From Malacoraja senta (lineage: Eukaryota), in contig CM075998.1 in NCBI GenBank assembly GCA_038087875.1, positions 496,001 to 560,000 of the forward strand: a DNA stretch of 64,000 bases, written 5' to 3'. The position numbers and the translations under genes are program-made. Every line of letters starts with the position of its first letter. Position 1 is the stretch's first letter. Below the pieces are notes generated by a model, which worked only from the letters and a program-made list of their open reading frames with translations, searched no databases and had not been told where the DNA came from. Positions 1 to 64,000 of the stretch are shown here, piece after piece.

Positions 1-111
1 TTAATTTCCAGTTCCCATCCTGTAAAATAAAATAAAAAGCAGTAACTTGCAGATTCCTGCAAATACATCAGAAGGAGTAATTTCCCTTATTGGACCAAGA
101 AGGATTCATTT

Positions 112-210
112 GAAGCTGAAGAAGGGTCTCGACCTGAAACGTCACCCATTCCTTCTCTCCAGAGATGCTGCCTGTCCTGCTGAGTTACTCCAGCATTTTG
201 TATCTATCTT
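112..210 (+). mobile_element. Short Penelope-derived insertion with hammerhead ribozyme motif and 11-bp TSD
   Basis: AGGATTCATTT duplicated at 101-111 and 211-221. Confidence 0.8.
116..147 (+). ncRNA. Minimal type I hammerhead ribozyme motif
   Basis: CTGAAGA-A-GGGTC(TC)GACCT-GAAA-CGTC: both catalytic boxes, stem II and a GUC triplet. Confidence 0.65.
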
Positions 211-3200
211 AGGATTCATTTTCATAGTCACTAAAATATCAGTAACAGCCATATGCTGCTTATAGTCCATCCATTGTCAGAGCCTGTGATTTTCCTGCCA
301 TTTGTCCACAAAGTAGTTCACACTAGATTACAAGCAACAAGCAACCATTTCCATTTTAAATATCAGCAGGATAATATTTAGTCAGCAGCAGCAGCAAGAA
401 TCCGAACATTTCCAGCAACTACAGGTCTTTTTGCTTAAGAAGTGGTAATTTCTTGCTTATAGTCCATAAAATAGCAGAAGTAATTGCTAATCTGGGTTAC
501 ATCAAATACCGTGTGGTACGTTTCTGTTTGAGGTACCTTATATGCAGTAACTTCTAGCCTATAATATAGAAAATATCAAGAGCAGTAACCTCCAATCAAT
601 AGCCTATTAGAATTTGTAATTTGCAGATTACTGCAAATAAAATATCAGAAGTAACAATGTCCACATTGTTTACCTAAGTTAAAATAAGCAATTGTTTTCT
701 GCTGATTGCCCATAAAATATTACAAGCAGGAGTTTCCAGTGTAGACCCCATGATATCTCTGACGTATCTCATTATTGCACATTAAAAATAAATTATCTTC
801 AAGCCCATTAAATATCAGATCATGAGCCTAACATTTTCTGAAATAACAGAAACAGAATATTTTGTCAAGTTTAGAAAACATTTGAAGCAGTAATTGACAG
901 TCTGTAATCCATAAAATCTCAGGCAGTTATTTGTAATCTAAAGTCCATAAAATAACCCAAGCTGTTTCTACTCTGCACATAAAAAAATCCAATATAGTAG
1001 TTTCCTTGAAAGTACCTTACAAAACCAGCATGTTCAGGCACATAATATCAAAAGCAGTAACTTCCAGTCGATAGCTAAAATATCACACCAGTAATTTCTT
1101 GGAGTCCTTCATCTATAAAATATCAGAAGCAATAATTTCAGTTTATAGCCTATTTCAGGAGGAGTTATTTCCTGCTTCTCATCCATTAAATATCAGTAGT
1201 AATTTCCAGAGTATAATTTAGAAACCTTTCTGCTATCAGAGGTAGTATTTCCAATCTACAATCAACTAATTAATTGTCTTTAACGTTCATTCTATAGAAC
1301 ATGATAGAATTGAAGCTGTGATTTCTTGTCTGTGAATCCATGAAATAATTGATAATGATCCCTAGATAGAAGATAGAACACCAGAAGCTGGAATTTCTAC
1401 TCCATAGTTAGTATAATATCAGAACGAACAATGTCCAGTATGCAGTACATAACATATAAAAAACAATTATTGACAGTGCATTCTGTGTAATATCAGAAAC
1501 AGCAATTTTCCATTAAGTATGAAAAGCATTAATGCTCAACCCAAAGACCTGAAACAGTAATGTCCAATAATAGTCCATGAAATGTCAGAAGTATCAATTT
1601 CCAAATTACAGTCCACAAAATACAAACATTTCCACATTTAGGGTATTCCTTGGATTGAAGTTTGGAATTCTAAGTAACAGTCCACACAATATCAGAAGCA
1701 CCTGTGCACTAATTCAACATCCATCCAGTATCAACAGCAGTAATTTCTAGTCTGTGATCAATAAATGATCAGAAGCATTTATTTTCAGTAGAGAGTTGGT
1801 AAAATATGTCAATGTTCCATTCAATCTGTACCACATAATGGGTAATCTATAGTCTGTATAGCATCAGAAACTATTTCCCATCCATTGTCTGAATTGCTGG
1901 ATGCAGTACATTCCATGCATTGTCCAGGAAATGCTACAAGCATCAATTTCTGTCCTGTGGTCGGTAAAACACAAGTTGAAGCATAAAATATCAGAGACAG
2001 TAAACTACAGTCAATTATCCAGGACGTATCGGGAGCAGTTAATTCCGGTCTATCATCCACAAAATGTCAGATGCAGTTATTTACAGTCAGGGATCCATAA
2101 AATATGAGCAGCAGGAACTTGCGATTCAGCCCATAAAACATCAGCAGTCTCCACTAGTCTATAGTCAATAACATATTAGAAACAGAAATTTCTGGTTAAA
2201 GCTTAGATCAGAAGCAGTAACCTCTGCAGTATCTGAAGGGGCAAATTCCTTCTTATTATCCATTTGGCATCAGAAGCAGCAAATTCCACACAGCAGTCCA
2301 TATAATATCAGCAGCAGTCAGTTCCAATGCCTAGTTTTAAAAAATGTCAGGAGCGCCAATTTTCAATCTTTAGTCAATGAAAGAACAGAATATTCCAATT
2401 GTTGGTCATAAACATTTCACAAAGTATTTCAACATTTTTTACTCTGTTTATTACAAGAGCCAATTTCCAATCTCGACTCCATAAAATATCAGGTGCATTA
2501 ATTTCTTATCTTCAGTCCATAAAGTATCAGGAGGGAAGATTTCCAATGTTTACTCCATAAAATGTCAGACACAGCAAATTCTAATTTCTTGTCATTTAAT
2601 GCAATTAATCCATAAAATATCAAAAGCAGCAATTTCCAATTAATCCATTAACTTAAAAAAAAATCAGCAGCTTCAATTTCCACTCTTTATAAATGATCAG
2701 ATATGTCTTTTTTCCAAATAAAAAATGTAGTCTATAAAATATCAGAAGCAATATTTCTTTAGAGTCCAAAAAAAATTCAGAAGCAGTTATTTCCCATTTA
2801 ACATCCATTAAGTGTCAGAAGCCATCGTTTCCAGTTTTGAGTCCATAAAATATCAGAAGCAGCAGTTTCTAATCGTTACTCCATAAATTATCAGCAGCAG
2901 GAATTTCCAGTCTATCGTGTATGGATGGTGAATAAGTAATTTGCTGGATACAGTCTGCACACCTCAGAAGCAGCTATTTCCAGGCAGCAGGCCAGGAAAT
3001 ACCAAAAGCAATAATTTTAAGGCTTTAGTCCATAAAATATCAGAAGCATTAATGTTCAGTTTTTAGTCTTTAAACTGTAAATGGCATTAATTTTGTGCTT
3101 CTATTCGCATCGTAAATTTTCCTCTTTAAAATCTAGAACATAACAAAATCAACAGTGTCTGCCATAAAATATCAGAATGAGTAGTTTCTGGAGTATGGTC

Positions 3201-3983
3201 TATGAAATATCAGCATTTTATTTTGTACAAAGAATGTGTCATCGGTAAATTCCCATATCTTGTCCCTAAAATAATCAAAGGACAACTTTCCTCGATCAGA
3301 AGCGGTAAATTCTTGTTGTTAGTCCATGAAACATTTCCATTCTAAAGTAAATCATTTATTGGAAGTATTACTCTACAATCTACTCACCATAAATATACAA
3401 GCTGTAATTTCCAACTTTTGATCCCTAAGCTACCAGCCATTAGTACAAAATCATTTGAAGTAGTCATTTCCAGACTGCAGTATATGCAATGTAGGAAGGA
3501 GCAACTTCCTCTTTCTGCCCTACAAAATATGTCCTTAGTCCAGAAAATATCAGAAACAATAAATTCAAAACACAATTCAGAAGCATTTATTTTCCTTTAA
3601 AAGCCCATAACGTATCAGAAGCAATTATTCCTACTTACTAGTTCATAAAATATCAGGTCTACTTCATAAAGAATCTGAAGCAATAATTTCATGGTAATCA
3701 CCTATAAAATATCAAGAAGATTCATTTCCACATTATAGTCCATTAACTATCAGATGCACTGATTTCCCATGCACATCCAGAAAAAAATGGAAGTAATTTT
3801 CAGTCTACATTCCATAATATCTGAACACAAATTTCCAGCTTTAAGAACATAAAATATAAGCAGTCATTTGCAGTTTATATTCCCAGATATCATTACCCAT
3901 TTCTTGTCTGTACCCCATAAATTATCAGAAGCAGTAATTTCCATTGTAACATCAGAAAGGAAAAACTGATGCTGAAAATGTGA

Positions 3984-4183
3984 NNNNNNNNNNNNNNNNN
4001 NNNNNNNNNNNNNNNNNNNNNNNNNNNNNNNNNNNNNNNNNNNNNNNNNNNNNNNNNNNNNNNNNNNNNNNNNNNNNNNNNNNNNNNNNNNNNNNNNNNN
4101 NNNNNNNNNNNNNNNNNNNNNNNNNNNNNNNNNNNNNNNNNNNNNNNNNNNNNNNNNNNNNNNNNNNNNNNNNNNNNNNNNNN
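3984..4183. other. Assembly gap, 200 N
   Basis: Exactly 200 n, a round number typical of a scaffolding join. Confidence 0.99.
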
Positions 4184-4317
4184 TGGCTGTGGAGGCCAAC
4201 GAGAAAGCCCTCAACAGTTGCATCCTCATAGTGTTTCTGGATTTAATCACCATCTTTTAGGCAGAATGTGCCATGCACTTTCATCAAAGTTACAGGATTA
4301 TCATTCATGCTTTAACT

Positions 4318-4456
4318 TCTTCTTCTTCTTGCGGATGGCATGCACAGCCTAAAGTTGTAAGACAACTTGTTCTGTTTGATCTTCTGTTTGTGCACGCCAG
4401 GCTGATTGCATTCGTCCAAACAGGGTGGACCATGTGAAGGTTGCAATCTCCCACCC
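4318..4456 (-). mobile_element. 139-bp retro-insertion with (AAG)n tail and 12-bp TSD
   Basis: CATGCTTTAACT at 4306-4317 and 4457-4468; (TCT)n at the left end. Confidence 0.75.
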
Positions 4457-5264
4457 CATGCTTTAACTGATACTTCAGAGGCTGAGGTAGTTCCCAACTA
4501 ATGGTTGTACCAGGCTTGATGGAGCCCATTGGGAACCCTCATCATCACCTTGTACGCATCTTCCTCGTCTGTAGTGAAAGGACATTGGCCAGCAACTTTG
4601 GTGCACAAGGGATGCGCCTTTACTGGAGAGGTGATGTCCAATGGAGCTTTATCTATATCTCGTTTGGTGAGATTATTTTTTGGAAATTAGAGCAGTTTCG
4701 TATAAAACTATTCAAGCGAGCAAGAGGATAAACAAAACAAAAAAAACTTGACTAATTATCATCATCTACCAACCTGAACAGTCAGTTTGTTTTATGAACA
4801 TTGTTAATCTGCTGTTAGTCATTAGTGAGTTAATCCTGCTGTTTCCTGGTTCTTCACAGTCAAGAGAAATAGTTAAGAAACTGCCTTCCTGAGTTGCAAG
4901 CGCAGGAAGATCACGGGAGGAGGGTTTATGTAACCAGTAACCTGAGATCAGCGGTTGAAGGCAGATATTGGTGTACAAGAGGCCATGGTGAAGAGGGTAT
5001 TCCCTCAGAAGTATTCTGACATGCTGAGCAGGAACAAAATACCGAGATACAACTGGTGCCATCAAAATATAGTCCCTCACAGTTCGTAAGCAACAACCAA
5101 AGGAATTTTCTTTCCCCCCAACTTGGTTAGATCCAGCTTGAATTCCAGCAGTTCCATAAATATTAAATAGCTTGTACAGAAAGAGAAAAGTAAAGGAGGA
5201 AATAAGAAGGTGTTAAATGTTTGCTGCAGAAGGAGCAAAGTAATCTTGGGGGAATAATTAGATT

Positions 5265-6200
5265 TGCATCTGTAGATTACAAGTTATTTTAAACTATGGA
5301 TTGTACATGCAAGCTGCAAATAGTTATTTTTAGATTAAGTTCATAAGTGTAAGTCGCAAACAGCCATCCTAAGCTAACTGATTGTGCTTTTCATGCATTT
5401 AAATTGCAAATAGTAGTTTTAATTTTCCTGCGCGTTGCGTAAATTGCAAATTGTCATCTTAACCTGTCGTTTGCAAAACAACAGTTTTTCTTTATAGATC
5501 AAGTGCAAATCCTAAATGATCGCTTTAAATATGCGAATTGAAAACAGTCAATTTAAACTCCAGTGATCTTCCTTGAATGTGCAAATCACAAATTGTCACT
5601 TTACACTTATGGGTCATACATACAAGTCCCAATCCATCACTATAAATGTTATAAACTACAAATGGTCATTTTAAGCTACTGGCCAAATATGTACGTTGCA
5701 AAGTGTCATATTAAGCTCCAGACATTTCTAAGCGATGGATTTCATTTCCACGTCAGCTTTTATTTTGTAAAATGTTCATCAGCAATTTCTAGAATATACT
5801 CAGCATGTCTGTTGCAATCCATCATTTTAAGCTGTGGTCTGCACTTTAAGTCGCAAAATCATTTTCAGCTTTTAAATAAAGTGCAAATCGCAATTCATTA
5901 CTTCAAGCTAAAGTTTGCACGCAAGTCGCAAATATTTAAGTTACTGTTTGAATGTGTAATCAGCAATTACACCAACAAACAAAGATTGTATGTATGAGTG
6001 TGTGATTGCAATCTATCATTTTAAGATACAGGTCATGTGTAAATTGCAAATATTTCTGCACCAATCACTTCCAAGACTCGGTGTCAATTCGAAGTCATTT
6101 TTTATGCAATGTTGTTCCCATTCACAATTGTTAGACTGTAGACTTGCATGCTAGTCTATCATCAGCAATTCCTATATTACGTTTGCTGATCATTTAATAA
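5265..6200. repeat. Highly degenerate ~40-bp minisatellite (GTAAATTGCAAATAGTCATTTTAAGCT core)
   Basis: TGCAAAT/CGCAAA...TCATTTTAAG recurs, e.g. near 5313, 5353, 5403 and 5443. Confidence 0.7.
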
Positions 6201-6599
6201 ATCATTGGAGTTTAGTTCATAAACCTACAACAAACTGCCATTTCTTGCTTGACCTGACGGGCAAATTATTTTGAAATAAGCTGTTCCTAAAACAAAAGTA
6301 AGCAAAAGGATTACTTTGCTGATAAGAAATTAGATCTTTCTTTGAAAAAGTAAAAAAAATAAGGTAAACGAGAAACAGCTAAAATTACTTATCAATATCT
6401 AAAAACTTTAAACTGAATCAATGAATGACTTGCCTTCCCCTTTCCTGCAGGTTTGGGGGCTGTAGATCCAGTCATCCTGTTGATGAGGACCCTTACAGAG
6501 AGAAAGCATAAACACAGGAACATAAAAGCTAACGAGGGCAGTTAGAGGGCAAGAAAACAAAGAAAGGAAATGTAGAGAGTAGGAAATATCAGTGGTGCT

Positions 6600-7640
6600 G
6601 AGGGAGAGAAAAACACTGAGCCAACATTACACATTGATGGCCTACAGGAGTCTGGCCATGTCTGATACAAGCAGAGAAAGCAAGTTACCTGAAGTTGTTG
6701 AATTCAATGTGAGTCCAGAAGGTTGCAACATTTCAAGCCAGAAGATGAAGCTTGTATTGAGTTTTGTTGTAACAGTGCAGGAGGTGACAGAATGACAATG
6801 GGAGTGGGATGAGGAATTAAAGTGGCAGGCAATGGGAAGCTCAGTGTCGCCCGGCCGTGGCCTGAACACAGGTGCGCTGCAAAATGATCACCAGCATGCA
6901 TGTGGTGCCTGCAATGCAGAGACCACATGTGAGCACTGAATGCAGTGCACTAGATTGGAAGCAGTGCGAGTGAAAGATTGAGTCCCTGAAAGGTCTGATG
7001 GGTTGCTTGGATGGTGGAAAGGAAGAGGTAAATGGATAGGTGTTGCATCCCTTATGGTTGCATGGGAAAGCGCCGTGAGAAAGGGAGCAGTGGGTAGAAG
7101 TAGAAGAGCGGACCCCGGGAGCTGTGGTGGAAAGAATCCTTTTGAAATGTTGAGAAGGAAGGAGAATGGACGATGTGCCTGGTGTTGGAATCTCATTGAA
7201 GGTGATGGAAATTGGAAAGGATCATCTGAAGATGCTTGCAATTTCCAAGAGAATCCCAGACTCTTGCAGTGATCTCGATCGTACTGCAACCCATCCTGCC
7301 CCATGCAAGGACGCTATTCCATTCTCCCAGTTCCTCCTTCTCCATTGTATTTGTTCTGATGATAACACATTCCACACAGGTACCTCTGAAATGTCGTCCT
7401 TCTTCCTGAACTGTGGCTTCTCCTGCACCATACTTGGCAGAGCTCTTGACCACATCTTATCTACGTTCCGCCTCTGCTTTCACGCCCTCTCTTCGTGGAC
7501 AGAACAAGCTGGTCCTCACCTTTCACTCCGCCAGCTTCCACATCATCCTTTGCTATTTCTGCTGCCGACAGCAAGTTCCCACCACCATATCTTCCCCTCC
7601 CCTTTCAGCATTCTGAAGGGACTGTTCTTTGGTCCATTCA
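6600..7640. mobile_element. Degenerate Penelope-like element fragments in opposite orientations
   Basis: Minus strand: PIACHFNSSSHSH...IFWLEMLQPSGL (C-terminal GIY-YIG region). Plus strand: HPAPCKDAIPFSQFLLLHCICSDD (thumb/linker region). Confidence 0.75.
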
Positions 7641-8795
7641 TCCTTAATCTCTTTGCATGCCATAGAGAAATAGAAGTCAGAAACAGGCTGTTGGCCCCGA
7701 GTCAACCCTCAAGCACCCATTTTCACTAATCCTACCGTAACTCATTTATTCTCCCCATGTTCCCATCAATTCTCCCCAGATTTGTCCTCTCACCCACACA
7801 TTGGGTGTTTGTTGGTTAGTTATCTAACATTGGTGAATTCAATGTCCAATGAAATTTCAGTAAAAGTAACCCTGAAACTGCTGGATTGTTGCAATAACGA
7901 AAATAGTTCAGTGATATTCTTTCAGAAAGTCAAGCTGCTGTTCCTATCTGGTTTGGCATATGACCATTCCATAAGGGCTGGGCAACTGGAATGTCAATGG
8001 GCAGTTTAAGCCATACACTGTGAGAGTAAATGTACTTTAGCATCATTAGAGGCTCATTTATTGTGAATTTAAACAGCAAGATTTCAATTTTTAAAACAGT
8101 GGATCAAATATCCTGCAGGAATTACATCAAGGGGTTCTTGCCCATTCCACGTTGTGAAGTGTATGTTTGCAATTCTGGCCAAATCCTTTGGGAAGCAGAT
8201 GATGTTATGTAGGGAGAGAGATATGGGGTCGTGACCCCTGCCTGTTAGGATAGGGCCATTTAACTGCAAATGGGTTTGGATTGCAGCTGACTAACTGCCC
8301 TGTGGCCACAGGACACTATTAAATAGAGCAGCACATAATGGGGAATACAAATCTCAGTGCAATTCTCCACAGCTGTGAGTTTGACACGATCAGCTCTTCA
8401 TAAAAACAGTGGGTATCATAATCGTTTTATACCGAATTTGAATTTTAGGATCATTAATTAATATTGAATGTTCCTGCTTTCAAGATGTATTCTTTAATTC
8501 ACCATGTGGCTCAACTGTAAATTAACCCAAAGTATTGAACTGCCTGTCCCTTTTTACAAAACAAATTTATCCTCTTAATAAATGGCTGTGAAGGTTTATT
8601 CTAATTATTCGTCTAAAGATGACGATATTTTTCTCAAGTTGTTGCTATTCTCTTTTCTAACAATAATTAATTCAATGATGAGATCAAAGTTCCAACCAAT
8701 CAAATGTATTATTTTGCCATAAATCTATTCAGACACGTATCAGTTAATGATAGTTAAACAAGGAACTGCAGATACTAGTTTACAAAGAAGAAAGA

Positions 8796-9229
8796 TTGGA
8801 TAGACTCGGCTTGTACTCGCTAGAATTTAGAAGATTGAGGGGGGATCTTATAGAAACTTACAACATTCTTAAGGGGTTGGACAGGCTAGATGCAGGAAGA
8901 TTATTCCCGATGTTGGGGAAGTCCAGAACAAGGGGTCACAGTTTAAGGATAAGGGGGAAGTCTTTTAGGACCGAGATGAGAAAATTATTTTTTACACAGA
9001 GAGTGGTGAATCTGTGGAATTCTCTGCCACAGAAGGTAGTTGAGGCCAGTTCATTGGCTATATTTAAGAGGGAGTTAGATGTGGCCCTTGTGGCTAAAGG
9101 GATCAGGGGGTATGGAGAGAAGGCAGGTACAGGATACCGAGTTGGATGATCAGCCATGATCATATTGAATGGCGGTGCAGGCTCGAAGGGCCGAATGGCC
9201 TACTCCTGTACCTATTTTCTATGTTTCTA
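8796..9229 (+). mobile_element. CR1-clade (HER1-like) LINE 3' fragment
   Basis: LGLYSLEFRRLRGDLIETY...RTRGHSLRI...FFTQRVVNLWNSLP; 3' tail GGGCCGAATGGCCTACTCCTG...CTATGTTTCT. Confidence 0.92.
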
Positions 9230-9452
9230 AGAACATAAAGTGCGGAGTACCTCAGTGGGTCAGGCAGCATCTCTGGAGAACATGGATAGGCGATGTTTTG
9301 GGTCGCGTTTGAGTCTGAAGAAAGGTCCCGAACTGAAACGATGCCTATCCATGTTCTCCAGTGATGCAACTTAACCCGCTGAGTTACTCCAGCATTTTGT
9401 GTCCTTCTGGCTCTATGTATAACTGGTTTGATTCTATCCAATAAGATAGGCA

Positions 9453-9757
9453 TTTAGTTTAGTTTCGTGATACAGCGTGGAAACAGGCCCTTCGGCCCAC
9501 CGGGTCCGCGCCAACCAGCGATCCCCGCACATTAACACTACCCTACACACAATAGGGACATTTTTGACACTATACCAAGCCAATTAACCTACAAACCTGT
9601 ACATCTTTGGAGTGTGGGAGGAAACCGAATATCTCGGAGAAACCGAATAACACGGGGATAATGTACAAACGCCGTACAGACAGCATCCGTAGTCGGGATC
9701 GAACATGGGACTCAGGCGCTGCAAGGCAGCAACTCTACCACTGTGCCACCATGCCGC
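9453..9757 (-). mobile_element. tRNA-derived V-SINE (HE1-like)
   Basis: Minus strand GGTGGCACAGTGG (A box), GTTCGATCC (B box), TCCTCCCACACTCCAAAGA core, (CTAAA)n tail. Confidence 0.88.
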
Positions 9758-10274
9758 TGGTGATGTTTCTATCCAGTCAAATGCATTCAACGGCTATGAT
9801 TTAATTCAATCAGATTTGTGCTTGTTGGTGATAAATCTATCCAAATGTATCCATCCAATCATTTGTGCATTAGTTGGCTGCGATACCATCCAATTATATA
9901 TGTGCTGGTGTATTTGATCCTATCCAGATATGTATAGCTCGTAATGATTCAGTGCAATCAAATGTATTAGTTGCCTTTAATTCTATCCATTCAGGTGTAT
10001 ACTACCATTCAGGTACCGCACAGGAACAGGCCCTTCGGCTCACAATGTCCGTGCGGAAAATGATGCTTGAACATAATCCATATCCCTCCATATCCATATG
10101 CCCATCAAAAAGTCACCTAAATGCCACTATGGATCTGCCTCCACCACCATCCCCAGCAACGCACTGCAAGTACTCACCACCCTCTGTGTAAAAAAACTTG
10201 ACCTGCACATTTGCGTTAAACTTTACCCCTCTCATCTTAAAGCTATATCCTCTAGTATTTGATATTTCCATCCT

Positions 10275-10296
10275 GGGGGGGGGGGGGGGGGGGGGG
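10275..10296. repeat. G22 homopolymer
   Basis: Read directly from the sequence. Confidence 0.95.
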
Positions 10297-10821
10297 AGAT
10301 TCTGACTGTATATTAGTTGGTTTAATCTCATCCATTCAAATATGTATTAACTGGCCATATCACCTAAAGTGCCAGTTGCCTCTATTTCAAAGTCACATCT
10401 TCCAATTGCCTAAGATCTTATCCAATCTGATACATATTAGTCAGAGATGGTTATATCTAATCAAGCATACCGGTTGGTACGATTCAATCCAATCACATGT
10501 ATTAGTAGATTCAATTTTATCCAATCATATATGTATTTTTGGCTACGGTTCTTTCCAATCATAGAACATGCTATGTACAGTACAGGAACAGGCCTTTCAG
10601 CCCATAATGGCGGTGCCAAACATGATGCCAAAATGAACTAATCTTATCTGCCTGCACATGATCCACATCCACGTATTAGCTGCTACAATTCTATCCATTC
10701 TGATACCAGTTAGTTGGCAATAATTCTATCCAGTCAAATGTACTAAATGGCTACACTTCTATCCAATCAGATATGTATTAGTTGGCTTTGATTCTGTTTT
10801 TTTGATTTGTTCTTTTTGTAG

Positions 10822-11195
10822 CTGACCCCTGTGTCCAAGTGGATGGGAGTCCAAAATGTTGCTTTTTTAAATTTAGCCCCAAAGTCACATTTACAAACGT
10901 GGTGCGAGCTCACCTGTGGGTATACCTGCGACCAGTACTGCACACCTCCACAGTGTACCTGCAAATCCTCAGGCTGAAACCTGTGACGGAAAAAGGCAGC
11001 AGGCACTCGAGGATCCGATCCTTAAAAATAGACATGGACACCCGCAATGGGCGCTGGCAAAGCATCGACTTTAAGCACGTTCTGCAGAACTGGTTCAAGC
11101 AACCGCACACCAACTGGGGCATTGAGATCAACGTCTTTGATATGGATGGGAATGACTTGGCTATTACATCTCCGGGAAGTGGAGAGAAGGGATTG
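10822..11195 (+). CDS. GDF11: GDF11 exon 2 (374 nt, propeptide)
   Basis: Acceptor tttttgtag|CT GAC CCC and donor GGA TTG|gtgagt. Encodes [20 protein letters not shown]...LWVYLRP...[26 protein letters not shown]...GEKGL. Confidence 0.95.
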
Positions 11196-14100
11196 GTGAG
11201 TATGGTCCACATTAAGCCCTTTGTGTTAAGGAGGCTCAGATATCTCTGGTTTCAAGATAATAGAGCCTGCAATTGGTGGCTGAAGATGCAATAGTGTCAT
11301 TAATGATCATCTATAGTTTAAGAACAAGCATCCAATTGATAACTAAAGGACATTGATTTAACTCAACAGATAAAGGAAATAGAGAGACGAGAGGAAAAAT
11401 CTTGGTGCAGGGAACTGTTTGAATATTTTTAACATGGGTAGGTGCCAAATGAATGTCACTCCACAAAGGGTGTGATTGCTCATAAGATGCAAAACGTTAA
11501 CAGGTGAAAGGAGCAAGCAATTAAGGAGGCAAATGGTGTTGTTCTCTATTGCTAAGGGGTTGGAGTGTAAGAGTAAGGTAATTGGAAAGGCCTTTAATAA
11601 AAATGCATTTTCTTGATCTTACTGAATGCTCAAGGAACCCAAAGGCCAACTCCTGCTTTTATTTCTAATGTTCTTATGGTCTGAAAGATGCTGCCTGACG
11701 GGATTATAACATGAGCAGAGATTAAATAGACTGGCTGATACTCTCCAGTTTAGATGGATGGTCTCATTGAAACACGTAGGGATTTTCACAACTTGACAGG
11801 TTAGATGTTACTGTGCCTCGGTTATCTGTAACCAGGGCCAGAGATGAGGAGAAACGCCTTCACCCAGAGTCTTTGGAATTCTCTACTCAGGAGGGCCTGT
11901 AGAGGCTCAGTGGCTGAGTATAGTTGATAGGGAATGATAGAATTTTGGACATTAAAGGCATTGTAGGGTAACTGGGACTGAGGCAAAAAGGTCATCCATA
12001 ATGTGATTGTATGACAGAGCAGGCAAGTGGGTTTGAATGGCCAACTTCTGCTTCTATTTCTTGTTCTTATCAAAGCTGAGCTTTTTTAATAGTTTACAGC
12101 AGTCAATGTCTGTTCATTTGTTCTGACGGGAAATTGGCACTCAAAGTGCTGGCTAGTGCACAACAGTTCAAGCTTAGAAGCATCAGCACTCCAACCCAGT
12201 TAATGTGACAACTGCCACAGATCCAGATGATTCAGTCGCTCCAGTCAAATTACCCCCAGTTCAGTGGCTTGGCCAATTTCCTGCACTCCCACTCTCCTCA
12301 CCAATCTCCCCCTCAATGGAACTATAAATGGTTCTTCCAAAAACAGACGCTTCAGAATATAGTTGCTTCAGAGCCTTAGCCCTGATTTTTGGAAAGAAAA
12401 TTGAGGAGCGCAAAGGGAAAAGACAACATTAGTTTCTGCATGTTGTGTTGAGTGAGAAATGGAAATGATACAGTAGTTGGGCAGCACACTGATCGATGGT
12501 TGTGGCAATGCAGCAGGGGTGTTAACCTCAGGATCCCAAGTAAGCGCAGCAGTACAAAACAAAATTTGCCAGTCATTTACCTCAACGCTATATGTGGAAG
12601 CTCGCTGTGCGCAAATTGTCTGCTGCATTTTTTAAGTGCTCTTCGAGGTCGCGAAAGGCGCTATAAAGAATCATTTTTATTGTTAATAATGGCTAAAAAT
12701 TCCTTGCTTACATTATAGTATTCATCTGTTTGCTTTACTTTATTTTTATAATGGTGCCTGATGTCCACATGCACCATTGGAGCATGCTTGTTGTCTTGTG
12801 GTCCTGAAGGCATTTCATTGACAATGAGCTATAGCTCCACAATAACGACTAGCATGAGAGAAAAAATTAAAACTTGACCTGATCACGACTTGTCCAAACC
12901 TGGCCCGGCTTGGGGAGTCACTTTTTTTGTTGTTGTTTAAACCATACTCGGCCTGATCTGACTCAACCAAGCTCCCAACGTGCTATTGGCCACATGAAGT
13001 TGGAAGTCATTTTTGGGAAGCACTTGCTAAGAAATGGAAGGAAGAGCTTGCTGTCGCTACTCACAATGCACTGAGACTGCCTGTCCTGACCCAACCAGAA
13101 CCATACCTGCCTTAACCTATCCTGCATACAATTCTTGGCTCCTGTAAGACTCTGGCCAGGGACCAGGGCTTGCCCACATCTTCAACAACTGTTATCTTAC
13201 CCATGCAGCTATTTTGCAGAAGTCAGCCCAAACAATACATGTTGCAACTAATTTAGCCGGGATTAGGCTGGACTGGCAGCCCATTGCTTCAATGTCCACA
13301 TTTTAATCTTTCTTCTTACCCCTCTTTCAGGTGTGCTACCCTCTCGATGTCCTGCTTCCACCTTCATTGCCCTAACCTAGTTTCATCGACATCCCTGCCC
13401 AACAGGCCCACTAGGAGCTAATCTCGCTACACTCCTCCTATCCAATTCACCTCACCCAGTGCACTCTGTCATTGTCCTGACTATCTCTGCCAGCCCTACA
13501 AAACGTCTGTTCATTTGTAAAAATGGCCCTCACCATCTACAAACTGACTCTAGACTGTTGCAATAACAGCGTTATTCAAGTCAATGACATCTTTTCCCAA
13601 TGTCAAGTCTTTCCACCTGACTATGCCATCCAATACCTGGCCTGTCTGTACTGTATTATTTTCTACTCCTCTGAGAAGCTAACCATGTTCCAAACCTCTT
13701 GCCTCTCATTCATTATCTTCACCACATGTCCCTCCCCCCCCCCCCCAACCCATCCAAATACCAGAGTAATTCTCCCACTGCTTTCCTTCCACAGGTTCTA
13801 TGTTGAATAACTGCTCATCTTCAGTAATTTCATCTCCCATCTCACGTCATCATGCACTGTCTATCCAACCTCGGTGCATTCCTATCCCCATTTAATCTTT
13901 TCCACCATTTAAACCCAAACATACATTCAATCCTATCTCAGTAACCTCTGCCTCCACCCCCTATCTTTCTCCATGCCGTAACTAACTTTGGACTCTACCT
14001 ACTCCAATGGACTCTGTTCGGTCTCTCTCAATCCAAAATCCAGAAATGCCCCACATGGGACCCATTCACCCACAAATCCTGTGCTTAATGACATACCAGC

Positions 14101-15335
14101 AATTCAAGGAAGGGGTGGCAAGGGCATTTGGGAATGAGCAATAAATTGCCAACCCTTTCAGTATTATACACACCATGAAAAATGGGTTAAAAGATGCAAT
14201 GGAAGTTGCTGTTAGTACATAAATGTTAACATTGTGTTCTAACAGGCGATTAGTTGGATGTGAATATAAGCATTTTTAAATATGCAACTTTGAATTTGAA
14301 AAATCTAAAATGTCTGTTTCACATACATCATTTTAACAATGGACTGAGGGCAAATTTTAGCGATGGATTTATAATGGGTAATAGATTTATACAAATTGTA
14401 ATACTCCGAAATTAAAATGTGCATTTTAAACATCTTTGAGATCTGCCTGTGGATTCAAAAGGATTGAAATGTAAATAAGGCAATCCCATCTGGATTGCTA
14501 TGCAGTTCTGTCATTTTCTGCTTTATTTTAAATTTCCAGCATCTGATTAATTTACATTTAAACTACTGCTAGGATGCCATTAAGGGCCTCAGCGAAATTC
14601 AACCAAGTTCTGGCAATTTAACTGCATCCCGATAATGTGCTTAAAATGGCAGCTAGTGGGAGGTGAATTTTCATCCACATTAAAACTGGCTGCAAAGGGG
14701 TGGTAACTCTTCAATACATTTACTGCTCAGGCACCTGCCAGTTGAATATCAATACTGGCAATGGTTTTAAAAGGCCTAGGAGCTATAAAGATTCGTTTCT
14801 TGCACTGTGGTGCAAATTAGTCCAGAACAAGAAATGAATGCATTTATGACCTTGGTCCCACTATAGTAGAGACGATTTAGAGTTATAATAACATAAAGAA
14901 AGTCTACAGGTACACCTCAATGGAAAAAAAAACCTCTCTCTCTCTTTTTGACAGCAACCATTTCTGGAAGTTAAAGTGGCAGAAACAAACAAACGTACTC
15001 GCCGAAACCTGGGGCTGGATTGTGATGAGCACTCCACAGAGTCACGTTGCTGTCGCTTTCCGCTAACCGTTGATTTTGAGGCCTTCGGCTGGGACTGGAT
15101 TATTGCCCCCAAACGATACAAAGCCAACTACTGCTCTGGTCAATGCGAGTACATGTTCATGCAGAAATACCCACATACCCACCTGGTACATCATGCCAAT
15201 GCCAGAGGCTCAGCAGGCCCGTGCTGCACGCCAACCAAAATGTCGCCCATCAACATGCTTTACTTCAACGACAAGCAAGAGATCATCAACGGGCAAATCC
15301 CAGGCATGGTGGTCGATCGATGTGGCTGCTCCTAA
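10822..15335 (+). CDS. GDF11: Growth differentiation factor 11, 5'-partial: join(10822..11195,14955..15335); exon 1 not in window
   Basis: Propeptide, RTRR furin site and 109-aa TGF-beta mature domain with 9 Cys. GDF11-type residues (N1-L2, Q46, YMFM, D89, Q91, G100) rather than MSTN-type. Neighbour is SARNP, as in human 12q13. Confidence 0.93.
11480..12065 (+). mobile_element. Old CR1 LINE fragments in GDF11 intron 2
   Basis: Decayed CTCATTGAAAC / TTCACCCAGAG / TGGAATTCTCTAC / GAATGGCCAACTTCTGCT motifs. Confidence 0.55.
14955..15335 (+). CDS. GDF11: GDF11 exon 3 coding part (381 nt; mature ligand 15006-15332)
   Basis: Acceptor tttttgacag|CAA CCA TTT. Encodes [26 protein letters not shown]...VVDRCGCS then TAA. 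Confidence 0.96.
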
Positions 15336-17093
15336 AATGAAGATCAGCCAAATGTCTTTCCCCCTGTCATTTGAAGCATCATTATTCTAGAATGTGATGT
15401 CCAAACTATGCCATGCACTGTGCAATAAGCAGAGAGAGAGAGAAAACAAATTGGGCCTCATTCATCAGAAACATATTTTCCAAACAAAAAGCAGCCAGTT
15501 AATAAGAACTAGGACTAATTGATCCCAAGTCTCTGGGTTCTTCCCCTCCCCCCAACCCCACAACTGAAACAGTAACTGCTGATCACAATAGACGAGCAAA
15601 TAGTCTGGGAGGAGTTACTGAGGCCAACAGCACCTGCGAAATAAATTAACATTCTCAATAAGCAAAGACAGCAGACCCTTGGTAACTGGTATCAACTTGT
15701 CAGATTTGATTCCACAGATTTTGAAAACCCACAACCTGGCTTGGCAATTGTCCTGTTTAACGTTGCTGATTAAACAAAAAAAAAAAAAACACAAAAAAAA
15801 GAGAAAGATCATATTAGTCATGAATTTGGTTTGGAAAGGCAGGAAGGGGAAGAATGAGCACTAGCAGTGAGACTGTCTCTTTAAGAGGAAAACAGGCAAA
15901 CTGCACACCGGATATATGCTCTTAACTTTTGCAAAGTCCTCAACAGTGTTTAAATGAAAACTTTCAAAAGCTGTAGATGAATGAAGAGAGACCTGGAAAA
16001 GGAAGTTCGGTGGCTCTTTTCACAGCTGAATTCCTTTTCATCTGACAGATAAAATGGTGGGAAGGCACAGGGTATCAGCCAGTGAAGGTTTGGGGTAAGA
16101 CATAGCTTGGTTCCCATGAAGGTTTAACTTCTACTATCTCTCATCTGGTCCTGACTGACACTGCTTTGCAATTCCAACATTTTTGCTGCTTTATTTCAAA
16201 CAATCAGCATTTAGTTTCCTCCTGCCATCACTTGCAGAATCCCAGAGCCTCACTAGTCAGCGCTGGACAAGTCAAAAGCCTTCTTTAGCTTCTTTGATTT
16301 AGGAAACTGGCACACAGTGTGCGTACGATTTATGATCTGACCTGGCCCGAGCCAATCCATTCTGATATTACTCAAAAGGGGATGGATTACAAGGGCAGAG
16401 GAGTGACAATGGGGGAGGATGCTTAAAGCACCACAGCTGGAGTTCTGCATTCAGTTCTGTGCCCCACACTTCACGATTGGGGCTACAGCAAAGATTTACC
16501 AGGATTACACTGGGGGGTGATAAAGGGTTGCAATGGCTGGCCTTGTATTACTTTAGGGGGAGAAGATGAAGGCATGAACTGAGTTGGTGTAAATGATACC
16601 AGTGGGGTGTGGGTTAGGCAGTGAGAAATTATTTCCTCTTGTGGGGAGCCCAGAACAAGGAAGTGGAGCCTTAAAGCTGGATCCAGGCAGTCGTGATGAC
16701 GATTCCTTATCCAAATGGCAATGGAAATCTGGAATAGTCTCCCACAAAAAGCCGTGGAGCTGGAGGCATTTGGGGTTGGGGTTGGAGGGGGGGGAGCAAT
16801 ACTCAAGCTAAAGATTGATAAGCAATGAGTAATGGTGAACCTGCACCTTGATGTTGGGGCAGAACTCTCTCTCACTGGGCACTCAACATCAACCAAAAGC
16901 ACTTCTGCTCAGAGTTAAGCTCCCTCTCCTGTGCCGTGTGCTACTTCCTAATTTTATGGGTTATTAAAACGAAAGCAAGTAAAATGAGAGACTTCCACGA
17001 CCAAATCAGAACTCAGCCGATGCCAGTACTGCAGCCTAAATCTGGACTGGGCTAGGTTTAGTATTTTAGCGAGGCTGAAATCTTGAGCAATAA

Positions 17094-17567
17094 ACAAAGT
17101 GTTGTAAGATCTCAACGGGTCAGGCAACTTCTGTGGAGTGAAATGGACAGATGGGATTTTAGGTTGGTATCCTTTATCAGACCGATTGCAGTAAGGGGAG
17201 AAAGCTGGAAAGAGAGCTGGGTGAGATATTGTCATGCAAGTGATAGGTGGATACAGAGGGTGGGAGGTGGTTTCAGCTGGATGGAGTAAGTGACAAAAGC
17301 TAAAGGTGATAAGGAGACACAAGGGTCCTTCTCTTCTCTCCAAATACGACAACCTTTTGTATCCATTTCACACCTAGCCTTTGTCACTTACTCCATCCAC
17401 CTGCCAATCACCTGTTCCCACCGATCACTTGCCAGGCTTTGTCCCAACTCTCTATTCCAGCTTTCTCCCACTACATCAGTCTGAAGAAGGGCCCAGATCC
17501 AAAACACCACCTGCCCATTTCTCTCCACAGATGCCGTCTGACCCACTGAGTTCCTCCAGCACTTTGT
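17094..17567. mobile_element. Two inverted Penelope terminal segments forming a ~470-bp imperfect inverted repeat
   Basis: 17279-17302 and 17375-17398 match 23/24 as reverse complements; further matching blocks extend outward. Confidence 0.75.
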
Positions 17568-17855
17568 GTCTCGGATTTTAGCTTTTTTTTCGGTACACTC
17601 TGCTTCTATTTATAAAGCCTAAAATTCCATAGACCTCGTCGCTGCCACAGTTCATCCCTTTCCACATAGCCAAATGATAAAAACATCAATAAGTTTGCAC
17701 CATGATCAGTGAAAGATCACAATGTCACAGAAGGAAGTGCTGGTGCATTTGCTGATTCTGCCAAAGTCTGCGCTAAGTATGCACTGTGCTCCCTAAGTGC
17801 ATCTGTCCAAAAAAAAGTAAACGTGCAGAAGTTAACTGGTTAAATTAAAGGCACA

Positions 17856-18071
17856 GGTAGACAAAAATGCTGGAGAAACTCAGCGGGTGAGGCAGCATCC
17901 ATGGAGCGAAAGAAATAGGCAACGTTTCGGGTCGAAACCCTCCTTCTGAAGAAGGGTTTCGATCTGAAACGTTACCTATTTCCTTCGCTCCATAGATGCT
18001 GCCTCGCCCACTGAGTTTCTCCAGCATTTGTCTACCTTCGATTTTCCAGCATCTGCAGTTCCTTCTTAAAC
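17856..18071. mobile_element. Palindromic Penelope-derived mini-element with hammerhead motif and 14-bp TSD
   Basis: Arms ~17857-17945 and ~17950-18036 are reverse complements; AAATTAAAGGCACA at 17842-17855 and 18072-18085. Confidence 0.85.
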
Positions 18072-20344
18072 AAATTAAAGGCACATGTTCCCATGAGTAT
18101 AGATTAATAGTGATCCAACTGAGGTGAAGGGAGTTGACTGGGTAGATAGAAAACTATTCCCCCGGTGGGAACCACAATATTAAAATTATATCCAGATAAT
18201 TTAAAGATAGAGGAAATCTGGAACTTTTGCTATTGTGGTTAGATGTCAAACAAAAATATTTTAAAAAAACAGGTTGATAAGTAAATGTTTCAAAGGCTGC
18301 AGAAACGTAGAGAGCAGATTGTTGAAATAGCCTTGAAAGTGGCCTCCTATTGTCCCCACGTAACAGACTGGAGAGGGGCTGAAAGGACTCATTGCAAACA
18401 CCAAGCGCGAATCATTTACAACCTGCACTTTGTTGGAGGGAAGACTGAATTGGTCACAATGGGGGAAGGGGGGGGGGAGGAGGGGTGGAATGGGGAGATA
18501 ACATGTAGGGGTACCAAGTGGGAGATTGAGGAAGATTCAGAGCACTGACCAAGATTGGTGGCCTCACCCTTTAGTTCCATCATATCACTGTACTCTAATT
18601 ATCAATGAAGTCAAAAGATCAAGCCTTTGGTTGTCATCCACACCAACCCACATCCTGGTGGGCAGAAGGTCCATCGGGCACTTGCAACTTGTGCCAAGAC
18701 TGGCACTTTAAAACAGTGGAGGCAGGAATTCCTTGTCGAGTAGCAGAATGCTTCCTTGGGTGATCAATATTCATGAGGATCTCTTTTTAATATGCACACT
18801 ATGCTGCAAAAGCCACTTCATGAATCTGCTGATCAGTGATTAGTGGCATGACTGGATGGAGAAAGTGCTGACAGATATTGCAACCTAATAAACAGCTGCA
18901 TCAAGACACAAGCAATATCACCAAACTGGAAAGATCAAAAGAATCTTTAAGCAAGTTAGATTGCAGTAAATTGTGGCACATTTCATGACCGTCATTTTTG
19001 GGCTGTGATACAAATGGTGGAATATTAATGAGAAGCTTGGAGAAACACAACAGGCTGCACATATTAAATCAGCTTATTGTGCCTGTAAGCATCAGCTTGC
19101 TTTTCAATCAATAGTTACTGTGATTTTTCTTTGTTCCTCTAAGAATCGATTCTGCCCTACCCTGATTTTATTCGATCTACCATTAGCCGACGTGCCTTCA
19201 GCTACTTGGAGTTCCCAAGCTATGAAATTCCTCACTTAAACTCCCTGTCTCTCTCTCGCTCTCTCTCAATCCTGAAATCACTCCTCAAAACTCAACTCTG
19301 ACTAAACATTTGGTCACCTGCTCCAGTTTTGGAGTGTTTGGCTAGATTAAAAGGCACTGTACAAATGGAAACTGTCAGTAAAAGGGACAAAACAGCAAAA
19401 AGCAACCATTTATCACAACACAAACAACCCTGGAGGAACCAACTTGGATTGTTGTCACCCATTTATGTCCTAGCAATCAAAAAAACAGAACTGGCAGAGG
19501 CATTTGAGGAGTTTGCCAGCTCACTTTCTGCTTTGTATGCTGGAGCAGAGGGAACCCAAACAGAGGGACAGGAAAAAAAGTTGGCAGCGAAAATAATAGG
19601 TCCACTTTTATTTTATTTTTTTACAAAAAGCCTGAAGTGACCTCAGTTATTTTAAATGCCCATTGAGACAACTGGGAAAAATTAAGAGGGTTTGGTAGAT
19701 TTGATCTGGTGAAACTACATAGACAAGAGGGTCAGTAATCAGAAGACACTGGAGGTGAAAGAAGGTGGGGAATTATAATCGGGAACACACTGTCTGAAAG
19801 GGCAGTGGAAGCAGATTAAATAGGAAGTCTCAAAAGGGAAATAGGTCCCTATTTCGAAAGGGATAAAAAACAAATGTAGTGCGAAGAGGAGTGAAACCAG
19901 CTCTTTCTAACAGGCCATGCCAGGCTGAATCACTTCTTCCAGTGCTGCATTATTCCAAAACCACTGCAGATCCTGCAAATCTAAAATAAAAACAGAAAAT
20001 GTTACCAGTCAGTCAGGCAGCATTTGTGGAAAGAAACGGCTAACATTTCAGGTCAATGACCTTGCATCAGAAATAGGAAAAGTTTTAAAAAAGTAATCAA
20101 ACATGTTTTATGTTGCAGGGAAGGGGCAGATGTTGCAACGGATATGTCTGTGACAAGGTGGGGACCAAGAGACTGAGTGAATCAAGAGGTGGTGGTGTTA
20201 CCTGAGCAAGGATGGGAAAGGCATATCAGAGCTGGCCTGTCTGCAGAAGGTAAACAGGAGATGAATACAAAAATTCTGGAGCTGTGAAATACAAAACACT
20301 ACAGTTGATGGGAAAAAATGTAGTGTGTTGCATACAGTGCTCAC

Positions 20345-20620
20345 TTTAAGGTGAGAGGGGAAAGATTTAAGGTGAGAGAGGAAAGATTTAATGAGAGCCT
20401 GAGGGACAACTTTTTCACAGAGGGTGGTGAGTTGCCAGAGGAGGTAGTTGAAGTAGCTACTATAACAGTATTTAAAAGACACTTGACAGGTACACGGATA
20501 GGATTGGTTTAGATGGATGTGGGCCAAACGCAGGCAAATGAGACTACCGCAGATGGGGCATCTTGGTTGGCATGAATGAGTTGGGTTGAAGGGCCTGTTT
20601 CCATGCTGTTGACTCTATGA
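20345..20620 (+). mobile_element. CR1 LINE 3' fragment
   Basis: AAGGTGAGAGGGGAAAGATTTAA (locally duplicated)...GGGCCTGTTTCCATGCTGT tail. Confidence 0.75.
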
Positions 20621-23600
20621 GAATGCTGTCCCCACTTAAGGATCCAGGCCCAGGTTGAGTGACCACTTTGCACTATAGCTCTGAGTTCACAGGGGTTGCC
20701 CTGGGTTTTCCAATTGCCTGTCACTTTAATTCCGCATCCCCTCTCACTCTGATCTCTGTCTATTCCAACAAAGCTCAGTATAAGCTCAAGGACCAGCATT
20801 TAATTACCCCATCTGGGCGCATTACAGCCATCACAACTCCACTGAGTACAACAATTTTGGACAGCAGGAAAGGCTGGGCATAGAAACATAGACAATAGGT
20901 GCAGGAGTAGGCCATTCGGCCCTTCGAGCCAGCACCGCCATTCAATATGATCATGGCAGTTCCAATGAAACCTAGTCAACCTGTAACATCAACACTATGT
21001 CTCTTGTTACAGAAGCTAACCAACTTGCTGAGTACCTCCAACACTCTCCTTTATTTCAGATTTCCAGCACCTGCAGTGTTCTGTATCTCACTGTTCCAGA
21101 ATTGGGTATTTCTCTCCTCCTACCTCACTCACCGTCCCATTTCCACCTCCTCCCTACGGAACGATGGACAAGCCTTCACAACCCTCTCTCAGTTCGCACC
21201 CCTACCACTCGTGTCTTCCTGTGTCTCTTGGTCTCTCCATCTGCCGTGTAAAATAGGTTTGAATTTTAAAATCTTCCTAGCTCTGATGAAAGGTCATCAA
21301 CAATGTGAAATGTAACACCGTTTCTCCCTCTGCAAATGCTGCCTGGCCTGGTATTTCCTGCATTTAAAATATATATAAATCAGCATTAATTTCACTGAGA
21401 AACATTGAAGACTGGTGGGATTCTAATTAAAATATATCACTAAGACCAGTTACTTATTATTATAGACATTACTGGCCTTATTGAGTGGATTCAAACTCAG
21501 GTATACAATGCGACAGAGGAATTACTTACAGGTCACCTCATACTGGATGACTATCAAATGATTCGGCCCTGTAGAGTGACTGCTCCCCTCACAAGAGGAC
21601 TGTGTATTTATTAATCTTTGAAAATAGATTAAAGGAAAACGATGCTTACATCGGTTATGAACAGAACCCATCTCTAATGATTATAAAGTGAGGACATTTG
21701 TTGCAACCATGGAAATTTTCAGGCAAAATCTACTGAGATAGTGGACTCAATTTTAAATGTGGGTGGAGGGTAGGAAACGTATGTCCCCTTAATGGCTGCT
21801 GGTGCTCCCCCTCCCCCCCCCCCAAAAAAAACCTAACCAGTACCATTTCCAGGTTGACACAACATGGTCTTGGCTGATTTTAACCCATTCTGTGGTTGTG
21901 GTGGGGGATGGGGGTGAGATATGGAATGGTGTTTAAAATAAAAATCTCAGGCAATGTGCCCAAGATATAAGCAAGACCAACTGCCCCCTCATCTGCCTAA
22001 ATCATTCACAACAAATTGATTCTGCCCAGGATAAATCTCAATAGGGTGGAAAATCTAGACTGCCCTTGCTGTACAAGGAAGGATCCTTCTGTAAAAAGCA
22101 CCGCGAGATCCAAACAGATGGGTTTTGGGAAGTGCAGCACTTTGCTTGGGTGCAGTCCAATTTTAACTGGCCCTTATGAAGAACTCGTAAATTAACATTT
22201 GCTTTAAATAAGTTATTTTTCAAGTCATGTGCATAGGATTTGATGGTTATGTATCAAATCTTTTTTAGTCACAGTCATTGCAAATGTAGAATGTTGTATG
22301 AGAGGGAGTAGCTCAAAAGATTATTATAGTTAAATATTTTAGAATCACCTTCATCTTAATGTTTCTCAAGTTTAAGGGTTCCTCATTGACATAAAGGAAA
22401 CAATGTCCTTTATTTCATTAGGTTACTACAACCTCAAGATAGAACAGTGGCTGGCATCACCGTATTTCCCATGTTTGCTCCTAATTCTACCCTATTGCAC
22501 ATTTGGTTGCTTCCTTCCCCACCTGCACACAGATCATCATTAATTCAGTCTAAAAGTAACCTGAAAGTACCTGGGAGAGCAGTGCTGCAACAGAAATACC
22601 ATGCCATTGAACATGGTTCATGAAAAGATTTCTGAATGCATGAAAGCTTGTTCAGATTCGATTTCGGAAATGGTAACTGTTGCACTGTGGAAAGTCAAAG
22701 AAATGAGAGGATGTTTATTACACACTGCATCACATCCCTATTGGGCACAACTCATGGTACAAGTTCAAAGTGCGACTATGGATGCCATTGTGTAAATCAA
22801 GTTCGAGTTAATACCAGCTTTTACCTATTTTGTATTGTTGTACCAGTGGGGAAAGTGTCACACTACAGGAACGTCACTTCCAGAAGTGAACCACATTCAC
22901 TACCATTGTTAGAGAGTCCTAGAGTTCGATATCAATAAAATCATATGCCCATTCAGCTCTCCAGTGCAATATGGTTTAAAGTACCAAAACAATCTTAATA
23001 TTACGCAGCTTTTCAGGAAAAGTTATTTTACCACGCTAAACTGAAATATAAGGGGTTAATAAGGCCTTGTTTATTATACATTCACCACAAGTATAACTTT
23101 GTAAGTATATTAAAATAGGAACTTTAATAATACAATACATAATCACACTGAGGTTTTGTGAAATTATAGTGTGCAGTGGTTTATGAAACCAACTTTTGCA
23201 AGTAGGGATGTTGTTGAACCCAGGTGAGTGCTTTTAGCTATGTAGGGTCGGGTTAATGGAAACAAAAAATGGAACATTTAAGCGTAATGGCTAATCTGGC
23301 AAATTTCCAACATGAGCACAATCACCATTAAAGATCAATGTTGGCCAACCTCCGAGGCCAAGCTAAAACAGTTCATTGTACGGATGTTAAATCTTACAAA
23401 TGCTCAATTGCCATTTGACTGCACACATTAAGTTAATGTGTTATTGTAGATGATAAATGTTTTGGTTGATAGAATGGAATTGAGGACGGGGAGGACCACA
23501 GAGCTAGCCTGCAGGCTGTTCGGCCAAGGACTACCATAAAGAAAAGAAAAGAACAAAACAAAACAGTTCAGCAGAGCATTGAGCAACATTGGCATTGCGT

Positions 23601-24033
23601 ATCCAGAAAGCAGCCGAGAGGCACTATTCAGATTTCAAACAGCTACCTAGTTTTTGAAGGGGAGGCAACTCATTGTAACCATTATAAAATGGCACACCAA
23701 TAATCTTCACAAATCTGCTCAGAGGATAAAATTAAATGAGCGCTAAATCTGTTGTGTAAGCATTACAGATACAATATTGTATAACCTGAAGTTTTAATAT
23801 AGTTGCTTGAATTAGTTCTGTTCATATTGTGTACAATATTACCTTAATCTGTCCAATTTTGTTCTCAGTACAATGAAATATTTACAAAGGTAAAATTAGG
23901 GCTTATTTTATGTTGAAGTATCTTTGAAACCTAAATGTGTTGCAGAAAGAAAATGTTTTTTCTGTCAACTGTTGAAATGTTGTTTTGATTTTTCCTTTAG
24001 TTTGTGGTTGTTTGGAGTACATCTTTGAAGAGC

Positions 24034-24039
24034 AATAAA
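24034..24039 (+). terminator. Candidate distal polyadenylation signal of GDF11
   Basis: AATAAA ends a repeat-poor T-rich stretch and is followed by GT/T-rich sequence. Other AATAAA hexamers occur earlier (e.g. 15640, 22934). Confidence 0.35.
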
Positions 24040-24255
24040 AACATTTATACTGAAGAGTGTTGATTTTGCATTCTAAAGGTGAACCAAAAACATGGATCTT
24101 TTAGAGACAATGTGATATGATAGGTCAAAGTGCACAGAAGACCTACGGCCAAGTAAAATGGCACTGGAGATCACAGAACATTAGAATATCTGGAGATAGT
24201 CACAAAATGCTGGAGTAGCTCAGTGGGACAGGCAGCACCTTTGAAGAGAAGGAAT

Positions 24256-24290
24256 GGGTAACGTTTCGGGTCGAGACCCTTCTTCAGACT
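24256..24290 (-). ncRNA. Minimal type I hammerhead ribozyme motif within a short insertion (24194-24292)
   Basis: Minus strand reads AGT-CTGAAGA-A-GGGTC(TC)GACCC-GAAA-CGTT-ACCC; possible TSD TATCTGG at 24187-24193 and 24293-24299. Confidence 0.65.
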
Positions 24291-24791
24291 TGTATCTGGG
24301 ATCAGTTTATGTATTCAAAATCTACTTCCTACAAGTGAAATAACTTGAGGCAATCTCAATCGGTTCCTTAGTGGGTGCAGGTGCACATCACAGAACCAGC
24401 TATAACCCATCAAACTTTCCACCAAATTTCCATTAATGAAACTTTTCAGTGGACCAGCCTATGCTGTTATTTGCCCTTTGACTGTTTTCTCTCATTATGA
24501 TTCTTTCAGTCTCCACCTCATGTCTCTCCACAAGTAACTTGGTCAACTGATGCACATTCCTGCACTGGTTCCAGCATGGTGACAGGCAGATTAATCTTTT
24601 TGATTCAACTGTTTGACACATCAGGAAATTTTGATCTAATTTTGTGGTGTGGTGCAAATTAAACTATTAAATAATTGACAAGGCAACTTTAAGCCAATGC
24701 GCTGTAACACATGCTACGTAGCAATCTGAAGTTTGTGAGAAAGGTGAAAACAAGCAAAATCTCAGAGAAAAACAGCTTATAATAAAATGAA

Positions 24792-25265
24792 GGGCGGCAT
24801 GGTGGCACAGCAGTTAGCGCTGTTGCCTCACTGCTCCAGGAACGTGGGTCTGATCCAACCTCAGGTGCTGTCTGCACATTCTCTCCATGTGTGTGTGGGT
24901 GTCTTCTGGATCCTCCAGTTTCTTCCCACATCCCCAAAGATGTACGAGGGCCAGTTACCCTGAACCAAAATTAATGGCAAAAGGAACCAAAAGGGAGGAG
25001 AGGGGAGGGGGAAAGAGAGGGGTAGAGGGGAGGGGGAGAGAGAGAGGGGGAAGGGGGGGGAGGGTGCGGGGGGAAGAGAGGGGGAGGGGGGAAGAGAGGG
25101 GAGGGGGGGGAAGAGAGGGGGAGGATAGAGAGGAAAGAGAAGGGGAGGAGAGGGGGAGAGGAAAGAGAGGGGGAGAGGAAAGAGAGAGAGGGGGGGGAGA
25201 GAATACATCAGGGCAGTAAGGGAATGGGGTTGATCTCCTGCGAGCCAATGGCTGAGTTGTTTCCT
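24792..25265 (+). mobile_element. Older V-SINE containing an expanded polypurine tract
   Basis: SINE head GGCATGGTGGCACAGC and core TTCCCACATCCCCAAAGA precede the tract. Confidence 0.6.
24990..25203. repeat. ~210-bp G/A polypurine low-complexity tract
   Basis: Almost only G and A, with many G-runs of 3 or more. Confidence 0.95.
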
Positions 25266-26149
25266 GTTATTTCTGTATTAGTACAATCCCAACGCTCCAG
25301 ATACCATTACAAGTAGAAAATGAGGTTGTTTTATTTGGAGACACTAGAGGAGGAGTTTTTCATTCAATACCCATCCCCCAAATTACATTAACAAAAATGC
25401 CAAACTTTAGCTCCCGCATCCTTCCGACTCAGTGTCCTCAGGACAAGCCACCTTCACTGTGCTATAAATCTCAACTGAAACAATACAGCAGCGTTGCATA
25501 CCTGGCCTTTCACTGCCTCAGGCATGGAGTTTTTATGAGCTCATTTTGGAACTTGCTACCCTTCTACCCTTCCTCAAATACTTCTGGAAATCTAAAGACA
25601 TTGAAGTAGGAGGAAGCAAACTTTTATTGGCACTCAAAGTCACGCAACAGCACTCGGGCTTCATAGAGTTGAAGAGGGAAGGCTATAAATCAATGGACAC
25701 CACCTGCAAGGTTCAACAGCGAGGTTGTTCCTGCTGCAGCCTTTCACTTTGTGACTCATTTTCTTTTCCAATGTAAAATAGCTCATCTCCCCAGGAGGCA
25801 CTATGTATGACAGCTCAGAAAGTGGCAATGGAGCTCCCAAACTACAAATTTTCCATGAGCTTGCACAATTTCAAGAGGGGTGGCCGAACAGTGGTTAGGA
25901 GCAGGAACCTAGTTGATTCTCTTTCCTCACCGTTGCTCTGTGCAACTCTGGTTCTGAATAAAAGCAAGCAGCTTAATAGAGACTAACGTAGCAACTTGAT
26001 CTGTATGGCAAGGAAAATTTCAAACGGAGGAGTTTGCCAGCAAGTTTGCTGACTCATGTTGAACAGCTCATATTCCGCAGTAAGGCCGATTACAACAGTG
26101 GTACCATAATCGCAACAGCGTCTCTGAATATACCAAACCTCGCTGTGGC

Positions 26150-27435
26150 TGCCGACTACTACATCTATCCTCTTATAAACTTGTCCTCGCCCTCAACTAC
26201 TTCTCTTTTGACTCCTCCCATTTTCTCCAAGTTAACAGGTGTAGCCATGGGCACTCACATGGGCCCCAGCTATGCCTGGCTTTTTGTTGAGTATGTCAAA
26301 CAATCCTTGTTCCAGGCATATACTGGTCCCATCCCCTCAACTTTCTCCGTTACATTGACGACTGCATCGGGACTGCTTCCTGCATCAGCGTAGAATGCAT
26401 GAACCTCATCACTAACTTCCATCCTGCCCTCAAATTCACCTGGACTATCTGACACCTCTCTCCCCTTTCTTCATCTCTCTTGTCTCCATCACAGGAGACA
26501 GACTATTACCCAACATCTACTACAAACCTACCAACTCACCACACAAGGACAATTCTCCCGGTCCTCTTTCAACTCACCAGTTTCCGCATCTAACACACCA
26601 TCCTCCAACATTTCCGTAACCTCCAATGTGATCCCACCACAAATCACATCTTCCCATCTCCACACCTTTCCGCTCCATCTACAACTCCTTGGTTCACTCA
26701 TCCCCTTCCACCCCCACCCCAGCAATTGCAGGAGACGCAACACCTGTCCTTACACTTCCACCCTCAACTCAATTCAGGGACCATGACAGTCCTTCCTGGT
26801 GGGACCGAGGTTCTCATGCGCCTGTTCTACTGCATTCGGTGTTCCTGATGTGTCCTGTTGGCGAGACGAAGCATAGACTCAGCGACCACTTCGCTGAAAG
26901 CTGATGCTCGGTCTGCCAAAGCCAAGTGGATCTCCCAGTTGCTAACCATTTTAACTCTCCTTACCATTCCCACACTGCCCTTTCTGTCGTGGGTCTCCTC
27001 CATTGCCAGAGTGAGGCCACATGCAAATTGGAAGAGCAGCACCTCATATCTCACTTAGGTAGCTTGCAACCCAGCGGTATGAACGTTGAATTTTCTAATT
27101 TTGCGTAACTTTTACAAATACCTCCCTCCCCTGTCCTTCCTCTACTAAAGGTCCATTAACCAGCTCCAGTTTGCAACAATGTATTCCTCTTGGCCTCACA
27201 CCCGTCTCCAGCCAACAATCAGCCGATCATGGAACCTCCTTGCCTGAGGTCATCTGTTGCTGGCCCCAATTTGGCCTGTTTTTCCCCCACCTTGGTTCAT
27301 TTCCTTTCCCGTGCACTCTCCCAACTACAATCAGTCTGAAGATGGGTCCCGACCCAAAACGTCACCTATCAGCTGAGTTACTCAAGCATTTTGTCTCTTT
27401 GGTATAAACCAGCATTTGCAGTTCCTTTTTATTAC
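26150..27435 (+). mobile_element. 5'-truncated, frameshifted Penelope-like retroelement with terminal repeat
   Basis: RT motifs GVAMGTHMGPSYA and FLRYIDDCI; GIY-YIG region GETKHRLSDHFAE and PVANHFNS...LEEQHLISHLGSLQPSGMNVEFS; terminal decayed hammerhead near 27336-27365. Confidence 0.88.
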
Positions 27436-30400
27436 TACATCTATTTATTTTGCCTGCAGTGAGATTACTCTCATGATCAAATACTCCATCAACAGAGGGG
27501 TCATCCGAGTGAGGTACTAGAGAAGGCCCATGGGCTGGCACCTCAGGAGTGATGGTTCGAGCGGTAAAATGAATAACCAAATGTGAAACGCGAACTCCTC
27601 AGATATACTAGCATTCACTATCACCACCTAAGTTGAAAGAATGTATTTTGGAACACATTCAATTAAGTAAATTAATTGTTACCACTCTCAGATCTTCACA
27701 AAGAATCCAGGGATGGGAACAGTATAAGATTTGATCCCACACCCTTTAGATGCAAATTGTTTAAGATTCTTTCTGTTTTAAGACCAGTTTTTTCCCACAT
27801 GGAACAGATGTGAGGAGGAAGACCCCTACCTGTTCCCCATAAACCAACAACACGTTTAGGAATTCCACTCTAATTACTGTTTATTCTGCTCTGGTGGCAA
27901 AATAGGGCTAAACTGTTTAACCCTTCCCAACCCAGGCTCCAAGGACAGATACATTGAATTTTAAAAAACTTTCCAACTTTTCATAAACCCTAATTCTTTC
28001 TTCACTATACCTTTACTTCAGCAATGACAGTTGTTGGAGAAACATTGAACCACGTCACTGCAAAACTGACCGTCACCTGCTGCTAACTTAGAGTTGCCAA
28101 ATATTAGTCAATGTAGTTCTGACGCATGATTAAATAGTGGAAAATCTCAGCTTTTTGCAGCTGTTCAGAAGACAGTTTGAAGTCACATATCAGTTAGAGC
28201 AAGGCTTAGACACAATATCACCTAAGTGAGTTAGCCTGCTGCTTGAAACAACCGAGTTACTGCAGAAGTGGAGAGCCAAACAGATTATTTCTGTGCTGTA
28301 CAACTCAAGTGGGCACAAACCATCAAACTCTGCACCCCATTATGAGAAAAGGGGAAAATTCAGTTTGGCCAGGTGCAAAATTATTGATAATAGATCAGCT
28401 GCATGTTCGGTGATCCTCCTTTCTAATTTGCAAGTCGTTACTAAAGCGGTGGTTGAAAGGTTGGCCTCTGATAGCCTGAGAGCTGGGTGGGGGTTGGGAG
28501 AAAAGAGCAAATAGAAAAGCTCCAGAGGGAATAGCACTGGTAAAATATTGCAAAAAAGAGCAAGGCTGGGTGGATTAAAAAAAACTTTCTGTGCATCAGA
28601 GGCAGAGAGCTGGGAGAGGGACTGACGACACCTTGCTAAGTAGATACTGTTGGATTCACATAACTGGCACTGTTTGCTCTGATTCAAGCCTTTACATTTA
28701 TAAAGCTTTTAAACTCGCATGTACCCGCTTGCTATTGCAAAATTCCAAACATCAGAAATGTCACTCTGAACAATGTGATTAGGAAACTTCTGCAAGATGC
28801 ATCGAAGATAACTTTTGACACAAAATGAATTATAGAATAAAGTTTACTGGCAATTGAGGGGGGACAAGGAACAAAGCAAAAGTAGTACCATTAGTGCCAT
28901 GAAAAGAGCTGTTGAGCTTGAAGACATCAGTTGGAAGAGCTGGCGTTGTCCTCAAAAGAGTTAAACACTTGGTTGTAAAGGGAATTGTGAGAAAGGAAAC
29001 TCGGTTTCATTCTCTCATCTACCTGCAAGGAGCTATTTAACAGAGCAAGCGGAACTAGTGGGGACGTGTGAAGAGACAACACAAGTCACCCTGCACATCC
29101 CAGTTTCCTTCAATTCTCCCAAGATAACACTAAAAACTATACTCTGATTTTAAAGGATAGCAGCAAGATCCATTGTACTGCAAGATTTCTTCAGCTGAAA
29201 CCACTTTCATGTTTGAATATTTACAATCAAATATCTCAGCACATTTATAAAAACAAGTCTGTGTGTATAACACTCGACCAAAAAAGGTGCAAAATTGCTG
29301 CAGATACAGTGGAACAAGAGAACAATACACATTTAACAGAGGACAGGGTTGACATTAGCACTGTTTACTATTTATCCACTTCCTTAATGAAGGAGTACAC
29401 TTTAACAGGAGGAACGTGGTGGGCAGGGCAAGTAATTTGACAATGCATGACAAATTGATTCCTACACATGCCACAATTTGCTACACAGTACCTTGAATAT
29501 TTTACACAAGGTCAAATGTGTCACAGAACCTAGTTTGAGGGCTAAATTACATACCAGTGATAGTTTTTTTCCTATTTTACCCAAACATTATATCCAAAAA
29601 TACACTGCAACAAGGCTGTATCCTCCAGTACTGTTGAATCATTGGGTTCATTTTTAACTGATTGCAGAATGAAATCAAAACTAAAGCACACCTCTGTAGT
29701 GGAAACACTGAATTGATTATCCTAATTTATTCTAATCAAATGATAATATTCTTCAGCATCCCTTCAATCTCAAAGATCTGAAATGTCTTTGCTGTAGGCT
29801 TAAACTGTTCAGAATCTCTGCATTATGGAGAAAACTAGTTTGCAAGTTTCCCCAAGCAAGAAGGAAAGAGGCAGCCAAAATGTTAACTTCGATATACTGT
29901 CACCAGTGCAATCAAGTCATTTCCACTTCTTGAATGATTCAGCGTAGGACAGTTCTTCAATTTAATTTGAAAGTTGCTTAGTCCCAAAATAAAATTACAG
30001 GTAGTTAAACTGCCCACTATTCAAAGGCAGAAGCAGAAGTAAAAAACCCTTTTAAAATGCAAAGAATATCCGAGGCATTCTTCAGATAGGAAAGTGGATA
30101 GTTCAACACTGTTCTGGAAATGCGAGGGAGAATATGGGCTGAATGGGTTCCTTCCATAATATAAATTTCTAAAGCCCCAAGTCGGACAAAATAGAAGTAA
30201 AATAAAATAGCATCCAATCTCAAGAGCACCCCTCCTGCACCAGCATATATTCCGCATTTCCCTTATAACCCACCTTCTGATCTTCAGATAAAGGTTACCT
30301 AATTAGTGCTAAACCATAGGCAATTATGTGCTGTATGCCAATACCCCACAAAGAACTCAGTTGAGAATGTCCAAATTCATTTTTCAAGATGCTTACAGTC

Positions 30401-32697
30401 CAAAGCAGAATTTCAGTAAAGATGCAAGAAATCAGTTTGTTGTATAACCACTTTCCACCACATCCATTAATACACTAGAGACTTCGAGTCATAGGGAAAC
30501 ATGTTGTGACAATTTTCTTTCTGTGGGGTCGAGGCATCAACGATGAAGATCCCAATTTTGTTTGCTGCGTTGTATTGAATTTGCAGCAGCACCATATGGC
30601 CTCAGCATCCACAGGCCTTCTGTTCCGTCACCTCTGCTACAAGTGTACACAGTGTAAGCACAGGATCCTGATCAGCTGCTTTTAGCTAACCATGGCAAGC
30701 TACACTCACATTTACCATCGTGTTTGCACGAGTGATCGGATGGACAACGGAGAGAAAATGTTACAGGCGAGTCAATGACAGCATGCTGCATAGAGGCCAT
30801 TAAATGTTGGAGTCAGGCAAGAGAAGACTTGCAACAATGCCTCTACAATCCAATATCCCGTTGCAAAAACAAAAACCAGGCGTGGTATGACATGATTTCA
30901 TGTACACAAGGAAACAAATATTATACTGCCAGATATGGAAGAAGCTGGACAGAATGAAATGCCCGACTTTAGAACTTGTATTAGAGATCATATAGAAAGA
31001 AAATTTTAAGACAAAGAATATTGGCACATGAATTTGTAGAAAATGTAGTCCAGCAACTTGAAAAGTTGACTTTATTGGGGGACTGGAGGGTGTTTTTTCT
31101 TCAAATGAGGAAACAAGCTTTAAACCAATTACAATTCAAACTATTCACGTGTGTGGATACATCTAACATGAAAATTGAAAATTTATCAAGTAGTTCAATG
31201 TGAAATGGTGCTTAGACAAGGAGTTTTACATTACATCACACTACCTGCCAGTCTGTAGGAAACAAGTCACCAGGTTTATGTCACATACCACCCATTATGA
31301 TCAAATATTTATTGTTCTAGTAAATCAAGGCCTGTTAGAAGACAGAGCTGGAAAGAAATGAGAGAATGGAATGTCACGTTTTCCTTAATGGATAGTTAGG
31401 TGGTTGCAGACTAAAATGCGTTGGGCCACCTGAATTACAAAATGAAAATGCTGCACAACAGGATTTAGCTGGTTATTTCATGTCTGTACACGACACACTG
31501 GATATCACCCAATGCAATTTTACTATCCAATTCCCCATGGACCAGCTAACCTGTCATTAGTCCCTTTTGCTCTTTAGCAAAATAAACAAAACTCAGTGGA
31601 ACATTTAAAAAAAAATCCCACCATTAAAAATGGAAAAAAAGTACTTGATGCTGGTTGCCATGATCAAAGTAAAACCAACAATGAAGCAAATGAGACACAA
31701 ATCTACTTCATTTCTTGATTGCACACACAAGCTTGTAGTCTCAATTACTTCAGTTATTTCTATTTAAAAAAAACCATAGCTAGCAGGGAGTGTACAATGA
31801 TCAGACAAATACCTGTGCACAATCTTGGTACAACTTATGTCTTAAACTAAGTTACCCTGGTCATCAGGTTTTCGCCACCTTTGGGTTGGAAAGAGAATGA
31901 ATAATGACCAAGTCATGGGGTATGCAGTATAAATTAGGAAACAAATCAGATGGATGGCAGTTGATGTATACAATGGTAACCAAAATCTCTAAACCCATTT
32001 CATCTGATGCCAACACTCAAATATCAGAAAATATTAACCACCATCTGTCTCTCTCTCTCTCTATATATATATAAAACAAAATCACATATCTACTACCCCT
32101 TTGCGTTCAATAGAATTGAAATATTCCACACCGGGCTGAGGAATAGGTTGTATGGTGCATCTTCTACAAGTAGCCTTATTTCTAGAACCGCTTCCATCAT
32201 GTGTGTGGCAGAGTCCATATTGAAGAACCCACAATCTTATTCACCCCCCCCCCCCCATCTATCAGGGTTTTAATTTGCTTAAATGTTTAAAAACATGGTG
32301 TGGCAATAGTATCACGACAAATAAATCACGTGCACTTTCATTTACAAATCAGATTTTTTTCCAGCTTGCACTGTTTTTAAACAAAAGCAACCTCTTTAAT
32401 TAACAAATTTCACTCAGTTGTACAGTACCTGCACAAAGCTCCACTAAGATTATCTCTTGGCTGCAACAGTGATGCGCAGTCCATGCCATTGCAGCATCTT
32501 ATTCCTCGAGGCAATTGTACAATCTAGCAGTTGTAATTAAATAAGTCATCTAATTCCGGACATCTTGCAAACACCATTACTGCAAACTGATACACAATAG
32601 GGAAATAAAGCACATTTTCAGTTTAAAAAGTATCCTAAAAAAAATCTACTTGATACACATTTAAAATATTCTTGGTAAAAAAAAAAGCAAGGTGTTA

Positions 32698-32739
32698 TCA
32701 GACAATCCCAAAACGTTCTGCTCTTTTCCTCTTCTTTGC
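32698..32739 (-). CDS. SARNP: SARNP exon 11 coding part (AKKRKRAERFGIV*)
   Basis: ttttttcccag|GCA AAG ... GTC TGA. Confidence 0.95.
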   Translation of the reverse strand, partial: AKKRKRAERFGIV

Positions 32740-35700
32740 CTGGGAAAAAAAGGATTGGAAAGGTTTAGGTTTATTATTGTCATGTGTACAGAGTAGAGTG
32801 AAAAGCCTTGTTTTGCATGCTATCCAAACAGATAAGATAATACTATACATACATGCAAACAGGTCAAACTCAAGAGCATTAGGTGGAGCAAAGTGGAAAA
32901 TACAGAGTGTAGAATCTAGTTCTCAGCATTGTAGCGCATCAGTTCCAGAGACAAAGTCCAATGTCAACAATGAGGTAGAGGCGAATTGGACAGTACCCTA
33001 GCTTATGGAAGGATCGTTCAGAAGCTTGATAACAGAAGGAGTGATTTACAATTACGATAATTTTCTTATCACCGGCAGTTTCCTGGTTACTAATGCCCAA
33101 CTAATTGGCATGCCTACATACGATCAAGCTCCCGTAATATAAATTCAAAAGTCTGACATTCCTTCCCTACAGATGGCAAAACTACACTCGTCTTTCTCTC
33201 AACTGATAGTAATTGTTCTTTCTTACCAATCTTGTGTTTTGATACCATTCATTACAATGCTGTGGTAATACAGTTATATCAAGTGACTTCTATGTATTTA
33301 CAGATAAAACTCGACTTACAGATGCCTGTACAAAGGGAACCCATTCATTACCTGGGAACAGCCTGTTCATTAGATCGACTCTAATGATCTAACTACTATG
33401 ATGGTTATACCACTATGACAACTCATGGATCAATGGGTGATCAGGACACTCACATCCACCATCATTCTCTTCCTGATGGAATAAATTATGCACAGCCTGT
33501 GAAAGGATTCTATAGCATATTTAATGCTATACCTACAGCCGCTTAACTGGAATGCAATTAAATCCAATTAGTCCACACTGTGAGCTTCATGTGAAGAAGG
33601 AATTTAATTGCACCTTGGTGTATATGACAATAAACTGATCAGAATATAGGAATGAGAGGAGCCCAGAGACAGTTCTTGCATTCCATGGTGCCACAGTTGA
33701 TCTATATCTGAATTCCACCCACCCATGGTCCCATCGCCTATTGAACCCTGCACTGGCAAAAGTTTATTTATCTTTCATTTAAAATAATTAAAATCAAGAC
33801 TTTGTCAGTTATAATCATATTGCATTATTTAATCACTTCATAGACTTCAAAGTACTAAAACTAACAGCCAAAGGTTAATTTACCTGCACTTTATGCAACT
33901 GATTATGAACAAATCTAAAGGGCAGAGCTGGTGGGTTTCCATGGTGTTAGATAATTGTACTAGTTTGATTACCTCCACATCATCTCCACCTCCTCCTGAA
34001 CTGGTCACAATTCCGAATCGCTCCTTCCTCTTCTTCATCTTCTCGTCATCTTCAGTCTACAAGAAAAACAAATACACATTAAAGGTTGCGATCAAAATTG
34101 TTCGTGGGCAGAAATATTCAGCTCAACAAGCATGCACAATGCAACATAATACAAGGCAGACAATAGTACTGAAGAATGGACACTTGGGTAAAACCCGAGG
34201 ACTGGGATTGCCCTGCGGTCAAAAATCATTAAAAATTTGAAATGAACAGGTCAAAAAAGATTCCCAACACATAATGTATTGCACAAGTTTCAATGTTTCC
34301 TGTGCCTCCAGGAGAGCAAAGGGTTAAAGTAAAGTAATTCTTCAGTTAAACCCAAGTAAAGCATAATGACATTGGTAGGGCAGATAATACACCACTGCAT
34401 TAAGAACTCATGTAGTCATGTCTCAATGAGCTAGAAATAGAAAACATATAATTGGATATCAAACTTTCAGAGTATCCCTTATTAAATGGCTACAAAACTC
34501 TAAATGCTCTAGTTTATTGGTAATACACCTCTTTTGATGCACGCAAGTTAAAAAAAAACTGAAATTCAACCTCCCAGCTTTCACTGTTTTGCAAACATCA
34601 CTCATCTGTGCAATACAAAGCAGCTTCAAAATGGTGAAGTATGCTGAATTAAGCAGGACAATCTGTTGGTATCAAGTGGGATTCTGCCCTATTAAAGAGA
34701 CTCAAGCACAGAATAGCCATGTCTTGGTTATGTAGCAATTTGAAAGACAAACAAGAGGCTCTTACTGATGACAAATGATTTAGTGTTGACGATACCAAAA
34801 AACAACAGTACAATGTGATAGGCTGACTTCTTGGATTAGAATCAGACCCCTGAAAAGTAGATTTTCAATTCAAAAGCAACACATTAAGTTGGAACCAGGG
34901 GGAACAAAACAGCCTGTTCAGTACCCTTTTCTCCTCAGGTCTACAGGCTGCATTTCAAGCGCTTATTGGCAGCGTTGCTCTCGAGCTTCTCTCAGATGTC
35001 ATAATGCTTACCTGACATTTGGCTCTGCAGAAACAGCAATTTTCTCCAACTCAGTAAGTGGGAAGGCCAGAGTTTGTGTCTTTGGTTCCTGGCATAATTG
35101 TTCCCCAATTTTCCCCAGATTTGTGTCCACCCTGCGATGTATGTTTTTGATTCCAAGTCCAAATAGTTACAAACCGCAAACAAAGTTCCATCACTGATCC
35201 TTGTTGTACCTTTCCATCTTACGCCACTGTTTAATGTCGATGCCCGATAACTAGCTATTCTACCACTCACCTCCTAACTCTATATTTTCTCCGAGTGTGT
35301 GCAGCACCTTACTAAATACCTTCTGGAAATCTAGATAACAGACATCTATTGAATTATCCTTATCTATTCTTTCCATATAACCCAGAATACTGTTCTCTCA
35401 ATCTCTCCTTCAGCTCCTTAAACTCACCTCTGACCAAGCTTTGGTCATTTGTCCTGGTAGCACATTATGCCACTCAAGTCCTATCCACGCCCTAAGCTAA
35501 AGGAACTACATAAATGCGAAGTATTGCTGTGTACCATTTCGCAAGATCACGGTGGCGCAGCAGCAGAATTGTTGCCATACAGCAAATGCAGCGCCGGAGA
35601 CCCGGGTTCGATCCTGACTACGAGTGCTGTCTGTACGGAGTTTGTACGTTCTCCCAGTCACCTGCGTGGGTTTTCTCCAAGATCTTCGGGTTCCTCCCAC

Positions 35701-38700
35701 ACTCCAAAGACGTACAGGTTTGTAAGTTAATTGGCTTGGTGAACGTAAAAATTGTCCCCAGTGTGTGTAGGATAGTGTTAATTTGCAGGGATCGCTGGTC
35801 GGCGCGGATCCGGTGGGCCTGTTTCCACGCTGTATCTCTAAACTAAACTAAAATCTAAAAAAATGTTTAAATGGTGCTGGACAAATTTGAAAAATTGAAA
35901 ACCCCATAATAGTCTTAGAGTGATACAGTATGGAAACAGGCCCTTTGGCCCAACTCACCCAACAATGTCCCAGCTACACTATTCCCACTTGCCTGCGCTT
36001 CGTCCATAACCCTCCAAACCTGTCCTATCCATGCACCTGTCTAATTGTTTCTTAAACGATGGGATAGTACCAGCCTCAACTACCTCCTCTGGCAGCTTGT
36101 TCCATACACCCACCAACCACCCTTTGTGTGAAAAAGTTACCCCTCGAATTCCTATTAAATCTTTTCCCCTTCACCTTGAACCTATGACCTCTGGTCCTCG
36201 ATTCCCCTACTCCAGGCAAAAGACTCTGTGCATCTACCCGATCTATTCCTCTCATGATCTTATACACCTCCAAAAGATCACCCCTTATCCTCCTGTGCTC
36301 CATGGAATAGAGACCCAGCCTGCTGAATCTCTCCCTATAGCTCACATCCTTTAGTCCTGACTACATCCTCGTAAGTCTTTTCTGACCCCTTTCAAGTTTG
36401 ACAATATCTTTCCTGGAACATGGTGCCCAGAACGGAACACAATATTCTAAATGCGGTCTCACCAACGTCTTATACAACTGCAACATGACCTCCCAACTTC
36501 TATACTCAATACTCTGACTGATGAAGGCTAAAGTGCCAAAAGCCTTTTTGACCACCTTATCTACCTGCGACTCGACCTTCAAGGAACCATGCACCTGTAC
36601 TCCTAGATCCCTCTGCTCTACAACACTACCCAGAGGCCTACCATTTACTGTGTAGGTCCTGCCCTGGTTCGACTTCCCAAAATGAAACACCTCACACTTC
36701 TCTGTATTAAATTCCATCAACCATTCCTCCGCTCACCTGGCCAATCGATCCAGATCCTGCTGCAATCGTTCACAACCATCTTCACTATCTGCAAAACCGC
36801 TAACTTTTGTATCATCAGCAAACTTGCTAATCTTGCCCTGTATGTTCTCATCCAAATCGTTGATGTAGATGACAAACAGTAACGGGCCCAGCACTGAACC
36901 CCGAGACATACCATTAATCACAGCCATCCAGTCTGAGAAGCAACCTTCCACCATTACCCTCTGCTTCCTTCCATGGAGCCAATTTGCTATCCATTCAGCT
37001 ATCTCTCCTCGGATCCCATGCAATCTATCCAGAGCAGCCGACCATACGGAACCTTGTCGAACACCTTACTGAACATGTGGACCCTCTCCGTCCCTATCCA
37101 TAACTATCTTAAACCTAATCCAACTGTGGTCACTGGTCCCGAAAGGCTCCTCCACACACACTTCATTAACTTGCCCTTCCCAATTTCCCAATACTAGATC
37201 CAGTGTTGCCCTCTCACGTGTGGGGGCCTCCACATACTGCTTAAGAAAACTCTCCTGAACACTTTTGAAGAATTGCACCCCATCTGAACCCTTCACGCTA
37301 TGATTTTCACAGTCGATATTAGGAAAGTTAAAATCCCCCACTACAACAACCTTATTTGACCTGCAGCTGTCTGCAATCTCCCGGCACATTTGTTCTTCCA
37401 ATTCCCGTTGACTATTCAGGGGTCTGTAATACACCCCCAACAAAGTGATCATCCCTTTTTTGTTCCTCAGCTCCACCCAAATAGCCTCACTAGACGAATC
37501 GTCCGTAATGTCACCTCTGAACACAGCCGTGACATCCTCCTTAACCAACAATGCAACCCCCCCCCCTCCTGTTTTTCCCTCGCCCTGTCTCTCCTGAAGC
37601 TCCTGTACCCCGGAACATTGAGCTGCCAGTCCTGCCCCTCCCTTAACCGGGTTTCAGTCATGGCTACAACGTCCCAGTCGCTCGTACCTATCCACGCCCT
37701 AAGCTCATCTGCCTTGCCCGTCAGGCCCCTTGCATTAAAATACGTGCAGTTTAAACCACCCCTCCTTCCTCGCTCTCTGCCTTTCACCTGTCTATTCTGT
37801 CCACTAACCTTTCCCTCACCACCCTCCATACCAACTTTTAGCCTCTCACATGCCTCTGTCCTGCACGAGATCCCACCCCCCTGACAATCTAGTTTAACCC
37901 TTCCCGTGTAGCATTCGTGAACCTTCCCGCTAGGATGTTGGTCCCCCTCCAGTTTAGGTGCAATCCGTCCCTTTTATACAGGTCACCCCTGCCCCAGAAG
38001 AGATCCCAATAATCCAGAAATCTGAATCCCTGCCCCCTGCACCAACTCCTCAGCCACATATTCATATCCCCAATCTTCCTAATCTTACCTTCACTAGCAC
38101 GAGGTACTGGAAGCAATCCTGAGATCACTACCCTGCAGGTCCTGCATTTCCGTCTTCTACCCAATTCCGTAAATTCTTGTTGCAGAACCTCCTTCCTCTT
38201 CCGACCTATATCATTTGTGCCAACATGCACAACAACCTCCGGCTGCTCCCCCTCACTCTTGAAGATGCCGTGCAGCCGCTCCGAGACGTCCTGGACCTTG
38301 GCACCAGGGAGGCAACACACTATCCTGGAGTCTCGCCTGTTGCCGCAGAATCTCCTGTCAGCACCTCTGTCGATGGAGTCTCCCACCACTATGGCTCTGC
38401 CTGACGTCACTTCCCCGTTGAGCCTTGGCACCAGGGTTGGAATCACAGCCCTGGCTACCACTCAATCTTGTCATGTCATCTGCTCCAAAGAGGGTGGGCC
38501 TGTTTTCAGTATGTACAGCCAACGGGGTCTCCTACAATCCACTTTTATTGCTCTTTCTCAGTCACCCATCTTCACACTTCCTGTATCCTTGGTGTGACAA
38601 TCTCACTGTAGGTTTTGTCCAGGAAACTCTCATTTCCCCGGACAAGACAACTAGTACAGGAGGATTCAACGTAATCTCTTTCCCTTTTGAAACTTCAAAT

Positions 38701-39021
38701 GTTTACACAACATCAGATGACAAGAAGTTTGACAGGAGAACAGAGCAGCTTTAGCTACATTAAAGCTGGAGTTGCCATTGCACAAAGTGGTGTAAAGTTG
38801 TTATTTACAAAAAAGTCACAAAAACTGAATTTGAAAAGCAGCTTCTCAAACAGGAACAAAGTTTTTACACCAAATAAATTCTTCCGCACTGTTGGTCGAA
38901 CCACACTGGTGATAAAGAATTTACTTTGTGGCAATGTAAACTTCTTTTCTTGTACTTGCTTCCATCAATGCAACTTACACTGAGAAACTAAAGGCCCATG
39001 TAACACAGAGGGCCATTGGAG

Positions 39022-39053
<32 letters not shown>

Positions 39054-42000
39054 AAATTATAAAGCAACCTAAATTTAATTGACTAGCATCCCCCAAGAAA
39101 AACAACTTGCATAAAGCAAATCCTTGTCAAGTTGCAAGCAATGACAACAAAGCTCTGAAGGTGGGAATATGGATCACGGCAGCAGGACAAATTCGAAGTG
39201 CTGAAGTAACTCAGTAGGTCAAGCAGCATCCCTGGACAATGTGGTGAGTCAGGAAACTTCTTCAGACTGATCTAGAGGGGCAAAAGAATGCAAGGAAAGA
39301 AATTCTCTCCAACCCTACTAAAAAAAAAAATCAGTGTGCAGAAGGGTCCTGACCCAAAATATCACCCATCCATGTTCTCCGGCGATGCTACCTGACCTGC
39401 TGAATTACTCCAGCACTTTGTACCTATCCATGTTCTCCAGAGATGCTGCCTGTCCCGCTGAGTTACTCAAGCACTTTCTTTTATTGTAAACCAGCATCTG
39501 CAGTTCCTTCTTTCTACATTCAAATTGCCCTGACGCATGTAGTGAACTCAACATTGCAAATTAGTCTTTAAACACCAAGGAAATGACACTTAAAACAAAT
39601 AATTTGAACGTCTGACTAACATAAGGAACATTCGGAAATTACAAGTCACAAAATAGCTCCAAAGTATATTTTAGTACATCTTGAGAGAAGCACTCGGATT
39701 CAATTTGCAGCGTAAATAAAAACAGAACAAAGCAATTGAGTGAAAAATAAAACATAAAAAGTCATAAGAAGAAAGGAGAGAAAACAAAATCACAGTCAGC
39801 CTCTCTTGCAGTTGAAGTCCATTTTCTCCACATTCAAATACTAGGATTGTTTTTTTGGAGAATGCACCTTGGATGCAGACAAATAAAGAGAACATTTTAA
39901 TATTACTGGATTGCCAGAGTTTACCGATCACTTTCGAAACTACACAAATTTATTTTTAACGTGTTCAGCATCTCATGGAAGCTGACACCTCAGGGTATCA
40001 CAGGAAGACATTAAGAAAAATGTGACAGTTCCATGAGGAAAGGATCTTTTTCATTTCAAAATTACTTGAGGAGGAATTTAAAAGGCCGGAGGGAAAGCAG
40101 GACTGTACACACACACACACACACACACCTAGCTTTGATGGCCAGGTTTTGTTCATTGGCTTAGATAGTGCAATCCCTGGCCCCTCAGGTTTGCATTGTA
40201 AGCTGTTACCATTGTGCTATGGAGTGGGATGAAGCAGATCGATACAGTGCTGTGGACAGACAAAGAGACGGTGCACACATCAATCACAATCAGTCCCTTC
40301 GCACAGCAAGCGGCCAATGACAATGACAACTTCACTGGGCTACAATTTTTGTAGCTGCCAGTCGTGTTCATCCTGCTGTCAACACTCATTACACCAACTA
40401 GCGTGGTTTGACGGAGGGCGCCACAAGAGCTCAGGAGGGGGTAGAAAGAACATATTGTTGCCTTAAGTGGCTCGCACAAGCAGTACTCTTAACACAAAGC
40501 CAAATTGTTTGCGGACTCAAGGCAGCAAAAAACGCAGGTGACAGATGGAGCCCATTGAAGTGTGCTGCATAATAAAAGTTTACATTCACTGCATGCACGA
40601 AATGGAATGATGGCTGAAATATGTGTAGTTTCAAAAGTAATGGCAACGTGGATATTTAATGCAGAGAAGTGTGGTTTCAGTATAAAGCAAGCGGGTCATT
40701 ATCTCACAACATGCTGCAAGGAGTCTAAATAGGGACAAAATTTCAAACACCTTATGATAATTAAACCTTTAAACTTGGTTGGAAAAAAGACAGTAGGTGT
40801 TAAACAATTAGCCAGTCTGGCAAAGACAGGCGATTTCCAACCTACAAGCCAGATTTGTCCATCCCCTCCTTTCTGCCATACATCAAATCAACATTACTCA
40901 TCACACTCAACTAGCAATACCACAACCAGCACTTTGCAAAATGCACAACATTAGGTGTAATATATATTTTCTGAGGTATTATTTATATATTTTGGTCACT
41001 GGAAACCTTCAAACAAATATTGTAACTGTAAGGTGCATCAGCAACAGTTGGAAACGCTAATTAGATTCCAATAGAACAACAGACTCGGGTTCGCAACGAG
41101 TAATTGGACGGAACAGTCAACACGTCTCCAATTATTAAATGGAACAGAGGGGATTGACAAATTCAGTTACTGTTTTGCGTTGCAACAACATTATAACACA
41201 AAGGTTCACTACTCATTTATTCTCTCATTAGGTTTGTACAGCTTGAACAATACATTATATAATGAATGGTTTCAGTAACACAAATAACATCAATATCCGG
41301 GAATGATTTCATAAGTGTATCCCATGACCCAGGAACACTTATCTGTAGCGAACACATTCAAAATTCCCTCAAAGCTCATCAAGACAAACACATGTAATCA
41401 AAAGTCTCATGTAATCAAAAGTCTATTAGCCAGAACCTCCACTACAATTCTTCATAATCAATGTGCACAAATGCCATTAAAATAATAAATGGAATTTAAA
41501 TCCTGTTAAGGTGCGCCATTTCTTTGTAAGTAATGTTTTTAAGTTGCCTTCTCAGTGACTGCTGAAGGGGGCCTATCCCCTCCTCTTAGTTTGAAAGCTG
41601 TTCATAAGAAAGCAATATGAAAAGGAGGAAAAGCGAACAAAATTTGGAAATTAAGCCTATCTGTTTAAAACAATTGCAACTCAACCATTTCCCAGCCCTC
41701 GTATGAAAATAAGTTCCAACTAAAAAAACCCAATTTGCATCTTAAATTGAGAGGTGGCACCTACCTTTTTTGAGAGTGACGAAACATTCATACCAAATCT
41801 TTCAGCCCTCTCTCTCAATTTTTCTGCACTGATCTGAAAATTAAGAGTCATCTCTCAGAATATTTAAGTTTGATGTATTGCAGTCTAGCTAAATTGTACT
41901 TCTCCCTCCCAATATGGTCAGAATAACGCCTGCTTTCACCACCTATAATACACTAACATGCACCTTTAAAAGGAGGGTTAATAAAGTGTATGGCCACATA

Positions 42001-45000
42001 TCGTGGGACAATAAAAAAAAATGATATTCATAAGCCAGACATTGAAGCATGGAGATGAAAAACAATGGTTATGCTGTGCCTTGAATGTGGATGATCTTAC
42101 AATGGATTGCACAGGAACGCACACAAAATTTGAGATCAAGAGATATTGGTTGGAAAAGATTAAATACAGGAGATGAAACAAGGATGAAAAACCTGAGAGG
42201 CCTATAAGATCAATTTGAAATAGATATTGGAATTCATATGACTGTAAATAATGTGCTTTTACAAATACATATAAATTCATATACTCATAAAGGTCAATTC
42301 AGGTTAGAGCATTGTTGCATATGATGGACTCCACCTTTAGACCACAGGTTGCAAGCTATTCCAAATGGAAGCCATTTTAAACACTGGACAATGTTCTTTC
42401 CAACTTTAGTTCCAGCAAATCAAAAGACTTTAAAACCAAAAACAATTTATTTGTTACCATATTTGATTCCTGCTTGAGCACAAAGTTTGGAGGGAATAGA
42501 TTAACAATTACTCAAAAATGCTGATGCAGAACAGATGAGATACAGGACTGATGGGAAGTATATTCATAAACTTACCACAGTTTTAGTATTTCCAGCAGTA
42601 CCTGAAAAAGAAAAATTACCCAATTTTACACATCAGCTTGGGCAACATTTTAAGGCATGAGAACAGTAAAGACATGCTCAAACATTGACTAGATTACTGT
42701 ATGGTCATGTCTTTAATGGCCTTGTGTAGCATTGACACTAAGTACTGCATTGCATAGATTAAGTATGCTGGAATAATATGGGATATTATAATTTAAATTG
42801 CAACAGCAAGAAAAACAATTTAATGCACATCCAACAGAAAGATTTTTTTTAAATCTTGATACAAATAATCTCTTTTGTTGGATATATTGAGAAGGGAAAA
42901 ATGTGCATTATACATATTAGTTATTTCTCCTCCACAAGTCACTGACATTGTTATTTTAAATACACTGACACCAAGTTTACTAAGTTTGGGGGAGGTTGGA
43001 TGCTCTTGGTTTTCTTTCTCAGGTGAATTCTAAGTTTAATAGCATCTACAATTTGGGGAACACTGTGATTTTGTTCTTACCTTTTGTTGCAATAGGTAGC
43101 CCAAATCTGTTGTAGAAATAAAGAAAATGGTTAGATTCTCAGAATAGAAAAAGGTACTGTAGGTTAGAATCAGCTTGCTCCAAAAGGCCATTTTGGGGAA
43201 AAACACAGCAGATTGCTGCATCAATGCTGCCATCTGCTGGACAGTATTTTAATTCAAATAGTTGGATTGGTTTGGACAAATCAGAATCAAAACAGCACAG
43301 GAGGCAGCAATTCATGAAGAGCAAGGTCATTTATCTTATTCCCCAGTTCCTTCCCCAAAGCTCTGAAAAGAATTCTGCCTTTTCCTATCCAATTCCATTT
43401 TTATAGCCCAGATTGACTATTCTATGTCGATGACAGCAGGGAACAGCTTCGCCGTCGTTACACGATTGAACAGATCTCTCGTACTAGGGAAACTCCTGAT
43501 CTTCAAATCGATTGCGATGTGGCCCTTGCGCTTTTTTCCCATTTATCTGTATTTTCTCTGTGGCTGTCACACCAGATTCTGCACGTTGTTAATTAATTGG
43601 ATGGTATACAAGAGTTTTTCACTGCATCTTGCTACACAAACCAGGACCAATTCCAGCACCCGAACATGTGGCGAGTTCCACAGCATAACCATTCTGCATT
43701 AAAATGTTTCCACCCCACTCATTGACCCTTTTGCCCAAAGTTTAAAATCATGTGTCCTGGTCCTTGGAGCAACTACTAGTGAGTACACTCTCCCTCTACT
43801 TACACTATCTAAACAGTTTTGTACACTGATTAAATCCCTTGACCGTCACAGCTTCTCCAATCTAACCTGGTAGCTGAAATACCTCTATCCTGGTATACAT
43901 TCTCATTTTCTTAAGCTTCAGCTCCCAAATGCTGTCCAAGTGATATTCTCTGTGCTAACTATATTAATTCTTAGCCTCTTCTAATAAATTATTTAAAATG
44001 GCATATTGCCTAAATATCATATTCATTTACACTTCTATTTATGTTGCTGACGGTAATTATCTATGCAAAACTGGAGAATGAAGAACTGGAGTTAAGAACG
44101 ATAGCAGATACAAGTAAATGTGATAATAGATATTCAAGTAAGCAGGTATGTTTACCATTGCTGCTCACCAATGAACGAGACAATATCTATATAATTGCTC
44201 ACATCACCCTTGCATGGTGCTCTCTGTATTGGTTACATATGCACAACATATGACAACAGTTCAACTGCCAATACGATTGATGTTTTTTTTTTTTAATCCC
44301 CTAAGACAAGATCAACACTTGAGTCTTAAGGTTGGAATGTATTTGCAAATCTTAATTTTATGCAATAGTTATTACCGTGCAGCGCGAGCAGCTTTCTTAC
44401 TCTCAGCTGTCCCTGGCACATTGAAGCGCTCTGCTCTTTTCTTTAGCCTCTGTATGTAGAGAAGAAAAAGATTAAATAACATCAAGTTCTTTGAGAGCAA
44501 AATAAAGAAATTATGGGGGTAAAATAATCCTAAATACAATACAGTAACTCCAAGTGTATGGAGTACAAATGTAATTTTAAACAGAATAAGTAGTCAAGAT
44601 TAGGCCAAAACAATTGCCATTGTTGCTGTCATTTTCCCTCCAGGTTGAGATCACCCAAGGGTCACAATCGAGTTACACAATGGCACTTAAAAACCAGACA
44701 CAAGCTTCAATCCAAGACTTTCCAACTACTTACAGAACAGAGAGTACCCAATATCAAACTCCAATATCACCCATTATTATATTTAAATAAGCTTGAGGGA
44801 AGGCCTCTGATGATGGTATTCAGATATTCACCTGGAACAGTCGCCACTTATCAGACAGTAATTTATATTGACCAAACCTCATTCAACACTGATGGTTATA
44901 GCATCTTAAATGCTCCATTTTACTTTGGGTAGAAACAATTGTACTCACCTACCTGCAACATAGTGCACAGGAAATTGACAAACTTACGAATTCTTTGCAT

Positions 45001-48000
45001 TTGGTTTCAAATAACGGCAAATGATGCAACTAAAACCTCAAATGTTCAAAATCAGCCAGTGCCACAGGGAGAATGATGTTTAGCGCCATTATAATTTAGT
45101 GCCAATGACCAGGAATTAGCATATTTACCTGCTGCGTCCATTCAGCGTTTAGTACAGTTATGATAGTGGTCACTTGCTCATAAGACTTTAGCATTGGTAT
45201 AATCTGCCACAATACAACCAACAAATTTAGCGCATTGTCCAATTTACTGCCACTGTTTAGTGTGATTATAGACCGGTGCCACCATTGCCCAATGTAGCGC
45301 CATTTCATTCTGAGCCGCCACTAGCCAGTTTAGCATCATTTTGCTCTGAGCCGCCACTGCCCAATTTAGCGCTATTTCATTTGGAGCTGCTAGTGCCCAG
45401 TTTGGCACCATTATAAACCTCCGCCAATGTCCAGTTTAGCACCATTTCAGACCACCACCAATGTCCAGTTTAGTGCCGTTATAAAGCACCGCCAATGCCC
45501 AGTTTAGCGCCAATTTGTTCCGAGCCGCTACTACCCAGTTTTGTGCCATTATAAATTGCTGCTTGCTGCTCAGTTTAGTGCCATTTTTGTCAGAGCCGCC
45601 AGTGTCTAGTTTAGCATTTCATTCTGCCGCTGCCATGTTTAGCATTGTTTCGTTCTGCCGCCACCACTGCCCAGTTTAGCGTCATTATAAGCCGCCGATG
45701 TACAGAGATTAATGCTGCTATAATGTGCTGCAGTTGTCTAATGTTCAGCTGTAGTAGTCTCTTGCCTGTGCCGAGGTTAATTGCAACAAGTGCACAGACT
45801 TTAATGCTACTATGGTTCAAAATTTAATGATTCTATAATCTGCCACCATTGACTAGAATTTAATGCTGCCATTATGCAGAACTTAGCACTTATAATCTTC
45901 TGCCAGTGTCTAGATTTGGCACGCTTACCTGCAGCCCTTGTCCACACTTTCACTCTTAACTATCTGGTTACACTGTCCAGATATTAACACTGTTGTATCT
46001 GCTACCACAGCCACTCGCCTGCGTTTAGTGCTCCTTTTAGATGCTGCAGGAGTCCACTGAAGTCAGCACTTTTCTGCCTTTGTCCAGAGCTCAACGATGT
46101 TATTAAACTGTTGGCAACCAGAGTTATGCCCCCCAATACACTCTTAGTATGTACTCTTCAGTGTTTTTTTGTATTCAAAATTCAGAAATATCAGTGAACA
46201 AAAGGAATGCGGGTGGATGGGTCCTGCACATATCACAAAGTGCACTGGTAAGGCCATGGGCATGCTGCAGCTGTGCGAAAGTTATGCTGAAAACCGTTTG
46301 TTGCGACTCATCAGCAATGTACCTCAACCGATTGCATCACAAACACAACCCACATACGGTTTATACAAGTCATCATGTAATAGGCAAATCACACTCACAT
46401 GAACACACCAGCTGCAAGTGGTGGAGACTGTGCTAGTAACCCCAGTTATTAGAGGTACAAAAGAGTGCAAAGTATGTTCAAATAATAATGGGATACTAGG
46501 ATTAGTTATGTTGTTAGATTAAACATTTAATTGTGGTTACCAAATATCTACAAGACATGCAGTCGTAAAAATGATTATTAGTGCAAGTAAAACACAAAGT
46601 CAGGGAAATTTGCAAAAGTACCTTGATACCCACCTCGCTCTCTGTCATTGGTCCCACTATTTTAACCAACTTCTTTGCTGCAGATCTGAAAAATAAACAC
46701 TTTTAGAATAGGAAAATCAAAAACATCTGATATTCATTTTAAATAGCAACAACCCTCCTCCCCCTTCCCCACCCCAGAAGAGACCATTTTTAAATTAAGA
46801 AAAAGGGGTAGATTATAATTTGCAAAAAATCTTGCACCAGATCCAAAAATGTCACTCGTTCATCAAGGCAAGAGTTCTAGGAATGGGACAATAATTCACA
46901 TTCAAATGACCCAGTTTGAAATCCACGCTGGATCACCATTCCACCAGCTACACAGTAGGTCATAAGAGTATGAGGTGGACAACCAGAAATTGAGACATCA
47001 CTAGTGATCTTTAGGGTCATACAGCATGGAAACAGGCCCTTTCGCCAAACATGTCCATGCCGACCAAGTTGTCCCATCTACACTAGTCTCAAATGCATGC
47101 GTTTGGTCCATATCCCTCCTTTCTTACCCAAGTACCTGTCCAAATGTCTTTTAAAAGTTGTCTCTAGCACCTGCCTCAACCATCTCCTCTGGTAGCTCAT
47201 TCCATATACCCACCACCATCTGTGACAATAAAATTGTCCCTCAAACACCTATTCTTTTCCCTCTCACCTTTAACCCATATCATCTGGCTCTTGATTAGCC
47301 CTACTTTGGGGAAAAGACTGTGCATCTAATGTACAGGTTAATCAACCTATAAAGAGCAATGTTGAGGACAATATATGTAGCACACTTCTCATTAATCTTA
47401 AAGTAGCATCTTAGAGCAGAATTAAGATTGATTGTAGGCTGAAAGACAAAACCATTTTGATAAGCCTAATTTCGCAGTAAAACTTGAAACATCAACTATT
47501 CAACACGCAACCAAAGTCAATAAGATTATTTCCACCTTGCATTGAAAATATTTAAGTTATGAACAATATCTTCCCATTACATTCAGTGCGAGCACAAGTG
47601 CACGTTTGATTTCCAACAAGACTAGCTAGCTGCTTTTGCAAAGAGTACGCAATAGCCAGAACTGCAAATCAACACTGGACAGGTCAAATCAGAAAATATA
47701 ATTTTTCCTAGGAAATTGTATCAAAAATGTGAGCAGAATGTGTAGTTTATCAGCACAATTCCAACTCTCTGTATATAGATGGCAAGTTACACAGCAAAAT
47801 AATGCAAAACTGAAATTAGTAATATTTACTCTTCTGGTTCCTTGGCAGCAACAGTTTGACCTTCAACTTCTGGCTCAGCTTTCTGCTGCTGTTCCTCTTC
47901 CTGTGTGTGAAGTGAAGAACATCAATGTTTTCAAGAAATAAGTATTTATACTCTACAATTAAAACAACAAACACTTTAGTCTTTGCTGAAACATAGGAGT

Positions 48001-51000
48001 TCAGGGTAAAAATGTCAATGCATATGGTTTTCCAGAGGCTAACATGAGAGATACAGAGACATCATGCTCCATCACATCTCCAGAATTCCAATATTTTGAC
48101 TGTTCTCCATGAATAGTGGCAGTAGAGAGTTCAACTCAAAGTAGTGTTTTTATTCCACATAATCACCTTTGATAGACAAATATCTCTAAATATTAACTAT
48201 AAAACTCATTCAGCTCATTAAAACATTTCAAATTTAAACTGTTCTTCCAAATATCCCCGTATTCTGCAGTGTCCGCATGAAAATTTGCTGCACTCCTTCA
48301 ATTGCCACAACATCCTTCCCAGCATATGATGTACTAAAACTGCTCAGCACTCACACATATATCCCATATTCCATAACTTTGCTAAATAACCAAATAACTG
48401 GAGCTTGCTTTTATTTTCTTAAAGGCATTTTTTCCTGTTATACAAGACTGAGATTTTGATCAGCTATGAAAATGCCCTGTTTTAAAGCATAAATTCTTCT
48501 AACTAATCTGACTGAGTATAGAAGTTGGGATGTTATGTTAAAGTTGTAAAAGACGTTAGGCCACATTTGGAATAAGTGTTCAGTTTTGGTCACCCTGCTA
48601 TATGAAGGACGTTGTTAAGCAGGAAATAGTGGCTAGTAGGTTTACAAGGATGTTGCCAGAACTTGAGGGCCTGAACTATAGGGAGAGGTTGAACAGGCTA
48701 GGACTGTATTACTTAAGAGGGCAGGAGGATGAGAGGTGATCTTATAGAGGTGTTACAAGTTATAGGAGCAGAATTTGGCCATTCAGCCCATCAAGCCTAC
48801 TCCACCATTCAACCATGGCTGACCTATCTCTCCCTCCTAACCCCATGCTCCTGCCTTCTCCCTATAACCCCTGACACCCATACTATCTACCTCTCTCGCT
48901 CTGCCTTAAAAAGGTGTACAAGATCATGAGAGGAATAGATAGGGTGAATGCACAGTCTTTTACCAAGAGTAGGGGAATCAAGTACCAGGCGACATAAGTT
49001 TACAGTGAGAGGGGAAAGATTTAATAGGAAACTGAGGGGCAACTTTTTCCACACAAAGAGTGAAGTAGTTGAGGCACATAGTATAACACGATTTAAAAGA
49101 CATTTGGACAGATACATGAATAGGAATGGTTTAGAGGGATATGGGCCAAATACGGATAGGTGGGACTAGTGTAGATGGTGCATGTTGGTCAGCTGGGGCA
49201 AGCTGTCCAAAGGGTCTGTTTCTACAATGTGTGACTCTAATCAAGAATACAGTGCAAAGCGATATGTCAAACTAACCTATTCGTTGGTAATTTCAAGGCA
49301 ACACACATTCTCAACATTCAGCCAAGGATTTAGATATTGCTATGTAGTTTTCCCCAGAAATCTAATATTCAAAAAGGTTCATCAAACTTATTGACTAACG
49401 TATACAAACCCATAAATCTCAGCCTATCACCCAACACGATTTTGCCTCCAATGCCAAATCTCATAACGCAAAAATGTAAACAGTCACAGCCTCAAACATA
49501 CTTAACGATTGAACATTCAAATCTCATGGGTGAAGAACTTAAAGATTCCCAACTCTGGGTGAAGAAATTACTCCGCAGCCGAGTTCAATCCCTTAGCCCG
49601 AGATTGCTCTCATTGCACCCCAGCTCAAGGCTTTCTTGGCATCTCCCTTAAGGCCCAAGAATATTGTTTCAATGATATTCTATTTAAGAAACATAAAACA
49701 GACCCAAGTCATGACTGCAGACATGTTGACTTGCTCATCTCCACAATCCCAGTACCATCAGTAAAAAGAGTCATGGCAGAACCCCAGACGTGAATTGCCA
49801 TATGTAGAACTAGACAAAGATAGCTTTAACTACGTGTTTTAACGTTGATGCCACAACATTCCGGTGAGCAACGATACACTGAGATGATATCTACCTCTGT
49901 ATCTTCAGCTAGAACATCTTCTTCATTCACTTCTTCCTCAGCTGCAACAGAAAGTAGCATATTTAAACAGGACCATTACTAGTTTGATCTCACAGAAGAA
50001 CTAGATTTAACAGTTAATTACCTACATATTCAGTCACTCTATTGAAGGTCAAGCTCTAAAAAGTATTAGAATATTGAAGTTCAAAAGGAAGCTCAGCATA
50101 AAATAAAGAACTTTCCCTAGAATTAGGGTTAAAGAGCACATATACTTCACAACAAAATATCTTCAGCCCCCTCCCCTTATATGCTGCATTTGCTGTGTGA
50201 TGACATTAAGCTCGTGCACTGTAACCAATACAACATATATTGCACATCACTGTTAAAGTATACGACAGAAATATTTTCTAGATGGATTCAAGATTTGTAA
50301 TTGTTAACCAGCTCTGCTTGCTTACCTACTTTTCGTGATAATAATCTATTGTATTGGTGTTTTATTGAACTATTCAGCCAAAAAGGGGCATCGCACCCTG
50401 GCGCATGCAAAATTAATGCTAATTTTCTACTCTAACCCAGAAGCACAAAACAGACAAGTGCATTCATAATGTAACTTTTCCCTGCTCTCCATGTGCAGCC
50501 TGTCTGAAGTGGTGAGCTTTTCCGTTATTTTTAAGTTTTGTTCGAATACCCAACTATTTATATGGCCGACATCAGCTGACTCAGTACAGAAGCCACAAAC
50601 AATATAAATATCAACTAATTTAATTATTGTTTTAAACCACATTGCAATTAAATGCATTTTAAAGGATAGTGACCATCATTTTAACATTCTTTTCATTTCA
50701 ACATATAAAACTCACATATATTGTCTAGGCCATAATGAAAAAATGCAGTAGAAATCCACATGGAGAAGACTATGGTTTCAACTAGGTCTTTTGAACAGAT
50801 TGAAGAGAAAATACGCACTCTTCCATCGCACAACTAAAATAGCGACTTTGAACAGGGATGAGCTGCAAGAACTGCAATTGCATCCAAAGTCCGTGACAAC
50901 ATACAATGCATGACGCAAATAAAAATGAGGTGACCATTTGGCTCACTTTAACAAATACATGCAAAACATCCCATCCTGTCAAAGCATCTGATTAAGACAA

Positions 51001-52967
51001 GGGATGCCATAACTTTTGAATTCATTAGCTTAAAAACCTTAAAGACCATTTCTAATCATTCTTGACTCAAAAATCATGAATTTGCTTGTTTGTTTCCCAC
51101 TGTGTACTCATTATCCAAGCAATCCTTAAAAAAACGACTTACACAAAATATAGCACCAAATGTTTATCAGAGAATCTGACTTGAGAACATTGTGGAAAGG
51201 ATAATTGGATATATGGGCTACATTTAAAGAGATTTTTTTAAATACATAAGTAAGCATATGCTTAAAGAAACTGGAACAAAATTACACTGAAGGCAAAACC
51301 ATTAAATCATGAGTTTTCAAACATAAATTAGTGACAGGAAGAAATCATATGATAGCATAACTTGGAAGGGTACAGATTGAGCAGTTTGATCAACTACTGC
51401 TAATGCTGTCACCTTTTATAGCGATCAAAAAGTGTATGATTTAGAATTAATTTAGATTAACACTTAACAACTCAATGGACGTTGTTTGCAAGTTCAATGT
51501 CTGGTTAACGAGAAATAATTCACAATCTGCCATTAGTACATACTAGATTAAATTATAAATGTTGAACAAACTTTATAACGTGGGGTATATGTAGTATAAA
51601 TAGTAATTAAAATATTACCATGCTCTTCCAGGTAAGCCTGCAGTCTCTGGATGAGATCCTGCTTGTTTCCTTTAGAATCTAGTCCTCTCGAAACACATTC
51701 TTGTCTCAGTTCAGTCAACTAAAATAACGTGAAAACAAAGGTTGGAATTGTGGAGGCTTAGATTCATCCAGTCATCCTACTGTTTCCCCATAACATTGTA
51801 TCAAAAAAAATAATCCTATGCCCTCGTTATACAATAGTTTCTGTCTCAACTACTTTATTTTCAAACTCTGAAGAGCTTAATTTTTCTACCAGAAGTTTAA
51901 AATTGATGAACCTTCAACTCCTCAATTGAAGGAGACAGCATTTGCTACTCACCTCGTTACAGCCTTTTATAATTTAAAATACTTTCCTCTATTCAAAACT
52001 GTATCAGCGTTGCTCCTCACAATTTGAGGATCAATCAGTTATTTGTACCATGCACATTTCCCCTGCTCCTGCCACACCCCCCCACAACATTTTTAAAATG
52101 TTGGCGTATATTATACAGCTTCCAAATTTAGTATATTGCTTCCAAATTTAGGTGGCTGTTACAAGTCAGATTACTGGGTCTGCCATCACATAATAACCTA
52201 GAATGGGTAAGAAATACGATTTTTCTTACTGCAGGCCATTATTATGTTTTCCCCCCTCCCACAAGGCAATTAGATAGATTTCTGATTATTGATACTGAAT
52301 GGTTATTCCAGATTTATTGAATTACTTGAATTTAAATCTCCCAGCCGCTACGGTGGGATGAATTCATGTCACGGGATCAATGTTCCAGGTCTCTGGATGC
52401 AGCTCCAGTAACTTAAACACTATATCTCGACGTGATTCAGATTTTTTTTCTGAAAAAAAAACAAAAAAAAAGCTTATCCATCCACGCCTTCAGGAATTAC
52501 ATCCCATGTGATACGACATGTAACCCATGAGGATACAGGCGTGTACTCGATCCTGGTTCCGATGGTTCATTAATCCACTAGGCCGTGTGGGAGCCATGTG
52601 TTGCTCCTCATCACGACGTTTATGCCGCTTAAAGCGTTGGGGCGGGAGGCAGTAATGGTGGGTGACTTTGAAACAGAAAAATAACCCCATCCTCAGAGCG
52701 ACAGTTGCTGGGAGAGGGGGAAGGGGTGGGAATCGACCGCGGCAAACCTCTCTCTCTCTCTCTCCCCCCCCCCCCCCCGCGCCGTAGCGTCTCCGGGAGG
52801 ACAAGCAAGTAAAAGATGAAGCCTAGCGGCTACTTCGTCTTCTGAATGCAGTCCCTGACTCGCGATCCTCGGCTTATCCTGTCCCCAAAGATTCCCCCGA
52901 ACCTCGCCTGGGTTTCAGCTCCCTGTACCTTCAATTTGCTAATGTCCACCCCCGTCCTGTCCGCCAT
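32698..52967 (-). CDS. SARNP: SAP domain-containing ribonucleoprotein (CIP29/Tho1 homologue), 11 coding exons, 630 nt, 209 aa
   Basis: All 11 exons found by hand with GT-AG borders and consistent phases (39+100+47+71+52+74+26+26+69+84+42=630). N-terminal SAP domain plus five RxxRF(G/N) motifs. Confidence 0.95.
33071..33366. mobile_element. Possible old Tc1/mariner (Tigger-like) MITE
   Basis: Imperfect terminal inverted repeats CCGGCAGTTTCCTGGTTACTAATG and CATTCATTACCTGGGAACAGCCTG. Confidence 0.45.
33973..34056 (-). CDS. SARNP: SARNP exon 10 (TEDDEKMKKRKERFGIVTSSGGGGDDVE)
   Basis: ttcttgtag|ACT ... GAG|gtaatc; 84 nt. Confidence 0.95.
35548..35853 (+). mobile_element. tRNA-derived V-SINE (HE1-like)
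   Basis: GGTGGCGCAGC A box, GGTTCGATCC B box, same core, CR1-like tail ending CTAAACTAAACTAAA. Confidence 0.9.
35910..38640 (-). mobile_element. CR1-clade LINE: ORF1 esterase, AP endonuclease and RT; frameshifted and internally deleted
   Basis: ORF1 VVGDSI/HVGTND/DGLH; endonuclease YFNARGL, TET, GVYYRP, VGDFNFP, LDLVL, SDH; RT GSVLGPLLF, KFADDTK; C-terminal RRIRGDL. Confidence 0.95.
39021..39053. repeat. (TA)n microsatellite
   Basis: Read directly from the sequence. Confidence 0.9.
39185..39520. mobile_element. Degenerate palindromic mini-element with a tandemly duplicated right arm
   Basis: GCTGA(A/G)TTACTC(C/A)AGCACTTT occurs twice; inverted left arm; terminal AAACCAGCATCTGCAGTTCC. Confidence 0.7.
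40107..40128. repeat. (AC)n microsatellite
   Basis: Read directly from the sequence. Confidence 0.9.
41765..41833 (-). CDS. SARNP: SARNP exon 9 (ISAEKLRERAERFGMNVSSLSKK)
   Basis: ttttcag|ATC ... AAG|gtaggt; 69 nt. Confidence 0.95.
42576..42601 (-). CDS. SARNP: SARNP exon 8 microexon (GTAGNTKTV)
   Basis: ctttttcag|GT ACT ... GTG|gtaagt; 26 nt; restores phase 0. Confidence 0.85.
43081..43106 (-). CDS. SARNP: SARNP exon 7 microexon (RFGLPIATK)
   Basis: caacag|A TTT GGG ... AAA G|gtaag; 26 nt; completes RAARFG. Confidence 0.88.
44376..44449 (-). CDS. SARNP: SARNP exon 6 (RLKKRAERFNVPGTAESKKAARAA)
   Basis: atacag|AGG ... CG|gtaat; 74 nt. Confidence 0.95.
45060..46100. repeat. Degenerate 33-37-bp minisatellite (GCCACTGCCCAGTTTAGCGCCATT core) in SARNP intron 5
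   Basis: CCAGTTTAGCRCCATT repeated many times across 45080-45700, decaying toward 46100. Confidence 0.85.
46634..46685 (-). CDS. SARNP: SARNP exon 5 (SAAKKLVKIVGPMTESE)
   Basis: ttttcag|A TCT ... GAG|gtgggt; 52 nt. Confidence 0.9.
47012..47330 (-). mobile_element. CR1 LINE 3' fragment
   Basis: Same tail as the element at 35910 (CAGCATGGAAACAGGCCCTTT...). Confidence 0.75.
47830..47900 (-). CDS. SARNP: SARNP exon 4 (EEEQQQKAEPEVEGQTVAAKEPE)
   Basis: acacag|GAA ... GA|gtaaat; 71 nt, phase-compatible acidic linker. Confidence 0.85.
48515..49240 (+). mobile_element. CR1 LINE 3' fragment with a nested antisense CR1 tail (~48760-48912)
   Basis: RMRGDLIEV split by an antisense piece; resumes with TRRHKFTVRGERFNR...NFF. 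Confidence 0.8.
49895..49941 (-). CDS. SARNP: SARNP exon 3 (AEEEVNEEDVLAEDTE)
   Basis: ttgcag|CT ... GAG|gtagat; 47 nt. Confidence 0.93.
51619..51718 (-). CDS. SARNP: SARNP exon 2 (SAP domain, LTELRQECVSRGLDSKGNKQDLIQRLQAYLEEH)
   Basis: ttttag|TTG ... CAT G|gtaat; 100 nt. Confidence 0.95.
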
Positions 52968-53135
52968 CTTGCCAAACTCTTCGCCTCCCACCGCCGCTCG
53001 CCACCTGTCCAATCCTGGGCCGCGTTAGTCACGATCAACAAGACGCCGCGCCATTGGTCCCCGTGAGATAGCGACGACAACTCGGTCATCCGTTGCTATG
53101 GCGCCCTGAAGTAAAATTAACGTAGAAACCAATGG
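52700..53135 (-). promoter_or_regulatory. SARNP CpG-island promoter and exon 1 region
   Basis: CpG-rich. YY1 motif CCGCCATCTT (52961-52970) overlaps the ATG. CCAAT boxes near 53009, 53053 and 53129. RFX X-box-like GTTGCTATGGCGCC at 53092-53105. Confidence 0.75.
52929..52967 (-). CDS. SARNP: SARNP exon 1 coding part (MADRTGVDISKLK)
   Basis: Kozak-like aagATGG in a CpG-rich region; donor AAG|gtacag. Confidence 0.9.
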
Positions 53136-53416
53136 AGGTAAATTTAAAAAGCTTTTATCAATATTGAAAATAAAATTTAAAAATCCACACAGTCCTAGCG
53201 ATGTGCCAATTATCTTTTAGTGACAAAAAAACAACAATCCTTACAAATTGTCCTTTCACCCTGATTTTCTTTTTCTAACTTTTATTGTTTCTAACTAACA
53301 GCATGTAATTGTCCTAAACCAGGAGTCAACCAGTTGTCACATGCAGGCCAGCTGGGTAAGGATGACAGATTTCCTGACCCGAAGGACATAAATGAACCAG
53401 ACTTTGATGACAATCT

Positions 53417-53596
53417 TAGATAGACACATAATGTTGGAGTAACTCAGCGGGACAGATAGCATCTCTGGATAGAAGGAATGGGTGACGTTTCGGGTCGAGA
53501 TTCTTGTTCAGTCTGACGGTTTCTTCGGTGTAAACCAGATGTAAACCCAGTGTAAACCTTCAGTGTAAACCAGCATCTGCGGTTCCTTCCTACACA
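53417..53596. mobile_element. Same mini-element family with 14-bp TSD, inserted in an older repeat
   Basis: TTTGATGACAATCT at 53403-53416 and 53597-53610; same CAGCATCTGCRGTTCCTTC terminus. Confidence 0.8.
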
Positions 53597-55349
53597 TTTG
53601 ATGACAATCTGGTAGTTTCACAGTCACTTATTTAATTATTTGCATTTAAATTTGCCATTGTGGGATTCATATTCTTTTCTCTGGATCACTGGTCCAGAAG
53701 TCTGTAACTCATTCACTGTGCACTGTTCACCTCATACTGCTTTGTTTTAATGAGTGGTAAATGGCAAGCAGTCAAACACAAAGGTGAACCTCGGCCTGAA
53801 GCTAGCAGGACAAGGAAATAGTGGTTAAGAAGGTATATGGAATACTTGCATTTAAAAAAAAAAACTCAGGCATATAGCACTGGAGCAGGGAGTTTTTTGT
53901 TACAACTATAACAAGTGAGATCACAGTTAGAGTACAGTGCACAGTTTTGGTTATCAAGTTACTGTTTAGTTTATTATTGTCATGTGTACCAAGTTACAGT
54001 GATAAGCTTGTTTGCTTACTATCCAGTCAAAGAAATGACTATACATGACTACAATCAAGCCGACAACAATGCACAGATAAAGGATAAAGGGAGGATCTGA
54101 TAGCACTAGAGTGCAGAGAAGAGGTATAACAATGTTACCAAGGCAAAAAGCACTGAAGTTATGTCACCAGGGAAAAAGTACTAGGGATTGATTATTTTTT
54201 TGGATCGATGAGAGATTTACTTGAAGTGTATACATTTATAAGTGCCCTGGACAGGGTAAACAGAGAAAAAAAATCCCTTATCAAACAGTTCAGTTACTGG
54301 GGAGCATAGATTTAAGATGAGAAGAAATAGTTTTGTTCAGTGAGTGGTGAGAATTTGGAATTCACTATGTGACAGGATAATGGAGGCACAGACTCTTTCC
54401 ACAAAAATACTTACAAAGGTGAGAACAATAATAGGGCATAATATATTGATGAAAGACAAGGTCTTATCTATTCACAAGGCAATAATCTAATAAACTGTCT
54501 GGCTAAACTGAAAGAATCTTAAAATACAACAACGTATCAAATTCAAAAACCAAAGAGGGGAAACCTAGATCACAACATGGCTGTACAGATGAACACAGCA
54601 CTATCGCCAAAGCTGACCACTGGCTGCAGAAAGGATACTTGATAGTGACATCAATCTTTAATGTAAGTGACCTAATGTTCTGGGATTACCCTTGTTCAAC
54701 CCACCATAAAGGTGAGGTCATCCAAAACTCTGCTCTTATATTCATTGCCCCGATCAATGAAGGCAAGCAAGCATACCATATGGTTTCTTTACCACTCTCT
54801 ATCAACGTGTGTTTCATTCCTTGTATTTAAAGGAGACTTTGGAAATTAAAATATAGTTCCAGCTGTCAATATTATTTGCAGTATTGCAGTCTTTCCAATG
54901 TCTGTTTACTTTGAAAGATTGTCATAATGCCTCAGATGCCCTATTTTACTCATGAGCTGGTATTGATCAGGCCTCTTCAAAAATTGGGGCGTATTTTGTT
55001 AATCTTATTCCAGTTGATTGATGTTTTAGGCATTTATGCTCATCAACAGATAAAGAAAGCAGTGCATGCAGGCTTCAGATAAAAGTCCCACTCCAAGGAA
55101 GCATAATCTCCAAAGGCTCCTGCAAATGTATATATTTAAAATGTAGAAAAATGGGCAGCCAATATTCACACAGCGGACTCCCACAAATAACGAATGATAT
55201 TAAATTGATGTCAATTATTGAACACAATAAATGATGACCCCAGAAAAGTGGGGAGAGCACTCATATTCCTCTTCAATATCACGCCATGGCATGTTAAGTG
55301 AGAAAGGTAACAAGGTAAACCTTCACATCTCCTTTCCACTGGCAAGTGT

Positions 55350-55830
55350 GACGCTAGGGCCCCAGCGCCGCCCGTCACAACATTCCATTAGTCTCACTCA
55401 GCGAACCGCTTTCTCCGCACAGGCACCGCCCCATCCAGTCGTGCGACGCTCCCTCTTTGCCGCCCCTCCCACAGTGCGGCGCTGGAAATATTTTGTCCTT
55501 TTCCTGGAATACTAAGTGGCGGTGTCCCTTTAAAGCACCGTGGTCGCCTTTCCGGAGCTGCTGTGTGGGAGGTTGAGAACCCTTCTATATGGGTGGGCGC
55601 TGTCGACTTTGCCTCCCTCCGCCCCACTGACCCTTGTTAGAAGCGGCGAGGACCAGAGCTGGAGGAAGGTTGACGGCGAAGTGCAGGTAAGTGATAGCAA
55701 ATCGGGATCGAGTGGCTCGCCCACCTTGAGATAGCCGCAAAAGCCTTGCGCAAATCTGCTGTTGGCGAGAAAGGTAGGGAGCGGCCCGGTTTAAGAGGGA
55801 CGCTCTGTCGGCTAGAAGCGCAGGCCGCTG
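55350..55830 (+). promoter_or_regulatory. CpG island: probable INPP1-like promoter and non-coding exon 1 ending at 55686
   Basis: CpG-dense; GC box CCCTCCGCCCC near 55615-55625; consensus donor CAG|GTAAGT at 55686/55687; the first coding exon has its own splice acceptor upstream of the ATG. Confidence 0.65.
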
Positions 55831-57139
55831 TCTATTATTCCTCCAGATGCAACAAAAATAATAGGCAGTCACCGGCACCTCTACTTAAAATCGCTCAATT
55901 GCCCACATCCACTGATACCTTAATACACAAAACCTCGTATCTCAGCCTTGAATATGCTTAGCGACTTACTGTGTCCACGGCCCTCTCGGTGTGTGAAACC
56001 CAGAGATTCCTAACACTCATCATTTCTATGTTAAATGACAAATAACGTGTAGAGGCTGAAGACTCTACACGCTGCTTCCAGAGACAAGCATACAAAAAAA
56101 ACCAGGATAACCCTCCAGGCTCAGAGAATGTCGCAGTTTTGGCGGTGTCATCTTTATGATACGAAGTCTGTTCTCTTTGGTAAAAGTAATAAAATCGTGT
56201 CCGACCCGCTGAGTTACTCCAGCACTTCGTGTTTCTTTTGTAAACCGGCATCTGCAGTTCCTTGTGTCTTCGTGGTATTTTTTTTGTTTTGAGAAGAGCG
56301 GGATGCAAGTTCCTGTCTCCTGAGCAATAATTATCTGCTTCCACAACCGCGAAATAGCCTCATGTTACTAAAAAAACACACATTCTACACAATTAAAACA
56401 GATGAACTGGCCGCATTCACATTACTGTTTGTCGAAACGTACTTCTTTCGCATGGCGGTGACCACACTTGATGTTATGAAAGGATTTGTAAAGTGGTCGG
56501 TCACTAAATGCATTGCTTTTCTTTAAATGTTCAAATACATCACCAAGAATATTGGCAATCAGATTATTTTCTTGCCCCCACATGTAATTCTCCCCTCGGT
56601 AATTAATCTAGTAAATCTACGTTGCATGTAAGTATATCCTCATCCACGATCATGAGCCCTTTATTCTGTCTCAGAATTCCTGATCAAATTGGATCTCTCC
56701 TTGGGCCCTATTAACTGGTCTTGATTTATTCGTAGTTGATCGTCAATTCAGCTTTTCTGTACTCTAATCTAACCCATGAACTTGCAGCATTTGCTCACTG
56801 AAGATCAACCCTAATATCATCACAAAATGTATCGGCAAGGATGAGGCTGTTGTGGTTTGTAAAACTGCCTTCTAGCTTGCATAAGATGAACGGCAACTGT
56901 TGGAGACCTCTTCATGATCATGCCTCTCTCTGGGCAACTAGCCCACCACTGAACAGCAACTCATTGTCTTCCAGCAATCACTGACCTCATTCCCAATCCC
57001 CCAACACCTTCTAGCCTTGTGGTGCCCCAATCTCTCTCGACCTGTTTCTATATCCTGCCTGAGATCCAAGGAAGATTGTCTTGGCAGAGGCACGTGACAC
57101 TGCTGGGATCTTGAGTGAAACACAAAATGGATGGCTACT

Positions 57140-57315
57140 ACAGATGTTTTCAAGAGATAGTTAGATATAGCTCTTGGGTCTAACAGAATCAAGGGGTATG
57201 GGGAGAAAGCAGGAACGGGGTACTGATTTTGGATGATCAGCCATGATCATATTGAATGGCGGTGCTAGCTCGAAGGGCCAAATGGCCTACTCCTGCACGT
57301 ATTTTCTATGTTTAT
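57140..57315 (+). mobile_element. HER1-like CR1 3' tail
   Basis: Close match to 9060-9229. Confidence 0.8.
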
Positions 57316-57324
57316 GGTGGTCGC

Positions 57325-57800
57325 CTCCACACAACGGCAACCCTATGTTCCCAGTCACCTGCCACTTTAATTGTTCATCCCACTCCCATTCTGAGCAGTG
57401 TCTTCAGGCATTAACATTGCTCCAACGATGTCCACTTGAGCAACATCACCTTGCATTTAATCTGAGCACGCTGCACCCCTTGGGATTTAATACTGAGTTA
57501 AAACTAATTACAGGTAGTCACCTTTTCCTATTCAACAGATGTGGCAATATCTCTTTCACTTTGTTTATTTTTTATGCAAATCTGTCTCCAACTATCCGTT
57601 TTTTAAGTAATTGTTCCCTTCACAGCTTTGTTCTGCACTCTATCACACCCATTTCTTCTGTTCACCATCTTTCTATCTCTCTGTAATTTAAAACACATTT
57701 TCTCACTGTTCCAGTTCTTTTGAAGAGTTCTAGACCAGAAATATTGACTGTTTTCCCCTCCATGGATGTTGCTTGACCTGCTGACTGCTTCTAACATTTT
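57325..57800 (+). mobile_element. Penelope 3' fragment
   Basis: PVTCHFNCSSHSH...LEQHHLAFNLSTLHPLGFNTE followed by a decayed terminal repeat. Confidence 0.7.
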
Positions 57801-60800
57801 ATGTATTTGTTAAGCATATCCTTCCTTGGATACAACACTCAAAACTATTATTCCTCACCAAGCCTTGTGCAACTGGAGCCAGGCTTGTAAACCTTTGCTA
57901 CAAAAGGCTGGTACACATCTCTAAACTGAAGTTGTCTCAATAAGCTATATGTCCCATGTCATCGCCTAGATCCTAGCATCTCCTCTAATGGTTATGAATC
58001 TGAGATGGATGGGGGTGATGCCAGCGATTAAGAAAAGGGGATTTTGACAATGTAGCCAGGATACTGCCCAGACCATTGGTCTGACATGTTGCTTAGATCA
58101 ATAAGTAAGAAGCAGGGTTGGAGTTACTGGTATAAAATTTTGTAAGTTCATTGGTCAGGGCAGGTATATTCCTCACCTGAACCTCTAGATACATAGCTAA
58201 TGAAAATGGAATTAAGAGTTAATGATAAATGTACTTTAATAGGGGCAATTTCACGGTTTTAAAGGGAATTGTGGTTATTTTGGAAAGAGAAAATGGTGAC
58301 AATGGCCCAACTATGAAAAAAACTTAAACCTGAGATTAGGGTGCAGTTCCTACATATTCCCGCAGGTAAAATGCAGCTAACAGTGTAGCTCCTTGGATGA
58401 GAATTAATATGAGGCAACTGACAGCTCGCATGTTAATACTGAAATAAACACCAAAACAAATATTGAAAATAAAGAGGGGAGGCAAAAGTCTCAGATGAAC
58501 TGAAGAAAGATTGGCATAGAATGGAGGAATAGAAGGAATTTTACTGAGAACTTTAAGGAAAGGGTAATTTGAAATGCTAAAGGAAAACCAGTTTGCACAT
58601 AGCTAGCTCCCATGATGATGATGTTGGGTAAGTTGGTCTGGATGTAGGGCTAACTCTTAAATATTGCCATGAGATCTTCAACATCCATATGTGACCTGCT
58701 GAGTTACTGCAGCAATTTGTCTTTTTTTTGTAAACCAGCATCTGCAGTTCATTGTGTCTCTAGAGTGGAACCTGAAGCCTGACCCTTCTCACTTAAAAGT
58801 GAGTGTTGGGAAGGTATTCAGATTTGAAATGCATTGCCAGAAAGTGTGAAAAATCAGAAAGCATAATCATTTAAAAAAGCGATGTGCATGAAAGTTTTAA
58901 AATGGAAATGTTCAAAAGTTAGAGGAAAAGATCAGGGTAGTGGGATGAAATGGACTGCTGTTTCAGAGTGGGAGCACAATTAGAATAGTCAAAAGCCTCA
59001 AGCACTTTAAAAATTCTGTTTTATAGACAGGAAACATATTTGGAATGGCCAAGCCTAAAGGCATAAAGCTGAATGCATCAAGCAATGTAAGGCACATACT
59101 GATTAGAGGATAGGTGCATTCCATTCTAATTATAAGGTTGCATGTACGAACACTAGCTGGCCACAGTGTAGAGATTCAGTAAATCCCGTTTACCTTTTGA
59201 ATGTGGGTGTTGCTGATATTCTGGCATTTATCGCCCACCTCAAATTGCCTCGACCGAATGGCTTGTTAAACCACTTCAGAGTACTGTTTGGAATTAATTA
59301 CATTAGTGCACAACAGATTCACATACAGTCCTCCCCTCTGAGCTATGAATCCAGTAACATAACCACTATGCTACTGTTTATTGAAACCATTATTATCAGT
59401 GTACCAAATCTACAATCATGAGCTTTAAACATAAAACAATTTGCCCATTGAGACAAAAAATATTTTGAGGTTGTCTAAGGTTAAAATTGAGTAAATGAGT
59501 ATGCCATTACATCCAACAAATCATTTGCAATGGCTTCCCTTTAAATCAACATTTATATTGCAGATTATTTGGTGAAAACATGGCATTAGCAAATGATTTT
59601 CCTCGCACCAAATTGCCTTTTGTACAGCAAATAAAGTCAATTTACTCAGAGTAACTTGTTTAAAAGAGCAGAGGAAGCAAACTGCTGCAATTTCTCCAGA
59701 AAGATGCAGTGAGTGGAGCACATTTGCATGTCAATTATGTGTGTAAAATAACTATAGGCAAGTACATCTGTGGTCACCAAGCTTGATTGAGAGGAATTAC
59801 TGAATCTCTGCACTTAATACTTCAGCCTGTTTGTGAATCATGCACTGGGATAGTGTTTTGGTTGTAATATTTTTATGTTGAGATTTTCCTGTGTACCTTT
59901 ACCTGTTGTAATGTTGTTTCAGAGAATCACACCATGCAGTTGGAGTAAATGTTATTGTGAAACCTTTCCTGTTGCATTCCAACATAACATCTCTGATATT
60001 TTTATTTCCAAGCCGGCCCACAAAGGTCCTTTACAAGCAGCTGTTTCTGTTGGCTGCAATGCCCTTTTGTAGTATTTTGGTGAACCAGATTTAATAAATT
60101 CTCCACTCCAAAGTATATTTGTTGACCTTTTAGTTTGGGTCTGATCAAATCAGAAGAGAGATGGTTTTGTAGTCAGGAAGTTGCCTGGGTGGGATACTGG
60201 CAGACCCTAAAGGTTTGGGTCTCATGAATTGCCACTTATTTATATATTTAGTATCAATTTAAATTTCCATGATGGATGGAATGGCCTCCTTTGGTTTGAT
60301 TCTCTGAAATGTGGCAAAGTAAATGGGACTTCTAGTGCTAACCGTGTTTGCTAAATGTAATTTTTACCTGAAATGTCTAATGAGCTAATTATGGTACTAC
60401 TGAGAAACACATAGCTGATTAGCAAAAGTACAGAGAACAAAATTCCACCTAGAAAATGAACAAGGATAATTGATGTTTAATGTTACAATGCATTGCAGAT
60501 TAAATCTAGGTGACAAGACTATAATTCATTCAAAGAATTCCTCCTTTAATTGCAATGCTGCAGAGGTGTTCATTGTGGATCACCATTGTTTCCATTGGCT
60601 CCCATTTACTGCATTTGCGACACATCAGGTGCCCCGCCATGTCTCTCTTAATTAAATGATGCACTCATTTTTTCTAAATTATAAAGCTGCACACAATCCA
60701 TCAGAGGAGCTTGCACAGCGAGTCAAAAATCCATTTTTATTGACTATTGGGTTTCTCATGGGAAACCAGAATCAGATAAAATGTGCTTACTTAGAATCCC

Positions 60801-60994
60801 ATTTGGCTAAGACTTAGAACTGGGTGTCCACTGAGAGTAATTTCCGATAGCATAGAAAGCCTTGGTAGACAAGATTAGAGCATGTTGCTCCTTTAATACA
60901 ACGGAGACCTTCCATAAATGAGCAGCCAGCATCACATGCTTCAATAATTGTTTTTTTTTCTCTATAGCAGTGCTTAAAAGATTACATCTCAGCA

Positions 60995-61198
60995 ATGGCT
61001 GGTCTCCTAACTGCGTTGCTCTGTGCTTCTGAGAAATCTGCAAATATAGCGAGGGCTTGCAAACGAGAAGAAGAGCTCTTCCAGCTTCTGATCGAAGAGA
61101 AGAAAGGGCCGGAGAAAAACAAGAAGTTTGTGCAAGACTTCAAGACCCTGGCAGATGTCATCATTCAAGAAGTGATTAAGCATGACCTTGAGAAAAAG
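60995..61198 (+). CDS. INPP1: INPP1-like first coding exon (204 nt CDS)
   Basis: Acceptor tttttctctatag/cag (60967/60970), gcaATGG start, donor AAG|gtactg. Confidence 0.92.
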
Positions 61199-63244
61199 GT
61201 ACTGAGTATGCTCGAAAGGTAGGCTGAGTGAAACACCACACTTGAACCATACCTGGGTTTAAGCAAGAAATCCCTTTTCTGTAATTGGTGATAATCTTAT
61301 CATTTATAAGTCACATAAGCACACGGTGCAAGGCACACTTAAATTCTGTGCTTATTTGATAAGTTTGCTTTGGTGTAGTTAGAAATGGAAACATTATTAT
61401 TCTCCACGATGGAGGGTCAAGGAGTGAGATGCATCCTCAGTGTGCGATAGAAGCACATTATATCTGCCTTGTGGCTGATTCATTAGAATCCTCGGCTGAT
61501 AGTTAATGATTGGTTCTTTCCCACTTTTAAGAGCCAGAAAATATATGAGACCCAAAACGTCACCTATCCATGTTCTGCTGGGATGCTGCCTGACCTGCTG
61601 TTACTCCAGCATTTTGTGTCTTCCCTTGGTAAATCAGCATCTGCTGTTCCTTGTTTCTATACTCTGAAATGTTGATGAGTTCAAGTGAGACATGAATTTT
61701 ATTCGGAAGGATGGGGAAGGGCGAGAGAACATCTGCCCTCAATTGTTGCTCTACTTCACTGGGATCCTGGCTTGGAGAGAATTTGGGTTGGTGTCTTGGA
61801 CAGACTCATGAAGAGGTTTCTTTTAAAATCTGCTGGCTACTGTTTAAATTAACTGTGTAATTTCTTTAGATACTTTAGTTGTCATCTTTCTCTCCCATTA
61901 GTTTCCGGAGCTTGTATCTCACATCGCTGGAGAGGAATCCAATCATTTTGAAAATGGTTTGGGTATGTGACAAGACACTTCTTAAGTTATCTCATGGCAT
62001 GTACAGTGCAGTCAGGTTTTCAGATGTGAGGGAGTTGAAGTAACAAACAGTTAATGCTGAACCAGCTTTGGGTGAATTACTTCATTGGCTGCCATTAACT
62101 GGTCTCCTTCCCACGGATGGGCTCAGTATCTCATTTATCTCCTGAAATAAGGAGACCAAAGTTGTACATGGTACTCTTTTTGACGACCCTGATGAATTAC
62201 AATCCTGTGCTCTTTATTTTCATTACAGGTGAAACAATTATTGTGAAAGTCTGCAAAACAGAACAAGCAACTGCAGAATTAATAAGTAAAGTGCTAGATG
62301 GGAATCTGAAAGCTGCTGGCCTTCTGGCCAAATGCATCCACGAAGATATCCACATTGATGGTCCAGCCTCAGATGAACTAAATATAGACATTCCTATGGA
62401 CACCATAGGAATATGGGTTGATCCTATTGGTAAGTAAAACCTTTAACCATCTTACAAAAATAAATTCTCCCCACCATATGTGTGGATTAAAGTTTTCTGA
62501 AGGTGGGATTCTTTTGACTTTGCTGATCAAGGCAAAGCTAAATCAAGAAGTTGATTGTCTTGGAGGCATCCACACAAGCAGATAGAGATGTTCCCTTCCC
62601 CCATCACCCCAAACCCTTTTGCTTCTTCCTCCAGCAGTTGACCAATGATGATTGGAAAAATAATTACTTTGGAAAGTGATAAAAGTAAAATTCCTTGTGG
62701 GTGTTGTGAGAATTCCCAACATGAATATGTAACTCCAGACTCGGGGCAGTCTAACCCATAGCAGTCCTCTGAAATGGCCCAGCAAACTTTTCAGTTTGAC
62801 CAAATACCACCTAACAGCTGTGGGGTTGTTTGAGAAGGCTCCTCACCCAGCACATCCCCCAAGATGCAATTAGGAATGGGTGATAAATGCTGGTCCTGTC
62901 AGCGACACCTGGATTCTCAGAGAGATGTGAAAGAAAAAGCAAGAAGTACAAATGCTGTGGATTTACTGGGTCTGCACATTTCAATGAACTGAATTAAGTT
63001 GAACTGAATCTTTTTGTCCTTGAAAAAATCTTTGTATATATATTTTAAATCTTCTATGTTTCTGTTTTACAGATTCAACCAATCAGTACATAAAAGGACA
63101 ACTTGAGGAGAAGTACAAATCTGGCATTCACTCAAGTGGTCTGAAATCTGCTACTGTACTCATTGGAGTCTTTGATAGAAACTCAGGACAGCCAATAATG
63201 GGAGTCATTAATGCACCCTTTAACGATGTGGACCCCATCTTAAG
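60995..63244 (+). CDS. INPP1: Inositol polyphosphate 1-phosphatase-like, 3'-partial: join(60995..61198,61902..61962,62229..62429,63073..63244)
   Basis: Resembles INPP1 (SEKSANIARAC..LFQLLIEEKK..DFKTLADV; GEESN; GIWVDPIDST; LIGVFD..G.P.MGVIN.PF). Metal-binding EE and DPIDST motifs of the Li-sensitive inositol monophosphatase superfamily are intact. Orthologue versus paralogue is unresolved. Confidence 0.9.
61902..61962 (+). CDS. INPP1: INPP1-like coding exon 2 (FPELVSHIAGEESNHFENGL)
   Basis: cccattag|TTT ... TTG G|gtatgt; 61 nt. Confidence 0.92.
62229..62429 (+). CDS. INPP1: INPP1-like coding exon 3 (GETIIVKVC...GIWVDPI)
   Basis: ttacag|GT GAA ... ATT G|gtaagt; 201 nt. Confidence 0.93.
63073..63244 (+). 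CDS. INPP1: INPP1-like coding exon 4 (DSTNQYIKG...MGVINAPFNDVDPIL)
   Basis: ttttacag|AT TCA ACC; probable donor TTA AG|gtggag (weak); 172 nt. Confidence 0.85.
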
Positions 63245-63794
63245 GTGGAGTGATTTTCAGTATTTGCAATGAAAGGGTGTCGGTTATCTTCCAATCAAAT
63301 GGGATTTTGAGTAGTCAGAGTCCAATCTAAATACTGCATCCTGAGCAAATAAATGTTAGAAGACGATCAAAATCAGCACCATTTGAAGACAATTGTTCTT
63401 TTCTTTGAGGCCATGCAGAAAACTCTACCCATTTTCTAAAATTCTATAAGATACAAAAGAATAGTTGGCCAAAGGTTCTGCAACAGCACCTCCCAAACCT
63501 GTGATCTCTGCCACCTAGAAATATAATAGTAACAGAACATAGGAACACCACCACCTGCAGGTTGCCCTTCAAATTGCAGACAACCACGACTTGGAAATAG
63601 TTATAATTTAGTTTATTGTCACGGGTACCGAGGTACAGTGAAAAGCTTTTGTTGCGTGCAATCCGGTCAGCAGAAAGACAATACAAGATTACAATAGAGT
63701 CATTTACAGTGAAGGAATAGAGATTTAAGATTGTGGAGCAATTGTAATGTGAGTTTGTAAATCTTCTTATGTGGCCTGGGTTGGGCACTATCGA

Positions 63795-63985
63795 GACCAG
63801 CAACTGCAGATGCTGGTTTACAAAAGTCGACAAAGTGCTGAGGTAATTCAGCGGGTCATGCAGAATCCCTGGAGAACATTGGTGATGTTTAGGGTTGAAA
63901 TCCTTTTTCAGACTGAAATGTCACCTATCCATTTTCTCCAGAGATGCTGCCTGACCTGCTGAGTTATTGCAACACTTTGTGTCAA
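63795..63985. mobile_element. Degenerate palindromic mini-element
   Basis: CTGCAGATGCTGGTTTAC...AAAGTGCTG left arm and inverted GATGCTGCCTGACCTGCTGAGTTA right arm. Confidence 0.65.
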
Positions 63986-64000
63986 CTTGGAAATATATCA

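Follow-up and report, generated by a model that had tools for sequence, protein, structure and literature searches.

The window, a stretch of 64,000 nucleotides from the skate Malacoraja senta (contig CM075998.1, positions 496,001 to 560,000), carries a GDF11-type gene, a minus-strand gene that we take to be SARNP from its SAP domain and RAERFG repeats, and the greater part of an INPP1-type gene (Table 1). The last has six exons, of which exons 1-5, with codons 1-214 of 375, lie in the window. Its four coding exons present there were found collinear by tblastn with coelacanth, turtle and bat INPP1 as queries, and contain neither stops nor frameshifts. Their translations match bovine INPP1 (PDB 1INP) at E=2e-22 for aa 1-68 and E=3e-16 for aa 88-156, and the piece from exon 5, the last one within the window, gave Pfam PF00459 at E=5.5e-4 on its own. 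Mapping of skate RNA-seq contigs placed GT-AG at all of the exon borders. Contigs L004-L007 cover 55481-55686, with L007 reaching back to 55437, and then jump to 60966; the donor of this non-coding exon (CAG/GTAAGT at 55686/55687) can be read directly from the sequence. The motifs TLADV, GEES and DPIDST, named in the first-pass annotation, were all recovered in the translated exons, as D54, as E79/E80 and as DPI/DST split over the exon 4/5 junction, respectively. The same annotation described an intact gene ending at 63244. An INPP1-type gene does lie on the plus strand at this place, but the exon 5 donor at 63244 was dropped in favor of 63249 on transcript evidence, and because the last coding exon is situated outside the window (about 330-860 bases beyond its end, as estimated from the collinear Amblyraja radiata locus) intactness of the gene cannot be read from the window alone.

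Table 1. Gene features located in the window, with positions counted from its first nucleotide.
Feature	Position	Strand	Evidence
GDF11-type exon 2, propeptide	10839..11180 (limits approximate)	+	Pfam TGFb_propeptide E=1e-10; PDB pro-GDF8 E=5e-41
GDF11-type exon 3, mature-ligand part and stop codon	15006..15335	+	human GDF11 match; Pfam TGF_beta E=5e-30
SARNP 3' exons, repeated (K/R)ERFG motifs near 44.4, 41.8, 34.0 and 32.7 kb	32700..44440	-	motif scan
SARNP exon 2, SAP-domain part (LTELRQECVSRGLDSKGNKQDLIQRLQAYLEEH)	51620..51718	-	motif scan
SARNP exon 1, coding part (MADRTGVDISKLK)	52928..52966 (ATG 52966)	-	sequence reading; in frame with exon 2; own CpG island at 52.5-53.1 kb
CpG island, promoter and first exon of INPP1-type gene	55200..56000	+	CpG observed/expected 0.8-0.9, GC 0.51-0.59
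INPP1-type exon 1, non-coding 5'UTR	55437..55686 (5' limit approximate)	+	skate RNA-seq contigs
INPP1-type exon 2, aa 1-68, TLADV (D54)	60967..61198 (ATG 60995)	+	PDB 1INP E=2e-22; transcripts; splice sites
INPP1-type exon 3, aa 69-89, FPELVSHIAGEESNHFENGL, E79 and E80	61902..61962	+	tblastn with turtle and coelacanth proteins; transcripts
INPP1-type exon 4, aa 89-155, ends WVDPI (D153, I155)	62229..62429	+	PDB 7KIO/1INP E=3e-16; tblastn; transcripts; splice sites
INPP1-type exon 5, aa 156-214, starts DSTNQYIKG (D156, S157, T158)	63073..63249	+	tblastn; transcripts; splice sites

The TGF-beta gene, about 40 kb from the INPP1-type gene, is of the GDF11 type, in agreement with the first-pass annotation: 101 of the 109 residues of its mature domain are identical to human GDF11 (PDB 5E4G), with 247.8 bits compared with 236.7 for GDF8, and it is linked to SARNP. 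The two stand tail-to-tail in the window, as presumably in human. GDF11 exon 1 is absent from the window, and the (K/R)ERFG exon near 32.7 kb is the one that ends the SARNP protein. SARNP and the INPP1-type gene were claimed to be head-to-head. Their divergent orientation on opposite strands is evident, but about 2.4 kb separates their 5' ends and each has a CpG island to itself (52.5-53.1 kb for SARNP, 55.2-56.0 kb for the INPP1-type gene); they accordingly do not share a single tight bidirectional promoter. The reported lack of ORMDL between the two genes agrees with a regex scan which detected no ORMDL signature motif on either strand of the window, but this is a weak test. A plus strand ORF at 59197-59421, whose translation starts with the ORMDL-like MNVGVA, was rejected, its first residue deriving from a TTG start and Pfam giving no match at E<=1. 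No Rfam family reached its gathering threshold anywhere in the window.

The protein encoded in the window shares 98% of its residues with A. radiata XP_032871421 and Leucoraja erinacea XP_055520536; over aa 1-214 the skate RefSeq orthologs, these two and Rhinoraja longicauda XP_078287625, show 95-98% protein identity. The window and the A. radiata locus are collinear, their nucleotide identity being about 95%. All three of these skates possess, in addition to the 375-aa gene, a separate canonical-type INPP1 on another chromosome, encoding 396 aa (e.g. XP_032879654; 393 aa in Rhinoraja). In A. radiata the 375-aa gene is found on an 8.7-Mb chromosome and the 396-aa gene on a 91-Mb chromosome. 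Both copies are also present in Narcine, Pristis, Pristiophorus and Acipenser. The window gene, which had been proposed to be a second INPP1, is therefore not the sole INPP1 in skates, and by analogy with the three other species a canonical copy is expected in M. senta as well. We refer to the canonical gene as INPP1A and to the gene in the window as INPP1B. INPP1B is widespread outside mammals, and RefSeq already lists it, naming it “INPP1” in some species and “INPP1-like” in others; even among skates the name differs, Amblyraja having “INPP1-like” and Leucoraja “INPP1”, with the labels swapped on the canonical paralog. Our literature search found no paper on a second INPP1. The plain name “INPP1” given in RefSeq to the gene of Leucoraja, Pristis, Hypanus and Scyliorhinus would suit a single-copy INPP1 that moved in cartilaginous fishes from the MSTN-HIBCH to the GDF11-SARNP region. 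Such a translocation is extremely improbable, given the second, canonical-type gene in the same species, the canonical gene placed head-to-head with HIBCH in Callorhinchus, and the positions of the two genes in different clades of the trees.

Two maximum-likelihood trees, which included chondrichthyan, coelacanth and tetrapod sequences, recovered two gnathostome clades, each with cartilaginous fishes as sister to bony vertebrates, and in both trees the window sequence fell outside the canonical INPP1 clade, as predicted for a second gene. The canonical clade (support 100/98-99) unites chimaera, sharks and rays, sturgeon, Amia, tarpon, frogs, axolotl and mammals. The other one comprises the window sequence, sharks and rays, sturgeon, teleosts, coelacanth, lungfish, caecilians and sauropsids, with support of 99/96 that drops to 91/90 after adding long-branched teleost and bird sequences. 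Vertebrates are monophyletic in relation to starfish, brachiopod, annelid, mollusc and arthropod sequences (98/95 and 91/91). As the trees covered these invertebrates and, among vertebrates, gnathostomes, the duplication is only bracketed between the split from the sampled invertebrates and the crown gnathostomes. Introns after aa 68, 89, 155 and about 214 occur in both paralogs, which indicates that neither is a retrocopy. It could be argued that the duplication was specific to cartilaginous fishes and that the sequences of bony vertebrates are one ortholog evolving at different rates, since identity between clades (51-58%) is little below that within a clade across classes (53-67%). However, monophyly of all cartilaginous-fish copies was rejected by the AU test (lnL difference 53.8, p=0.0001), a p-value somewhat weakened by the tested group having been named after the tree was seen. 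Furthermore, sturgeon has one copy in each clade, the frog canonical protein shares 65% identity with opossum INPP1 and only 50% with the protein of caecilians, which falls in the other clade, and neighboring genes consistently differ between clades. We consider such a restricted duplication hardly credible, and the ancient duplication stands.

The two copies are situated in paralogous blocks, INPP1A beside HIBCH or an MFSD6-like gene, which is found downstream of it in tarpon, and INPP1B beside GDF11, SARNP, PAN2 and DNAJC14-like or PRKAG1-like genes. PAN2 adjoins INPP1B in skate and caecilian, in lizard its neighbor is a 330-aa CBS-domain protein (PRKAG1-like), and in grouper a protein with DnaJ and Jiv90 domains (DNAJC14-like). 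These neighbor names were derived from Pfam content and length, and cover immediate neighbors only. HIBCH and MFSD6 we take to be of the human 2q32 type, and SARNP, PAN2, DNAJC14, PRKAG1, NAB2, CS and RNF41 of the 12q13 type; human INPP1 is presumably located near MSTN, the ancient paralog of GDF11, and this pair is split between the same two blocks as INPP1A and INPP1B. The gene table for a 0.54-Mb interval of coho salmon lists rnf41, dgkaa, dnajc14, inpp1, nr4a1, cs, cnpy2 and nab2 together (PMC8102513). The sturgeon locus and the canonical locus of A. radiata had no informative called neighbors. Adjacency of SARNP to INPP1B was seen in skates only, and no SARNP peptides were detected within 10 kb of the lizard, grouper, sturgeon and other retrieved loci. 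As the comparison took in immediate neighbors and the trees covered gnathostomes and non-chordate invertebrates, there is some room for an ancient small-scale (segmental) duplication before jawed vertebrates, the 12q13-type location being secondary. We regard this as unlikely, because the copies sit beside members of known paralogous pairs, MSTN/GDF11 included, and because the distinction between 2q32-type and 12q13-type neighbors, for which the human arms are assumed, recurs in five separate lineages.

Seven phosphomonoesterases are inhibited by lithium, among them INPP1, which is a candidate target of lithium therapy. INPP1B belongs to the same fold family as the mammalian enzyme (bovine PDB 1INP/7KIR; human 2q32), PF00459 according to precomputed Pfam assignments, and aligns with it along the full length (aa 1-372 of the A. 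radiata ortholog with 1INP at E=9e-122). The residues forming the metal sites, the lithium site and the 4-phosphate ligands of INPP1 have been defined (PMC7948987). Exons in the window carry D54, which belongs to metal site 3 and the lithium site, E79, E80, D153, I155, D156, S157 and T158, all in the numbering of bovine INPP1. D317 of metal site 1 and the 4-phosphate ligands E269, G290, A291 and K294, residues of the last exon and hence outside the window, are kept in the A. radiata ortholog (in SSSEKK, SGAGYK and KWDTCA). All of these, D54...E79E80...D153PID156S157T158...D317 with the four ligands, are identical between INPP1B and mammalian INPP1, those of the last exon as seen in the A. radiata ortholog; the number of coding exons (five) and the intron positions are likewise shared. 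Overall identity, on the other hand, is only about 52-55%, and INPP1B has about 375 aa compared with about 400 in mammals as it lacks a loop of some 20 residues after aa 235. Clade-typical residues also set the two apart (FPEL in INPP1B and FPGL in mammalian INPP1, DSTNQYI and DSTYQYI), in addition to their neighborhoods, GDF11/SARNP/PAN2 as opposed to HIBCH/MFSD6, and their separate gnathostome clades. The “INPP1” of teleosts, reptiles and birds (Plectropomus, Podarcis, Anolis, Caretta, Rissa) belongs to the clade of the window gene, has mostly 375-383 aa and 12q13-type neighbors, and is 53-60% identical to the skate protein; among the matches listed it seems to be the sole copy in these animals, whereas skates keep the canonical copy too.

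Since only 214 of the 375 codons are visible in the window, one may ask whether the gene is a decaying or non-functional copy. This is very improbable: in addition to the open coding exons, all splice sites are canonical, pN/pS is 0.125 relative to a sister-species transcript, 24 RNA-seq assemblies yielded full-length spliced transcripts, which exist in close relatives, the catalytic residues are kept, and branches are short throughout the cartilaginous-fish clade. INPP1B is transcribed, is under purifying selection and keeps its catalytic residues, those of the last exon as seen in the A. radiata ortholog.

We conclude that the window very probably contains the 5' four-sevenths of a functional second INPP1 gene, a pre-gnathostome ohnolog with its own promoter which, to judge by its residues, encodes a lithium-inhibited phosphatase. 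An origin in vertebrate whole-genome duplication, already suggested by the first-pass annotation, is supported by the two copies in skates, the trees, the AU test and synteny. INPP1A and INPP1B very probably go back to the duplication of an entire chromosomal region that predates the last common ancestor of jawed vertebrates, the likeliest event being the vertebrate whole-genome duplications. INPP1A remained in the MSTN-HIBCH-MFSD6 block (human 2q32) and INPP1B in the GDF11-SARNP-DNAJC14-PAN2 block (human 12q13). Both are retained in cartilaginous fishes and sturgeons. Because all metal and 4-phosphate ligands are conserved, the 375-aa product is predicted to be a Mg2+-dependent, Li+-inhibited phosphomonoesterase that removes the 1-phosphate from Ins(1,4)P2 and Ins(1,3,4)P3 by the three-metal mechanism of bovine INPP1. 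Transcription of the gene starts from a CpG-island promoter of its own, divergent to SARNP at a distance of about 2.4 kb.

Among the matches listed, mammals, frogs and salamanders apparently kept only INPP1A, and caecilians, reptiles, birds and most teleosts only INPP1B. This split, with teleosts, reptiles and birds in one clade and mammals, frogs and salamander in the other, suggests reciprocal loss. It is somewhat probable that we are dealing with hidden paralogy, in which both ohnologs reached the ancestors of amniotes, amphibians and ray-finned fishes, and at least four independent losses then removed either the one or the other. If so, the HIBCH-linked copy survived in mammals, frogs and salamanders and the GDF11/SARNP-linked copy in sauropsids, caecilians and most teleosts, and the gene called “INPP1” in chicken, in lizards and in most teleosts (zebrafish probably among them) is not orthologous to human INPP1. 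Statements of INPP1 orthology between human and teleosts, birds or reptiles are probably wrong, and automatic annotation names the INPP1 genes of sharks and rays inconsistently. It would also follow that the two enzymes are either nearly interchangeable in vivo or differ in substrate range or lithium sensitivity in ways yet to be discovered, and such differences, if present, would matter for fish or bird models of lithium action. As an enzyme INPP1B is of a known kind, and public annotation already includes it; its value is therefore evolutionary and practical and not mechanistic. Repeated either/or loss amounts to a natural experiment on redundancy in inositol-phosphate recycling, and skates, sharks and sturgeons, with both copies, allow direct comparison of the two enzymes. 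INPP1A and INPP1B also provide an added marker pair for the 2q32/12q13 paralogon, beside MSTN and GDF11; mammals retained both members of the latter pair but a single INPP1 copy.

In both of our maximum-likelihood trees, built under LG+C20+F+G4 from jawed vertebrates with non-chordate invertebrates as outgroups, gnathostome INPP1 sequences form two clades, and the window gene, which the first-pass annotation had proposed as a candidate ohnologue, is placed outside the canonical clade, in the second one. In the canonical clade (support 100/98-99), chimaera, sharks and rays form the sister group of a bony-vertebrate set made up of sturgeon (400 aa), Amia, tarpon, frogs, axolotl and mammals. Support for the second clade was 99/96 and fell to 91/90 after teleosts and birds were added; here sharks and rays, the window sequence among them, are the sister group of sturgeon (375 aa), teleost 'inpp1', coelacanth, lungfish, caecilians, turtles, alligator, birds, tuatara and squamates. 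Constraining all cartilaginous-fish copies, a group chosen after the tree was seen, to a single clade changed the log-likelihood by -53.8 units (AU p=0.0001). Pairwise identities agree with the trees: the frog canonical protein is 65% identical to that of opossum versus 50% to that of caecilian, and identity between the two skate copies is 58%. Intron positions are common to both paralogues, which indicates that neither is a retrocopy.

A gene of the window type is already annotated in RefSeq. Residues 1-214 of the window protein are 98% identical to XP_032871421 of Amblyraja radiata ('INPP1-like'), 97.7% to XP_055520536 of Leucoraja erinacea ('INPP1'), 95% to a Rhinoraja longicauda protein, 91% to sawfish and 84% to catshark. 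The window thus derives from a skate that is closely related to those species without being one of them. With a frog INPP1 query, a distinct group of cartilaginous-fish proteins was retrieved; these are 395-408 aa long, share 61-62% identity with the frog protein and come from Callorhinchus, Heptranchias, Heterodontus, Pristiophorus, Narcine and Mobula, with skate members in A. radiata (XP_032879654), L. erinacea (XP_055493743) and R. longicauda (XP_078260238). The window-type gene is thus not a sole copy: these three skates, Narcine, Pristis and Pristiophorus each possess two INPP1 genes, which in A. radiata lie on different chromosomes, one 8.7 Mb long (375-aa gene) and one 91 Mb long (396-aa gene). 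The 375-aa GDF11-linked gene is named 'INPP1-like' in A. radiata and 'INPP1' in L. erinacea and R. longicauda while the 396-aa HIBCH-type gene carries the opposite labels, so automatic names are swapped between close species. The second gene is present in automatic annotation under inconsistent names, and our literature searches found neither a description of it as a second INPP1 nor a paper on this synteny.

The window is vertebrate DNA with a GC content of about 40%, and three genes could be placed in it. The exon map of the INPP1-type gene comes from four intron-free RNA-seq contigs of a closely related skate aligned to the window.

Features located in the window and their positions
Feature	Position	Strand	Content	Basis
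N gap, 200 bases	3984-4183			sequence
GDF8/11-type gene, propeptide exon	~10839-11180	+
GDF8/11-type gene, mature-ligand exon	ends 15335	+
SARNP, last coding exon	~32.7 kb	-
SARNP, exon 2	51620-51718	-
SARNP, exon 1	52966	-	ATG
SARNP CpG island	52.5-53.1 kb
INPP1-type gene CpG island	55.2-56.0 kb
INPP1-type gene	~55.4 kb to past window end	+
INPP1-type exon 1	~55437-55686	+	5'UTR only	RNA-seq contigs
INPP1-type exon 2	60967-61198	+	ATG 60995, aa 1-68	RNA-seq contigs
INPP1-type exon 3	61902-61962	+	aa 69-89	RNA-seq contigs
INPP1-type exon 4	62229-62429	+	aa 89-155	RNA-seq contigs
INPP1-type exon 5	63073-63249	+	aa 156-214	RNA-seq contigs
INPP1-type exon 6	past window end	+	aa 215-375

The splice sites of the INPP1-type gene are canonical. 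Coelacanth, turtle, bat, starfish and brachiopod INPP1 proteins, used as tblastn queries, gave four collinear coding exons and no further coding exon up to 64000, and exon translations covering aa 1-68 and aa 88-156 match bovine INPP1 (PDB 1INP) with E=2e-22 and E=3e-16, respectively. The A. radiata locus carrying the orthologue (L001, 1-23863) is collinear with 53873-64000 of the window at about 95% identity and extends 10.8 kb further; since the four RNA-seq contigs map exon 6 there at 13372-14772, this exon begins about 330 bases past the window end and only codons 1-214 of 375 lie in the window. The gene had been described as intact, which can be read from the window only for codons 1-214, and its end had been put at 63244, five bases short of the end of exon 5.

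The TGF-beta neighbour is of GDF11 type, as first assumed, and not MSTN: 101 of 109 residues of the mature domain match human GDF11, with bit scores of 247.8 for GDF11 versus 236.7 for GDF8. Only exons 2 and 3 of this gene were found (1-16000), so its exon 1 must be upstream of the window start. The head-to-head arrangement of the INPP1-type gene with SARNP was borne out, the two 5' ends being divergent, about 2.4 kb apart and with separate CpG islands. Just within SARNP intron 1, in the SARNP island, a G-run is followed by a GA microsatellite (52720-52790). The reported absence of ORMDL2 exons between the two genes is consistent with a scan of the whole window for ORMDL signature motifs, a weak test, which gave none. 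One ORF superficially starting like ORMDL had no Pfam match and was rejected.

Neighboring genes in other species, named by Pfam content and protein length, differ between the two copies. In Callorhinchus the canonical copy forms a head-to-head pair with a putative HIBCH (381 aa, ECH_1/ECH_2), and in tarpon a putative MFSD6-like gene (867 aa, MFS_1_like) lies downstream of it; this matches the human order, HIBCH-INPP1-MFSD6 near MSTN. For the second copy, a table for coho salmon lists rnf41, dgkaa, dnajc14, inpp1, nr4a1, cs, cnpy2, nab2 and ankrd52a in one 0.54-Mb interval (PMC8102513). In the window this copy adjoins GDF11 and SARNP; in A. radiata and the caecilian Rhinatrema it is adjacent to, or overlapped by, a PAN2 gene model, in Podarcis the upstream neighbor is a 330-aa CBS-domain protein (PRKAG1-like), and in the grouper Plectropomus it is tail-to-tail with a 668-aa DnaJ+Jiv90 protein (DNAJC14-like). 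All these second-copy neighbors are presumably genes of 12q13-q14 in human. The 1202-aa PAN2 model of A. radiata, on the minus strand, spans the entire locus, so that it seems to enclose the INPP1-type gene. The 10 kb downstream in A. radiata showed no obvious coding ORF for PAN2 and the caecilian PAN2 begins 481 bases past the end of the INPP1-type gene, therefore the skate model may be over-extended.

Among the matches listed, the canonical type included no sauropsid or caecilian sequences, although sharks at 61-62% identity were present, and the second clade included no mammal, frog or salamander. Judged from these matches, the absences are suggestive only; they point to reciprocal loss, with both copies having survived beforehand into the stem lineages of amniotes, amphibians and ray-finned fishes.

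The Li+-inhibited phosphomonoesterase motif and substrate ligands were defined on bovine INPP1 as D54, E79, E80, D153, I155, D156, S157, T158, D317, E269, G290, A291 and K294 (PMC7948987). The first eight are all kept in the window and 13 of 13 in the A. radiata orthologue. The catalytic motifs noticed earlier are real: TLADV (with D54), GEES (E79, E80) and DPIDST, whose DPI and DST are joined across the exon 4/5 junction. From sequence, the product would be a Mg2+-dependent, Li+-sensitive Ins(1,4)P2 / Ins(1,3,4)P3 1-phosphatase. The main structural difference from canonical INPP1 is a missing loop, about 20 residues long, that would follow aa 235. The four coding exons differ from a sister-species transcript by nine synonymous and four non-synonymous changes (pN/pS 0.125), and full-length spliced transcripts come from 24 RNA-seq assemblies, which indicates that the gene is expressed and constrained.

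An Rfam scan of the entire window at gathering thresholds gave zero families. One short interspersed repeat is present at 9229-9400, 17855-18072 and 63802-63985 (SINE copies, about 72-87% alike), with several copies in the A. radiata locus too. Long ORFs, reverse-transcriptase-like and endonuclease-like, lie on the minus strand at 36361-38461 within a SARNP intron (LINE fragments), and related pieces occur at the A. radiata locus. The low-complexity stretch at 24861-25248, with long Pro/Ser-rich and Gly/Arg/Glu-rich ORFs on opposite strands, is probably a simple repeat and no gene.
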